Of a DNA stretch of 54,227 nt, positions 1 to 54,227 are shown piece by piece. A program made the translations under genes and the position numbers. Position 1 is the first letter of the stretch. Each line of letters starts with the position of its first letter. This stretch comes from Chlamydiia bacterium (GTDB lineage Bacteria; Chlamydiota; Chlamydiia; Chlamydiales; Rhabdochlamydiaceae), in NCBI GenBank assembly GCA_963804085.1, contig CAWDOQ010000008.1, forward strand, positions 1-54,227, read 5' to 3'. The notes beneath the pieces are model-generated. The model made no database searches, was not told the origin of the DNA, and worked only from the letters and a program-made list of their open reading frames with translations.

Positions 1-1
1 G

Positions 2-874
2 CTACGCCGCGTGGCATGAGACATTCAGACGGAAGAGACCGCGCTCGAGCAGTAGATGCTCATTCGCACGCTTTTTGACAGCAACGGTTAAGAAAAAGGG
101 ATGGCTGTTCATCCGTGCAGGTAGAAGATAGCTTTTACGGAGCTCTTCTCCTTTAGGACAATCGAGTGTGAGATACCAGACGCGCTCCATTTCTGGCCAT
201 AGAGCAGGCTCAAGTGAAAAGCAGCCTGTCACCGTAAATGCGATCTCTTGACCCTCTTCAAACTTTTCTTTAAAACCTCTTCGCGTAGCGTATTCTTTGG
301 GCAGAACAAGAGCAATTCTTGTGCCTGATGCTACCTTCTCTATTCCTTTTTCGTGTCCTCTTTCGTGTCCTTTTTCGCGTATGTAGGGGAGTATCTGTTC
401 GACTATTTTTTCTTCGACTTCTAAGTAGATCAAGCCTGTGCTGTTTTGACGCACCCTTCCCGTTATCGCGAGCGAGGGAAGTGCGCGCAAGAGATGAGGG
501 CATGATTCTCGCGCGCCCTCTTGGATCTCTCTTAGCAAACAAGGGGGTGTGTAGGCGGGCTCATCCTCACCTGTTCCCTCTGGATGAAAGACCAGGGCAG
601 GAGGGTAGGTATGGAAGGGAGGTTCGGGAAGGAGAGGCACCTGCAGAGCGCGAGGAGGAAAGAGCGAGGAGAGAAGAGAGGAGGCTCTTGGAGAGACAAG
701 AGTAGAGAGCGCATCTAAGCAGAGCCTGCTCAATTTGTAGAGGAAAGAGGGAGGGGTTTCTAGGCTATCTAAAAAAGGGGTGAGGCAAGAGGTCTTGACG
801 CGCACAGCCAGTACGGCCAACGGAATGGGCATTAATTCGTGCGGAGTGATATTAAAAGTGATTTTGTTGCTCAT
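2..874 (-). CDS. Hypothetical protein with a C-terminal degenerate 2H-phosphoesterase-like domain
   Basis: 290-aa ORF. The C-terminal half (GLIYLEVEEKIV...GTRIALV...ERVWYLTLDCPKGEELRKSYLL...HPFFLTVAVK) follows the layout of 2H domains, but both HxS/T motifs are substituted. Confidence 0.5.
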   Translation of the reverse strand: MSNKITFNITPHELMPIPLAVLAVRVKTSCLTPFLDSLETPPSFLYKLSRLCLDALSTLVSPRASSLLSSLFPPRALQVPLLPEPPFHTYPPALVFHPEGTGEDEPAYTPPCLLREIQEGARESCPHLLRALPSLAITGRVRQNSTGLIYLEVEEKIVEQILPYIREKGHERGHEKGIEKVASGTRIALVLPKEYATRRGFKEKFEEGQEIAFTVTGCFSLEPALWPEMERVWYLTLDCPKGEELRKSYLLPARMNSHPFFLTVAVKKRANEHLLLERGLFRLNVSCHAA

Positions 875-1027
875 AATAAAGTAAAAATTATAACAAATTT
901 ACGATTAATGTAGCAGGATTAAAATAATTAGTTTACATTCTTAACTCCTTTAAAATCAGCTTGCTTGATATGCAGAAAATATTTTATACCTTGTTTTAGA
1001 GTCAAAACTCACTTTTAAGGAGTATCT

Positions 1028-1607
1028 ATGATGAAGAAAACGTTGGTGAAAGCAGCCGTTTTAGGCGGTATTGCAGTATTCGTTTGGAGCATGGTCTCCT
1101 GGATGGCGCTTCCATGGCACAAAATGTGCATGCACAAGTTTAAGGATCAAGAAGAGGTAGCTCGAGTGATCCAAGAGAATTCGACCAAGAGCGGGGTATA
1201 TGTAGTGCCCAATATGCTGTTCTCATAAATCTGGCATGTCAAAAGAAGATAAGCAGAAGGAGATGAGCCATAACAAAGAGATGATGCATAGAGGTCCTTT
1301 TGTCTTTGCTATTGTGACAAAAGAGGGAATGAAAGGCGATATGACAGCTCAGATGTTTATCGCTCTTATTATCCAGATCGTCAGCGCGTATCTTATTGCT
1401 TGGATGCTCACAATGACAAAAGCTGCGAGCTTTATCAGACAGGTAGGCTATGTCGTTATGTTTGGCTTAATCGCTGGACTTTTGGCTGTGCTTCCTAACT
1501 GGAACTGGTGGGGTCTTCCATTCGGAGCCGCATTTGTCCACGTACTAGATCTCGTTATCGGCTGGTTCTTCGGCGGTTTAGTAATTGTTAAACTAATGAA
1601 GAGATAG
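1028..1607 (+). CDS. Multi-pass membrane protein split by one frameshift near 1212-1216
   Basis: AAGGAG RBS upstream. ORFs 1028..1228 and 1236..1607 join through the alternative frame CCSHKSGMSKEDK. Several hydrophobic helices. Confidence 0.7.
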
Positions 1608-1624
1608 TCGTCGTTTTTTCCTAC

Positions 1625-1656
1625 AGAGCGCTTCTTCCCGAAGCGCTCTTTTTTTT
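1625..1656 (+). terminator. Rho-independent terminator
   Basis: AGAGCGCTTC-ttccc-GAAGCGCTCT hairpin followed by a T-run, just after the 1607 stop. Confidence 0.85.
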
Positions 1657-1960
1657 AGAAAAATCAGTGAAATTTTCTCAAGTTGCTTCCCCGCACATAT
1701 GTCGGGAGACGGGCGATTCTCGTCCCGCCCCCCTGCTAGCCCCCTTGCGCCTCACCTCGCTGTGCCAAATCGTGTCCTCGTCGGGGGGCCGTGTATAACA
1801 CGGCACCGCCACGCGCTTTCGCGCTCTCCTGCGGTACAATTTTGCCGTGCGATCTGAGTCGAATGGCTGCTCGGCGCATTCCTTCCCCACTCCTTCGTCG
1901 CAGGGCCCCTTCCATGTCGGCTCGCAGAGCCTATCAATGCTGTATGCACGCTTGATGTCT

Positions 1961-2078
1961 TAACCACGCAGTGGTTATTTGCCACGAAGTGGCTACAGAG
2001 TGTTAGCCGTGGGTGACCGAAGAGGGAACCCACGGTGCAAATGTCTCATGAAATCGAGCCACGCAAGTGGCGGCACAA
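1961..2078. repeat. REP-like palindromic element
   Basis: Three CCACG(c/a/ca)AGTGG hairpins plus a CCGTGGGT...ACCCACGG stem; resembles GCC-hairpin/CCGTGGG REP-type elements. Confidence 0.55.
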
Positions 2079-2084
2079 AAATTG

Positions 2085-2173
2085 TATGACCAATTGAGCA
2101 AGCTCTTCTCCGCCCTCGTTCGCATACTCGCTAATGATCTCTAAAGGTTGTCATTCACGATTTCGATGCTCAT
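2085..2173 (-). pseudogene. Truncated third copy of the F-box-like/LRR gene (N-terminus only)
   Basis: Minus strand reads MSIEIVNDNL(fs)EIISEYANEGGEELAQLV, homologous to MSITALNDNLLEMIGAYASGSAEELAHV, behind the same AGGAGATAAG-ATG junction. Confidence 0.65.
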
Positions 2174-3508
2174 CTTATCTCCTGCAAACAAGTCCAAGCC
2201 CAGCTAGCAAAAGCCGCGACTTGCTGCGCCACCCAGCTCCAGCAAGCATAAAACCTTCTACCATCTGCTGATAGAGCGACGGTGGAGAAGCTTGGAGCTC
2301 TGGCTCCTCCTCAGGAGTGCGACAGCTGCCCAATGTAGGCGAGGGGAGCACCTGCGCATTTTGGATCACCTTGTTATCGCGAATAGCTGCAATGGAAGAA
2401 GTTTTGAGCTCCTTTGGCACAAACTGGATGGGGTTGTTGTTGAGAAATAGCCATTGTAGCTGAGCGAGGTTGCCAAGGGATGGTGGGAGCTCCTTGAGCT
2501 GGTTCTTGCTGAGCTTTAGCGATTGTAGCTGAGCGAGCTTGCCAAGGGATGCGGGGAGCTCCATGAGCTGGTTGTTCTGAGCCATAGCACTTCTAGCTTA
2601 GCGAGGCTGCCAAGGGATGCTGGGAGCTCCCTGATCTGGTTCCCGTTGAGATATAGCATTTCTAGCTGAGCGAGGTTGCCAAGAGATGCGGGAAGCTCCT
2701 TGAGTTGGTTGTCGTAAGATCTAACTCTCGTAGCTGAGCAAGGTTGCCAAGGATTGGGCAGCTCCTTTAGCTGGTTGTTGTGTGAGATTTAGCGCTTGCA
2801 GCTGAGCGAGGTTGCCAAGGGATGCGGGGAGCTCCTTGAGCTGGTTGCTACTGAGATGTAGCACTCCTAACTTAGCGAGATTGCCCAGAGATGCGGGGAG
2901 CTCCTTGAGCTGGTTGTTCCTGAGATCTAGCATTTCCACATGTGTAAAAAGAGAGATTTGATCTGGCAGAATTTTAAGACTAGATTTAATAAGACTTAAC
3001 CGCGTTACACCATTTAACAGAGCGCTATTTGCAGTGAGCCATGCACCGATGGCTTCTGCCCGCTCTACTTCGGTACCCGTAAGGGTATTTAAAAATGCTT
3101 GTGCGGGGGCAACCTGCTCTGCCACCTCACGAAAGAAGATGAGCATGCTGGATGCTTTTTGTTGCGCGGTCCAGTTAGCAAGAGTGGTAAGTCTTGTGCT
3201 CTCTAAGCTGGCTGCAGGCCAGCCTAAAGAGACAAGATACTCATCTCCGCCTGCGATAGCGCGCACCCCTTGCACGATCCTGCGGAAGAGGGCGGGAAGG
3301 GGCGCTGCTTTTTGTGCACCGCTGCGACTTCTCTTTGGAGAGCAGGCGTTTGCCCATAAGCAGCTAGTAAATGCGGATGGATTTTTGTGTAAGCGACGCG
3401 CTTAAAAGCCTTGCTCGTGCAGGTGACATGCGCCAGCTCCTCGGCGCTCCCGCTTGCATATGCGCCAATCATCTCTAAAAGATTGTCGTTTAACGCTGTT
3501 ATGCTCAT
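2170..3508 (-). CDS. F-box-like + leucine-rich-repeat protein, copy B (about 8 LRRs; several frameshifts)
   Basis: Fragments 3224..3532, 2721..3275 and 2175..2585; 23-aa repeats LxxLxLxxNQLKELPASLGNL; F-box-like N-terminus. Confidence 0.8.
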
Positions 3509-4575
3509 CTTATCTCCTGCAAACAAGTCCAAGCCCAGCTAGCAAAAGCCGCGACCTGCTGCGCCACCCAGCTCCAGCAAGCATAAAACCCTTCTACTAT
3601 CTGCTGATAGGGCGACGGTGGAGAAGCTTGGAACTCTGGCTCCTCCTCGGGAGTGCGACAGCTGCCCAATGTAGGCGAGGGGAGCACCTGCGCATTTTTG
3701 ATCACCTTGTTATTGCGAATAGCTGCAATAGAAGAAGTTTTGAGCTCCTTTGGCACAAACTGGATGGGGTTGTTTTTGAGATATAGCTGCTTTAGCTCAG
3801 CGAGGTTGCCAAGGAATACTGGGAGCTCCTTGAGCTGGTTGGCCGCGAGATCTAGATCCTCTAGCTGAGCGAGGTTGCCAAGGGATGCGGGCAGCTCCTT
3901 TAGCTGGTTGTCGCTGAGCCATAGCGTTTCTAGCTGAGCGAGGTTGCCGAGAGATGTGGGCAGCTCCTTTAGCTGGTTCGCGCTGAGATCTAGCCTCTTA
4001 GCAAAATGTTGTAAAAAGAGAGATCTGATCTGGCAGAATTTTAAGACCAAACATACAAAGGTCTAGCCCCGTTACACCATTTAGCAGAGCTCTATTTGCA
4101 GTGAGCCATGCACCGATGGCTTCTGCCTGCTCTATTTCGTTACCCGTGAGGGTATTTAAAAATGCTTGTGCGGGGGCAACCTCCTCTGCGACTTTACGAA
4201 AAAGATCAGCATGCTGTGTGCTTTTTCTTGCGCGGTCCAGTTAGCAAGAGCGGTAAGTCTTGTGCTCTGTAAGCTGGCTGCAGGCCAGCCTAAAGAGACA
4301 AGATACTCATCTCCACCTGCGATAGCGCGTACGCCTTGGACGATTCTGCGGAAGAGGGCGGGAAGAGGCGTTGTTTCTTGCTGCACCGCTGCGACTTCTC
4401 TTTGGAGAGCAGGCATCCTCCCATAAGCAGCTAGTAAATGCGGATGAATTTTTGTGTAAGCGACGTGTTTAAAAGCCTTGCTTGTGCGGGTGACGTGCGC
4501 AAGCTCCTCGGCGCTCCCGCTCGCATATGTCCCAATCATCTCTAAAAGATTGTCGTTTAATGCTTTTATGCTCAC
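3505..4575 (-). CDS. F-box-like + leucine-rich-repeat protein, copy A (about 4 LRRs; frameshifted)
   Basis: Fragments 4156..4575 and 3505..4050, near-identical to copy B at both ends; its stop overlaps the copy B start (ATGA at 3505-3508). Confidence 0.8.
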
Positions 4576-4722
4576 TTTAACTCTCTGTGAATTTGGGCAT
4601 TAATATTAACAAAAATTTCCATTATTTCGAAGAAAAGTGATTTTTATTAGTATTATTTGCAATTAAAAATTTAATTATTTTGTTGTGGTGAGAGCGATTT
4701 GAAACGAAGCATTCATTCTTAA

Positions 4723-4826
4723 GAAATGCAAAAGTCAGAATGCAGAATGCAAAACTGAAGAAAACTAAGAGAAAATCTATTTGAATCTCTTCACTTTTGC
4801 ATTCTGCATTCTGACTTTTGCATTTC
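4723..4826. repeat. Inverted-repeat element built from heptamers (AATGCAG/AATGCAA/AAGTCAG)
   Basis: GAAATGCAAAAGTCAGAATGCAGAATGCAAAA (4723-4754) and its exact reverse complement (4795-4826). Confidence 0.85.
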
Positions 4827-6128
4827 CCCAAGAAGCGTCTGGTGGTTGTAGCCGGAGATTTTAACTTGTTGGAGGGTGCCGATGAGGTTGCTCTCGCCCG
4901 AGAAGAGGACGTTTTTCCAGCAGCGGGTCCTGCCTTTTAGATGCTGCTCATCTTTGTTGCGGCCTTCGACGAGTACTTCTACTGTCTCGCCTAGCATCTC
5001 TTGACGCTCCTCTTTGCAGATCTCTTGGTACAAAGAGAGGAGTCTTTGGAGGCGGTCTTGCTTCACCTCTTCGGGGATATCATCTTGCCAGCGGAAGGCG
5101 GGAGTGCCTTTGCGTGGGCTGTAGGCAAAGAGAAAGCCCACGGAGTAGCGTATCTCTTTGAAGAGGGAGTAGGTCATCTGAAACTCCTCTTCTGTCTCGG
5201 TCGGAAAGCCAACGATGATGTCTGTACCGAGCGCCACATTGGGGACTATCTTGCGCAGGAGTGCTACCTTTTCTAGGTACTGCTCAACTGTATAGATGCG
5301 GTGCATCTTCTTTAAGATGCGATTGGAGCCGGCTTGCAGAGGGAAGTGGACAAATTCGCAAGCGGATGGCAGATCGCGGATCGCTTGCATGAGTTCTACC
5401 GTGATGTCTACGGGGTGGCTGGTCATGAAACGGACTCTTTCAAGGCCGGGGATCTTATCTAAGCGGTAGAGCAGGTCGTGAAAAAGGGTGTTCCATTCGG
5501 GCTTGTCTTTGCCGTAGCTGTTGACGTTTTGGCCGAGGAGGGTGATCTCTTTGTACCCTTTTTGTACGAGAAGTTTGCACTCCTCTTCGATACTCGCAGG
5601 GTCGCGTGAGACCTCTTGGCCGCGTGTGTAGGGGACGACGCAGTAGGTGCAAAACTTGTCGCACCCGCGGATGATTGAGACGTAAGCTTTAACGGGGTCC
5701 TCTCGCTTGGCGCTTAGGTAGTCGAGGTTCTCTTCAAACTGGTCTTCGGTGCGCAGGACCTGGCGCCCTGTTTGTAAAACCTCATCTAAAACGGCAGAAA
5801 GATCGCTGATATTGTTGGTGCCGATCACAAAGTCGATATGGGGCAGCTTGCGGAAGAGGGACTCTTTTTTGGCCATCGCCATGCATCCGGTGACCCCAAT
5901 AATCGATTTTTTATGGCGCGATCTTCCGAGCTGGCCTAGCTTGCCCATCACTTTACGCTCGGCAAGGTCGCGGATCGAGCAGGTGTTAAAGATCAGAAGA
6001 TCCGCATTCTCCTCTTCTTCAATGCGCTTTAGGCCGCGCTTTTCCAGCGCCCCTATCATGATCTCCGAGTCCAGCTCGTTCATCTGGCAGCCATAGGTAC
6101 GGAAAAAAAAGGTTTTTAAGTCTGGCAT
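4791..6128 (-). CDS. miaB: tRNA-2-methylthio-N6-dimethylallyladenosine synthase MiaB
   Basis: TYGCQMN, NTCSIR, GVTGCMA, radical-SAM GCDKFCTYCVVP, TDIIVGFP; start moved to the ATG at 6128. Confidence 0.96.
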   Translation of the reverse strand: MPDLKTFFFRTYGCQMNELDSEIMIGALEKRGLKRIEEEENADLLIFNTCSIRDLAERKVMGKLGQLGRSRHKKSIIGVTGCMAMAKKESLFRKLPHIDFVIGTNNISDLSAVLDEVLQTGRQVLRTEDQFEENLDYLSAKREDPVKAYVSIIRGCDKFCTYCVVPYTRGQEVSRDPASIEEECKLLVQKGYKEITLLGQNVNSYGKDKPEWNTLFHDLLYRLDKIPGLERVRFMTSHPVDITVELMQAIRDLPSACEFVHFPLQAGSNRILKKMHRIYTVEQYLEKVALLRKIVPNVALGTDIIVGFPTETEEEFQMTYSLFKEIRYSVGFLFAYSPRKGTPAFRWQDDIPEEVKQDRLQRLLSLYQEICKEERQEMLGETVEVLVEGRNKDEQHLKGRTRCWKNVLFSGESNLIGTLQQVKISGYNHQTLLGEMQKSECRMQK

Positions 6129-6262
6129 AGTAAAAATTTTACAGTTTTGCAATAGTCTATCTGAATAGGAGAGCTTTTGGCAAGAAGAGTACAAAATTCT
6201 TGGCAAAAAAATAGGGAGATGCGTATGCTTCAGCTTTCTAATTTTATGTAGGCAGTCAATCC

Positions 6263-6715
6263 ATGACTTTACAAAAGAAAAATAAAACAACGCTTCTCAC
6301 AAAAGAGCAGGCTCTCTCCGGCCGTAAATGGTTTCTATTGGATGCTTCAGGCAAGACGCTTGGCCGTTTTGCTTCAGAGGTCGCCAAGATTCTTCGCGGC
6401 AAACATAAGACAAACTTCACCCCGCACGTCGATGCAGGGGATGGGGTAATCATTATCAATGCCGAAAAGATCGAAGTTACCGGTGCTAAAGAAGCACAAA
6501 AGGTGTACCACTACCATACCGGTGCGATGAGCGGTATGCGCGAAGTTCCTTATCGTGTTATGAAAGCGCGCAAACCAGAATACATTCTGCGCCACGCGGT
6601 AAAAGGGATGATGCCTAAAACAAGACTGACTGAAGCTCAGATGAAGAAATTGCGTATTTTTGCGGGCGACCAACATGGAATGGAAGCGCAAAGGCCCCTC
6701 GCTGTAACGGTTTAA
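6263..6715 (+). CDS. rplM: 50S ribosomal protein L13
   Basis: WFLLDASGKTLGR...LRGKHK...PHVDAGD...VKGMMPK. Confidence 0.98.
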   Translation: MTLQKKNKTTLLTKEQALSGRKWFLLDASGKTLGRFASEVAKILRGKHKTNFTPHVDAGDGVIIINAEKIEVTGAKEAQKVYHYHTGAMSGMREVPYRVMKARKPEYILRHAVKGMMPKTRLTEAQMKKLRIFAGDQHGMEAQRPLAVTV

Positions 6716-6732
6716 CACTCACTTAAGGGTTT

Positions 6733-7122
6733 ATGGAAAAAGAAAATCTCGGAACAGGAAGAAGAAAAACAGCCGTTGCCTCTGTTAGGCTCCGTCCAGG
6801 CACAGGTAAAATTGATGTGAACGGGCGCAAGTTTGAAGAGTACTTTCCGTTAGCACTTCAACGCCGCACTATCTTAGCTCCCATCGAAAAATTCTCCTCT
6901 TTTGAGAAGTATGACATCATCATCCGAGTCAAAGGCGGAGGGCTGCAAGGCCAAGCGATCGCCTCTCGTCTCGGTATTTCGCGTGCGCTAGTTCAAGAAG
7001 AAGAGGCTCGCAGACACGATCTGAAAGTGGCTCACTTCTTAACTCGTGACCCACGTAAGCGCGAGCGCAAGAAGTATGGTCTTGCCGGTGCTCGTAAACG
7101 CTTCCAATACTCCAAGCGTTAA
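6733..7122 (+). CDS. rpsI: 30S ribosomal protein S9
   Basis: [10 protein letters not shown]...[14 protein letters not shown]...QYSKR. Confidence 0.98.
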
Positions 7123-7127
7123 CGCTT

Positions 7128-7250
7128 CTTATGTGGAGTGCGGCGACTCGTCGCCGCTTTTCTCCATCGCGACTTGTCGCGATGTCTTTGAAGAGCAGCG
7201 ACAAGTCGCTGTCTAACAAAGCGGTGACAAGTCACCGCACTCCATACAAG
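7128..7250. repeat. REP-like palindromic element
   Basis: TGGAGTGCGGCGACTCGTCGCCGCTTT ... AAAGCGGTGACAAGTCACCGCACTCCA, with two inner GCGACWWGTCGC hairpins, between convergent genes. Confidence 0.8.
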
Positions 7251-7278
7251 AAGGATCAAGTCTTACCTCTAACACGCT

Positions 7279-8120
7279 TCAAAGCAACTTTTCTTTGCAC
7301 TCTTCTCCAATTTCAGGAAAGTGCTTAAAAACCCACTCTTGCAGGTTATTTGAAAGTCGCTCGAGCTCCCGCTCTGGCATCTCTTTTTTGTACACAAGGC
7401 GTCCGATATCGATCTGAAGGGCTTCATTCCCACAAAAGCCATAGTTAATGCTGAAGCATTGCCTCTCGTCAGTAAACCCCTTTTCTGTCCGTTTAGCGAG
7501 TAGCTCGTAGAGTTTTATGACTGCTTGGACTGCATCTTGGCGCTTACCTTGCTTCAAAAGAGAGGCTATTCTTTCCGGGACGAGATCGACCCTCTTTTGT
7601 AGGATAAACGGGGTTTTAGCCAGGTCCACCTCATAGGTCCAGCCATATTTAGAAGAGATTTTGCACAAAAGAGGTGCTGAAAAGTTGCGCTGGGTGTTGA
7701 CAAAGAGGAGCCCTGTCTCTTCCGCTAACTCTTCTGTGCAGTCTCATAGCGCACGCAGCTATCAATAAATTTTCTTATCCACTTTTCTTGGGATCTCTCC
7801 CTTTTGGCAGGCTCGAAACGGCCCCATCCAAAAACGCAAGACAGGATTCCCTCTTTTTTCCAGTTTTTAAAGCGTCTATGCTCTTTTTTGAAGAGTTTGA
7901 TCACACAGCTTTTATCCGTGCTTTCAAATGCAAAGCATTGCGCTCCCTCTCCGATGTAGTGAAAGGGCTTTTGCAGCAAGGCTTGAACCTCTCGAGGAGC
8001 CTCTCTTACAGGAAGCTCCAGTTGGATCACATTTTCCGAGGAAAACGAGCTTTTCTGGATGTGCCAAACAAGTTCGCACGCAAGCGGTAAGAGCAGCAGT
8101 AAGAAGAACAATTTTTTCAT
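7279..8120 (-). CDS. Membrane-anchored kinase-like hypothetical protein (frameshift near 7725)
   Basis: MKKLFFLLLLL signal/anchor, FHYIGEGAQCFAFES...VIKLFK, and NYGF...LQIDIGR in the downstream fragment. Confidence 0.55.
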
Positions 8121-8121
8121 C

Positions 8122-9648
8122 TTAAAGATGATAGAGGTGGCGGTACTTATTTTCCAAGTATGCGACAAAAGGTTTTTCGCTAACGGGTGAGCCTGTGATA
8201 CGTATAGCAAGCTGTTCGGCTGTGAACTCTCTTCCATACTGGTAGATATTTTGGTGGAGCCACTCGCGGATAAAGGCGAGCTCTCCTTTTGCGACGCGCT
8301 CCTTCCAGTTGCTATGCACCTTCTCAAAAGCTGCAAAAAACTGCGAAGCGTACAAGTTGCCCAACGTATATGTAGGAAAGTAGCCAAAGCCTCCCATCGA
8401 CCAGTGGACATCTTGCAAACACCCCTCTCCGTGATGAGCCGGGGCAATGCCGAGATAGGCGCGCATTTTGTCATTCCAAGCGTCGGGTATCTCTTTAACC
8501 TTTAAGCTGCCATCGAGCAGCCCCATTTCGATCTCAAAGCGGACGATGATATGAAGGGAATAGGTCACCTCATCCGACTCGGTGCGAATTAGAGAGGGTT
8601 TCACTATGTTGATCGCGCGGTAAAAGTCGTTTAGGGGGACCGCGTTGAAAGATTCGGGAAATTCGCGCTTTAAGTGAGGAAAGAAGTGCTCCCAAAAGGC
8701 TAAGCTGCGACCGATGCGCGTCTCCCACCAGCGCGACTGGCTCTCATCGATTCCAAGCGATGCCGATTCACAGAGCGGGCTGCCATACTCCTCAACGGGC
8801 AGGCCTGCGTTGTAAAGGCCGTGCCCTCCTTCGTGGATCACGGAAAAGATGTTGGAGAGTAGATCGTCCGGATGGATGCGCGTTGTCATGCGCGTGTCGT
8901 TGGGATGCAATCCGGCGCAGAAGGGGTGCACAGTTAAATCTAGGCGGCTAGTCGATTCGTCAAAGCCCATCGCTTTTAAAAGCAGGTGGCCAAACCGCAT
9001 CTGTTTTTCAGCGGCAAAGTGTCCGGATAGGCACTCTTTAGAGATAGGAGGCGTAGATTCGATCCTCTTTAAAAGATCTGTTAGGGCAATTTTAAGCCTG
9101 CCAAAGAGGGGAGTGAGATGGCTAGATCTCATCTCAGGCTCATACAGGTCTAGAAGGGCGTCGTAAGGGTGCTCTTTATATCCTAAGATATCCGCTTTTT
9201 TGCGGCAGAGGGTGACAATCTTGTCGAGGTGGGGCTCGAAAGCGCGAAAGTCATTGTGCTCTTTAGCTTTTGCCCACGCGTGAATTGCGGTGGATGTTGT
9301 TTTAGCAAAGGTCTTGACGAAGGAGGCGGGCAGCTTCACTGTCTTGATGTAATCGCGTCTCCACTCTCTTAGAGCGGCGCACTGCCGCTGAGAGAGCTCT
9401 TTTCCTATAATCTCCCCAGACGGTATATCTATTAGTTTGCCGAGGGCTTTTGCGAAGGAGGCGCTGGTCTTTTGCTTGTGGATTAAGCTTGCGACTAGCT
9501 CGATCTCTTGGGCGCGCACCTCGATCGCCCCTTTGGGCATGTAGGTCTCCTGATCCCAGTCGAGCAGGCCGTGCAAGGATGAGAGGAGAGCCGCCTGTTT
9601 AGAAAGTCCATGGAGCTTGCTATAATCTTTATGGGCCATGAACGTCAC
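8122..9648 (-). CDS. Carboxypeptidase, family M32
   Basis: HPF, HEGGH, ESQS, IRTESDE, GCLQDVHW, GYFPTYTLGN motifs. Confidence 0.95.
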   Translation of the reverse strand: MTFMAHKDYSKLHGLSKQAALLSSLHGLLDWDQETYMPKGAIEVRAQEIELVASLIHKQKTSASFAKALGKLIDIPSGEIIGKELSQRQCAALREWRRDYIKTVKLPASFVKTFAKTTSTAIHAWAKAKEHNDFRAFEPHLDKIVTLCRKKADILGYKEHPYDALLDLYEPEMRSSHLTPLFGRLKIALTDLLKRIESTPPISKECLSGHFAAEKQMRFGHLLLKAMGFDESTSRLDLTVHPFCAGLHPNDTRMTTRIHPDDLLSNIFSVIHEGGHGLYNAGLPVEEYGSPLCESASLGIDESQSRWWETRIGRSLAFWEHFFPHLKREFPESFNAVPLNDFYRAINIVKPSLIRTESDEVTYSLHIIVRFEIEMGLLDGSLKVKEIPDAWNDKMRAYLGIAPAHHGEGCLQDVHWSMGGFGYFPTYTLGNLYASQFFAAFEKVHSNWKERVAKGELAFIREWLHQNIYQYGREFTAEQLAIRITGSPVSEKPFVAYLENKYRHLYHL

Positions 9649-9697
9649 TCTAACACCATCCTTTAAGAAAAATCAACACTTGGGATAATGAAGTGAT

Positions 9698-10345
9698 ATG
9701 ACGTTGAAAGGTGATCGGCTATTAGTTTTGGCGACGTTGGGTGTGGCGATTGTCCTGCTTCTATGGGGAGCGTGGCATCTCTACTCTACAAGGTCTCTGA
9801 GGATCTCATTCGATCTAGGCGATCAGCCTATGCTCGGAAATCCGCATGCACCTGTCGAGATGGTGGTCTTCGAAGAGATGAAGTGTACGGGATGCCAGGA
9901 GTATCAGACGGAAGTCTTCCCTGAGATACGTGCAAAATATATCGATACTGGCAAAGTCAAATATACGACCATAGTCGTCTCCTTTTTGGATAACTCTTTG
10001 CCGGCGAATTTGGCAGCGCTAAGTCTTTATGCGCAAAATAGGGAGTTTTTCTTTCCGTTTATTAGCTACGTCTACGAACATCAGCCCTCAGAAAATGAGG
10101 ATTGGGCTACGCTGGATAGTGTGTGCGAATTTGCTAGCCACATTCCCGGGGTCGATTTAAACCTTTTGCGCACCTCTATTGAGGAGAAGCGCTGTCTAGA
10201 TCTTCTAGACAAGAATTTTGCAATAGGCGAAAAGGCTATGGGAGAGGAGTTTGCAACTCCAGCTGTCTTTGTAGATGGCAGAAGAGTCTATATGCTCTCT
10301 AAAAACGCAATTAGCAAAAAAATAGAGGCGGCGCTCGAGCAATGA
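9698..10345 (+). CDS. DsbA-family thiol:disulfide oxidoreductase
   Basis: N-terminal TM helix, GNPHAPV, CTGC, cis-Pro ATP; adjacent to dsbB. Confidence 0.85.
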   Translation: MTLKGDRLLVLATLGVAIVLLLWGAWHLYSTRSLRISFDLGDQPMLGNPHAPVEMVVFEEMKCTGCQEYQTEVFPEIRAKYIDTGKVKYTTIVVSFLDNSLPANLAALSLYAQNREFFFPFISYVYEHQPSENEDWATLDSVCEFASHIPGVDLNLLRTSIEEKRCLDLLDKNFAIGEKAMGEEFATPAVFVDGRRVYMLSKNAISKKIEAALEQ

Positions 10346-10740
10346 TGAGATCGATACAACGGCACGCGCTCTACCTCTCTTGGACAGTCGCTTTGTTTGC
10401 AACGCTCATCAGTCTCTATTGGAGCGAGGTGCGCCATATGGAGCCGTGTGCGCTCTGCTGGTACCAGCGTGTTTTTACCTTCTCACTTGTGATCATCTTG
10501 GGAGTGGCAGCCTATCGCTCGGACCGCGCGGTTCTATTCTATGCCAAATTGCTCGCTTATTTGGGCGCTCTCTTTGCGCTCTATCACATTTTCGTTCAAA
10601 AGCTGGGTTGGAAGTTTTGCAAAGTAGGACCCGACTGCAGCGAAGATCTCTTTAACTTCTTTGGCTTTGTGACGGCTCCAATGTTCAGCCTAGCAGCCTT
10701 CTTGCTGATTCTTTTCTTTCTTTATCAAGCCAAGAAGTAG
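10342..10740 (+). CDS. dsbB: Disulfide bond formation protein B
   Basis: PCALCWYQR motif, four TM helices, second Cys pair. Confidence 0.92.
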   Translation: MMRSIQRHALYLSWTVALFATLISLYWSEVRHMEPCALCWYQRVFTFSLVIILGVAAYRSDRAVLFYAKLLAYLGALFALYHIFVQKLGWKFCKVGPDCSEDLFNFFGFVTAPMFSLAAFLLILFFLYQAKK

Positions 10741-11424
10741 GCGCAAGCCCTTCTCTATCTTTTCTATGCACCGGGTGTGGATCGGCGTGCAGAGAAGCCA
10801 GCTCATAAAAAAGAGGGCGATCGAGCCGCTGCCGATGAGCACATCGGATAGCCAGTGTGCTCCCGTTACCAGCCGTGGCATGCAGAGGAAGGCGGCATAA
10901 AAAATTGCAACAAGACCCTGTCTCCATCCGGCAAAGTAGAAAAAGCTGCTCGCAAATAAAAGAGCGGTCGTCGCGTGATCTCCCGGAAAGCTCTTGGGAG
11001 AGCCATCTTTGATGCGCAGCCAGGGGATCTCTTGCGAAAGACGCACGCTTGTGTCAAATGTTAGCGTGGGGCTATCGCGCGGGATGTGTACATAGCTGCG
11101 AAAAAGCATCCGGTTCACAAAGTAGATGATGAGTGCGATCGCAATTGCAGAGAAGATAAACGCCGAGATCTTCCTAAGCCGCATCTCTTTAGGCGAGCGC
11201 AAAACGCTGACAACAAAAAAGGCGAGGATGCATATGTCCTCTATCCAGTCAGCCAGCCTGTGGTTTGCAAAAGCCCAAAAGAGCTGCCAGTTAGGTCTTC
11301 CTTGCAACGACCCGTTAAATAGTTGGAAAAAAGCGGTGTCTAGCCTCTCCCATAGAAAACGTGTAGGCTCCCAGAGAAAAGTTCCGATTAAAAATGCAAT
11401 CAGAAGATGCCAGATAACCAGCAT
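10690..11424 (-). CDS. PAP2-family membrane phosphatase/phosphotransferase (possibly lipid A modifying)
   Basis: RDSP, SFPGDHAT and PRLVTGAHWLSD motifs; start approximate; downstream of lptG. Confidence 0.8.
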   Translation of the reverse strand: MLVIWHLLIAFLIGTFLWEPTRFLWERLDTAFFQLFNGSLQGRPNWQLFWAFANHRLADWIEDICILAFFVVSVLRSPKEMRLRKISAFIFSAIAIALIIYFVNRMLFRSYVHIPRDSPTLTFDTSVRLSQEIPWLRIKDGSPKSFPGDHATTALLFASSFFYFAGWRQGLVAIFYAAFLCMPRLVTGAHWLSDVLIGSGSIALFFMSWLLCTPIHTRCIEKIEKGLRLLLGLIKKEKNQQEGC

Positions 11425-11432
11425 TCGAATGT

Positions 11433-12515
11433 TTATCGTGTTTTTGCGAATTTCCATACAAAAAATGTGCTGCAAAGGGTGAAGGGAATAAAAATGGCGA
11501 TAGCCGGAGAGAGAATCTGGTTCTCTCCCAAAATAACAGAGGCGTTTAAAAGCATACAGAAGGCGATGTAGCCAAAGAGGGCGATCGTATAGATAAAAAA
11601 GAGGGGGATCTTTCTTGCATACTGCACACAAAATGGGGTGCAGGCGATAAGCACGAGGAGCGAAAGGAGCGGCATCATCGCTTTATACCAGAACTGTGTG
11701 GCAGCCTCCCGCTTTTCATAAACCGAGAGCTTCTCTTTATGAAAGCTTAAGCGAAAGAGCTGCGAAAGGCTCTTGTTTTCAAGAGGAATAAACCCTTTTC
11801 GCGGAAGATCTTTTTGCCATTTGATTTCAGGAAAAGATCTCTTGTCAAACGACTCGCTCTTTTCAAAGAACCCCTCTTTATTGCGGATAAGATGGTCGAT
11901 GTAGCTGCCTGTCGGCGCGCCCTGATCTAAAGAGAGGTACTTGATGCGCCAGACCTCGTCCGAGGATTGGAGCCAGATCACATCAAAGAGAGCTGCGTGT
12001 GCCTTGTCGTAAGACTGGTAGAGTAGCTTGGATCTATCTTTAAGCGTAAGCGTTCGGATCGGATGCTTTTTGCCTCCCTCTCTGGAGCGTTTAAAGTGTT
12101 TGTCGTAAAACCTATCGAGGTAGTTCATCGAGGGGGGGAGAAGAAATTCGGTTGCAGCGTAGTTAAAGAGCATGCAGAGAGTCGCGACAATAAAAAGAGG
12201 GCGCATCAACTTTTTAAACTTTAAGCCGGCGACCTGGAGTGCGACCAGCTCTTTATGAATGTTAAAGCTGTAGAGCACCTTAATCGCAGCGACTAAAAGC
12301 GCAAGAGGGACGAGTAGACTTGCGCGCTTGATAAACTGAAAACAGTAGTAGACCACGACGTCGAGGATCTGGATGCGGCTGTCTTTAACAAAATCTTCCA
12401 TGTGCAGCGAGCAGTCGATGCAGGCATAGAGAAAGAAGAAGGAGAAGAGAAAGAGGACCAGAACTTTTAAAAGCTCGCGTGCGAAGTAGCGCTCCCAAAT
12501 TTTGGACATATACAT
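11433..12515 (-). CDS. lptG: LptF/LptG-family LPS export permease
   Basis: IWERYFARE, PLALLVA...ELVALQVAGL; 3 TM + periplasmic domain + 3 TM. Confidence 0.8.
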   Translation of the reverse strand: MYMSKIWERYFARELLKVLVLFLFSFFFLYACIDCSLHMEDFVKDSRIQILDVVVYYCFQFIKRASLLVPLALLVAAIKVLYSFNIHKELVALQVAGLKFKKLMRPLFIVATLCMLFNYAATEFLLPPSMNYLDRFYDKHFKRSREGGKKHPIRTLTLKDRSKLLYQSYDKAHAALFDVIWLQSSDEVWRIKYLSLDQGAPTGSYIDHLIRNKEGFFEKSESFDKRSFPEIKWQKDLPRKGFIPLENKSLSQLFRLSFHKEKLSVYEKREAATQFWYKAMMPLLSLLVLIACTPFCVQYARKIPLFFIYTIALFGYIAFCMLLNASVILGENQILSPAIAIFIPFTLCSTFFVWKFAKTR

Positions 12516-12516
12516 A

Positions 12517-13611
12517 CTATTCGACTCCTTCGGTTACTCTGCGCATCGAGCGGAGCGCCAGTATCACGATGATCGGATGGGGGAGGAGGTAGAGCATACA
12601 TGCATAAAAGGAGGAGCCGCGCATCGATTTTGCCGAAAGAAAACAGACCATAAAACCCGCTGCAAGAGCAATTGCCCAGATAATCCCTTTCTTTGTGTGG
12701 CGCCTGCCGATCTCCATGCCAAAGGCGATGCCGATAAAAGTAAATGTAAACGCAGCGAGGGCATAGGACATGCGGCGCGCGATCTCGATATGCGCCTTTC
12801 CAAACGATGACAAAGAGAAGCTGCCTTGCAGCTTTTCGCGAGCGAGAATAAGGCGCAGCGGGTAGTACTCATAGTTGCTGTGCCACTCCTTGCCGCGCAT
12901 CATCTGAGCGAGGTTGGATGCTTTGGTGAACATCGTCTTCTGGTTTTCGATGACGAGATGGTCAAACCCCTCTTTTTTCGGGTCGGCAGAAGAGATGAAA
13001 GAGACATTTTTCCCTGTGAGATATTCGCCCTCTAAGTAGAGCTCTTTTGCGATCATAAGCCCTAAGCGATTGTTAGAAGCGTTATTGACCACTAAGATCA
13101 CATCCTCAGCACACTGTCCCGACTTTAAAGATTTTAGATCGATATGCACATCTTTGAGTTTTACGAGCGTCTCTTTTTGCAGAAGAAAGAGAGGGTTTTT
13201 CTCTGTCATTTCATAAATTAAATTGCGCGATAATGCTCTACAGCGCGGTGCAAACTCTGAGACGATCGAAAAGTTGAGCAGTGTCAAAAACGAACTTGCT
13301 AAGATGAGAGGAAAGGCGAGCGAGAGAAGACTCAAGCCCCCGCTTCTAAATGCAGTGAGTTCGTGGCTATGGCTAAGCCTCTGGTAAAGGAGCATCGCAG
13401 CGATCAGGCAAGAGATGGGGATCGCTATGGGGAGAATATAGGGAATTTGGTAGCCTGTAAATTGAATGATCGTCCAGACTGGTGCCCCGGATGTCGTGAA
13501 TCTGGCGATCTCTTGAAAACGCGTGACTAGAAGAAGCGAGATAAAGCCGCTCACGCATAAGACAAAGACCTGAAAATAACTTTTAAGCAGGTAGCGCCAC
13601 AAAATAGGCAT
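12517..13611 (-). CDS. lptF: LptF/LptG-family LPS export permease
   Basis: MPILWRYLL, ILPIAIPISCL...LSHSHELTAFRSGGLS. Confidence 0.8.
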   Translation of the reverse strand: MPILWRYLLKSYFQVFVLCVSGFISLLLVTRFQEIARFTTSGAPVWTIIQFTGYQIPYILPIAIPISCLIAAMLLYQRLSHSHELTAFRSGGLSLLSLAFPLILASSFLTLLNFSIVSEFAPRCRALSRNLIYEMTEKNPLFLLQKETLVKLKDVHIDLKSLKSGQCAEDVILVVNNASNNRLGLMIAKELYLEGEYLTGKNVSFISSADPKKEGFDHLVIENQKTMFTKASNLAQMMRGKEWHSNYEYYPLRLILAREKLQGSFSLSSFGKAHIEIARRMSYALAAFTFTFIGIAFGMEIGRRHTKKGIIWAIALAAGFMVCFLSAKSMRGSSFYACMLYLLPHPIIVILALRSMRRVTEGVE

Positions 13612-13641
13612 ATACGTCGTCAATCCTTTTGGGGAAGTTTA

Positions 13642-14586
13642 ATGAATGCCACCCTTTTCTTCACGGTTAAAGAATTTCTCGAGCGTCACCTGAAGCCTGT
13701 AGCTCCTGTTTTGCTCGGCATCTCGGGAGGGCCAGACTCGCTTGCGCTTCTTTATCTCCTCCTGGAATGCAAGGTCCCTATGGACCTACACCTGGCCCAT
13801 ATCGACCATGGCTGGCGTACCGAGAGCAAAGAGGAGGCCAGGCTCTTAGCTAAGATGGCAGAGGAGCACAAACTTCCTTTTCATCTGCATACCCTCGAGG
13901 AACTCCCTACAAATAACTTAGAGGAGCATGGCCGCCAGCAGCGGTTAAATTTTTTTTCTAAGATCTACAAAGAGATCGGGTGCCAAGCGCTCCTTTTGGC
14001 TCACCAAGCAGATGATCAGGCCGAGACAGTTTTCAAGCGTGTCTGCGAAGGAGCTTCTCTTTTCTCAATAGCTGCCATGCAGCCTGTGTCCTCTCTGGAA
14101 GGAATGCAGATCTGGCGCCCTCTTTTGAGCTGCGCTAAAGTTGAGATTTTGAAGTGGCTCGAGAAGAGGGGATACACCCCATTTTGTGATCCAAGCAACC
14201 AAGACCCAAGATTTTTGCGAGCGCGCTTAAGAAACCAGATCCTGCCTCAGTTATCCGAGCAGTTTGGAAAAGAGGTAAGCGGAAGCTTTTTACGCCTGGG
14301 CAATGCAGCCCAAGAGCTCAGTGAGTATATCCATAAAAAAATCGAACCCCACCTGCAAAAAATCAATAGAGAAACACCCATCCTGGACCTCGCCGAAATC
14401 CCCGAAAGAGTCGAACGAAAAGCCCTCATCCGCCATTTCGTCGAGACCTTTGGCGCCAGCATCTCCCACGACACCCTCGAAACCCTCCTTGCCCTCCTCG
14501 AGGCCCGCACCTCGGGCCGCTCCTTCGCCCTCAAAGGCGCCACCCTCACCCTCTCCCATACCCAACTCACTCTGGAACTGCATTAA
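13642..14586 (+). CDS. tilS: tRNA(Ile)-lysidine synthetase
   Basis: SGGPDSLAL PP-loop, DHGWR, AHQADDQAET, RPLL, DPSN. Confidence 0.95.
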   Translation: MNATLFFTVKEFLERHLKPVAPVLLGISGGPDSLALLYLLLECKVPMDLHLAHIDHGWRTESKEEARLLAKMAEEHKLPFHLHTLEELPTNNLEEHGRQQRLNFFSKIYKEIGCQALLLAHQADDQAETVFKRVCEGASLFSIAAMQPVSSLEGMQIWRPLLSCAKVEILKWLEKRGYTPFCDPSNQDPRFLRARLRNQILPQLSEQFGKEVSGSFLRLGNAAQELSEYIHKKIEPHLQKINRETPILDLAEIPERVERKALIRHFVETFGASISHDTLETLLALLEARTSGRSFALKGATLTLSHTQLTLELH

Positions 14587-14756
14587 GGACGGGCCCCAAC
14601 GGACAGAAAGAACTACGGACTAAAACGGACGTGAAACGGACACGAACGGACGGGGCCCAAGATAACTAGCTTAAGTTTCTTTCTTGGCGCACGTCCGTTT
14701 CACGTCCATTTTCGTCCGTTTTTCTTACTTGTCCGTTTTCGTCCGTTAGGCGCCCT
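14587..14756. repeat. Palindromic element of tandem AACGGAC units facing GTCCGTT units
   Basis: Several (a)acGGAC units, a spacer, then several GTCC(g/a)tt units. Confidence 0.8.
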
Positions 14757-14833
14757 CTTTTTACTTCGCCGTGGACGAAAAGCGAGGGGGTACGCTATGC
14801 TCGACCTGTTTAAATTTTCTACCATGGGGTTTT

Positions 14834-15556
14834 ATGGCATCGAACGCATTGAGGGTTACTGCTGCTGTTTTTGGCAATAGATCGGAGTATGTGTCGGAAT
14901 TTCCTGCGGATACTGATTTGGAAATCACAGATGTCGCACCCGGAATTTTGGATAAGCTCTATCAACAAAAGGGAAGTCAGGATAAAAATAAGACTCTTCT
15001 CGTGTTGGCACAGACGATCAATGCAATTTTGGGTAAGGGCATGACTGTTGATCGCCTTGAAACAAACGGGGGTTTTCAGTGGACTGTGAATGAGGCGCGC
15101 ACCTCTTTTTCTATTAGATCGACGGGTGCTCCCTTCCAATTAGAAATCCGACCTGCCGATGTAAAGATGGAGCTGTCAAAAACTGCTAAGTCACATATTG
15201 AGAAAGAGTCGTTGCCAATAGGTATAATGTCTAAGCAGAGACTTGTTATTACTGATATTCCAAAAGATCAGCATCAAAAAATAAGAGAGCTTATTAAGGC
15301 AAACAAAGAAACCTATTGGCCTATACACGAGGCTTTCGCATCTTTAATGCCCCCGGGATACATGGTTTCAATAAAAGGCGGCAAGGACATGACCTTTGAT
15401 TTTAGAGCAGATGGTACCACCGTTGTCTGGAACAAAGTTGGTTTTCGACTCTCCTTTAAGCGTCTACCTCTCCCGAACGTGATTGCGACTAGCGAAGAGA
15501 GAAAGGCAGAGAGCAAAGATAAAGACAACACTGGCAACGAAGGCAAGAAAGCTTAA
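14834..15556 (+). CDS. Hypothetical protein with two copies of a ~85-aa domain
   Basis: ORF with the probable start at ATG 14834; paralogous to 15599..16003. Confidence 0.65.
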   Translation: MASNALRVTAAVFGNRSEYVSEFPADTDLEITDVAPGILDKLYQQKGSQDKNKTLLVLAQTINAILGKGMTVDRLETNGGFQWTVNEARTSFSIRSTGAPFQLEIRPADVKMELSKTAKSHIEKESLPIGIMSKQRLVITDIPKDQHQKIRELIKANKETYWPIHEAFASLMPPGYMVSIKGGKDMTFDFRADGTTVVWNKVGFRLSFKRLPLPNVIATSEERKAESKDKDNTGNEGKKA

Positions 15557-15598
15557 GCACTTATCTGGCAAATTAAATTTTTCTAACATTGGGTTTTT

Positions 15599-16003
15599 AT
15601 GACAAGTTTAGTACAGACGCTACCTGGTGCAACAGAAGTGCGAAGCTGCACTGCTCAGGAATTTGGAAAGGAATTTCCTTCCGATGAGGTTACTTTCCCT
15701 AGCAAGTGTGTTTTTGAAATTACAAATATTGAACAGGGAGTATTGAGTGAACTTTCGCAGTTAAAACAGGGTGGCGATAAGGACAAAGTGCCCGTTGCAA
15801 TTGGAAAAGTGTTCCAAGCGATATTGAAGCCTTATAATGCCTCTCTAGTTTATCTTGCTACAGAAGGAGGATACGATTGGAACGTAGACAATTCCGGCAC
15901 TTTCTCAATTATGTCTGTGGATGCTCCTTTCCATTTAAAAATTGCGCGCTCCGTTGTGTCAGAAGGAAAGCCAGAAGCTAAGCAGGAAGCAAAAACAGCT
16001 TAA
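15599..16003 (+). CDS. Hypothetical protein, paralog of the upstream gene
   Basis: EIT.I..G.L...DK.K...AIL...L.T.GG..W.V...FSI.S..APF.L.I pattern shared with the upstream ORF. Confidence 0.65.
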   Translation: MTSLVQTLPGATEVRSCTAQEFGKEFPSDEVTFPSKCVFEITNIEQGVLSELSQLKQGGDKDKVPVAIGKVFQAILKPYNASLVYLATEGGYDWNVDNSGTFSIMSVDAPFHLKIARSVVSEGKPEAKQEAKTA

Positions 16004-16243
16004 GGCTTATCTGGTCAAAGTTAGACAAGTCGGGTCTTTTAATTATATTAAGTGTAAATTTTAGGCGATTTATTATTTTCTTTTTCAAAAAGAAGACAAA
16101 TTAATCGCCTTTATGCTAAGATCCCGAAATGAGGATGAATAGGACTAAGGCGTTCATCTTCAGATCCTTAATCCATTGACCAAATCGCTTGGAAATGGTT
16201 TACTGCTCACAAACTTTAAAAAACTCGAGTCATAAAAAATTGT

Positions 16244-18973
16244 ATGGGTAGCGAAGACAAAAGACCAGATCCAAAAAGAAGTTTTCCAGGTGGTTTTTTA
16301 ATTTTTCTAGTCGCGATTGTGCTCGTGATTCTCTCCGTACAAAATATGTCGAGTGAGAAAAAGGCGAATGTCGCTTTTAGCTATGAGACAGAACATCTCG
16401 TCAATTTAGACCTCCTCCAAAAAGAGGAGAGCCGCAAGACATCTCTCAACGACAATCTCGTTACCTTTAGCGGTAAATTTCAAGATCGTCTCTCCGATGA
16501 GTCAAAGGCGCGCTACCGCTATCTCGAACTGCTCCATGACAATGAGAGTTTAGCGGCTCAAAAGAACCGTCTTCAGGGGGAGATCCTCTCACTTAAACAA
16601 AGCGTAAAGGATGCAGCTGACCTCTTTTTACATCTGACTGGTTTCGCGATTCCTGCTGGAGGCTATAAAGTAGTCGATTCCGTTTACGACGCTGTGAATC
16701 AAGAAAATGCAGTGGTAATCAAGTCGCTCAGCGACAAAAATATCACAAGTCTTGCCGATCTGGAAAAGCGCGCTGCAAAGCATAGCGAATTAGACTCAGA
16801 TAATTTTGGCAAAGATCTTCTCGTTTTAATCCAAGGATTCCGCTCTCCTACGCTTGGCGTGGGAAGTGAAGCTTTAAAGACCAAATTGCGCGAACAGGAG
16901 CAGGCAGTAGCCCAAGCCAATAGCACGCTTTCCGGCGATGAGCGAACAGCTAGCTACCAGAAAGCATTGGGTGCACTGCGCGCTATCTCAACGGAGATCG
17001 GCCAGGAGCAAGAGGGGATGCGTTTAAACGACCTTCGCAGCGTGCGCAGTTATAAAACCGAGATCGCTCAGCAGAATAAAGTTGCCGAAGACCTCGAAAA
17101 GAATGAAGCTCAGCTAGAAAAATCGCGTCAGCAAGTGGCCGATGTGATCTGGTTTTTTAACAACCAGGAGCTCTCCACACGTGCTCTGGAAAAACAAGAT
17201 CCTGAGGCCTACAACCACTGGTTTTTACAAGCCAAGCAGGAGTGGGATAACTTTGCTGCGAACAAGGGTGCTATCTTCAAGGCGCCCGATCAGCCCCGCA
17301 ACGCCGTTTTAGAAAAGACATTTAAGAGCGAAGAGCCTGCCCCCAACTATTTGGGCTACCTCCTTCCAATGCTCCCGCTCATTTTGATCGTGCTGCTGCT
17401 CTATTTTGGCTTCTCTCGCCAGATGAAGGGAGTCGGCGGTGGAGCGATGACTTTTGGCAAAGCGCCTGCGCGCATGCTCACTAAAGATCGCAATAAAGTG
17501 ACTTTTAAAGATGTGGCTGGCTGCGATGAAGCAAAAGAAGAGCTGCAAGAGATTGTCGATTTTTTAAAAGATCCTTCTAAATACACAGCTCTTGGCGCAC
17601 GTATCCCCAAAGGCGTTCTCTGCGTAGGAGCTCCCGGTACCGGTAAGACGCTTATCGCAAAAGCAGTAGCCGGTGAGGCGGACCGTCCCTTCTTCTCGAT
17701 TTCAGGTTCAGATTTCGTCGAGATGTTTGTAGGCGTGGGCGCAAGTAGAGTGCGCGATCTTTTCGACCAGGCAAAGAAAAATGCGCCTTGCATCATCTTC
17801 ATGGATGAGATCGACGCTGTTGGCCGCCACCGCGGCGCAGGCATTGGCGGCGGACATGATGAGCGTGAACAGACCTTGAACCAGCTCTTAGTTGAGATGG
17901 ATGGCTTTGATACGACAGAAGGGGTAATTCTGATTGCCGCTACCAACCGCCCTGATGTTCTCGACAAAGCGCTTCTGCGTCCGGGTAGATTTGATAGAAG
18001 GATCGTGATCGATCTTCCCGATATCAAGGGACGTTATGAGATCCTCAAAGTGCATGCCAAAAAAATTAAGTTGGACCCTTCGGTCGACCTGATGTCCATC
18101 GCCCGCAACACACCCGGCGGCTCGGGTGCTGATCTTGCAAATATATTAAATGAAGCAGCCCTTCTTGCTGCAAGACGTGGCCGTAACGCTGTGACCGCAC
18201 AAGATGCATCGGAAGCATGCGACAAGGTGCGCTATGGTAAAGAGCGCAGAAGCTTAGAGATCGATCTGGGCGAAAAACGAACAACTGCCTTCCACGAGTC
18301 GGGCCATGCGATTGTGGCGCTTGCCGTCAAGCATGCCGATCCTGTCGACAAGGTGACGATTATTCCTCGCGGCCTATCGCTCGGTGCCACCCACTTCATG
18401 CCCAAGAAAAACCGCGTCAGCTACTGGAAAAAAGAGCTGATCGACCAGCTTGCTGTTCTGATGGGCGGTAGAGCCGCCGAAGAGATATTTGTCGGAGATA
18501 TCTCAAGTGGCGCGCAGATGGACATCTCGCAAGCGACACGCCTTGTACGTAGCATGGTGTGCGAATGGGGTATGACAGATGCTCTTGGCACTGTTGCCTA
18601 TGATGAGAGAAGCGAAAGCGGCCAATACCTCGGCATGCAAGGCTATCAAGATAAGAGCTACTCCGAAGCCACTGCAAAATTGATCGACGACGAGGTGCGC
18701 AAGCTTCTCGACCAGGGGCATGATGCAGCCTTGAAGATCGTCCAAGAGCACCGCGTCCAGCTTCAGGTCATGGCCGAGATGCTGATCGAGTTTGAAACGC
18801 TCGACAAGGACGATGTCCTCGAAATCATGAATGACAAGTGGGATATTGAAAAGAAGCGCAAACGCGTAAAGGCTACCGAAGATCTACAGCGCAAGCTGCC
18901 TCCTCCTCCACCTGCTCCTGAGACACGTGGCTTTCCTAAAGCTTCGGACACCCCTACCCCGCAATCTATCTAA
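16244..18973 (+). CDS. ftsH: ATP-dependent zinc metalloprotease FtsH (long chlamydial periplasmic domain)
   Basis: [41 protein letters not shown]. Confidence 0.98.
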
Positions 18974-19095
18974 AGTCAGAACGCAGAACGCGGAATGCAG
19001 AACTTAAGATAAAGTCAAAACGCAAAGACGAAAAAAGAAAATGGTTTGTTAAAATCATTGCGTCTCTGCGACTCCGCGTCTTTGCGTTGAATCTT
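18974..19095. repeat. Heptamer run plus a CGCAAAGAC...GTCTTTGCG palindromic element
   Basis: aagtcag-aacgcag-aacgcgg-aatgcag, then aacgcaaagacg ... gcgtctctgcgactccgcgtctttgcgtt. Confidence 0.7.
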
Positions 19096-19107
19096 AGGGA
19101 TTAGAGT

Positions 19108-19377
19108 TTATCTGTAGATTTCTTTTCGGTGGCCGACTTCAATGACAAGAACGAGCAGTATGTCATCATTGATGGTGTAGATGACGCGATAATCGCCTGC
19201 GCGGATACGATAGAGAGGGGTATTGCCGCTACCATGCAGCTTTTTACAGCCTTCGGGCCTTGGATCGATTCCTAATGCTAGAACTTTTGCGCTGATTTGT
19301 TTTTGAGCATAGGCGGGTATCTTTTCGAGATCTTTGAGATATTTCTTGTTGAACTGTATCTTATACTTCGCTGTCAT
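19108..19377 (-). CDS. relE: Type II toxin, RelE/ParE family
   Basis: DPRPEGCKKL...YRIRAGDYRVIY...VIEVGHRKEIYR. Confidence 0.9.
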   Translation of the reverse strand: MTAKYKIQFNKKYLKDLEKIPAYAQKQISAKVLALGIDPRPEGCKKLHGSGNTPLYRIRAGDYRVIYTINDDILLVLVIEVGHRKEIYR

Positions 19378-19618
19378 CCTCTTCCCAGCCAGCTAATTTG
19401 CGCGCTTTTTTGAAAGAGATGTTCTCCTTCTCATCCATTTCTTTCAATCTTTTACGCGCCTTTCTGCTTAGCATGTGATCTTCATACTCCTCTATAGCTT
19501 TTAGGAGAAGATCCGTTGCAAATTCCTTAAGGGAGAGTCCTTTGTCTGCGCACAGCATTTTAAGATAAGGGTATTCCTTCCTTGGAAAGTCGAAGTTTAG
19601 TCTCACCATGTTTTTCAT
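19361..19618 (-). CDS. Antitoxin (ribbon-helix-helix-like) of the RelE module
   Basis: MKNMVRLNFDFP...IEEYED; AGAGG RBS; overlaps the toxin start. Confidence 0.8.
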   Translation of the reverse strand: MKNMVRLNFDFPRKEYPYLKMLCADKGLSLKEFATDLLLKAIEEYEDHMLSRKARKRLKEMDEKENISFKKARKLAGWEEDDSEV

Positions 19619-19725
19619 TTGTCTACCTCTTTTCTTGCATCTTATCAAATAGGAGTAAATGAGTAAAGGAGTGAATGAGTAAAAGATAGGTAGGGGGGTG
19701 TATAATCCCCCCTCATCTATAAAAC

Positions 19726-19890
19726 AGATCTCAACGCAAAGACGCAAAGAAGTGGACGGAAACGCCCGCGGAAGAGGAATGGATGGCATGGACAAAGAAT
19801 GGACTAAAATGGACCGGAAATGGACGCGGGCCTAAGAAAGAAATTGTCCATTGGGGCGTTGTCCGTTTTCGTCCATTAGCCCCATCCTCC
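19726..19890. repeat. CGCAAAGAC arm followed by a TGGAC/GTCCA palindromic element
   Basis: agatctcaacgcaaagacgcaaag, then repeated atGGAC units and GTCC(a/g)tt units. Confidence 0.7.
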
Positions 19891-19947
19891 TCTTCTTCTT
19901 GTAAAGAAATCATTTTAATTCGATCATAGAGGAAACGGGAGGTTTTT

Positions 19948-20295
19948 ATGCCAATACGTGGAGTAGGATCTTTTGGAGCACCAGCACCTAACATGGATCC
20001 AAAAACTCAGGCGCAAGTAGATGTGGCTGCTATGCAACATCTTGTAGATGATTTACATAAAGCTCTGGAAGAAGGTAACATGCCTCTCGCACAACAACTT
20101 GCGAACACACTAGCAAACGTTGCCAAGGATCTACAAAATAATTCGTCTACTTTTCCACAAAATATCCAAGACTTGATCAACGACATAGCTACAAAAGCCA
20201 CTAACATCAGCCAGAAACTAGAGACGGTTAGTCTTTCGTATCTTGATGTGTTCCATGGCGAACTTGATGTGGTTGGCAAGTATCTCAACAAATAA
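19948..20295 (+). CDS. Hypothetical helical protein
   Basis: GGAGG RBS, 115-aa ORF rich in N/Q/D/A; flanked on both sides by GGAC/GTCC elements. Confidence 0.6.
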   Translation: MPIRGVGSFGAPAPNMDPKTQAQVDVAAMQHLVDDLHKALEEGNMPLAQQLANTLANVAKDLQNNSSTFPQNIQDLINDIATKATNISQKLETVSLSYLDVFHGELDVVGKYLNK

Positions 20296-20306
20296 ACGTG
20301 CGAAGA

Positions 20307-20467
20307 AAGAGCGCAAAGAAGACCCCTAGTGGACAAAAGATGGTGGACTAAAGTGGACGATGTGGACTAAGTGGACGGGGTTCTCTTCGCATTAGTTTTC
20401 TTAGCGCTGTCCACCAAGTCCACTCTTTGTCCACTTCGTCCACAAAGTCCACTTCTTAGCGCTCTCT
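20307..20467. repeat. GTGGAC/GTCCAC palindromic element
   Basis: Five GTGGAC units facing five GTCCAC units, bounded by agagcgc...gcgctct. Confidence 0.85.
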
Positions 20468-20468
20468 T

Positions 20469-22583
20469 CTAAACTCCAGCTTTCTGAGGAAGAGGAAGCA
20501 GTGCCTTACGGCTAAGCTTAATCTGTCCACGGTCATTGACGTCCAGCACCTTCACTTCCATGGTGTCGCCCTCTTTGCAGACGTCGCGTACGTTTTGGAC
20601 GCGTTGATGAGCAAGTTCGGAGACGTGGCAGAGTCCTTCCTTGCCGGGGAGGATTTCGACGAAGCAGCCAAAGTCTACGACCGAGACGACAGTGCCTGTG
20701 TAGGTCTTGCCGATCTCTGCATCTGCGGTAAGTCCCCAGATGATCTGTTTAGCTCTTTCCATCGATTCAGTTGATGTAGCCGATATGCTGACAATACCGC
20801 TGTCGTTAATATCGATCTGTGCGCCTGTCTCTTCGACGATGGCACGGATCTGTTTGCCGCCAGGACCGATGACAATGCCGATCTTGCTAGGCTTGATCTG
20901 CATCGTTTCGATACGTGGTGCGTAGACGGAGAGCTCTTCTTTGGCTTTTGGGCATACTTCGATCATCTTTTGCAAGATGTGGAGTCTTCCCTGCTTTGCT
21001 TGCGCAAGAGCGGCTTGCATGATCTGATGGGTGATCCCTTCAACTTTAATATCGAGTTGGAATGCGGTGATCCCTTTGGCGTCGCCTGCAATTTTAAAGT
21101 CCATGTCGCCGAGGGCATCTTCTGCACCTAGAATGTCGGATAAGATCGCATAATGGTCGCCTTCGAGAATGAGGCCCATCGCGATACCCGCAATCGGGTG
21201 GCGGATAGGCACGCCTGCATCCATAAGGGATAGGCAGCCGCCGCAGACGGAGGCCATCGAAGAGGAGCCGTTCGACTCTGTGATATTCGATTCAAGACGG
21301 ATCGTGTAGGGGAAGCTCTCCTGATTGGGCAAGGTGATGGCAAGGGCGCGCTCGGCAAGTTTGCCGTGGCCGATCTCGCGTCTTCCTGGGGTGCCCATGC
21401 GGCCCACCTCTCCTACAGAGAAGGGGGGGAAGGAGTATTGTAGATAGAATCTACGTGTATTGTCGCCTTCCAAATCTTCGTAGCGCTGCGCCATCGTTGC
21501 GCCGCCGAGTGTCGTGACAGCAAGAGCCTGTGTCTCGCCGCGTGTAAAGAGGGCGCTTCCGTGTGTTCTTGGCAGAACGCCGGTTTCGATGGCAATCGGG
21601 CGGATCTGGTCGCAGGTACGGCCGTCGCTGCGTTTGTTCTCTTTTAAGATCATCAGACGCATATGATGCGCTTGCACCTTTTTGAAGGCTGCGAGAACGT
21701 CGAGTTTGGGATGTGTGCCGCTGCCATCTTCGGGAAGAAGTGTTTCTAAAACCAGCTTAGACGCTGCAGCAATGGCTTCTTCGCGTGCCTTTTTTTCTTT
21801 GATTTTAAAAGCTTCTTTTAAGGTTTTGCCAACTAGTTTTTCAACTTCGTGCAGCAGCTCTTTCGAAGGTAAGCGCAGCTTGCCTACGACTTTGGGTTTA
21901 CCCAATGTGCGCTGCCAGTCTTGCAAGCCTTGGCAGATCTGCTTGATCGCCACGTGGCCCTCTTCGACCGCTTCCAAGATCTGCTCTTCTGTCAGAAACT
22001 CGCAGTAGCCTTCGATCATTAAGATGGCGTCTTCTGTACCGGCTAAGATAAGGTCGAGCTGAGACTTTTTTCTGCTCTTCCATTGTCGGATTGATAATAA
22101 ATTCGCCATTGATAAGACCTACGCGCACAGCGCCGACAGGCTTGATGAGCGGGATTTCGGAGATTGTTAGTGCTGCGGATGCGGCGCAAATAGCGAGAGG
22201 ATCGGGAGAGTGGATGCCATCATAAGAGAGGACATAAGCTAAAACTTGAACCTCATTATAATAGCCATCTTCGAACATCGGTCTTAAAGGGCGGTCGATG
22301 AGTCGGCAGGTTAATATCTCTTTTTCTGTAGGGCGTCCTTCTCGTTTGATAAAACCGCCTAGCGTTTTTCCGGCGGAGGAGAACTTCTCCTGGTAGTCGA
22401 CTCTGAGAGGAAAGAAGTCGATGTTTTCTGCTGCCTGGGGAGCTGCGCAAGCGGTAGATAGGACGATTGTTTCGCCCGATTGGAGGATAACCGCTCCGCC
22501 CGCTTGTCTTGCGATTTTTCCTGTTTTAAATGTCGATCCCGTCCGCCGATTGAGAGGGTCATTGTCTGTTCTTTGAGTTGCAT
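20469..22583 (-). CDS. pnp: Polyribonucleotide nucleotidyltransferase (two apparent frameshifts, near 22535 and 22066-22071)
   Basis: [40 protein letters not shown] and S1 domains; N-terminal part lies in adjacent frames. Confidence 0.96.
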
Positions 22584-22611
22584 GAGAGCTCCTTAAGAGG
22601 TTTAAATTGGT

Positions 22612-22723
22612 GTTACGGAGGATGAACTGACCATTTTTAAAAGTTAAAATTTAACTTTTACAAAGGACACTTCATCCTCAAAAAATTATGTAACGGAAGT
22701 GCCCGAAAACATGATCCGGGCAC
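22612..22723 (-). promoter_or_regulatory. rpsO-pnp intergenic hairpins (terminator-like hairpin and long stem in the pnp leader)
   Basis: AGTGCCCG...CGGGCACT (22698-22723) and GAGGATGAA...AAAAGTTAAA.TTTAACTTTT...TTCATCCTC (22618-22679). Confidence 0.55.
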
Positions 22724-22759
22724 TATATCAATATGGGAAAATAAGTGGCAATAAAAGAA

Positions 22760-23029
22760 TTACTTACGTAGGTTCAAGCGTACAATTAAATTTTGATAGC
22801 GCTTGGTATCCGTAGAATTGAGATAATCGAGGAGCTTGCGTCTTTGCCCAACTAGTTTGAGCAAGGAGAGCCTCGAATTATGGTCTTTAGGAGCAAGTTT
22901 AAGGTGCTCCGTAAGCTCAGCGATTCTTTCAGTTAAAATAGCGATTTGAACATCAGCAGAACCGGTGTCTTTTTCGTGTAACTGAAACTTTTTAGTGATC
23001 TCTTCTTTGGTGCCTTTGTCTAAAGACAT
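22760..23029 (-). CDS. rpsO: 30S ribosomal protein S15
   Basis: [13 protein letters not shown]...KDHNSR...LVGQRRKLL. Confidence 0.98.
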
Positions 23030-23157
23030 GTAACTGTCTTCCGAGATTGCAATTGGATTACATAAATGATTCAGTCAGAACTCTAACACATCGCCTTTTG
23101 TCGATCAACCTCGAAATAATTTTGACCTCCTTTGCCTCATTTGGTAAATTGCTGGCC

Positions 23158-23634
23158 ATGGAGAAGGACACACTATTCATGCAAGAGGCTTTGCAAGAGG
23201 CGAAAAAAGCCTTTGAGAGGGGAGAGGTTCCTGTAGGAGCTGTACTCGTCTACGAAGGCGCAGTATTGCCAGAGCCCACAATCAGATCGAAGAGCACAAG
23301 GACGCTTCTCGGCATGCAGAGCTGCTCTGTTTGCAAGAGGGGGCGCGTATCTTCAAGAACTGGCGCCTTTAAGGATACAACACTCTACTCCACATTAGAG
23401 CCGTGCTGCATGTGTGCGGGCGCAATGCTGCTTGCACGCATCTCAACGCTTGTCTGGGGCGCGCGCGACATCCGCCATGGTGCACACGGCAGCTGGGTCG
23501 ACATCTTAGGAAAGACACATCCCACTCATAGTATTGAGATCAGGAGCGGAGTTTTACAAGAGGAGGCGAGCGAGCTTATGCGCGCTTTCTTTCGAAAAAG
23601 GAGAGGAAGAATGAGAGCCTATTTGATGAGATGA
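23158..23634 (+). CDS. tadA: tRNA adenosine(34) deaminase (two compensating frameshifts, ~23264 and ~23370)
   Basis: GEVPVGAV and TLEPCCMCAGA are in the main frame; AHNQIEEHKDASRHAELLCL...NWRL (HAE motif) is in the alternative frame. Confidence 0.9.
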   Translation: MEKDTLFMQEALQEAKKAFERGEVPVGAVLVYEGAVLPEPTIRSKSTRTLLGMQSCSVCKRGRVSSRTGAFKDTTLYSTLEPCCMCAGAMLLARISTLVWGARDIRHGAHGSWVDILGKTHPTHSIEIRSGVLQEEASELMRAFFRKRRGRMRAYLMR

Positions 23635-23817
23635 TTGCTGAACAGAGAAGAAGGTGATGCGCTGCGCCGAGCAAATCGTACCCAATATTACAGAAGATGA
23701 TCTTCTTCAGCCCAATGATTTTCCTCTGCTCGAAAATCATCCTCATTTCGCTACGAAGAGGGAGTGCTCGAGGGACTCCTCACTGCTCGGATGGCATTCC
23801 TGGCGTCTCAAAAATAA
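23611..23817 (+). CDS. Small conserved chlamydial hypothetical protein (frameshifted)
   Basis: PNITEDDLLQPNDFPLLENHPHF continues as RYEEGVLEGLLTARMAFLASQK* in another frame; position after tadA matches Chlamydia gene order. Confidence 0.6.
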
Positions 23818-24770
23818 CGTGCCTGTGCCCGTGCCTCTGCCTGTGCCCGATCCGGATTAATTCGGGCAGAGGCACGATCTACTTCTGCTTCTTCTTCCTT
23901 TTTAGAAATTCGCCTTAGGCGCCATCTTTCGCGCCGAGTAAGGCTCTTTTTCCCATAAAGCGAGATCTTAGAAAGCATAGCATCTAAAAACTCTTCATCA
24001 TTTAAGATCGCCTGTCCTGTTTTAAAGTCGTAAATTTTTGCGCGTGCATTAGGCGGCATAGCTGCCTTGCGTTTACCAACAAGGATCTTCTCAAGAGGGC
24101 GTAGGGAGGCAAATGGGCTGGGGATTTTCCAGATGGCCACCGGATAGAGGTAGCCGAAAATCGCACCGGCTAAATAGGCGATAGCGTGTTGCCAGTCTCC
24201 TGTTGAGACATCGATGAGCAGGTTGGCTGCTAAAATAGTTAAAACAAGAGATTTGGCTTTGAGAGGCATCCCAACAAGCAGGAGGATCTGGGCTTCTGGA
24301 TTAAGGATGAGCCAGGTGATCAGGAGGCTGTAGAGGACAGCCGTATTGCCGGAGAAGGGGAGCTGAGAGCCAAAGAGGGTCTGGGCGCCGAAAAGAACCA
24401 GGCCGACAAAAATGCCGGATAAAAAATAAAAGGAGAGGAAGGATGCAGCCCCTCTCTTTTCTAAAAGGGCGGATCCCACAATCCATATCAAATAAAGGTT
24501 GAACGCGAGCGAGAAGAGAAAGGAGAAGGAGACCCCCTGCGCAAAGGGGTGAACAAAGATGTAAGTGAAAAATTGCCAAAAGAAGTAGTGGCTAATCCCC
24601 CAGCGCGAGAGGCTGAACCAGTCATAAGGGCTAGACCAGCCTAATACCTGTGGAAAGAAGTTGTTGAATAGGGCGGCAAATAGGCTTATGCCCAGCGTCC
24701 AGAGAAGAAGATATTTGAGTGCTTTCTGCGTCCGATTGGGACCGAAGCGATAGTGGGGTGTATGGCTCAT
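23808..24770 (-). CDS. Rhomboid-like membrane protein
   Basis: WQFFTYIFVH, multiple TM helices, C-terminal LDAMLSKISLYGKKSLT; the last residues run through a repeat element. Confidence 0.7.
   Translation of the reverse strand: MSHTPHYRFGPNRTQKALKYLLLWTLGISLFAALFNNFFPQVLGWSSPYDWFSLSRWGISHYFFWQFFTYIFVHPFAQGVSFSFLFSLAFNLYLIWIVGSALLEKRGAASFLSFYFLSGIFVGLVLFGAQTLFGSQLPFSGNTAVLYSLLITWLILNPEAQILLLVGMPLKAKSLVLTILAANLLIDVSTGDWQHAIAYLAGAIFGYLYPVAIWKIPSPFASLRPLEKILVGKRKAAMPPNARAKIYDFKTGQAILNDEEFLDAMLSKISLYGKKSLTRRERWRLRRISKKEEEAEVDRASARINPDRAQAEARAQARYF
23818..23876. repeat. Hexamer (GTGCCC)n palindrome with core CCCGATCCGGATTAATTCGGG
   Basis: Direct reading; one of five family members in the window. 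Confidence 0.9.
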
Positions 24771-24870
24771 CTCTGCATATTAACTAATCGCTGAAAAAAA
24801 TGCTTGTTTTTTAATGGGGTTATCGGCTTAAAATCTATCCAGTTAACAAGAGACATTCAAAGGTATACAT

Positions 24871-25215
24871 ATGAAAAAACAAGGCCATCCACCGTATCAG
24901 GAAGTTCTTTTTGTAGATTCTTCAACAGGCTTCAAGTTTATTTGCGGCAGCACGCTTCAACCTAAAGAGAAAGAGGTGTACGAAGGAAAAGAGTATCCGG
25001 TCTATCGCGTTCCGGTCTCCTCCGCATCTCATCCCTTTTTCACAGGCAGCAAGCAGCTCATCGACTCAGAAGGTAGAGTTGATAAGTTTAAAAAACGCTA
25101 CAGCATGAAAAAAGTGGAAAAAGTAGAAGAGGCAGCTCCTAAGACAACTAAGGAGAAGGCCCCAGCAAAAAAAGCTGCAGAGAAAAAGCCCGCTAAGAAA
25201 AAAGCAGCTACTTAA
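24871..25215 (+). CDS. rpmE: 50S ribosomal protein L31 type B
   Basis: MKKQGHP...[11 protein letters not shown]...[13 protein letters not shown]; lacks the CxC/CxxC zinc motifs; Lys/Ala tail. Confidence 0.95.
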
Positions 25216-25227
25216 CAAATCTAAATC

Positions 25228-26295
25228 ATGGAAGAGCGGATCCGCAAGCTCCTCGCTCGCTTTGGCGAGGTCGAGGAGCTGATGGGACAAAGCGAAACTT
25301 TAGCTGACCAGAAGCGGTACCGCGAGCTTGCGCAAGAGCACTCCTATCTCTCACAGATCAAAAATTGCTGGCAGAAGCATGGGACTGCACTGAAGCAGCT
25401 CGATGAAAACCTCCTTTTGCTCAAAGAGGAGAAGGATCCCGAATTTATAGAGGTGATCCGCGCGGAGATCGCTCAACTCGAGCGCACCGTGCAGGTGGAA
25501 CGCGCAGTACTAGAGAATCTCCTTGTTCCTCCCGATCCACGAGACAGCCGTACAATAATTCTAGAACTGCGCGCAGGAACCGGCGGCGACGAGGCTGCTA
25601 TTTTTGTGGGCGACTGTGTGCGCATGTACAAATCTTATGCCGAGAAGAAGGGGTGGAAGCACGAGCTCTTCTCTTGTACGCCGTCTGAAAGGGGAGGGTA
25701 CAAAGAGCATATCATGGTTCTCTCTGGCACAAATGTTTTTCGCTTTATGCAATATGAGGCAGGAACGCACCGCGTGCAGCGCGTCCCCGATACAGAGACG
25801 CAAGGGCGCGTGCACACCTCTGCAATCACCGTAGCTGTTTTGATGGAGCCGGATGAAGAGGAGCAGGTTGTACTCGATGAGAGGGAGCTTAAGATTGATA
25901 CCTACCGCGCATCGGGAGCGGGCGGCCAGCACGTCAATACGACCGACTCGGCTGTGCGCATCACTCACCTTCCAACAGGAACCGTCGTCTACTGCCAAGA
26001 AGAGCGCAGCCAGCACAAAAATAAAGATAAGGCGATGCGTCTTCTCTCTGCAAAAATCGCAGAAGAAAAAAGGCGCAAAGCCGATGAGGAGATGGCAAAC
26101 CTGCGCTCCTCGCAAGTGGGAAGCGGCGATAGATCCGAGCGGATCCGCACCTACAACTTTCCTCAGAATCGCGTGACTGATCATCGCATCGATCTCACTC
26201 TTTATAAGCTCGACAGAGTGATGGAAGGGGATCTCGATGATATTACTCAGCCGCTTGTTGCGCATTTTTATCAGGAGAGACTTGCGGGGGATTAA
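25228..26295 (+). CDS. prfA: Peptide chain release factor 1
   Basis: RVQRVPDTE (PxT), [22 protein letters not shown]. Confidence 0.97.
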
Positions 26296-26305
26296 ATCTT
26301 AATTA

Positions 26306-26382
26306 CGCGCCCGCTTCCGCGCCCGCATGCGCGCCCGATCCGGATTAATTCGGGCGCGCATGCGGGCGCGGAAGCGGGCGCG
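26306..26382. repeat. Perfect 33-bp-arm palindrome of the GATCCGGATTAATT-core family
   Basis: CGCGCCCGCTTCCGCGCCCGCATGCGCGCCCGA-tccggattaat-exact reverse complement. Confidence 0.9.
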
Positions 26383-26397
26383 AAGGAAGAGAAGAAT

Positions 26398-27246
26398 ATG
26401 AAAACGATTGGCGAGATACTAAAGTTGTCGGTTCAGTTTCTTGAAGAGCGCGGTATCAAACGCGCAAGGCGAGAGGTTGAAGAGATTCTTGCGCATCTGC
26501 TTCAAAAAAAGCGGATAGACCTTTACATGCACTTTGAGCTTCCAATGCAAGAAAGGGAGCTGGAAACTCTGCGCTCCCATTTAAAGCGAAGAGCGAAAAA
26601 CGAGCCGGTCGCCTATATTTTAGGAGAGATTCCTTTTTTTCACTGTTCGATTCTAACAACATCATCCGCGCTCATTCCTAGGCAAGAGACGGAGATTTTG
26701 CTCAGCAAAGTCGCTGAAAAGCTCGAAAAACAAAATTTGGAAGGCAAGATAGCGTGGGATATCTGCACAGGTTCTGGCTGCTTGGGGATAGGACTTAAAA
26801 AAAAGTTTCCGGTGTTAGATGTCTCTCTTTCCGACCTCTCCACGGATGCCCTAGCGCTTGCAAAAAAAAATGCTGAGAGAAACGGGGTAGCTGCTTCTTT
26901 CTATCAGGGCGACCTTCTGGAGCCGTTTAAAGGCAAAAAGGCGGACTTTATCCTCTGTAACCCACCCTATGTCCGCGAAGAGGAGTATGCAGCATTGGAC
27001 GCCAGCGTACGCGACTTTGAACCGCGTCTAGCGCTAGTAGGCGGCAGTAGCGGCCTTGAGTTTTATGCGCGCCTTGCCAAGGAGCTTCCGGCACATTTAA
27101 ACCCCCATGCACAACTTTTTTTAGAGATCGGTACGGGCCAAGGAGAGCAGGTCTTAGCCCTTTTTCAAGAAAGTTGTTGGAAGGAAAAGAAGATAGAAAA
27201 AGACTGGGCAGGGCACGATCGCTTCTTTTTCCTTGAATTTCAATGA
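26398..27246 (+). CDS. prmC: Release factor glutamine methyltransferase
   Basis: EPVAYILG, LIPRQETE, DICTGSG, NPPY. Confidence 0.95.
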   Translation: MKTIGEILKLSVQFLEERGIKRARREVEEILAHLLQKKRIDLYMHFELPMQERELETLRSHLKRRAKNEPVAYILGEIPFFHCSILTTSSALIPRQETEILLSKVAEKLEKQNLEGKIAWDICTGSGCLGIGLKKKFPVLDVSLSDLSTDALALAKKNAERNGVAASFYQGDLLEPFKGKKADFILCNPPYVREEEYAALDASVRDFEPRLALVGGSSGLEFYARLAKELPAHLNPHAQLFLEIGTGQGEQVLALFQESCWKEKKIEKDWAGHDRFFFLEFQ

Positions 27247-27271
27247 TTTTCTCAATTATTCTTCACAGCGC

Positions 27272-28591
27272 ATGTTTTCAACCTTAACAGCTAAATTTCA
27301 GGAGCTTTTTTCTGGGCTTGCCCCAAAAAAGAAGCTCACCGAGGAGAATATCGCAGATGCCGTAAGAGAGGTGCGTCTTGCGCTATTGGATGCTGACGTA
27401 AATTATGGCGTCGCAAGCCAATTGGTGAAGCGCCTCAAAGAACGCGCGTTGGGTGATGAGGTTTTAAAATCGGTAGCTCCGGGCGAGCAGTTTATCAAGC
27501 TGGTCCACGATGCTCTCGTTGAGCTCATGGGAACGACCGAAGCTGCTTTAAATTTGGATGGCTCTCCCGCTGTGATTTTGATGTGTGGTCTTCAGGGAGC
27601 CGGTAAAACGACACACTCGGCAAAGCTCGCCGCTTACTTGAAGAAAAAAGAGCACAATAAAAAGACGCTGCTAGCAGCGTGCGATCTTAAAAGACCAGCT
27701 GCTGTCGAACAGTTAAGACGTCTTGCGGAAGTGAGCGAGACGCCCTTCTTTTCAATCGAAGGGGAGACAAGTCCGCTCAAAGTGGCAAAAGAGGCGCATG
27801 CATTAGCCAAAAAAGAGAACTTTGACGTGCTCATTCTCGATACTGCAGGACGCCTGCATATCGACGAGGAGCTGATGCAAGAATTAAAAGAGATTAAAGC
27901 GCTTACAAACCCGCACGAAGTGCTCTTTGTAGCAAGCGCGATGACGGGCCAAGATGCGGTGAAAACTGCGCAAGAATTTGACAAGCACATCGGGATAACC
28001 GGCACGATTCTCACGATGCTCGATGGCAATGCGCGCGCAGGTGCGGCACTTTCCATTCGCGAGGTGACTGGCAAGCCGATCAAGTTTGAAGGGATTGGCG
28101 AGAAGATCTCTGACATCCAGCTCTTCAATCCCGAATCGATGGCAGATCGCATTTTGGGGATGGGCGATGTGATCAACTTGGTGAAAAAAGCTGAGGAGTT
28201 TCACGACGAAGAGGAGAGCAAGAAGCTTGAGAAGAAGCTCAAGAAAGCAGCTTTCACTTACGACGACTATTTGCGTCAGATGTCGATGGTCAAGAAGATG
28301 GGCTCGTTTAAGAGCCTGATGAAGATGCTTCCGGGTGCGCCCGAGATGGAAGAGGAGATCGACCTTTCCGAGAAGGAGTTTGTGCGCACAGAGGCGATAA
28401 TCCTGTCGATGACGGGTGAGGAGCGTGAAGAGCGCGTCGAGCTTATCCCAAACAGGCGCCGGCGCATCGCAAAAGGTAGCGGCACTTCGATTGACGAAGT
28501 AAACCGAATGGTGAAAAATTTTAAGAGACTTAAACAATTTTGCAAAGAGATGCCTAAAATGGGCAAAAAGGAGAATTCTTTATGGCGTTAA
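27272..28591 (+). CDS. ffh: Signal recognition particle protein
   Basis: GLQGAGKTT, DTAGR, ARAGAALS, M domain RRRRIAKGSG. Confidence 0.97.
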   Translation: MFSTLTAKFQELFSGLAPKKKLTEENIADAVREVRLALLDADVNYGVASQLVKRLKERALGDEVLKSVAPGEQFIKLVHDALVELMGTTEAALNLDGSPAVILMCGLQGAGKTTHSAKLAAYLKKKEHNKKTLLAACDLKRPAAVEQLRRLAEVSETPFFSIEGETSPLKVAKEAHALAKKENFDVLILDTAGRLHIDEELMQELKEIKALTNPHEVLFVASAMTGQDAVKTAQEFDKHIGITGTILTMLDGNARAGAALSIREVTGKPIKFEGIGEKISDIQLFNPESMADRILGMGDVINLVKKAEEFHDEEESKKLEKKLKKAAFTYDDYLRQMSMVKKMGSFKSLMKMLPGAPEMEEEIDLSEKEFVRTEAIILSMTGEEREERVELIPNRRRRIAKGSGTSIDEVNRMVKNFKRLKQFCKEMPKMGKKENSLWR

Positions 28592-28986
28592 AAATACGCA
28601 TGCGTCAGCAAGGGCGCACAAACCGTCAAACATTTCGCTTAGTGGTCGTAGATGGTAGATCTAAGCGCGATGGTAAGTATTTAGAGATGCTCGGATGGTA
28701 TATCCCATTCCAAGCAGAAAACAACTTTTCTGTGAACGCAGAGCGCGTCGCATATTGGCTCTCCAAAGGAGCGCAGATCTCTGATCAGGTTAAATTCCTG
28801 GTGGAAAAAGCTGCTCCCGATGTGATGAAGAGCTACACAGAGCAGATGAGCACACGCCGTACAAAACGTGCAGCTCAAAGAAGAGGGTCGAAGAAAGTAG
28901 AAGCAAAAGCAAAAGCTCCTGCTGCTAAAGCGCCAGCAAAGACAGCAGCAAAAGCCCCTGCAAAGGCAAAAGCTGCAAAGAAGTAG
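28582..28986 (+). CDS. rpsP: 30S ribosomal protein S16
   Basis: MALKIRM...RDGKYLEMLGWY...WLSKGAQ; Ala/Lys/Pro tail. Confidence 0.96.
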   Translation: MALKIRMRQQGRTNRQTFRLVVVDGRSKRDGKYLEMLGWYIPFQAENNFSVNAERVAYWLSKGAQISDQVKFLVEKAAPDVMKSYTEQMSTRRTKRAAQRRGSKKVEAKAKAPAAKAPAKTAAKAPAKAKAAKK

Positions 28987-28995
28987 TTGAGAACG

Positions 28996-29664
28996 ATGGA
29001 TATTGATATCCTTTCGCTTTTTCCCGACTACTTTGACGGGCCTTTTCGAGTCAGCATGCTCAAGCGTGCACAAGAGAAGGGGCTCCTCAAGATCGAGCTG
29101 TGCGACATTCGGGATTTTGCAGAGGATAAGCATCATAAGGTGGACGATCGCCCCTTTGGAGGCGGCCCCGGAATGGTGCTGATGCCAGGACCTGTCACTC
29201 GCGCGATCCGCAGCCGAAAAAAAGAGGGCTCGCGTGTGATCTACCTATCGCCGCAAGGCGAGAAGCTGAGTGCCAAGGTTTGCGAAAGGCTGAGTAAGTA
29301 TCCGCACCTCATCTTAGTCTGTGGACACTACGAGGGGATGGATGAGCGGGTTGTGGACCAAGAGATAGACGAAGAGATAAGCATCGGGGACTATGTCCTC
29401 ACCAGCGGCTGTTCTGCAGCTGTGGTGCTAGTGGATGCAGTAGCGCGCTTTATTCCCGGCGTTCTCGGCCACGAAGAGGCAGCAGCGCAAGACTCCTTTC
29501 AAGAAGGGGTGTTTGATGCGCCGCACTACACCAAGCCGGTGGAGTTTGAAGGGCGAGAGGTCCCAAAGGTGCTTAGAGATGGTAACCATGCTGAAATTCG
29601 CAAATGGCGAAAAGCAAAAGCGTTAGAAAAAACAAAAAGAGTAAGACCAGATTTATTAGTTTAG
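28996..29664 (+). CDS. trmD: tRNA (guanine37-N1)-methyltransferase
   Basis: VDDRPFGGGPGMV, CGHYEG, SIGDYVLT. Confidence 0.97.
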   Translation: MDIDILSLFPDYFDGPFRVSMLKRAQEKGLLKIELCDIRDFAEDKHHKVDDRPFGGGPGMVLMPGPVTRAIRSRKKEGSRVIYLSPQGEKLSAKVCERLSKYPHLILVCGHYEGMDERVVDQEIDEEISIGDYVLTSGCSAAVVLVDAVARFIPGVLGHEEAAAQDSFQEGVFDAPHYTKPVEFEGREVPKVLRDGNHAEIRKWRKAKALEKTKRVRPDLLV

Positions 29665-29675
29665 GAGACGAGAGT

Positions 29676-30065
29676 ATGAAGCAGTGTCAAGTGATCCAAG
29701 AGATCGAAAAAGATCAGATTAAAAATGATATCCCCGCATTTCGCGTAGGAGATACCATCAGCGTCCACACACGCATCATCGAAGGCGATAAGGAGCGTAT
29801 CCAGCTCTTTACAGGCACCGTGATTGCAAAACGTGGAAGCGGCATTTCCGAAACAGTGGCGCTCTATCGCTACTCTTACGGCGCAGGAATCGAGAGAGTA
29901 TTTCCTCTCCATAGCCCTAAAATTGCTAAGATCGAAGTGGTGAAGAGTGGTAAAGTGCGCAAGAGCAAACTCTACTACCTCCGCGGCACTTCAGGAAGAG
30001 CTTCTAAGGTCGAAGAGAAGATCTTAGTGGAAAGAGAAGTTGCGGCAGAGCCTGCAGCTACTTGA
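29676..30065 (+). CDS. rplS: 50S ribosomal protein L19
   Basis: FRVGDT, EGDKERIQ, GKVRKSKLYYLR; AGGAG RBS. Confidence 0.97.
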   Translation: MKQCQVIQEIEKDQIKNDIPAFRVGDTISVHTRIIEGDKERIQLFTGTVIAKRGSGISETVALYRYSYGAGIERVFPLHSPKIAKIEVVKSGKVRKSKLYYLRGTSGRASKVEEKILVEREVAAEPAAT

Positions 30066-30721
30066 GCGCTTCTCTTCCCAATTGGGACTTTGAAACGCGT
30101 GCCAGACAAAGAGGGTATACTGCGATAGCAGGTGTGGACGAAGCGGGCCGTGGCCCGCTCGCCGGACCTGTGGTTGCTTGTGCCTGTATCCTGCCCCAAA
30201 ATCTTGCGATCGATGGCGTGAATGATAGCAAAAAGCTAACTCCCTTAAAACGCGCCGCTATCTATAAAATTCTCACAGAAAATCCTGAGATCGCCTATGC
30301 AGTGAGCATAGTCGATGCGGATGAGATCGATAAGATCAACATCCTACAAGCGACATTCAAAGCCATGCAGCTCGCTGTCTTCCTTCTCAAAACACGCCCC
30401 GACTACATTTTAGTCGACGGCAATAAGCACCCCGACTTTTCCATTCCAGCCGAAGCGATTGTAAAAGGGGATAGCCTCTCTCAGTCGATCGCCTGCGCCT
30501 CCATCATCGCCAAAGAAACACGCGATGCGATCATGCTGCGTTACCATCTCCAGTGGCCCGAGTTTGGCTTCGATAGGCATAAAGGTTATGGAACAGAGGA
30601 GCATCTTCGAGCTCTTGCTCTTCATGGGCCCCGTCCTATTCATCGCAAAACCTTCGAGCCTGTTAACAAAGTCTGTAACGTGCCCGTGCCTCTGCCCGTG
30701 CCCTTACCCGATCCGAATTAA
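30062..30721 (+). CDS. rnhB: Ribonuclease HII
   Basis: GVDEAGRGPLAGPV, DSKKL, VDGN, KGD, HKGYGT. Confidence 0.97.
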   Translation: MSASLPNWDFETRARQRGYTAIAGVDEAGRGPLAGPVVACACILPQNLAIDGVNDSKKLTPLKRAAIYKILTENPEIAYAVSIVDADEIDKINILQATFKAMQLAVFLLKTRPDYILVDGNKHPDFSIPAEAIVKGDSLSQSIACASIIAKETRDAIMLRYHLQWPEFGFDRHKGYGTEEHLRALALHGPRPIHRKTFEPVNKVCNVPVPLPVPLPDPN

Positions 30722-31009
30722 TCGAAGAATTCACGCAAAGACGCCGAGACGCGGAGAGTAAAAATCCGCAAAGCAAAATATCTGCCGCAGCAGATATTTT
30801 ACCTTTGGAAGGAAGATAAAAGTTACGATGAGGTTCTTGTCTTAGCTCGTTTTCTTCCGTGAGTTCTTTTGCATTCCTTCCATAAAGTCAAAAAAATCTG
30901 CAGCTGCGTCAGCAGATGATAGATATTTTTGCTTTGCATCGCGTCTCAGCGTCTCTGCGTCAATTCTGCGATTAAATCGGGCAGAGGCACGGGCACGCAC
31001 ACGGGCACG
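30679..31009. repeat. Composite nested palindromic element (hexamer family with a 250-bp insert at 30722-30971)
   Basis: Family core split at TTAA with TTAA on both sides; inner arms form nested inverted repeats. Confidence 0.8.
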
Positions 31010-31018
31010 AAGGGGAGG

Positions 31019-32029
31019 TTAGGCGATTTTTTTGCGGCCGGGAGGGGCAGAAGTGGGAGGAGCCATAAACTCTGCTCCAATTGCGGTAGGGATTGTCTCC
31101 TCTAAGATCTCATCGATCTCTGTAAAATCATCTGCTCTTAGCTTCCATCCCCAAATCGTCTCTATGCCTTCCAATTGCTCGGGGCGTCGAGCACCCCAAA
31201 GTGCAACATCGACTCCCTCATCGAGCGCAAAGCGAAAAGCAAGCGCAAGCAGGGATTTGTTGTGCTTTTCTTGAGCCCATTTTTCTAGCCTTTTTGCAGC
31301 GCGCAGGTAACTTGAGTAGTGCGGCTCTTGAAATTTCGGATCTGTTTTGCGCAGATCATCGCCCGTAAATTTCCTTCTTTTTTCCATTTTGCCGCTCAAA
31401 AGTCCGCGGCACAAGGATCCATATCCCAAAACGGCTATCTTCTTTTGCAGGCAATAGGGAAGCTCCTCCTCCTCTATTTTTCTTTCAAAAAGATTGTAGG
31501 GGGATTGTAGAGAGTGAAGAGGGGCGTGCTTCTTAAACTCCTCCATCTGCTCTACAGAAAAGTTGCTCACGCCGATGGCGCGAATTTTTCCCTCTTTCAG
31601 CAGTTGCTGGAGAGTCTTGGCTGTCTCTGAAATGGAGGTAAAAGGGTCTGGCCAATGGACTTGATACAGGTCGATAGAGTCTACTCGGAGCCTTTTTAAA
31701 GAGGCCTCAACCTCTTTGAGGAGGGTCTCTTTTCGCGTGTCCCGATAGATCTTTTCATTCTTCCAGCTAAGACCTGTTTTAGTGGCTAGGATGATCTGAT
31801 CTCTTTTTCCGTACTGCTTAAGAGCCTTTCCTACGATCTCTTCTGAGAGGCCAAATCCGTAAACAGGAGCTGTGTCGATTAAGTTAATGCCCAGGTCCAG
31901 AGCATGGTGGATCGTGGCTATCGCTTCCTTCTCCTCCGTACCTCCCCACATCCATCCGCCGATAGACCATGTGCCTAAACCCACTCTTGAAATTTTTTTC
32001 TTTAGATTGGGGATGGCTGCAAATTCCAT
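31019..32029 (-). CDS. Aldo/keto reductase
   Basis: GLGTW, IDTAPVYG, LATK, IDLYQVHWPD, IRAIGVSNF. Confidence 0.95.
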   Translation of the reverse strand: MEFAAIPNLKKKISRVGLGTWSIGGWMWGGTEEKEAIATIHHALDLGINLIDTAPVYGFGLSEEIVGKALKQYGKRDQIILATKTGLSWKNEKIYRDTRKETLLKEVEASLKRLRVDSIDLYQVHWPDPFTSISETAKTLQQLLKEGKIRAIGVSNFSVEQMEEFKKHAPLHSLQSPYNLFERKIEEEELPYCLQKKIAVLGYGSLCRGLLSGKMEKRRKFTGDDLRKTDPKFQEPHYSSYLRAAKRLEKWAQEKHNKSLLALAFRFALDEGVDVALWGARRPEQLEGIETIWGWKLRADDFTEIDEILEETIPTAIGAEFMAPPTSAPPGRKKIA

Positions 32030-32051
32030 TTTGAACCTTTTTGTTTTTTAA

Positions 32052-32315
32052 CTAGTCCGAGCGCTGGCCGCGCCAGTTTCTCTGATTGTTACGGTCATGA
32101 TTCTCATCGTCATCATTATGGCGGCGTCTCTCGTCATCATCATCCCTGTTACGGTCACGACGATCGCGGTCATCATCATCACGATGGTCGCGGTTATCAT
32201 CACGCCGATAGTCGTGATTGTCATCGCCTAGATATAGAGGAAATTTGGAAGAGCATTCTCCCTTTAGGCATGGAGCTAAAAGGCAGATGCCCAGAAGAGC
32301 AATGAGAGTTTTCAT
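32052..32315 (-). CDS. Small secreted Asp/Arg-rich protein
   Basis: Signal-peptide-like MKTLIALLGICLLAPCL, then RDD/RHN low-complexity repeats; AAGGA RBS. Confidence 0.6.
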   Translation of the reverse strand: MKTLIALLGICLLAPCLKGECSSKFPLYLGDDNHDYRRDDNRDHRDDDDRDRRDRNRDDDDERRRHNDDDENHDRNNQRNWRGQRSD

Positions 32316-32411
32316 GTGCTTCCTTGTGTTTAACGATAAGAGGTCTAAATTTGTTTATAGAATAATAGGAATTTCTGACGCAAGAGTTTAAAATGTATTT
32401 TATCTTAAATA

Positions 32412-32490
32412 CGTGCCCGCGTGCGTGCCCGTGCCCGTGCCCGAATTAATCCGGATCGGGCAAGGGCAAGGGCACGGGCAAGGGCAGGGG
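32412..32490. repeat. Hexamer palindrome, GATCCGGATTAATT-core family (reverse orientation)
   Basis: (GTGCCC)n-GAATTAATCCGGATC-(GGGCAA/GGGCAC)n. Confidence 0.9.
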
Positions 32491-32562
32491 GTAAGAAGTG
32501 GCAGCGAATTATATCCAAACATCTTGACACCCAACCATTTATTACTCTAAAATTGCCTCCAA

Positions 32563-33453
32563 ATGATAAAAAGCATGACGGCTTATGGCCGTGCTAAGAG
32601 CAGCTCGCGCGAGGCGAGCTGGGTGGTCGAGCTACATTCGGTGAATCGGAAGATGCTCGATATCAATGTTAACTTGCCAAGAGAGTTTTTGCGCTTTGAT
32701 CTGGAAGTGAGAAAATGGCTCTCGGAAAAGATCCAGCGTGGACAGATCACTGTACGCATCTCGCTTGAACAAGAGGATCTCATCGAGGAGAGTTTAAGAG
32801 GGTCGCTCGAGACTTTAAAGCCGCTCAAAAGTGCGTGGGAGAAGATCGCTAAAGGTCTGGGGTATGATCCGAAAAAAGAGATCGATCTGCAGTTTTTATG
32901 CGCGAGAATGCCTCCTGCGAGCTCTGTCAATCTCGGGAAAAATGAAGAGGCAGTAAAAAAGGCGCTCCAAGCAACTATCAATAAAGCGTTAAAAGAGCTC
33001 CTCGAGATGAAAGAGAGAGAAGGGCAGAATCTTGCAAAAGATGTGAAGATGCGCCTCTCTTTAATTGAAACGGCCGCACAAAAGATAGCTAAGTTTGCAC
33101 CCAAAGCCACGGAAAATTTCCGTAAAAAGCTACTCGAGAGAATCCAAGAGGTTACAAAAAAACAAGATAAAGAAACGGAAGAGCGCATTTTAAAAGAGGT
33201 GGCTCTCTTTGCAGAAAGGTGCGACATTACAGAAGAGCTGACACGTCTTGCTTCACATATCGAGCAATTTCGCCACTATTTAGCATCAGGAGATAAAACG
33301 GTGGGACGCACTCTCGACTTTTTGACACAGGAGCTAAACCGTGAGATCAACACGATAGCATCCAAGTCGCAAGAGGGGGAGATCGCTCATTTAACGGTTA
33401 TGATGAAAAGCGAGCTAGAAAAGATACGCGAACAGCTCCAAAACATTGAGTGA
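32563..33453 (+). CDS. yicC: YicC/YloC family endoribonuclease
   Basis: MIKSMTAYGR, DITEELTRLASH, GRTLDFLTQELNREINTIASK, IREQLQNIE. Confidence 0.93.
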   Translation: MIKSMTAYGRAKSSSREASWVVELHSVNRKMLDINVNLPREFLRFDLEVRKWLSEKIQRGQITVRISLEQEDLIEESLRGSLETLKPLKSAWEKIAKGLGYDPKKEIDLQFLCARMPPASSVNLGKNEEAVKKALQATINKALKELLEMKEREGQNLAKDVKMRLSLIETAAQKIAKFAPKATENFRKKLLERIQEVTKKQDKETEERILKEVALFAERCDITEELTRLASHIEQFRHYLASGDKTVGRTLDFLTQELNREINTIASKSQEGEIAHLTVMMKSELEKIREQLQNIE

Positions 33454-33456
33454 TGT

Positions 33457-34053
33457 ATGTTACTTGGAAATTTGACTAAAGGTCTGGTCTTTGTTTTAAG
33501 TGCACCGGCAGGCACCGGCAAGACTACGCTTGTAGAGATGTTGAGACGCGAGTTTAGTGCAGTCGAGCAGAGCGTCTCTTGTACGACACGCAAGCCGAGA
33601 AAGGGCGAGGTGGATGGAAAGGATTACCACTTCCTTTCTGAGACGGAGTTTAAAAAGCGGATCAAAGCGGGCGATTTTTTAGAGTATGCAGAGGTTTTTG
33701 GCAACTACTACGGCACCTCGAAGGCATTTGTAGAGAAGCAGCAGAAGAAGGGGAAGGATGTCTTTCTTGTGATCGACACTCAGGGAGCATTGCAGCTTAA
33801 GAAGAAAAAGTTTCCTGCAATCTTCATCTTCGTAAGCCCACCCTCTTTGAAGGAGCTTAAAGAGAGGATGCTGAAGCGCAAAACTGAGACGCCAGAGTCG
33901 ATTGCACACAGACTCTCTTGGGCCAAACGGGAGATAGCGCACGCAAAACATTACGACTACCACATCATCAACGAGGAGTTGGATGTGGCCTATGACATTC
34001 TGCGAAGCATTGTCATAGCCGAAGAACACAAAATGAAAAAAAGAGGGAAATAA
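33457..34053 (+). CDS. gmk: Guanylate kinase
   Basis: SAPAGTGKTT, SCTTRKPRKGEVDGKDYHF, YYGT. Confidence 0.97.
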   Translation: MLLGNLTKGLVFVLSAPAGTGKTTLVEMLRREFSAVEQSVSCTTRKPRKGEVDGKDYHFLSETEFKKRIKAGDFLEYAEVFGNYYGTSKAFVEKQQKKGKDVFLVIDTQGALQLKKKKFPAIFIFVSPPSLKELKERMLKRKTETPESIAHRLSWAKREIAHAKHYDYHIINEELDVAYDILRSIVIAEEHKMKKRGK

Positions 34054-34055
34054 GT

Positions 34056-34277
34056 ATGAAAGAGCAGCTGACAAACGAACGCCTAAAAGGTCTTTTTAAG
34101 AGCAATTTCGAGCTCGCTGCCCATGCAATCCGCTTGGGAAGATACTATATTCGATCTGGACATGAGATGCATGTCGACGAGGTGCTAGAAGAGATCCGCA
34201 AGCACCCCAGTGTAAATTATGTAGACGAGCTACAAGAGATCGACGCACAAGAAGACAAGAATGCAGAGAACGAGTAA
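34056..34277 (+). CDS. rpoZ: Probable RNA polymerase omega subunit (divergent chlamydial type)
   Basis: LTNERL...FKSNFEL motif; position between gmk and metG matches the chlamydial omega gene. Confidence 0.55.
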   Translation: MKEQLTNERLKGLFKSNFELAAHAIRLGRYYIRSGHEMHVDEVLEEIRKHPSVNYVDELQEIDAQEDKNAENE

Positions 34278-36300
34278 AAAAGTACTCATCACTTCAGCTC
34301 TTCCGTATGCCAATGGTCCGCTGCATTTTGGCCATATTGCGGGTGCCTACCTCCCTGCAGATTGCTTTGCGCGTTTCATGCGGCTTGATGGCGCAGATGT
34401 TCTTTATATCTGTGGCTCAGATGAGCATGGCGTCGCAATCACTCTGAGTGCGGAGCAGGCAAAGCGTACGCCTAAAGAGCATGTCGATCTCTTTCACGAG
34501 GTAAATCGTAAGTTTTTCGAAAAATTGCAGATCTCGTTCGACCATTTTTCGCGCACAACTTGGCCTGGCCATGTCCCTACAACGCAGCAGTTTTTTAAAG
34601 ACCTCAAAGAAAATGGATATATCGAAGAGAAGATTACCCAGCAGCTCTACTCGGAAGAGGACAAGAGGTTTTTAGCTGACCGCTATGTCGTGGGCATCTG
34701 TCCTAAATGTGGATTTACTGAGGCAAGAGGGGATGAGTGCCAAAGGTGCGGAGCGAGTTATGAGGCGACCGATTTAAAGGAGCCGCGCTCTAAAATCACC
34801 GGCAGCAAACTCATTTTAAAGCCGACGCTCCACTGGTTTTTACGTTTCGATATGTTCAAGGATAAGCTTGCCAAGTGGCTCGAGACAAAAGCGTGGAAGA
34901 GCAATGTTCTCAACTTTGCCAAAACCTATGTCGACGAGTTAAGAGAGCGAGCCATCACGCGCGATGGCGACTGGGGCATTCCGGTTCCGCTTGCAGAGGC
35001 CAAAGGCAAGATCTTCTATGTCTGGTTTGATGCGCCGATTGGCTATATATCCGCTACAAAAGAGTGGGCGGAAAAGATTGGAAAACCCGATGCTTGGAAA
35101 GAGTATTGGCTAGATACCGATACGCGCTATGTTCAGTTCATCGGCAAAGACAACATTCCCTTTCACGCTGTATTTTTTCCTGCGATGGTCATGGGGCAAA
35201 ATCAGCCCTACAAGCTTGTCGACGATCTTCCCGCCAACGAGTTTTACAATTTAGAGGGAAGACAGTTTAGCAAATCTGAAGGCTGGACGATCGATCTGGA
35301 AACCTTTTTTCAAAAATTCACAGTCGATCAGATCCGCTATACAATCGCAGCCAATGCTCCAGAGACGCAAGATGCGGAGTTTACCTGGAAAGATTTTCAA
35401 ATGCGCTGCAATGCAGAGCTGCTCGGAAAATATGGCAATTTAGCAAATCGTGTGCTTGTATTTGCTGCCACGCATTGTAAAGGCATTGTCCCGCACCATG
35501 CAAAAAAAGAGGCAGTAATAAAAGAAGCGGAAGAGATCGCAGCGAGAATCAAAGAGGCTTTTAGCACTTTTCATCTGCGTAAAGCTAGCCAGCTGATCAT
35601 GGAACTTGCACACATCGGCAACGTCTATTTCGATGCGAAAAAGCCGTGGCAGATGGCCAAAGATCCCGCAATGCACGCCGAGATGGAAAATGTCATCTAT
35701 AACTGCTTAGAGTGCTTAAAGATTCTTGCGATCGTGTCGTTTCCCATCATACCTGATACAGCTCGGCACCTCTGGAAGCTGCTTGGCCAAAATGAGCCGA
35801 TCATAAGCTGGGAAGAGCAGATTAAGAAACCCCTTAAAGCAGGGCAAGCCCTGCCTCCGCCTGTCCACCTCTTCGCCAAAGTGGAAGATGAGGTAATAGA
35901 AAAAGAGATAGAAAAGTTAAAAGGATTAAAACCTATGGAAACACCAGAAGTCTCTACACCACCTGCTCCCTTGAAGGAGCCGATCACGATCGACGATGTG
36001 CGCAAGCTAGATTTGCGCGTCGGACAAATTCTTGAGGCCGTTAGGATCCCGAAGAGCAAAAAGCTGCTCAAACTCACTGTTGATCTCGGCTTTGAAAAAA
36101 GGAGTGTCGTAGCCGGCATTGGCGATAAGCTTGAAGATATCAATACGCTTCTTAATCAGAAGGTTGTAATCGTCGCCAACCTCAAGCCCGCTCTTCTCAT
36201 GGGCGTAGAAAGCCAGGGAATGCTCCTCGCTGCCGATACAACGCTCGGCATAGAGCTGCCGAACTTCACTAAGGCCATTCCTGGCACTCCGGTTACCTGA
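34261..36300 (+). CDS. metG: Methionine--tRNA ligase with C-terminal tRNA-binding domain
   Basis: TSALPYANGPLHFGH, YVWFDAPIGY, GKDNIPFH, QFSKS, VANLKP. Confidence 0.97.
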   Translation: MQRTSKKVLITSALPYANGPLHFGHIAGAYLPADCFARFMRLDGADVLYICGSDEHGVAITLSAEQAKRTPKEHVDLFHEVNRKFFEKLQISFDHFSRTTWPGHVPTTQQFFKDLKENGYIEEKITQQLYSEEDKRFLADRYVVGICPKCGFTEARGDECQRCGASYEATDLKEPRSKITGSKLILKPTLHWFLRFDMFKDKLAKWLETKAWKSNVLNFAKTYVDELRERAITRDGDWGIPVPLAEAKGKIFYVWFDAPIGYISATKEWAEKIGKPDAWKEYWLDTDTRYVQFIGKDNIPFHAVFFPAMVMGQNQPYKLVDDLPANEFYNLEGRQFSKSEGWTIDLETFFQKFTVDQIRYTIAANAPETQDAEFTWKDFQMRCNAELLGKYGNLANRVLVFAATHCKGIVPHHAKKEAVIKEAEEIAARIKEAFSTFHLRKASQLIMELAHIGNVYFDAKKPWQMAKDPAMHAEMENVIYNCLECLKILAIVSFPIIPDTARHLWKLLGQNEPIISWEEQIKKPLKAGQALPPPVHLFAKVEDEVIEKEIEKLKGLKPMETPEVSTPPAPLKEPITIDDVRKLDLRVGQILEAVRIPKSKKLLKLTVDLGFEKRSVVAGIGDKLEDINTLLNQKVVIVANLKPALLMGVESQGMLLAADTTLGIELPNFTKAIPGTPVT

Positions 36301-36363
36301 CTTTTCTGCAAGGAAATGCGGAAAAGTCTTGACTTTTCTGCAATCCGCTGCAAAATAGTCAAG
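36298..36363. promoter_or_regulatory. Twin related hairpins between metG and the AAA gene
   Basis: GACTTTTCTGCA-aggaaa-TGCGGAAAAGTC, then TTGACTTTTCTGCA-atccgc-TGCAAAATAGTCAA; the second contains a TTGACT -35-like hexamer. Confidence 0.5.
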
Positions 36364-36364
36364 T

Positions 36365-37486
36365 ATGGAAAGGTATCAAAAGAAGGCGATTATAGCGGAT
36401 CTTAAAAAAAAGATGGTTTTTCTGGCTGGCCCTAGGCAAGCAGGGAAAACCACTTTAGCAAAAAAGATCGCGAGCGAATTTAAATCTTCTATCTATCTCA
36501 CCTATGACCATTTAGAGGATCGTAGGATCATTTTAGACGAGGGATGGCTTCCCTCTGTTGAATTGATCATTCTTGATGAGATCCATAAGATGCCGAAGTG
36601 GAAAAACTATCTCAAAGGGGTCTACGATACTAAATTATCGCATCAAAAAATTCTCGTGACGGGAAGCGCTCGTCTAGAGGTTTTTAATAAGGTGGGGGAT
36701 TCACTAGCAGGGCGTTATTTCTTGCATAGGTTGCTCCCGCTCTCTTGTGCGGAATGCGATAAGATCCACCAGAAATACACACTGGATCGGTTTTTAGAAA
36801 GAAGCGGATTTCCTGAACCATTTCTTGCAAAAACTCAAAGAGATGCCGACAGATGGCGCCTTCAATATGTCGATAGCTTACTTCGCATCGATGTCCTAGA
36901 TTTTGAGAATATTCAAAATTTGAATGCGATTCGGTTAGTTTTTGATATGCTTCGAGAGCGCGTGGGCTCGCCGATCTCCTACAGCTCTATTGCGCAAGAT
37001 GCTGCTATCTCTCCGAATACTGTTAAAAAATATGTCCAGATTCTCGAAGCGCTTTACATTGTTTTTCGCATTACTCCCTTTTCTCGAAATATTGCACGTA
37101 GCATTTTAAAAGAGCCAAAAATTTACTTTTTTGATGTGGGACTTGTTAAAGGCGATAAGGGAGTTAAGTTTGAAAATTTTGTCGCTGCTAGTTTGCTCAA
37201 GCATGTATTTGCAAAAGTTGACTATAAAGCGGAAGATTATACATTGAACTATCTCCACACCAAAGAAAAGCATGAAGTGGATTTTGCACTTGTTCGAAAC
37301 AAGCAGATCGAAAAAATGATCGAAGTCAAACATGCCGACCACGCCATCAATCCTGGGTTGCACTACTTTCGCGAAAAATACCACTTGCCTGCTGTTCAAG
37401 TCGTAAAAGAGATAAAACGCGAGTCAGTCCACAAAGGAATAGAAGTAGTATCGGCACACAACTTTCTTAAAGAGCTTTTTTTGTGA
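36365..37486 (+). CDS. AAA+ ATPase (AAA_14 + DUF4143 type)
   Basis: GPRQAGKTT, ILDEIHK, VTGSA, SLAGR, PKIYFFDVG, FENFV, EVDF...IEVK. Confidence 0.9.
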   Translation: MERYQKKAIIADLKKKMVFLAGPRQAGKTTLAKKIASEFKSSIYLTYDHLEDRRIILDEGWLPSVELIILDEIHKMPKWKNYLKGVYDTKLSHQKILVTGSARLEVFNKVGDSLAGRYFLHRLLPLSCAECDKIHQKYTLDRFLERSGFPEPFLAKTQRDADRWRLQYVDSLLRIDVLDFENIQNLNAIRLVFDMLRERVGSPISYSSIAQDAAISPNTVKKYVQILEALYIVFRITPFSRNIARSILKEPKIYFFDVGLVKGDKGVKFENFVAASLLKHVFAKVDYKAEDYTLNYLHTKEKHEVDFALVRNKQIEKMIEVKHADHAINPGLHYFREKYHLPAVQVVKEIKRESVHKGIEVVSAHNFLKELFL

Positions 37487-37558
37487 AAAGAGTTTTGACA
37501 AAAGATCAATTTTTAATATAGTCGGTTCCTGCCTTTTAAACTGGGAGGCGAAAAAAAG

Positions 37559-39805
37559 ATGCCTGGAGTTCCGACGCTTGACGATCTAGCAAAGCATGTG
37601 CGTGGGGAGTCCCATTCTCCAAAAAAGCCAGGGTTTTTTAAGAAGGGAAAAAGGCTGCTTTTTTTCTGTTTCAGTTTTTTGCTCTTGTTTTGCTCTTTTT
37701 TCATATTCCATGGAAAGATAACCCATTTTTTTTCTGCCGAACCTCTTGTCTACATAAAGCCGATGCACCCTGATTTTATTGGGCGTTTGAGCTATCTAAA
37801 ACGGCTAAAGAAACTCCTCGAAAGCAGCTCCGAAAAGGTCCCTATTGCAGTCCTATGGGGAGCTGCAGGGGTAGGCAAAAGCGAGATTGCGATAACTTTT
37901 GCTAATCAGAATTTAAAAAATTTCACGGTGACCTACTGGATCGACTCTGCAACGGAAGAGCTCTACCGTGCAAGCTACTACCATCTCGCACAGCAGCTCG
38001 GCATCCCATTTGACGAAAAGGAGTCGACTCCTGAAATGGTGCGCAAAGTGCACCACCATTTGGAAACTGAAACACGGGATCAGCCTTGGCTTCTCATCTT
38101 TGATAACGCAGAAAAGGTCCCCGAACTTCCTTTAAGAGGGAGAGGCGCTATTATTGTCACTGTGCGCAATCAAATACCTTGGCACTCGTTTCCTTGTTTA
38201 GAGGTTACATCGTTCTCTGAAGAGGAGGCAATTGCACTCTTTGATAAGATCGTAAAGAAGATCGATAGCCGCAACAAGATCGCGCTGATTCGCGAACTCG
38301 ATTGCTTTCCGCTCGCTTTGAACCTTGCATTCCACTACGTGGCAGAGACACCCGGAATGACTGAGGAGGAGTATTTAAATCTGCTCGCTCAAAATAGAGT
38401 CGATCTGATTGAAAATATGCCGCTCGATGCGCGCTATCCCACCCGTCTTTTGGCATCTTGGAAAATCATCGCAAATCAGCTGCAAGAAAAACACCCGGAA
38501 GCACTGGATTGGCTCCATTTTTGCACCTACCTTGCTCCTGATGGTATTCCTCTTTCTTGGTTAGAAGAGAGACTCGGCCAACTTAACTCTAAAGATGCAT
38601 TTTCGATGAAAATGCGTATGAATGAAGTGCTCCGCGTGATCGTCAATCAGGGCCTCATGCGTTATGATAAAAATAAGAGGGTCTTTTCCATCCACAGGTT
38701 GAAGCAAGAGGTGTTTAAACGCGATCCGCATTTTGATCCCAAGATAAAAAATGCAGTATTTGATCTCTTAGAGAAGACTGGGCGGACTCTGAATGTCGAT
38801 CAGTTAGAGGATTGGGAAAAGCTTTTTGCATGGGAACCCCACGCTCTTGCTGCGCTCCAGATGGAGGGCTTGCCTCCTTTGCAAGAGGCGGAGATTCGCG
38901 CTGTCTTGGGAAGATGGGCGAAAAATTTGGGGAATTATGCGCCTGCACAAGAGCACTTTGAAAAAGCACTAGCTATTCGCAGAGAGTATCTGCCTCCTGT
39001 TCATGAGGACACAGCCCGCACGCTTAATAATTTGGGGAGCCTCTGGTTTCACTTGGGGAAGTATCAGGAAGCGCTTCCTATTCACGCTGAGGCGTTAGAG
39101 ATGCGTCTTCAGCTCTACCAACGCAAACCGCATAAATATATCGCGAGGTCTCTTAACCACATGGGCACCGTTTGGCAAAAGCTTTCCGATTTTGATATGG
39201 CGATCGCTTTCCATCAGAAAGCTTTAGAAATGGGTAAAAGCTTAGGAAGCCAAGAAAAAGAGGTTGGGCATGCTTTGAGTTATCTCGGTAATATCTGGTC
39301 ACATTTGAAGAAGTATGAAATAGCGCTTAATTACCACACCGAAGCGTATCAGATGCAAAAAGAGATCAATAAGCAGGAAAACGGGCAAAATCACCCAGAT
39401 GTGGCTCTCTGTCTCAATGATTTAGGAAATGATTGGAGGGAGCTAGGCGATTTTGCCAAGGCGGAGCAGTACCATGTTGAGGCATGGAAGATTCTAAAGG
39501 AGCTTTATAGAAATAGGCCCCATCCCCAGATAGCATTGACTCTGCACTACTTGGGTACAATGCACGAAGCGCAGAAAGAGTATGTGCGCGCTAGGGAAGA
39601 ATATAAAGAAGCGTTTGAGATGCAAAAAAAGATTTATCTTCTCGATGCTCCTCATCCCAATCTTGTGAAATCCCTGAGCAGTTTAGTCGTGATTTGCAGG
39701 AAGTTAAAAGAGACGTCTGAAGCGCATAAGTACTATCAGATATTGAAACAAATTTTAGGAGAGAGCCATCCATCCGTGATCGGTTTAAACATAGACAAAA
39801 AGTAG
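37559..39805 (+). CDS. Membrane-anchored STAND/NB-ARC-like NTPase with TPR repeats (NLR-like)
   Basis: TM helix LLFFCFSFLLLFCSFFIF; FIGR, GAAGVGKS, WLLIFDNA, FPLAL; ~42-aa kinesin-light-chain-type TPRs (HEDTARTLNNLG, HPDVALCLNDLG). Confidence 0.88.
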   Translation: MPGVPTLDDLAKHVRGESHSPKKPGFFKKGKRLLFFCFSFLLLFCSFFIFHGKITHFFSAEPLVYIKPMHPDFIGRLSYLKRLKKLLESSSEKVPIAVLWGAAGVGKSEIAITFANQNLKNFTVTYWIDSATEELYRASYYHLAQQLGIPFDEKESTPEMVRKVHHHLETETRDQPWLLIFDNAEKVPELPLRGRGAIIVTVRNQIPWHSFPCLEVTSFSEEEAIALFDKIVKKIDSRNKIALIRELDCFPLALNLAFHYVAETPGMTEEEYLNLLAQNRVDLIENMPLDARYPTRLLASWKIIANQLQEKHPEALDWLHFCTYLAPDGIPLSWLEERLGQLNSKDAFSMKMRMNEVLRVIVNQGLMRYDKNKRVFSIHRLKQEVFKRDPHFDPKIKNAVFDLLEKTGRTLNVDQLEDWEKLFAWEPHALAALQMEGLPPLQEAEIRAVLGRWAKNLGNYAPAQEHFEKALAIRREYLPPVHEDTARTLNNLGSLWFHLGKYQEALPIHAEALEMRLQLYQRKPHKYIARSLNHMGTVWQKLSDFDMAIAFHQKALEMGKSLGSQEKEVGHALSYLGNIWSHLKKYEIALNYHTEAYQMQKEINKQENGQNHPDVALCLNDLGNDWRELGDFAKAEQYHVEAWKILKELYRNRPHPQIALTLHYLGTMHEAQKEYVRAREEYKEAFEMQKKIYLLDAPHPNLVKSLSSLVVICRKLKETSEAHKYYQILKQILGESHPSVIGLNIDKK

Positions 39806-39861
39806 GGTAATCGAGGAAAATTCTTGTTTTCAAATAGCGATATTTAAACAAGGGGAGAAAT

Positions 39862-40251
39862 ATGGCAGCAAAAGTAGGATCAAACGAATCGAAAGAACAA
39901 GTAACGCATTTGGGTGTAGATGCGATTAAAATTGCATTAGGAAACAACAGCTTTAACCGTATTACAGTGATTGCTCAATCGGATCTCGGATTTCATCCAG
40001 AGAGCGTTTTGAAAGTTGCTTACTCAACTATCACTCCTCAAATCAGCCCAACGAGAATGGCAGCTTCCGAAGTGCGCGGGCCCGACTTTATTGCTGTGCG
40101 TTTTGCGCCTACCAATCAGCACGATTTGGATCATGCTAAGGTCTGGTTTGTTTTCAAAGACACTCTGATAAAAGCAGAAGTCACTGCCATTGTAAATTTG
40201 ATCGAAGGCAGCGCAATAACTATGGGCGGAGTCACCTATAAAAAGATTTAA
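39862..40251 (+). CDS. Hypothetical protein
   Basis: 129-aa ORF with GGGGAG RBS; no recognisable motif. Confidence 0.6.
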   Translation: MAAKVGSNESKEQVTHLGVDAIKIALGNNSFNRITVIAQSDLGFHPESVLKVAYSTITPQISPTRMAASEVRGPDFIAVRFAPTNQHDLDHAKVWFVFKDTLIKAEVTAIVNLIEGSAITMGGVTYKKI

Positions 40252-40274
40252 TAGTTGTCAAAATTAATCGTTTT

Positions 40275-40289
40275 GATCAAAATCAGATC
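40275..40289. promoter_or_regulatory. Putative operator box GATC-N7-GATC upstream of the XRE gene
   Basis: GATCAAAATCAGATC, overlapping a possible -10 (CAAAAT) 17 nt after TTGTCA (40255-40260). Confidence 0.45.
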
Positions 40290-40294
40290 GAATT

Positions 40295-40735
40295 ATGAAA
40301 AAAGAAGATGATCGACAAGTATATGCTAAGTTGAGAGATCTTAGGCGAGCGAGAGGCATCACTGTGAGCGAGCTTGCCAAAGAAGTGGGCGAAGACTCTC
40401 AAAAAGTGGGGCGCATCGAACGTGGAAAGCGCAGCCTGACTGTCGATTATCTTATGAAAGTTTCTAGAGCCTTTGGAACGCCTATTGAAAACCTCTTGGA
40501 GAAAAGTGAAGAGGAGAAAAAAGCTCAAGGTGCCGTTCATTCTGATATCCTCAACCAAGTGGTCATCATGGTTGAAGAGCTCTCGGCTTTTTTTCCTCAA
40601 GAGTTTAGTTCGCAGCACAAAGCGCGCATCATCTCTAAGATTTACGAGTCTGTTTTAAAGATTCCTGCAAAAGAGCATCTTCAGTTCTTGCATTTTTTTT
40701 CCGATTCTTTAAAACTGTTTTTAGAAAAAATCTAA
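40295..40735 (+). CDS. XRE-family helix-turn-helix transcriptional regulator
   Basis: LRDLRRARGITVSELAKEVG...VGRIERGKRSL...LMKVSRAFG. Confidence 0.92.
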   Translation: MKKEDDRQVYAKLRDLRRARGITVSELAKEVGEDSQKVGRIERGKRSLTVDYLMKVSRAFGTPIENLLEKSEEEKKAQGAVHSDILNQVVIMVEELSAFFPQEFSSQHKARIISKIYESVLKIPAKEHLQFLHFFSDSLKLFLEKI

Positions 40736-40757
40736 AAAGATCTGACTCAAGCAGTAT

Positions 40758-42074
40758 ATGCAGTTGAACAATGTTGTCATTAAACACTCTCTTCACGGCT
40801 ATGTACGCGCCTCTATAGCGATCGCAAATGGAGTGATCAGCAAAGTTGTAATCGAAGATGGTGCATCACCCAATTTTTCAAATGTTGAATTTTATGTGAC
40901 CCCAGGCTTTGTCAATAGCCACTTGCATCCCAACCAGCTCTTTGATCGCAGACTGCTCGACGAACTCAGCATTACTGAGCTTTTGCATAAGATGCATGGA
41001 AACTACAAAAAGACCGATGAAGACCGCTATGCACAAGCTCTCTTTGTGCTCATGGAAGCGTTAAAAAGCGGAGCTACATCCATTTACGCTGTTGCAAGCA
41101 ACCCTCTTCCTGTAGTGCGTGCATTTAAAGCTCTAGATGTCAAAGGTGCTGTGACCTGTTTTTATAACGATCAGTGGGAGGGGTATGGAGATCCTCCAAC
41201 GCTTGCGATACATGAGGCGATCGAGAAGCAGTTTTTGCAAGCTTTCTTAGAGCAAACAGATCGCATAAAGATTCATATTGGTTCTGCATCCGTGGAAAGT
41301 GCTTCTAATGGACTTCTTATCTTGCTGGATGCTCTTGCAAAGCGTCTGAATACCAAAGTGAATATCCACGTGAGTGAAGGGATAGAATCGGTGCAGTCGT
41401 GCCAGAGCGCGCGGGGCATGAGCCCCGTTCGTCTTTTGAGCGAGCTCAAGGTTTTAGCATCTCACTGGAATCTTATCCATGCAGTGAATGTCGATGAGGA
41501 GGAGATCGCGCTTATTGCAAAAGGAAAAGCAAATGTTATCCACTGTCCTGTCAGCAACGCCAAAACAGGGGTGGGAGTTGCCCCGATCAAAGCGCTTATG
41601 GATGCAAAAGTCACAATCGGCCTTGGCAGCGATGCTTGCAGCAACAACAATACGAATAACATTTTAAATGAAGCCTACTTTGCCTCTCTTTTGCATGGAG
41701 CGTTCCAGAGAAATGCGCAAGCAATCACCTTAGAGACTTTAGTCCAATGGTTGACGACTAGCGGCTATCATATTTTAGGAAGCAAACAAAAAGGTACAAT
41801 TGCAGTAGGCGAGCCCGCTGATCTTCTCCTCTGGTCTCTCTCCGAAGATGCTTTTGTACCGGTTCCTTTTGGTAATTTCACCTCTGCTCTAGTCTACAAT
41901 GCACCCGATATCAAACCACACACAGTGCTTATCGATGGCCGTGTCGTTGTGGAGAACTATCAGTGCAAGATCATTCAAGAAAAAGAGGTCCGAAAAGCTG
42001 CAAATGGATGCAGTGTAAAAGTTATCTCAGCAATAAAAGAAAATCCATGCAAAGAGAAGGCTGCAAAAAGTTAG
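40758..42074 (+). CDS. Amidohydrolase-superfamily nucleobase/nucleoside deaminase (MtaD/SsnA-like)
   Basis: PGFVNSHLH (HxH), IHVSE (HxxE), LIHAV, HCPVSN, GLGSD, GTIAVGEPADL. Confidence 0.88.
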   Translation: MQLNNVVIKHSLHGYVRASIAIANGVISKVVIEDGASPNFSNVEFYVTPGFVNSHLHPNQLFDRRLLDELSITELLHKMHGNYKKTDEDRYAQALFVLMEALKSGATSIYAVASNPLPVVRAFKALDVKGAVTCFYNDQWEGYGDPPTLAIHEAIEKQFLQAFLEQTDRIKIHIGSASVESASNGLLILLDALAKRLNTKVNIHVSEGIESVQSCQSARGMSPVRLLSELKVLASHWNLIHAVNVDEEEIALIAKGKANVIHCPVSNAKTGVGVAPIKALMDAKVTIGLGSDACSNNNTNNILNEAYFASLLHGAFQRNAQAITLETLVQWLTTSGYHILGSKQKGTIAVGEPADLLLWSLSEDAFVPVPFGNFTSALVYNAPDIKPHTVLIDGRVVVENYQCKIIQEKEVRKAANGCSVKVISAIKENPCKEKAAKS

Positions 42075-42604
42075 GGCTTTTGGGAGGAGCAGGTGTTGGT
42101 AAAGACACCTTTGTTCAGATCGTTCGTACGCATTTTTCTCATTTAAACATTCAGCTTATTCGTCTTGCTGATCCCTTGTACGCGGTACAAAAATATGTCT
42201 ATGAAGCGTGCGGTAAGGAAAAGGAGGAGCATATTCAAGATGGGGAGCTCCTCAATTTTTTAGGCAGCCACATGCGCAAAATTAATCCCGATGTCCTAAA
42301 AGAGCCGTTTGAAAGAGCCGTAAAGGAAATAGTCTCTTCCATGGATCTTGTCATCTGTAGCGATGTGCGTCCAAAAGATGTGGGGTTTGTAAGAGAGCAG
42401 GGATTTCATATCGTACACATCAGCACAGATCCCAAGATCGCACTCCAAAGACGTGAAAAAAGAGGAGATCTAACACTCGGTTGTTCTCTTCATTCTACAG
42501 AAATGGGGGTGGAGCGTTCTTTATTCGATACGGAGATCATTAACAATAACACGCTGGAAGAATTTGAAGAGGCTGTGTTAAAGTTTATTGGTAAAAAGCT
42601 ATGA
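42047..42604 (+). CDS. P-loop (deoxy)nucleoside monophosphate kinase-like protein
   Basis: GGAGVGKDT, RLADPLY, LLNFLGSHMR, VICSDVR, IINNNTLEEF: the pattern of phage-type dNMP/dephospho-CoA kinase-like proteins. Confidence 0.75.
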   Translation: MQREGCKKLGLLGGAGVGKDTFVQIVRTHFSHLNIQLIRLADPLYAVQKYVYEACGKEKEEHIQDGELLNFLGSHMRKINPDVLKEPFERAVKEIVSSMDLVICSDVRPKDVGFVREQGFHIVHISTDPKIALQRREKRGDLTLGCSLHSTEMGVERSLFDTEIINNNTLEEFEEAVLKFIGKKL

Positions 42605-43131
42605 TTTTAACAGGTGATGAGATTCACAAGCAGGTGGCTTTAAACCGCATCCACATCGTTCCCTTTTCTGAAAACAATTTAAACCCAAATAGCTACAACT
42701 TTCGTTTGCATCCAGATTTACTTGAGATTGCCGATTTTCCTATCGACCCAAAAAAACAAACAGAGTGTAGCAAGATAGAGCTTAGAGAAGAGGGCTACAC
42801 GCTTCTTCCGGGACATCTCTATTTGGGCAGCACTTTAGAGGAGCTTGGAAGCGACTTCTTTGTTCCGACTCTGATGGGTCGCTCTTCTCTCGGTAGGTTG
42901 GGCCTTTTTTTGCAAATCACCGCAGATCTTGGACAGATCGGTGCTAAGCACTGCTGGACGCTAGAACTTAAGGTGGTGCAGCCTCTCGTCGTTTATCCCT
43001 TCATGGAAATTGGACAGATCTCATTTTGGAAAGTGGAGGGCAATACTGCGTTTCATTATAATGGCAAGTATGCGTCTGATTTTTCAGCGCATCAGAGTGA
43101 AATTTATCAGGAGTTCGAAGAGATTTCATGA
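42601..43131 (+). CDS. dcd: dCTP deaminase-family protein, paralog 1 (trimeric dUTPase fold)
   Basis: MILTGDEI, NPNSYNFRL, GRSSLGRLGL, WTLEL, IGQISF, YNGKY; ATGA overlap with the kinase. Confidence 0.85.
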   Translation: MILTGDEIHKQVALNRIHIVPFSENNLNPNSYNFRLHPDLLEIADFPIDPKKQTECSKIELREEGYTLLPGHLYLGSTLEELGSDFFVPTLMGRSSLGRLGLFLQITADLGQIGAKHCWTLELKVVQPLVVYPFMEIGQISFWKVEGNTAFHYNGKYASDFSAHQSEIYQEFEEIS

Positions 43132-43676
43132 TACTTACAGGATCTAAAATTAAAGAGAAGGTGTATGCAAAAGAGATCATCATCGATCCCTTTACTCCCG
43201 ATCAGATCAATCCCAACTCCTACGATTTTCGTTTAGGCTCCACTCTGCTAGTCTACAAAGAAGATCTCCTCGATCCCAAAAAAGAAAATGAGACAGAGAC
43301 AATTCATATTCCGCAAGAGGGCTATGAGCTTTCACCTAACAAGCTTTATCTGGGACATACCGAAGAGGTGATGGGGAGCAATTTCTATGTTCCGATCATA
43401 CGCGGAAGGTCTTCGATCGGTAGATTAGGACTTTTCATACACATCACAGCAGATCTGATCGACATAGGATCTATCAACCAGTGGACGCTTCAGATGCACT
43501 GTGTGCAGCCCGTGATCATCTATCCCGGAATGCTCATCGGCCAAGTCACATTCTGGAGAGTCGAAGGTGCAATTATACCCTATAATGGCAAGTACCAAGG
43601 TAGCCGCGGCCCTATGGCCTCGCAAATCCATCTTGATATGCAAGAACTCACAGCTTCTCACTCGCTTTTTTCCTAA
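43128..43676 (+). CDS. dcd: dCTP deaminase-family protein, paralog 2
   Basis: MILTGSKI, NPNSYDFRL, GRSSIGRLGL, IHITADLIDIG, WTLQM, YNGKYQG; ATGA overlap with paralog 1. Confidence 0.85.
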   Translation: MILTGSKIKEKVYAKEIIIDPFTPDQINPNSYDFRLGSTLLVYKEDLLDPKKENETETIHIPQEGYELSPNKLYLGHTEEVMGSNFYVPIIRGRSSIGRLGLFIHITADLIDIGSINQWTLQMHCVQPVIIYPGMLIGQVTFWRVEGAIIPYNGKYQGSRGPMASQIHLDMQELTASHSLFS

Positions 43677-43702
43677 GAGAAATTTTCGTTTGTTCAGAAA
43701 GT

Positions 43703-43777
43703 AATCAAAAACAGATTGCGAAAAAAGATGCGCGCAAAATACAATCGATTTTTGATTTAAAAGATCAATTCTCGATC
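43703..43777 (+). promoter_or_regulatory. Putative promoter with three RATC-N7-GATY boxes
   Basis: AATCAAAAACAGATT (43703), AATCGATTTTTGATT (43743), GATCAATTCTCGATC (43763), around TTGCGA-18nt-TACAAT. Confidence 0.55.
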
Positions 43778-43802
43778 ATTCATTTTTGACAATGGAGGAA
43801 GT

Positions 43803-44906
43803 ATGAAACCTGTTATGATTCACAAACTTGCGCGGACACACTATTTTCCCTTTGAAGAAAAGGCTTATCCGATTTCACAGGTGCAGGAAGATGAGTCTGT
43901 GAGTTATCTCAATTTAAACATCAATAACCTGAGCCACTCCTCATATCGCTTGTACCCTCAATTAAAAAATGACCGCTTAGCGCGGAAGTATCTGCATGCA
44001 TTGTCGGTTCTATCACACGCTTCTTTAGAGCGCGTACCATTGGCTGAAGACAACCTCCTTTTTTCTCAAGGGTCTGCTGAGGCGATCGATTTAATCATCA
44101 GGGTATTTTGCGAGCCTGGAAAAGATGCAGTGATGATCACCTCTCCGACCTTTTCCTACTATGCTTACCGAGCTGCCTTGGAGAATGTCTCTGTAGTGGA
44201 TGTTCCTCTGGAAGGCCCAGATTTAAATGTTTTAAATGTTGGAGAGATTTTAAACCAACCTGCTAAAGTGCTTTTTCTTGCATCTCCCAATAACCCAGTT
44301 GGGACTCTGCTCGATCTCAAAGTTGTGGAGGAAATTGTTCAGCGGTTTCGAGGTATTGTTGTAATGGACGAAGCCTACATAGAATGGACGAGCCAGTCTA
44401 CATGTGCGGGATGGGTTTTAAAATATGATAACCTGATCATCCTGCGCACTTTTTCTAAAATGTGGGGACTTGCTGGGGTTCGTTGCGGGGTATCAATCGC
44501 AACAAAAAGTGCAATAGATACTCTCAGATTGGCTCAACCTATGTTTAGCTTTCCGGACTCCTCGGCTGAGATCGTCATGGATAAAATGAACGATGTCGAG
44601 AGACTCTTTGGCTATAAAATGCGAATGGATCGGTATCGAGTCGATTTTTTTGATTTTTTAATGAAACTTGAATTTGTAGAAAGGGTCTATCCGGGAGAGG
44701 CCAATTTTCTATTGGTTAAGTTCCGAGATGAAAAAAAAGTGCAGCTGCATCTTTTGCGCGAAAAAATTTTAGTCAGTAGTGCTGCGCATCAAGTCCCTAA
44801 CACGCTACGTATTTCCATCGGTTCTCGAGTTGAAATGGAACGCGTGAAAAACCAGCTTATGGAAATGAGCGTCAACGGACCGCTTAAGGATCGGATTTCT
44901 GCTTAA
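43803..44906 (+). CDS. PLP-dependent class I/II aminotransferase (HisC-like)
   Basis: GSAEAIDL, SPNNPVG, MDEAY, RTFSKMWGLAGVRCG; GGAGG RBS. Confidence 0.88.
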   Translation: MKPVMIHKLARTHYFPFEEKAYPISQVQEDESVSYLNLNINNLSHSSYRLYPQLKNDRLARKYLHALSVLSHASLERVPLAEDNLLFSQGSAEAIDLIIRVFCEPGKDAVMITSPTFSYYAYRAALENVSVVDVPLEGPDLNVLNVGEILNQPAKVLFLASPNNPVGTLLDLKVVEEIVQRFRGIVVMDEAYIEWTSQSTCAGWVLKYDNLIILRTFSKMWGLAGVRCGVSIATKSAIDTLRLAQPMFSFPDSSAEIVMDKMNDVERLFGYKMRMDRYRVDFFDFLMKLEFVERVYPGEANFLLVKFRDEKKVQLHLLREKILVSSAAHQVPNTLRISIGSRVEMERVKNQLMEMSVNGPLKDRISA

Positions 44907-44937
44907 GAGACTATTCACAAACTTTAAGCTTCCCCTT

Positions 44938-46092
44938 GTGTCATGGTTTTTGATCTGTGGGATTCTTTTAGTGCGGATGGCGCTCTTCATGAGCTACCCT
45001 TTTCTTGCGTTCCATCTACAGTCGTTAAGTTTCGATGCTTTGAGTATAGGAATTATTTTAGGGTGCCATTATTTTTTTGCAGGTGTTGCGGGAATCTTTG
45101 GGGGTGCTGCTGCAGATCGCTGGAATCCAAAATATGGCTTAGTGTTTGCTTTATTGATAGGGGCTCTCTCTTTTTTAGGGCTGAGCCAATCCAGGAGTTT
45201 TCTCTCTTTTCTTCTTTGGAACTGCTTGCTTGCGATTTCTTCCTCTACTTTCGAGCCCATTGCGAGTGTGCTCATCACCAGTCACCTTGCTCGTGAGTTT
45301 CGTGCATTTGCTTTTCGTTTGCGCTATTTAGCAATTAACATAGGAGCTGCAATAGGACCCCTAGTTGGTGCTCTATTCTTTGTAAAAGGACCGCACTTTT
45401 CATTTTGCGTAACGAGCATTCTTCTCGCGATATACGCTGGCCTATTTCTATTTTTAAGAGCAAAAAAAAGAGAGAGTTCAAATGCAGAGTCTGCACCCAG
45501 AAATATGCGCGAGATCCTAATTTGTATGGCAAAGCACAAATCATTTCTGCTTTTAATCGCTGCCAATCTCTTTGTCACGATGACCTATGGCCAGATTTTT
45601 TCAACACTACCGCAAATTTTGAGTGCAAAAATGGAAAATAGCAGACAGCTTTATTCGATTTTGCTCACCGTAAACCCCCTTACGGTCATTGCTGTAAGTG
45701 TTTTTTTAAGCCAATTTCTAAGCTTGCAAAATCCCAGAAGATTATTTAGTGGTGGAGCTCTTCTGCTGGCTATTTCTTTTTTAGGGTTTCATCTTTCAGT
45801 GATGAATGAGGTGAGTTACATATTTTTTATGGTTCTCTTTACCTTGGCAGAGATCACGCTCATTCCGACGACTGCCAAAGTTTTATTCGATTTAGCTCCT
45901 GAAAAATATAGAGGGGCGTATCTTGGTTCAGAAAGCACATCTTATTTTGGCTTTTTTATCGGTAATATCGTCGGGGGCTGGCTGCTTCAAACTGGACAGA
46001 GCGTTTTTCTCTTTTGTATCTTTTGCTCTTTTGCAGCCTTTTTCTTGTATCGCCTCTCTCTCTCAAGTCAAGAGAGAGAGGTTAAAATCTAG
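44938..46092 (+). CDS. MFS transporter
   Basis: About 12 hydrophobic helices, GGAAADRW motif A, NIGAAIGPLVG, APEKYRGAY. Confidence 0.9.
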   Translation: MSWFLICGILLVRMALFMSYPFLAFHLQSLSFDALSIGIILGCHYFFAGVAGIFGGAAADRWNPKYGLVFALLIGALSFLGLSQSRSFLSFLLWNCLLAISSSTFEPIASVLITSHLAREFRAFAFRLRYLAINIGAAIGPLVGALFFVKGPHFSFCVTSILLAIYAGLFLFLRAKKRESSNAESAPRNMREILICMAKHKSFLLLIAANLFVTMTYGQIFSTLPQILSAKMENSRQLYSILLTVNPLTVIAVSVFLSQFLSLQNPRRLFSGGALLLAISFLGFHLSVMNEVSYIFFMVLFTLAEITLIPTTAKVLFDLAPEKYRGAYLGSESTSYFGFFIGNIVGGWLLQTGQSVFLFCIFCSFAAFFLYRLSLSSQEREVKI

Positions 46093-46274
46093 AGCCAGTT
46101 ACAAAACTCCCCGCCTCAGAAAAATCGAAGATTTTGAGTCAGTTTGCCGGGGCTGCAAAGCAGCCCGAACCCCACCGCCGGGGACATACTCAGGAGAGTA
46201 GGGCCCGGCGGTGGGGCGGCAAAATGGCTCAAAAGGACGATTTTGCTGATGCGGGGAGTTTTGCAACTGACTCT
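46091..46274. mobile_element. MITE-like element (184 bp) with ~40-bp imperfect terminal inverted repeats
   Basis: AGAGCCAGTTACAAAACTCCCCGC.TCAG.AAAATCG versus the reverse complement of CGATTTTGCTGATGCGGGGAGTTTTGCAACTGACTCT; internal CCCACCGCCGGG...CCCGGCGGTGGG stem; CT on both flanks. Confidence 0.7.
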
Positions 46275-46282
46275 CTAGAAGC

Positions 46283-47068
46283 TCACTTCTTATAAGTCTC
46301 TAGAATTGTCAAAGGTACGTGTAAGATGTAAAGGTCATCTTTGCGCTCGACGTCCATAAACTCCTCGACTTTTTGTAAGCACTTTTCAGGAGTTATATGC
46401 GACATTCCGTGTAGTTTATACATAAAGAGGCCGAGCTCTTCTCGACTTGTGAAATTCCAATGATAATCCAAATCATGGAACTTGGGATCTGAAAACCCAA
46501 ATAAGTAGCAGAGCGAACGAGCAAATTCATGGGTCAAAAAAGCAACCTCATGTCCCGTGACAGAGTAGCGTGCGACCTCTGCATCGAAATAAGTTGCGAG
46601 TTTTGATCCTGAAAAAACATCACATAAAAGCATGCGCCCTTGCCCTTGCAGAAGACTATGGAAGTTTCTAAAGGCTTGGGATTTATTCATGCAATGATGG
46701 AAAGCTCCTAAGGACCAGATCGCATCAAAGCTTTCTGTTTCCTTCATTAGCGAGGGATCGGAAAGTAGAAAATCCGCACCTACTTCGATCATGCGCATAT
46801 TTGCACGCTTAAAAGTGCGGATGTTTTCTAGCTGGTCTGCAGAGGGGTCGGTTGCAACAAGTTCGCCTGTGCTTCCTAATAACTCTGCGATTGGACGAGA
46901 GTATAGCCCGCTTCCTGCGCCAATCTCTAAGATTTTTTCACCACGCTTAGGCTTTAAATAGCCGAGGTTTAGTTTCACCTCTTCTTCTCGCACAAGAGGA
47001 AATTCGTTTAATACCTCTTTGTAGAGCTGTGCTCTTTCGCCTACGAATTCTTTTGCTATGACTGCCAT
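46283..47068 (-). CDS. Class I SAM-dependent methyltransferase
   Basis: ILEIGAGSG, ATDPS, SFDAIWSLGAFHH, GRMLLCD; GAGGAG RBS. Confidence 0.9.
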   Translation of the reverse strand: MAVIAKEFVGERAQLYKEVLNEFPLVREEEVKLNLGYLKPKRGEKILEIGAGSGLYSRPIAELLGSTGELVATDPSADQLENIRTFKRANMRMIEVGADFLLSDPSLMKETESFDAIWSLGAFHHCMNKSQAFRNFHSLLQGQGRMLLCDVFSGSKLATYFDAEVARYSVTGHEVAFLTHEFARSLCYLFGFSDPKFHDLDYHWNFTSREELGLFMYKLHGMSHITPEKCLQKVEEFMDVERKDDLYILHVPLTILETYKK

Positions 47069-47089
47069 AAAATTCTCCTCAATGAAAGG

Positions 47090-47845
47090 TTAGGATTTTT
47101 TGTCTGTTTTGCTTTCTTCTTTTTTGCCTTCAATTTTGTCGAAGGTAAGAGTGAAGCTGATGCGCAATTTCTTCTCTTTTTTTTCTAAAGTGACGTTTTT
47201 TAAATCCAATTTTGTGATTTCCGACAGACTCTCAATATGAGTACCTCCACAAGGAATTGGGTGGTCTCCAATTTTGAGCTTTCGAATCCCGCCATCTTCC
47301 ACGAAAGATGAGGGAAGCTTCAATGTTTCATCCACAGTTTTTGCAAACGCTTCTTTCACCTGAGCTGGCGTCGGAAATTCGTCATTTTCGGCAACAAATT
47401 TCATAAATGCGTTATTGGGGTAGCATTGTCCGGAATCTCCTCTTAGCTTTGGAAAGCACTTCACGACGATGTAGTCCACCACATGCGCCGCAGTATGCCA
47501 TACTGAATTGAGATGCCGGTTTTGGCTGTCTACTGTAAGTTCAACGACATCGGCAAATTTAAACGATACGGGTGCTTTGAAGCAGTGCACTATATCGAAA
47601 TCATAACCCTTGCCGATCTTTTCTTTATGGACATAGTCAACTCCGATTCCATTGATAGTACCGATGTCGCTAAGCTGTCCTCCTCCTTGCGGATGGAAGA
47701 TCGTTTCCTTTAGCTTAATCCAGTAAAAAGTTGAGTCTCTAAGTAGAGATTTTCCAACCTCTGTTACCTGTGTTCGGTGTTTGAATAACAGTGGACGTGT
47801 AAGGTATAGGGGTCTTGTGAGTTGCTTAACTACAGGTGCAGCCAT
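47090..47845 (-). CDS. alaX: AlaX-type alanyl-tRNA trans-editing protein
   Basis: TIFHPQGGGQLSDIG, HTAAH, CGGTH; start at ATG 47845 after AAAGGAG. Confidence 0.85.
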   Translation of the reverse strand: MAAPVVKQLTRPLYLTRPLLFKHRTQVTEVGKSLLRDSTFYWIKLKETIFHPQGGGQLSDIGTINGIGVDYVHKEKIGKGYDFDIVHCFKAPVSFKFADVVELTVDSQNRHLNSVWHTAAHVVDYIVVKCFPKLRGDSGQCYPNNAFMKFVAENDEFPTPAQVKEAFAKTVDETLKLPSSFVEDGGIRKLKIGDHPIPCGGTHIESLSEITKLDLKNVTLEKKEKKLRISFTLTFDKIEGKKEESKTDKKS

Positions 47846-47916
47846 AAATGTCTCCTTTCTCTTGTAATTTGCTTTAAACACATCAGACATCCTATTTCTG
47901 ACAGATTATTTTTTAC

Positions 47917-47931
47917 AATCAAAAAATGATA
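47917..47931. promoter_or_regulatory. Putative ATC-N7-GAT operator box upstream of alaX
   Basis: AATCAAAAAATGATA, similar to the 43703 box AATCAAAAACAGATT. Confidence 0.4.
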
Positions 47932-48093
47932 TTTTTTTAATTTATCGAAAAACGCACAAGAAAACAGACTGAAAAAATCAAACTATGAGAAAAAACTAGA
48001 CGAGAAAATAGGGAAAAACCAGGGCATTGGTTATTTGCTTCTAACCCAGCTTTGGAGTAGTATCTATTTCTTTTATATTTGCGAATAGAAAAT

Positions 48094-54227: not shown

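Follow-up and report, generated by a model that had tools for sequence, protein, structure and literature searches.

A five-gene chlamydial operon, possibly defensive, that looks like an undescribed route for converting or draining cytosine deoxynucleotides

The window analysed here, 54,227 nucleotides of a chlamydial genome, contains metG and recD2 separated by 15.5 kb. Since the two genes adjoin each other in relatives (spacing of 0.4-5 kb in eight of them, verified at the protein level in locus L048), the intervening stretch is an insertion, as an initial annotation of this DNA had proposed. All nine genes listed by that annotation, from an XRE-family regulator to an AlaX-like protein, were found at their assigned places (Table 1). 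The overlap of stop and start codons was likewise confirmed, the ORF coordinates giving 4 shared nt at each of the kinase/DCDa and DCDa/DCDb junctions, an arrangement that marks these genes as translationally coupled. For the kinase, the start in keeping with the orthologues is the ATG at 42047, which creates a 28 nt overlap with the end of the amidohydrolase gene.

Table 1. Features of the metG-recD2 insertion, with the matches on which the assignments are based.
Feature	Coordinates	Strand	Basis
STAND NTPase (NB-ARC/AAA_16 + DUF7779 + TPR), 748 aa	37559..39805	+	Pfam
129-aa protein, family unassigned	39862..40251	+	profile and protein-family searches
XRE-family HTH regulator (146 aa) heading the operon	40295..40735	+	HTH_3 45.9 bits
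Amidohydrolase-fold deaminase (COG0402-type, TRZ/ATZ/MtaD-like), 438 aa	40758..42074	+	Amidohydro_1 1.4e-35
Small P-loop nucleotide kinase (phage dNMP-kinase-like), 185 aa	42047..42604	+	PHROG 139 dNMP kinase 2.7e-20; Pfam DNMK 2.3e-6
DCDa, dCTP-deaminase-fold	42601..43131	+	PF22769 5.5e-30
DCDb, dCTP-deaminase-fold	43128..43676	+	PF22769 2.3e-40; TIGR02274 109.7 bits vs cut-off 92.8
HisC-like PLP aminotransferase, not part of the operon	43803..44906	+	TIGR01141 239 bits vs cut-off 276.6
MFS transporter, probably not part of the operon	44938..46092	+	MFS_1 4.6e-41
MITE-like element, 184 bp, 37-nt terminal inverted repeats	46091..46274	.	repeat copies
Class-I SAM methyltransferase, not part of the operon	46283..47068	-	profile match, locus comparison
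AlaX-like editing-domain protein, not part of the operon	47090..47890	-	AlaXM 5.1e-19, 68.9 bits vs cut-off 300
Disrupted caspase-STAND-TPR gene, three frames	48106..51638	+	tblastn with L004 protein; Pfam of pieces

The initial annotation had treated the nine genes as a single cluster. Outside the XRE gene, co-conservation turned out to be limited to the amidohydrolase, the kinase and the two DCD genes: tblastn searches found orthologues of the aminotransferase, MFS, methyltransferase and AlaX-like proteins beside the cassette in none of 34 genome loci and none of 26 metagenome loci. The operon is separated from what follows by a 126-nt gap, by a change of strand and by the MITE-like element, at least eight further copies of which occur in the same genome and others in relatives. 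In one relative the aminotransferase/methyltransferase pair lies, without the cassette, between acrB and icd. The AlaX-like translation shows HTAAH and CGGTH motifs. The genuine unit is a five-gene operon, acquired horizontally: XRE-amidohydrolase-kinase-DCDa-DCDb (40295-43676). The aminotransferase, methyltransferase and AlaX-like genes, and probably the MFS gene, have nothing to do with it beyond sharing an insertion hot spot.

The XRE protein also matches the PADLOC HTH_VI and capH-like models, and its orthologues were seen at the head of the cassette only in loci L004/L044 and L054. The upstream STAND gene, 56 nt from the next gene on the same strand, encodes a probable partner or sensor of the cassette; just two STAND homologues exist genome-wide, both inside the island. 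Pieces of the disrupted caspase-STAND-TPR gene correspond in tblastn to residues 4-327, 591-1237 and 1197-1398 of the L004 protein, in frames 1, 2 and 3 respectively; the L004 orthologue is intact (1408 aa) and flanks the cassette. The 129-aa protein, without a match in Pfam, NCBIfam, PADLOC or PHROG, has a homologue adjoining the cassette in L004/L044. Its language-model features resemble those of phage head-decoration proteins (0.93), a recognition that falls under the tool's mark and serves as a lead only. The STAND genes flanking the cassette were absent from the initial annotation, as were the complementary DCD substitutions described below.

The predicted co-occurrence of kinase, dcd and dcd across genomes was borne out: kinase, DCDa and DCDb were found together in 34 of 34 genome loci, a count that refers to kinase-bearing loci rather than to all DCDa/DCDb pairs, all loci having been seeded on the kinase. 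The 34 loci span five phyla (Chlamydiota, Verrucomicrobiota, Actinomycetota, Nitrospirota and Chloroflexota), and the trio was seen in every metagenome locus of sufficient length. These three genes are the conserved heart of the operon. In 5/5 PVC genome loci the amidohydrolase gene lies no more than 4 kb from the kinase, and it was found upstream in 12 of the 13 PVC-type metagenome loci having upstream sequence. The cassette is accessory; it is rare (5/400 genomes of the phylum, 0/90 of the family), is carried by plasmids in 10 PLSDB records and occurs also in free-living actinomycetes. As the initial annotation had surmised, the gene set matches no characterised pathway or PADLOC system. PADLOC has no model for the kinase, DCDa, DCDb, the amidohydrolase or a kinase-deaminase fusion, and literature searches found no description of the module.

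The best NCBIfam match of the amidohydrolase (170.6 bits against a cut-off of 522) places it far under every curated cut-off. Its closest solved structures are 4dyk and 4gbd (about 1e-27), with which the HxH, HxxE, His and Asp positions align, and its affinities lie with deaminases of the adenosine/MTA and 8-oxoguanine types rather than with cytosine deaminases. The kinase carries an invariant QDGxLLNFLG motif and belongs to a family of 481 representatives (E<=1e-10); its model (pLDDT 87) has dephospho-CoA, NMP and dNMP kinases as closest folds. Relatives were not found in IMG/VR viral contigs. The kinase also occurs fused to domains of the cytidine deaminase, Nudix or nucleotide pyrophosphatase type. 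The window kinase lacks a CDA domain; thus, no gene here equals the kinase plus zinc-deaminase fusion of the published defence enzyme. The dcd genes, as the initial annotation had pointed out, have the trimeric dUTPase-superfamily fold, unlike that enzyme.

DCDa retains the deaminase Glu (WTLEL), invariant in 33/33 orthologues, and in an alignment to 2qxx has a Gln (LGQIG) replacing the Asp of solved DCDs (IDPG). In DCDb, aligned to 4xjc and 2qxx, a Gln replaces the deaminase Glu (WTLQM) while the motif-3 Asp (LIDIG) and the C-terminal GKYQGxxGP are retained; Asp112 and Gln122 are invariant in 35/35 orthologues. In the numbering of the M. tuberculosis enzyme the alignment sets Glu at 129, Asp at 119 and Ala at 115, the last agreeing with the Ala 115 named in PMC5519681. 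The complementary residues are kept in 34/34 genome loci and in the window. Among metagenome loci, WTLE was found in every DCDa-type stretch whose motif could be read and T[LF]Q in every DCDb-type stretch read (WTLQM in L076). DCDa forms a single clade (support 100/99), and the same sub-groups appear within both paralogues, indicating that the pair moves together. Judged from the alignments and the tree, DCDa and DCDb are old paralogues, always adjacent, with complementary active sites, and would divide between them both catalytic residues of the bifunctional dCTP deaminase-dUTPase. DCDa is predicted to be able to deaminate; DCDb is predicted to be unable to do so, but has the dUTPase-type Asp and C-terminal lid. 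Changing the motif 3 Asp to Asn is described in PMC4827122 and PMC5519681 as abolishing dUTPase activity with binding retained. Co-folding of DCDa with DCDb scored 0.34 against 0.00 for the best control, with contacts agreeing by at least 97% between runs and a partner pLDDT of at least 86. The mark was passed by 58/80 solved complexes and 2/110 mismatches, and passes at or below 0.60 comprised only 7/80 solved complexes and both of those mismatches. The result lends weak support to a mixed assembly, and the pass may simply mirror the solved DCD homotrimers.

The cassette genes are not the only dcd copies of the genome: a third, of housekeeping type, lies beside ruvB (C23:105951-106421). A search of this 91%-complete genome found no canonical dut, a gene present in 27/30 relatives; given the completeness of the assembly and a dut synteny that is not conserved, dut may be either lost or simply unassembled. 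The four other chlamydial carriers have both canonical dut and housekeeping dcd. Thus, the cassette replaces nothing in general. The host genome also encodes ThyX and has at least three NTT genes.

The company kept by the cassette elsewhere is of two kinds. In L008 a STAND NB-ARC-TPR gene overlaps the amidohydrolase start and is operonic with the cassette; L020 shows a tightly packed STAND-HIT-kinase-DCDa-DCDb-DCD3 array, its STAND gene again operonic; and a caspase-STAND gene is divergent from XRE in L004/L054. The STAND association is based on five loci. In 9/34 loci (Streptomyces, Lentzea, Amycolatopsis) the trio is preceded by a protein whose N-terminal part resembles HD dNTP triphosphohydrolases (2o6i 8e-23; SAMHD1 about 1e-8), with QD instead of HD, and whose C-terminus is TIR-like, a borderline match (27.7 bits against a cut-off of 28). 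In 14 of the 17 other actinomycete loci a cytidine-deaminase domain directly follows the kinase, in one reading frame where a gene is called, an arrangement of domains shared with the published defence enzyme. Nucleotide transporters and metabolic genes form the second kind. An NTT/TLC gene directly adjoins DCDb in three independent chlamydia-like lineages: in L006/L056/L057 and L055 it starts 45-79 nt after DCDb in the same orientation, and in L052/L053 two NTT genes adjoin the cassette on the opposite strand. An MFS gene not orthologous to that of the window lies directly upstream in L005, L007 and L062. Neighbours in L004-L007 include a YjjG-like pyrimidine nucleotidase (in L005/L007), HIT, SurE, LOG and a nucleoside phosphorylase with pentose-phosphate genes.

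We tentatively favour, at somewhat less than an even chance, the view that the cassette is a nucleotide-conflict module turning dC nucleotides into dUMP. The suggestion of the initial annotation that these genes deplete dNTPs is viable and is the reading preferred here. The substrates of all four enzymes are predicted. We postulate that the operon is held off by the XRE repressor until induction. The kinase, with host NDP kinase, would then raise dC monophosphates to dCTP, DCDa would convert dCTP to dUTP, and DCDb, by itself or as part of a mixed trimer with DCDa, would hydrolyse dUTP to dUMP. The extra deaminase, an amidohydrolase here and a fused cytidine deaminase in actinomycetes, would work on the nucleoside or monophosphate. 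The net outcome would be a self-contained deoxycytidine-nucleotide drain that releases no dUTP. The flanking STAND proteins and, elsewhere, the TIR-like proteins suggest a conflict or antiviral use. Defence through dCTP deamination, with dUMP accumulating via host dUTPase, and defensive dGTPases provide a precedent according to bioRxiv 10.1101/2021.04.26.441389; the effect would be analogous, although the cassette uses unrelated enzymes. Deaminating dCMP by way of the triphosphate is wasteful in comparison with a dCMP deaminase, and the adjoining NTT/MFS and YjjG-like nucleotidase genes fit metabolism equally or better. The amidohydrolase affinities, the lack of a PADLOC model, the failure to find kinase relatives in IMG/VR, the five-locus basis of the STAND link and the seeding of all loci on the kinase were also counted against the conflict reading.

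A less likely, though not negligible, explanation is a repressor-controlled accessory route of pyrimidine metabolism in intracellular nucleotide importers, with no conflict role. Cytosine (deoxy)nucleosides and nucleotides, whether imported or salvaged, would be turned into uracil nucleotides (dUMP for ThyX), or pools would be balanced. The NTT and upstream MFS neighbours, the nucleotide-metabolism genes of L004-L007, the ThyX and NTT genes of the host, the dut gene not found here and the pathway chemistry of the Nudix and pyrophosphatase fusions speak for it. However, the other four chlamydial carriers keep dut and housekeeping dcd, the cassette is much too infrequent to represent a useful core pathway and occurs also in free-living actinomycetes and on plasmids, and STAND, caspase-STAND and SAMHD1-like/TIR-like partners are unexpected for salvage genes.

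It is rather unlikely that the deaminase, kinase and DCDa make a deaminated deoxynucleotide alarm (dUTP, or dITP via the amidohydrolase branch), with DCDb as a catalytically altered binder or degrader setting the threshold and the signal being read by STAND proteins or by the inactive SAMHD1-like domain that is joined to a TIR-like one. This would be analogous to Kongming, in which a deaminase, a dNMP kinase and host NDK produce dITP, read by a pyrophosphatase homologue with its catalytic Asp replaced (according to bioRxiv 10.1101/2024.12.20.629578; PMC13454610). The intact amidohydrolase motifs, the dNMP-kinase-like protein, the substituted DCD paralogue and the QD-for-HD actinomycete partner are consistent with such a scheme. 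On the other hand, the window has no NADase, SIR2 or HAM1 gene, DCDb retains the Asp and lid expected of an active hydrolase, and the TIR match is borderline. Moreover, the Kongming trigger is a phage kinase whereas the cassette encodes its own, so that the trigger logic does not carry over.

Still more doubtful is simple redundancy: a spare or substitute Dcd/Dut serving dTTP synthesis, with DCDb taking the place of a lost dut in this genome. The dut search and the dUTPase-type residues of DCDb fit, but the assembly is incomplete, dut synteny is not conserved, other carriers possess dut, and redundancy leaves the conserved kinase unexplained, along with the repressor, the additional deaminase and the neighbouring STAND genes.

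Least probable is synthesis and export of a modified pyrimidine nucleoside by all nine genes, as first proposed from the intact genes of the shared insertion with a transporter and tailoring-type enzymes nearby: genes for an epimerase, an oxidoreductase and a glycosyltransferase neighbour the module on a Nonomuraea plasmid, and methyltransferases of another family accompany it in 16/17 actinomycete type IV/V loci (exception L024), but the neighbour comparisons, the solitary aminotransferase/methyltransferase pair and the separating features argue against it. This cluster is largely refuted because co-conservation is absent, and none of the genes conserved with the PVC-type cassette encodes a modifying enzyme. 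Of the export claim, the part naming the window MFS was not supported, since that gene does not travel with the cassette; a link to transport may nevertheless exist, as other, non-orthologous transporters, NTT or MFS, adjoin the cassette in several lineages.

All the genes that the initial annotation had named between metG and recD2 were recovered by ORF listing and family scans, and its view of the region as an insertion was upheld: the metG-recD2 distance is 15.5 kb here, against 0.4-5 kb in relatives (G013, G018, G002, G003, G006, G009 and others). The kinase start, placed by orthologue alignment, overlaps the amidohydrolase stop by 28 nt, and 4-base overlaps occur at the junctions of the kinase with DCDa and of DCDa with DCDb, the first and second of the tandem dCTP-deaminase-fold genes. 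A promoter and terminator scan gave a number of sites not above that in shuffled sequences.

Features of the region between metG and recD2 (window coordinates)
Feature	Position	Remarks
Palindromic stretch, ~70 nt	36294-36364	after metG
AAA14-DUF4143 gene	36365-37486	precedes STAND gene
STAND gene	37559-39805	same strand, two genes upstream of cassette
Orphan protein, 129 aa	39862-40251	
XRE regulator	40295-40735	XRE/Cro-C1 HTH family; HTH_3 45.9 bits, gathering score 23
Amidohydrolase-fold deaminase	40758-42074	
Small P-loop kinase	42047-42604	ATG at 42047; 185 aa, stand-alone
DCDa, dCTP-deaminase fold	42601-43131	
DCDb, dCTP-deaminase fold	43128-43676	
HisC-like aminotransferase	43803-44906	
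MFS transporter	44938-46092	
MITE-like element, 184 bp	46091-46274	between MFS and methyltransferase stops
Class-I methyltransferase	46283-47068	opposite strand
AlaX-like protein	47090-47890	opposite strand
Broken caspase-STAND-TPR gene	48106-51638	three frames

The kinase, the most distinctive protein of the set, was used as seed and yielded 49 homologous proteins; an alignment of 18 then fetched 60 loci, 34 from species-representative genomes and 26 from metagenomes, which were searched by tblastn with the window proteins. Two DCD genes lay no more than 5 kb from the kinase gene in 34 of 34 genome loci, confirming the predicted kinase-dcd-dcd core, and the same pair was present in every metagenome locus of sufficient length. 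In one locus (L018) the reading of the first DCD is spread over two frames, and another (L021) has a second copy of the pair upstream. The loci originate from Chlamydiota, Verrucomicrobiota, Actinomycetota, Nitrospirota and Chloroflexota. Only in PVC-type loci is the trio of kinase, DCDa and DCDb joined by the amidohydrolase: all five genome loci (two with the gene inverted, 1.5-3 kb upstream) and 12 of the 13 metagenome loci with upstream sequence. The exception is metagenome contig L058, where (1-501) the kinase-DCD genes are divergent from the 5′ end of a recD2 homologue (61% identical) with no amidohydrolase between. XRE stands at the head of the cassette in L004, from genome G308 (also fetched as L044), and in L054.

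None of the 34 genome and 26 metagenome loci gave a tblastn match to the window's aminotransferase, MFS, methyltransferase or AlaX-like protein. In relative G011 (contig C31, 3134-5130; locus L047) the aminotransferase (51% identical) and the methyltransferase (60%) have the same convergent arrangement as in the window and sit between acrB-like and icd genes, without MFS, AlaX or cassette. Thus, these results showed the region to be a composite, one five-gene operon beside unrelated genes landed in the same hot spot, and the single nine-gene cluster for nucleotide modification and export postulated at first was rejected. For these four genes, the co-conservation that would mark them as the tailoring and export part of a nucleoside natural-product cluster was not seen. 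The cassette is a rare accessory, found in 5 of 400 genomes across the phylum and in none of 90 from the family, and the module is mobile, being plasmid-borne in 10 PLSDB records. The amidohydrolase was detected in 2 of 31 genomes. A second copy of it in the window's own genome (G000, C15:30361-31479; L049 2299-3489), 65% identical and C-terminally shortened, is flanked by GrpB/patatin-like and LRR genes and has neither kinase nor DCD in its vicinity; the copy in relative G022 contains an internal stop.

DCDa and DCDb share the fold and family (PF22769) of solved dCTP deaminases, their best matches being 2qxx (6.6e-13) and 4xjc (2e-19), respectively, and both conserve the GRSSxGRLG motif and the base-pocket Ala. 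Known dCTP deaminases are homotrimers having both the deaminase Glu and the motif-3 Asp in each chain; here, two obligately adjacent paralogues have one each and travel with a dedicated kinase. The TLEL of the solved enzymes aligns with TLEL in DCDa and with TLQM in DCDb, while their IDPG corresponds to IDIG in DCDb and GQIG in DCDa. Across the 34 genome loci and the window, WTLE[LI] and Q/H/N characterise the first gene, T[LF]Q and TADLIDIG the second. In window protein numbering, Glu122 of DCDa is invariant (33/33 orthologues), as is Asp112 of DCDb (35/35); the metagenome loci agree with this pattern. Every locus examined therefore has, unlike known enzymes, a DCDa with Glu but no Asp and a DCDb with Asp but no Glu, so that neither chain holds the residue set of a bifunctional Dcd:dut enzyme and the pair together does. 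DCDb scores above the TIGR02274 cut-off of 92.8 bits (109.7, against 68.1 for DCDa); despite this, its sequence argues that it is not a deaminase of known kind, since Gln (Gln122) replaces the catalytic Glu in 35 of 35 orthologues. The positions correspond, from the DCDa alignment, to Ala115, Asp119 and Glu129 of the M. tuberculosis enzyme, whose GKYQGxxGP C-terminus is kept in DCDb. Glu129 we take to be the deaminase base, and the DCD Asp is presumably equivalent to the dUTPase motif-3 Asp. Ala115 agrees with a residue lining the uracil pocket in PMC5519681; there and in PMC4827122, an Asp-to-Asn change at the motif-3 Asp abolishes dUTPase activity with binding kept.

In a maximum-likelihood tree, all DCDa sequences formed one clade (100/99), and DCDa and DCDb together lay apart from both the housekeeping DCDs and a third type of DCD. 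The sub-groups of the two paralogues coincided, indicating that the pair was inherited and transferred together. Co-folding weakly supports a predicted DCDa-DCDb pairing (contact agreement at least 97%, partner pLDDT at least 86): the score of 0.34, against 0.00 for the best control, passes a mark reached by 58 of 80 solved complexes and 2 of 110 mismatches, such low passes being wrong oftener than right unless pairing is likely beforehand. The pass may also echo the solved homotrimers.

An invariant QDGxLLNFLG motif marks the kinase family, which counts 481 representatives among 1.84 billion (E≤1e-10). The kinase matches the phage dNMP kinase family, PHROG 139, best (2.7e-20), and its confident structural model (pLDDT 87) resembles dephospho-CoA, NMP and dNMP kinases; PDB profile and fold searches returned generic P-loop kinases and named no substrate, with T4 dNMP kinase (1dek) a distant fold match (rank 17, TM 0.53). 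The 13 longer family members scanned include fusions to cytidine/dCMP deaminase, to Nudix and to type-I nucleotide pyrophosphatase domains. An origin from phages was rejected, as two peptide patterns found no kinase relative in IMG/VR. Phage homologues of DCDb (haloviruses, Bifidobacterium phages) are merely 32-36% identical. The amidohydrolase has the HxH, HxxE, His and Asp set of COG0402-type enzymes, all four positions aligning with 4dyk, and is nearest to deaminases of the MTA/adenosine and 8-oxoguanine types (~28% identity); it fell far below the cut-off of every NCBIfam equivalog, these models giving no substrate class.

Five arrangements of the module were distinguished. In the first (PVC; 5 loci), the amidohydrolase joins the trio. 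In the second (Streptomyces, Lentzea and Amycolatopsis; nine loci, L009-L017), the trio is preceded by a 660-880-aa protein, for example at 7911-9962 of L017. The N-terminal 500 residues match HD dNTP triphosphohydrolases (2o6i, 8e-23; SAMHD1, ~1e-8), with LLQDVGELPYQ at the place of LLHDVGHGPYSH in 2o6i, QD replacing HD; the TIR-like match of the C-terminus scores 27.7 bits, just under the cut-off (28). This SAMHD1/EF1143-like protein looks like an inactive dNTPase serving as a sensor. The third arrangement (Nitrospirota and Chloroflexota; 3 loci) adds a third DCD to the trio. The fourth (actinomycetes; 13 loci) comprises a SAM methyltransferase, the kinase, an APH-like kinase, DCDa, DCDb, a weakly HprK-like protein and a Nudix protein, and its kinase carries a cytidine-deaminase domain in 10 of the 13. 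The fifth (4 loci and a Rhizobium etli plasmid) combines the DCD pair with a methyltransferase and a kinase-deaminase.

We propose that DCDa would deaminate a dCTP-type nucleotide and that DCDb, alone or in mixed trimers, would hydrolyse the resulting dUTP. The kinase would feed monophosphates upward, the second deaminase would act at a lower phosphorylation level, and XRE would hold the operon silent, making the whole a self-contained drain of dC nucleotides into dUMP. Should DCDa and DCDb work in this manner, they would be, to our knowledge, the first natural example of a bifunctional dUTPase-superfamily enzyme whose dCTP-deaminase half and dUTPase half lie on separate subunits inherited together. 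In its proposed outcome, the loss of dC nucleotides to dUMP, the module resembles the defence dCTP deaminase, whose Vibrio homologue is named AvcD. That enzyme unites a kinase and a zinc cytosine-deaminase in one polypeptide, whereas the window kinase is a separate protein, the triphosphate deaminase of the module has the trimeric dUTPase fold, unrelated to it, and the extra deaminase of the module the amidohydrolase fold; the scanned window genes contained no dCMP_cyt_deam domain. In actinomycete relatives of the module, kinases of this family do occur joined to a cytidine-deaminase domain. According to Tal et al. (bioRxiv 10.1101/2021.04.26.441389), the defence enzyme requires its P-loop kinase-like part and depletes dCTP, dCDP and dCMP, dUMP accumulating through the host dUTPase, and defensive dGTPases are HD enzymes. 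Unlike the defence dCTP deaminase, the module carries a dUTPase-like protein of its own. PADLOC v2 returned 0 families for the kinase, DCDa, DCDb, the amidohydrolase and the actinomycete kinase-CDA fusion, and membership of a known defence system was rejected on this ground.

The neighbouring genes point in two directions. A STAND NB-ARC-TPR gene overlaps the amidohydrolase start in L008, and L020 has the tightly packed order STAND-HIT-kinase-DCDa-DCDb-DCD3. L004 and L054 each have a caspase-STAND-TPR gene, 1408 aa long, that runs divergently from XRE; the window holds an orthologue of the intact L004 gene, broken into three frames and missing the part that matches residues 328-590. This wreck and the upstream STAND gene are the only homologues in the whole genome. 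The AAA14-DUF4143 gene matches the PADLOC candidate PDC-S01 (5.5e-59); it occupies other places in relatives G003, G008, G009, G012, G015, G016 and G028. On the other side, DCDb has NTT nucleotide-transporter genes next to it in three independent lineages, immediately after it in L006/L056/L057 and L055 and adjoining it in L052/L053. MFS genes lie upstream of the cassette in L005, L007 and L062, and genes for YjjG-like nucleotidase, HIT, LOG, SurE and nucleoside phosphorylase are also among its neighbours. All these would suit transport-linked pyrimidine metabolism, an accessory pathway of nucleotide-parasitic bacteria, which we consider rather unlikely though worth keeping in sight: the STAND and SAMHD1-like/TIR-like partners tip the preference towards a role in conflict, which we favour tentatively and at somewhat less than even confidence.

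There is a modest chance that the module is the core of a new immune family. A fuller and quite speculative version of the conflict role would make the kinase and the split DCD the nucleotide-converting arm, its output (dCTP loss, or a burst of deaminated dNTP such as dUTP) being coupled to STAND NTPases here or to the inactive SAMHD1-like sensor-TIR-like fusion in actinomycetes; in chlamydia-like symbionts, the cassette, operonic with NTT, might act on the nucleotide pool of the host cell, protecting symbiont and protist host from co-infecting viruses. A full-text literature search, confined to main texts, found no description of a kinase plus tandem trimeric DCD module; dCTP deaminase did not turn up in term searches of Kaur et al. 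2020 and the 2026 Avs paper, and a term search of PMC10733785 gave no hits. Section 8 of DefensePredictor places an unvalidated 'dUTPase' domain among predicted defence domains and systems. The module joins known kinds, dUTPase-superfamily enzymes and nucleotide-depletion defence, in a combination for which that search gave no precedent. Widespread, mobile and found time and again with immune-type proteins (STAND, caspase-STAND, SAMHD1-like/TIR-like) or with nucleotide transporters, the trio that DCDa and DCDb form with a dedicated kinase is a candidate for another path to nucleotide-depletion immunity, unrelated to the published one, or else for a novel signal in the form of a deaminated nucleotide.

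A signal generator of the Kongming kind appears improbable. Kongming consists of the deaminase KomA, the inactive HAM1-like sensor KomB and the SIR2 protein KomC, with dITP as signal; the module resembles it in combining deaminase and dNMP kinase chemistry on deoxynucleotides and in having a nucleotide-hydrolase homologue with a substituted catalytic residue. However, the module kinase is encoded by the host rather than by a phage, the deaminases are of other families, and the 18 window proteins scanned (34261-53928) contained no HAM1 (KomB-like) or SIR2 (KomC-like) domain. T4-type phages offer another likeness: beside the family match of the kinase, the set of kinase, dUTPase-fold pyrophosphatase and deaminase is reminiscent of theirs (gp1, dNMP kinase; gp56, dCTPase-dUTPase; cd, dCMP deaminase), but no base-modifying enzyme accompanies the PVC-type cassette.

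The initial annotation had asked whether the genome has a separate housekeeping dcd, and a third dcd of this type does lie next to ruvB, on another contig. Canonical dut and a housekeeping dcd are both retained in the four other chlamydial carriers; therefore, the module adds to the basic dUMP supply rather than replacing it. Canonical dUTPase (PF00692), present in 27 of 30 relatives, was not found in the 91%-complete assembly of G000, as would be expected if the module stood in for dut. This reading is nonetheless very doubtful and was rejected: the other carriers have dut, and the synteny flanking dut in G013 and G009 is not kept in G000, one flanking gene being at a contig end, so that a loss is indistinguishable from an assembly gap. 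A Nudix gene (C2:324857-325309 of G000) lies beside the gene that adjoins dut in two relatives. Least credible of all is biosynthesis by all nine genes, the four outside the cassette occurring in 0 of 60 loci.

The MITE-like element has 37-nt terminal inverted repeats (89% complementary) and at least eight further copies (78-91% identity) on contigs C7, C10, C16, C17 and C19 of G000, with more in relatives G004, G010, G012 and G018. Several relatives have matches to the palindromic stretch, on both strands. Next to the cassette of L004/L044 the orphan protein is conserved; its language-model features resemble phage head-decoration proteins (0.93), a weak lead since recognition was below the tool's mark.
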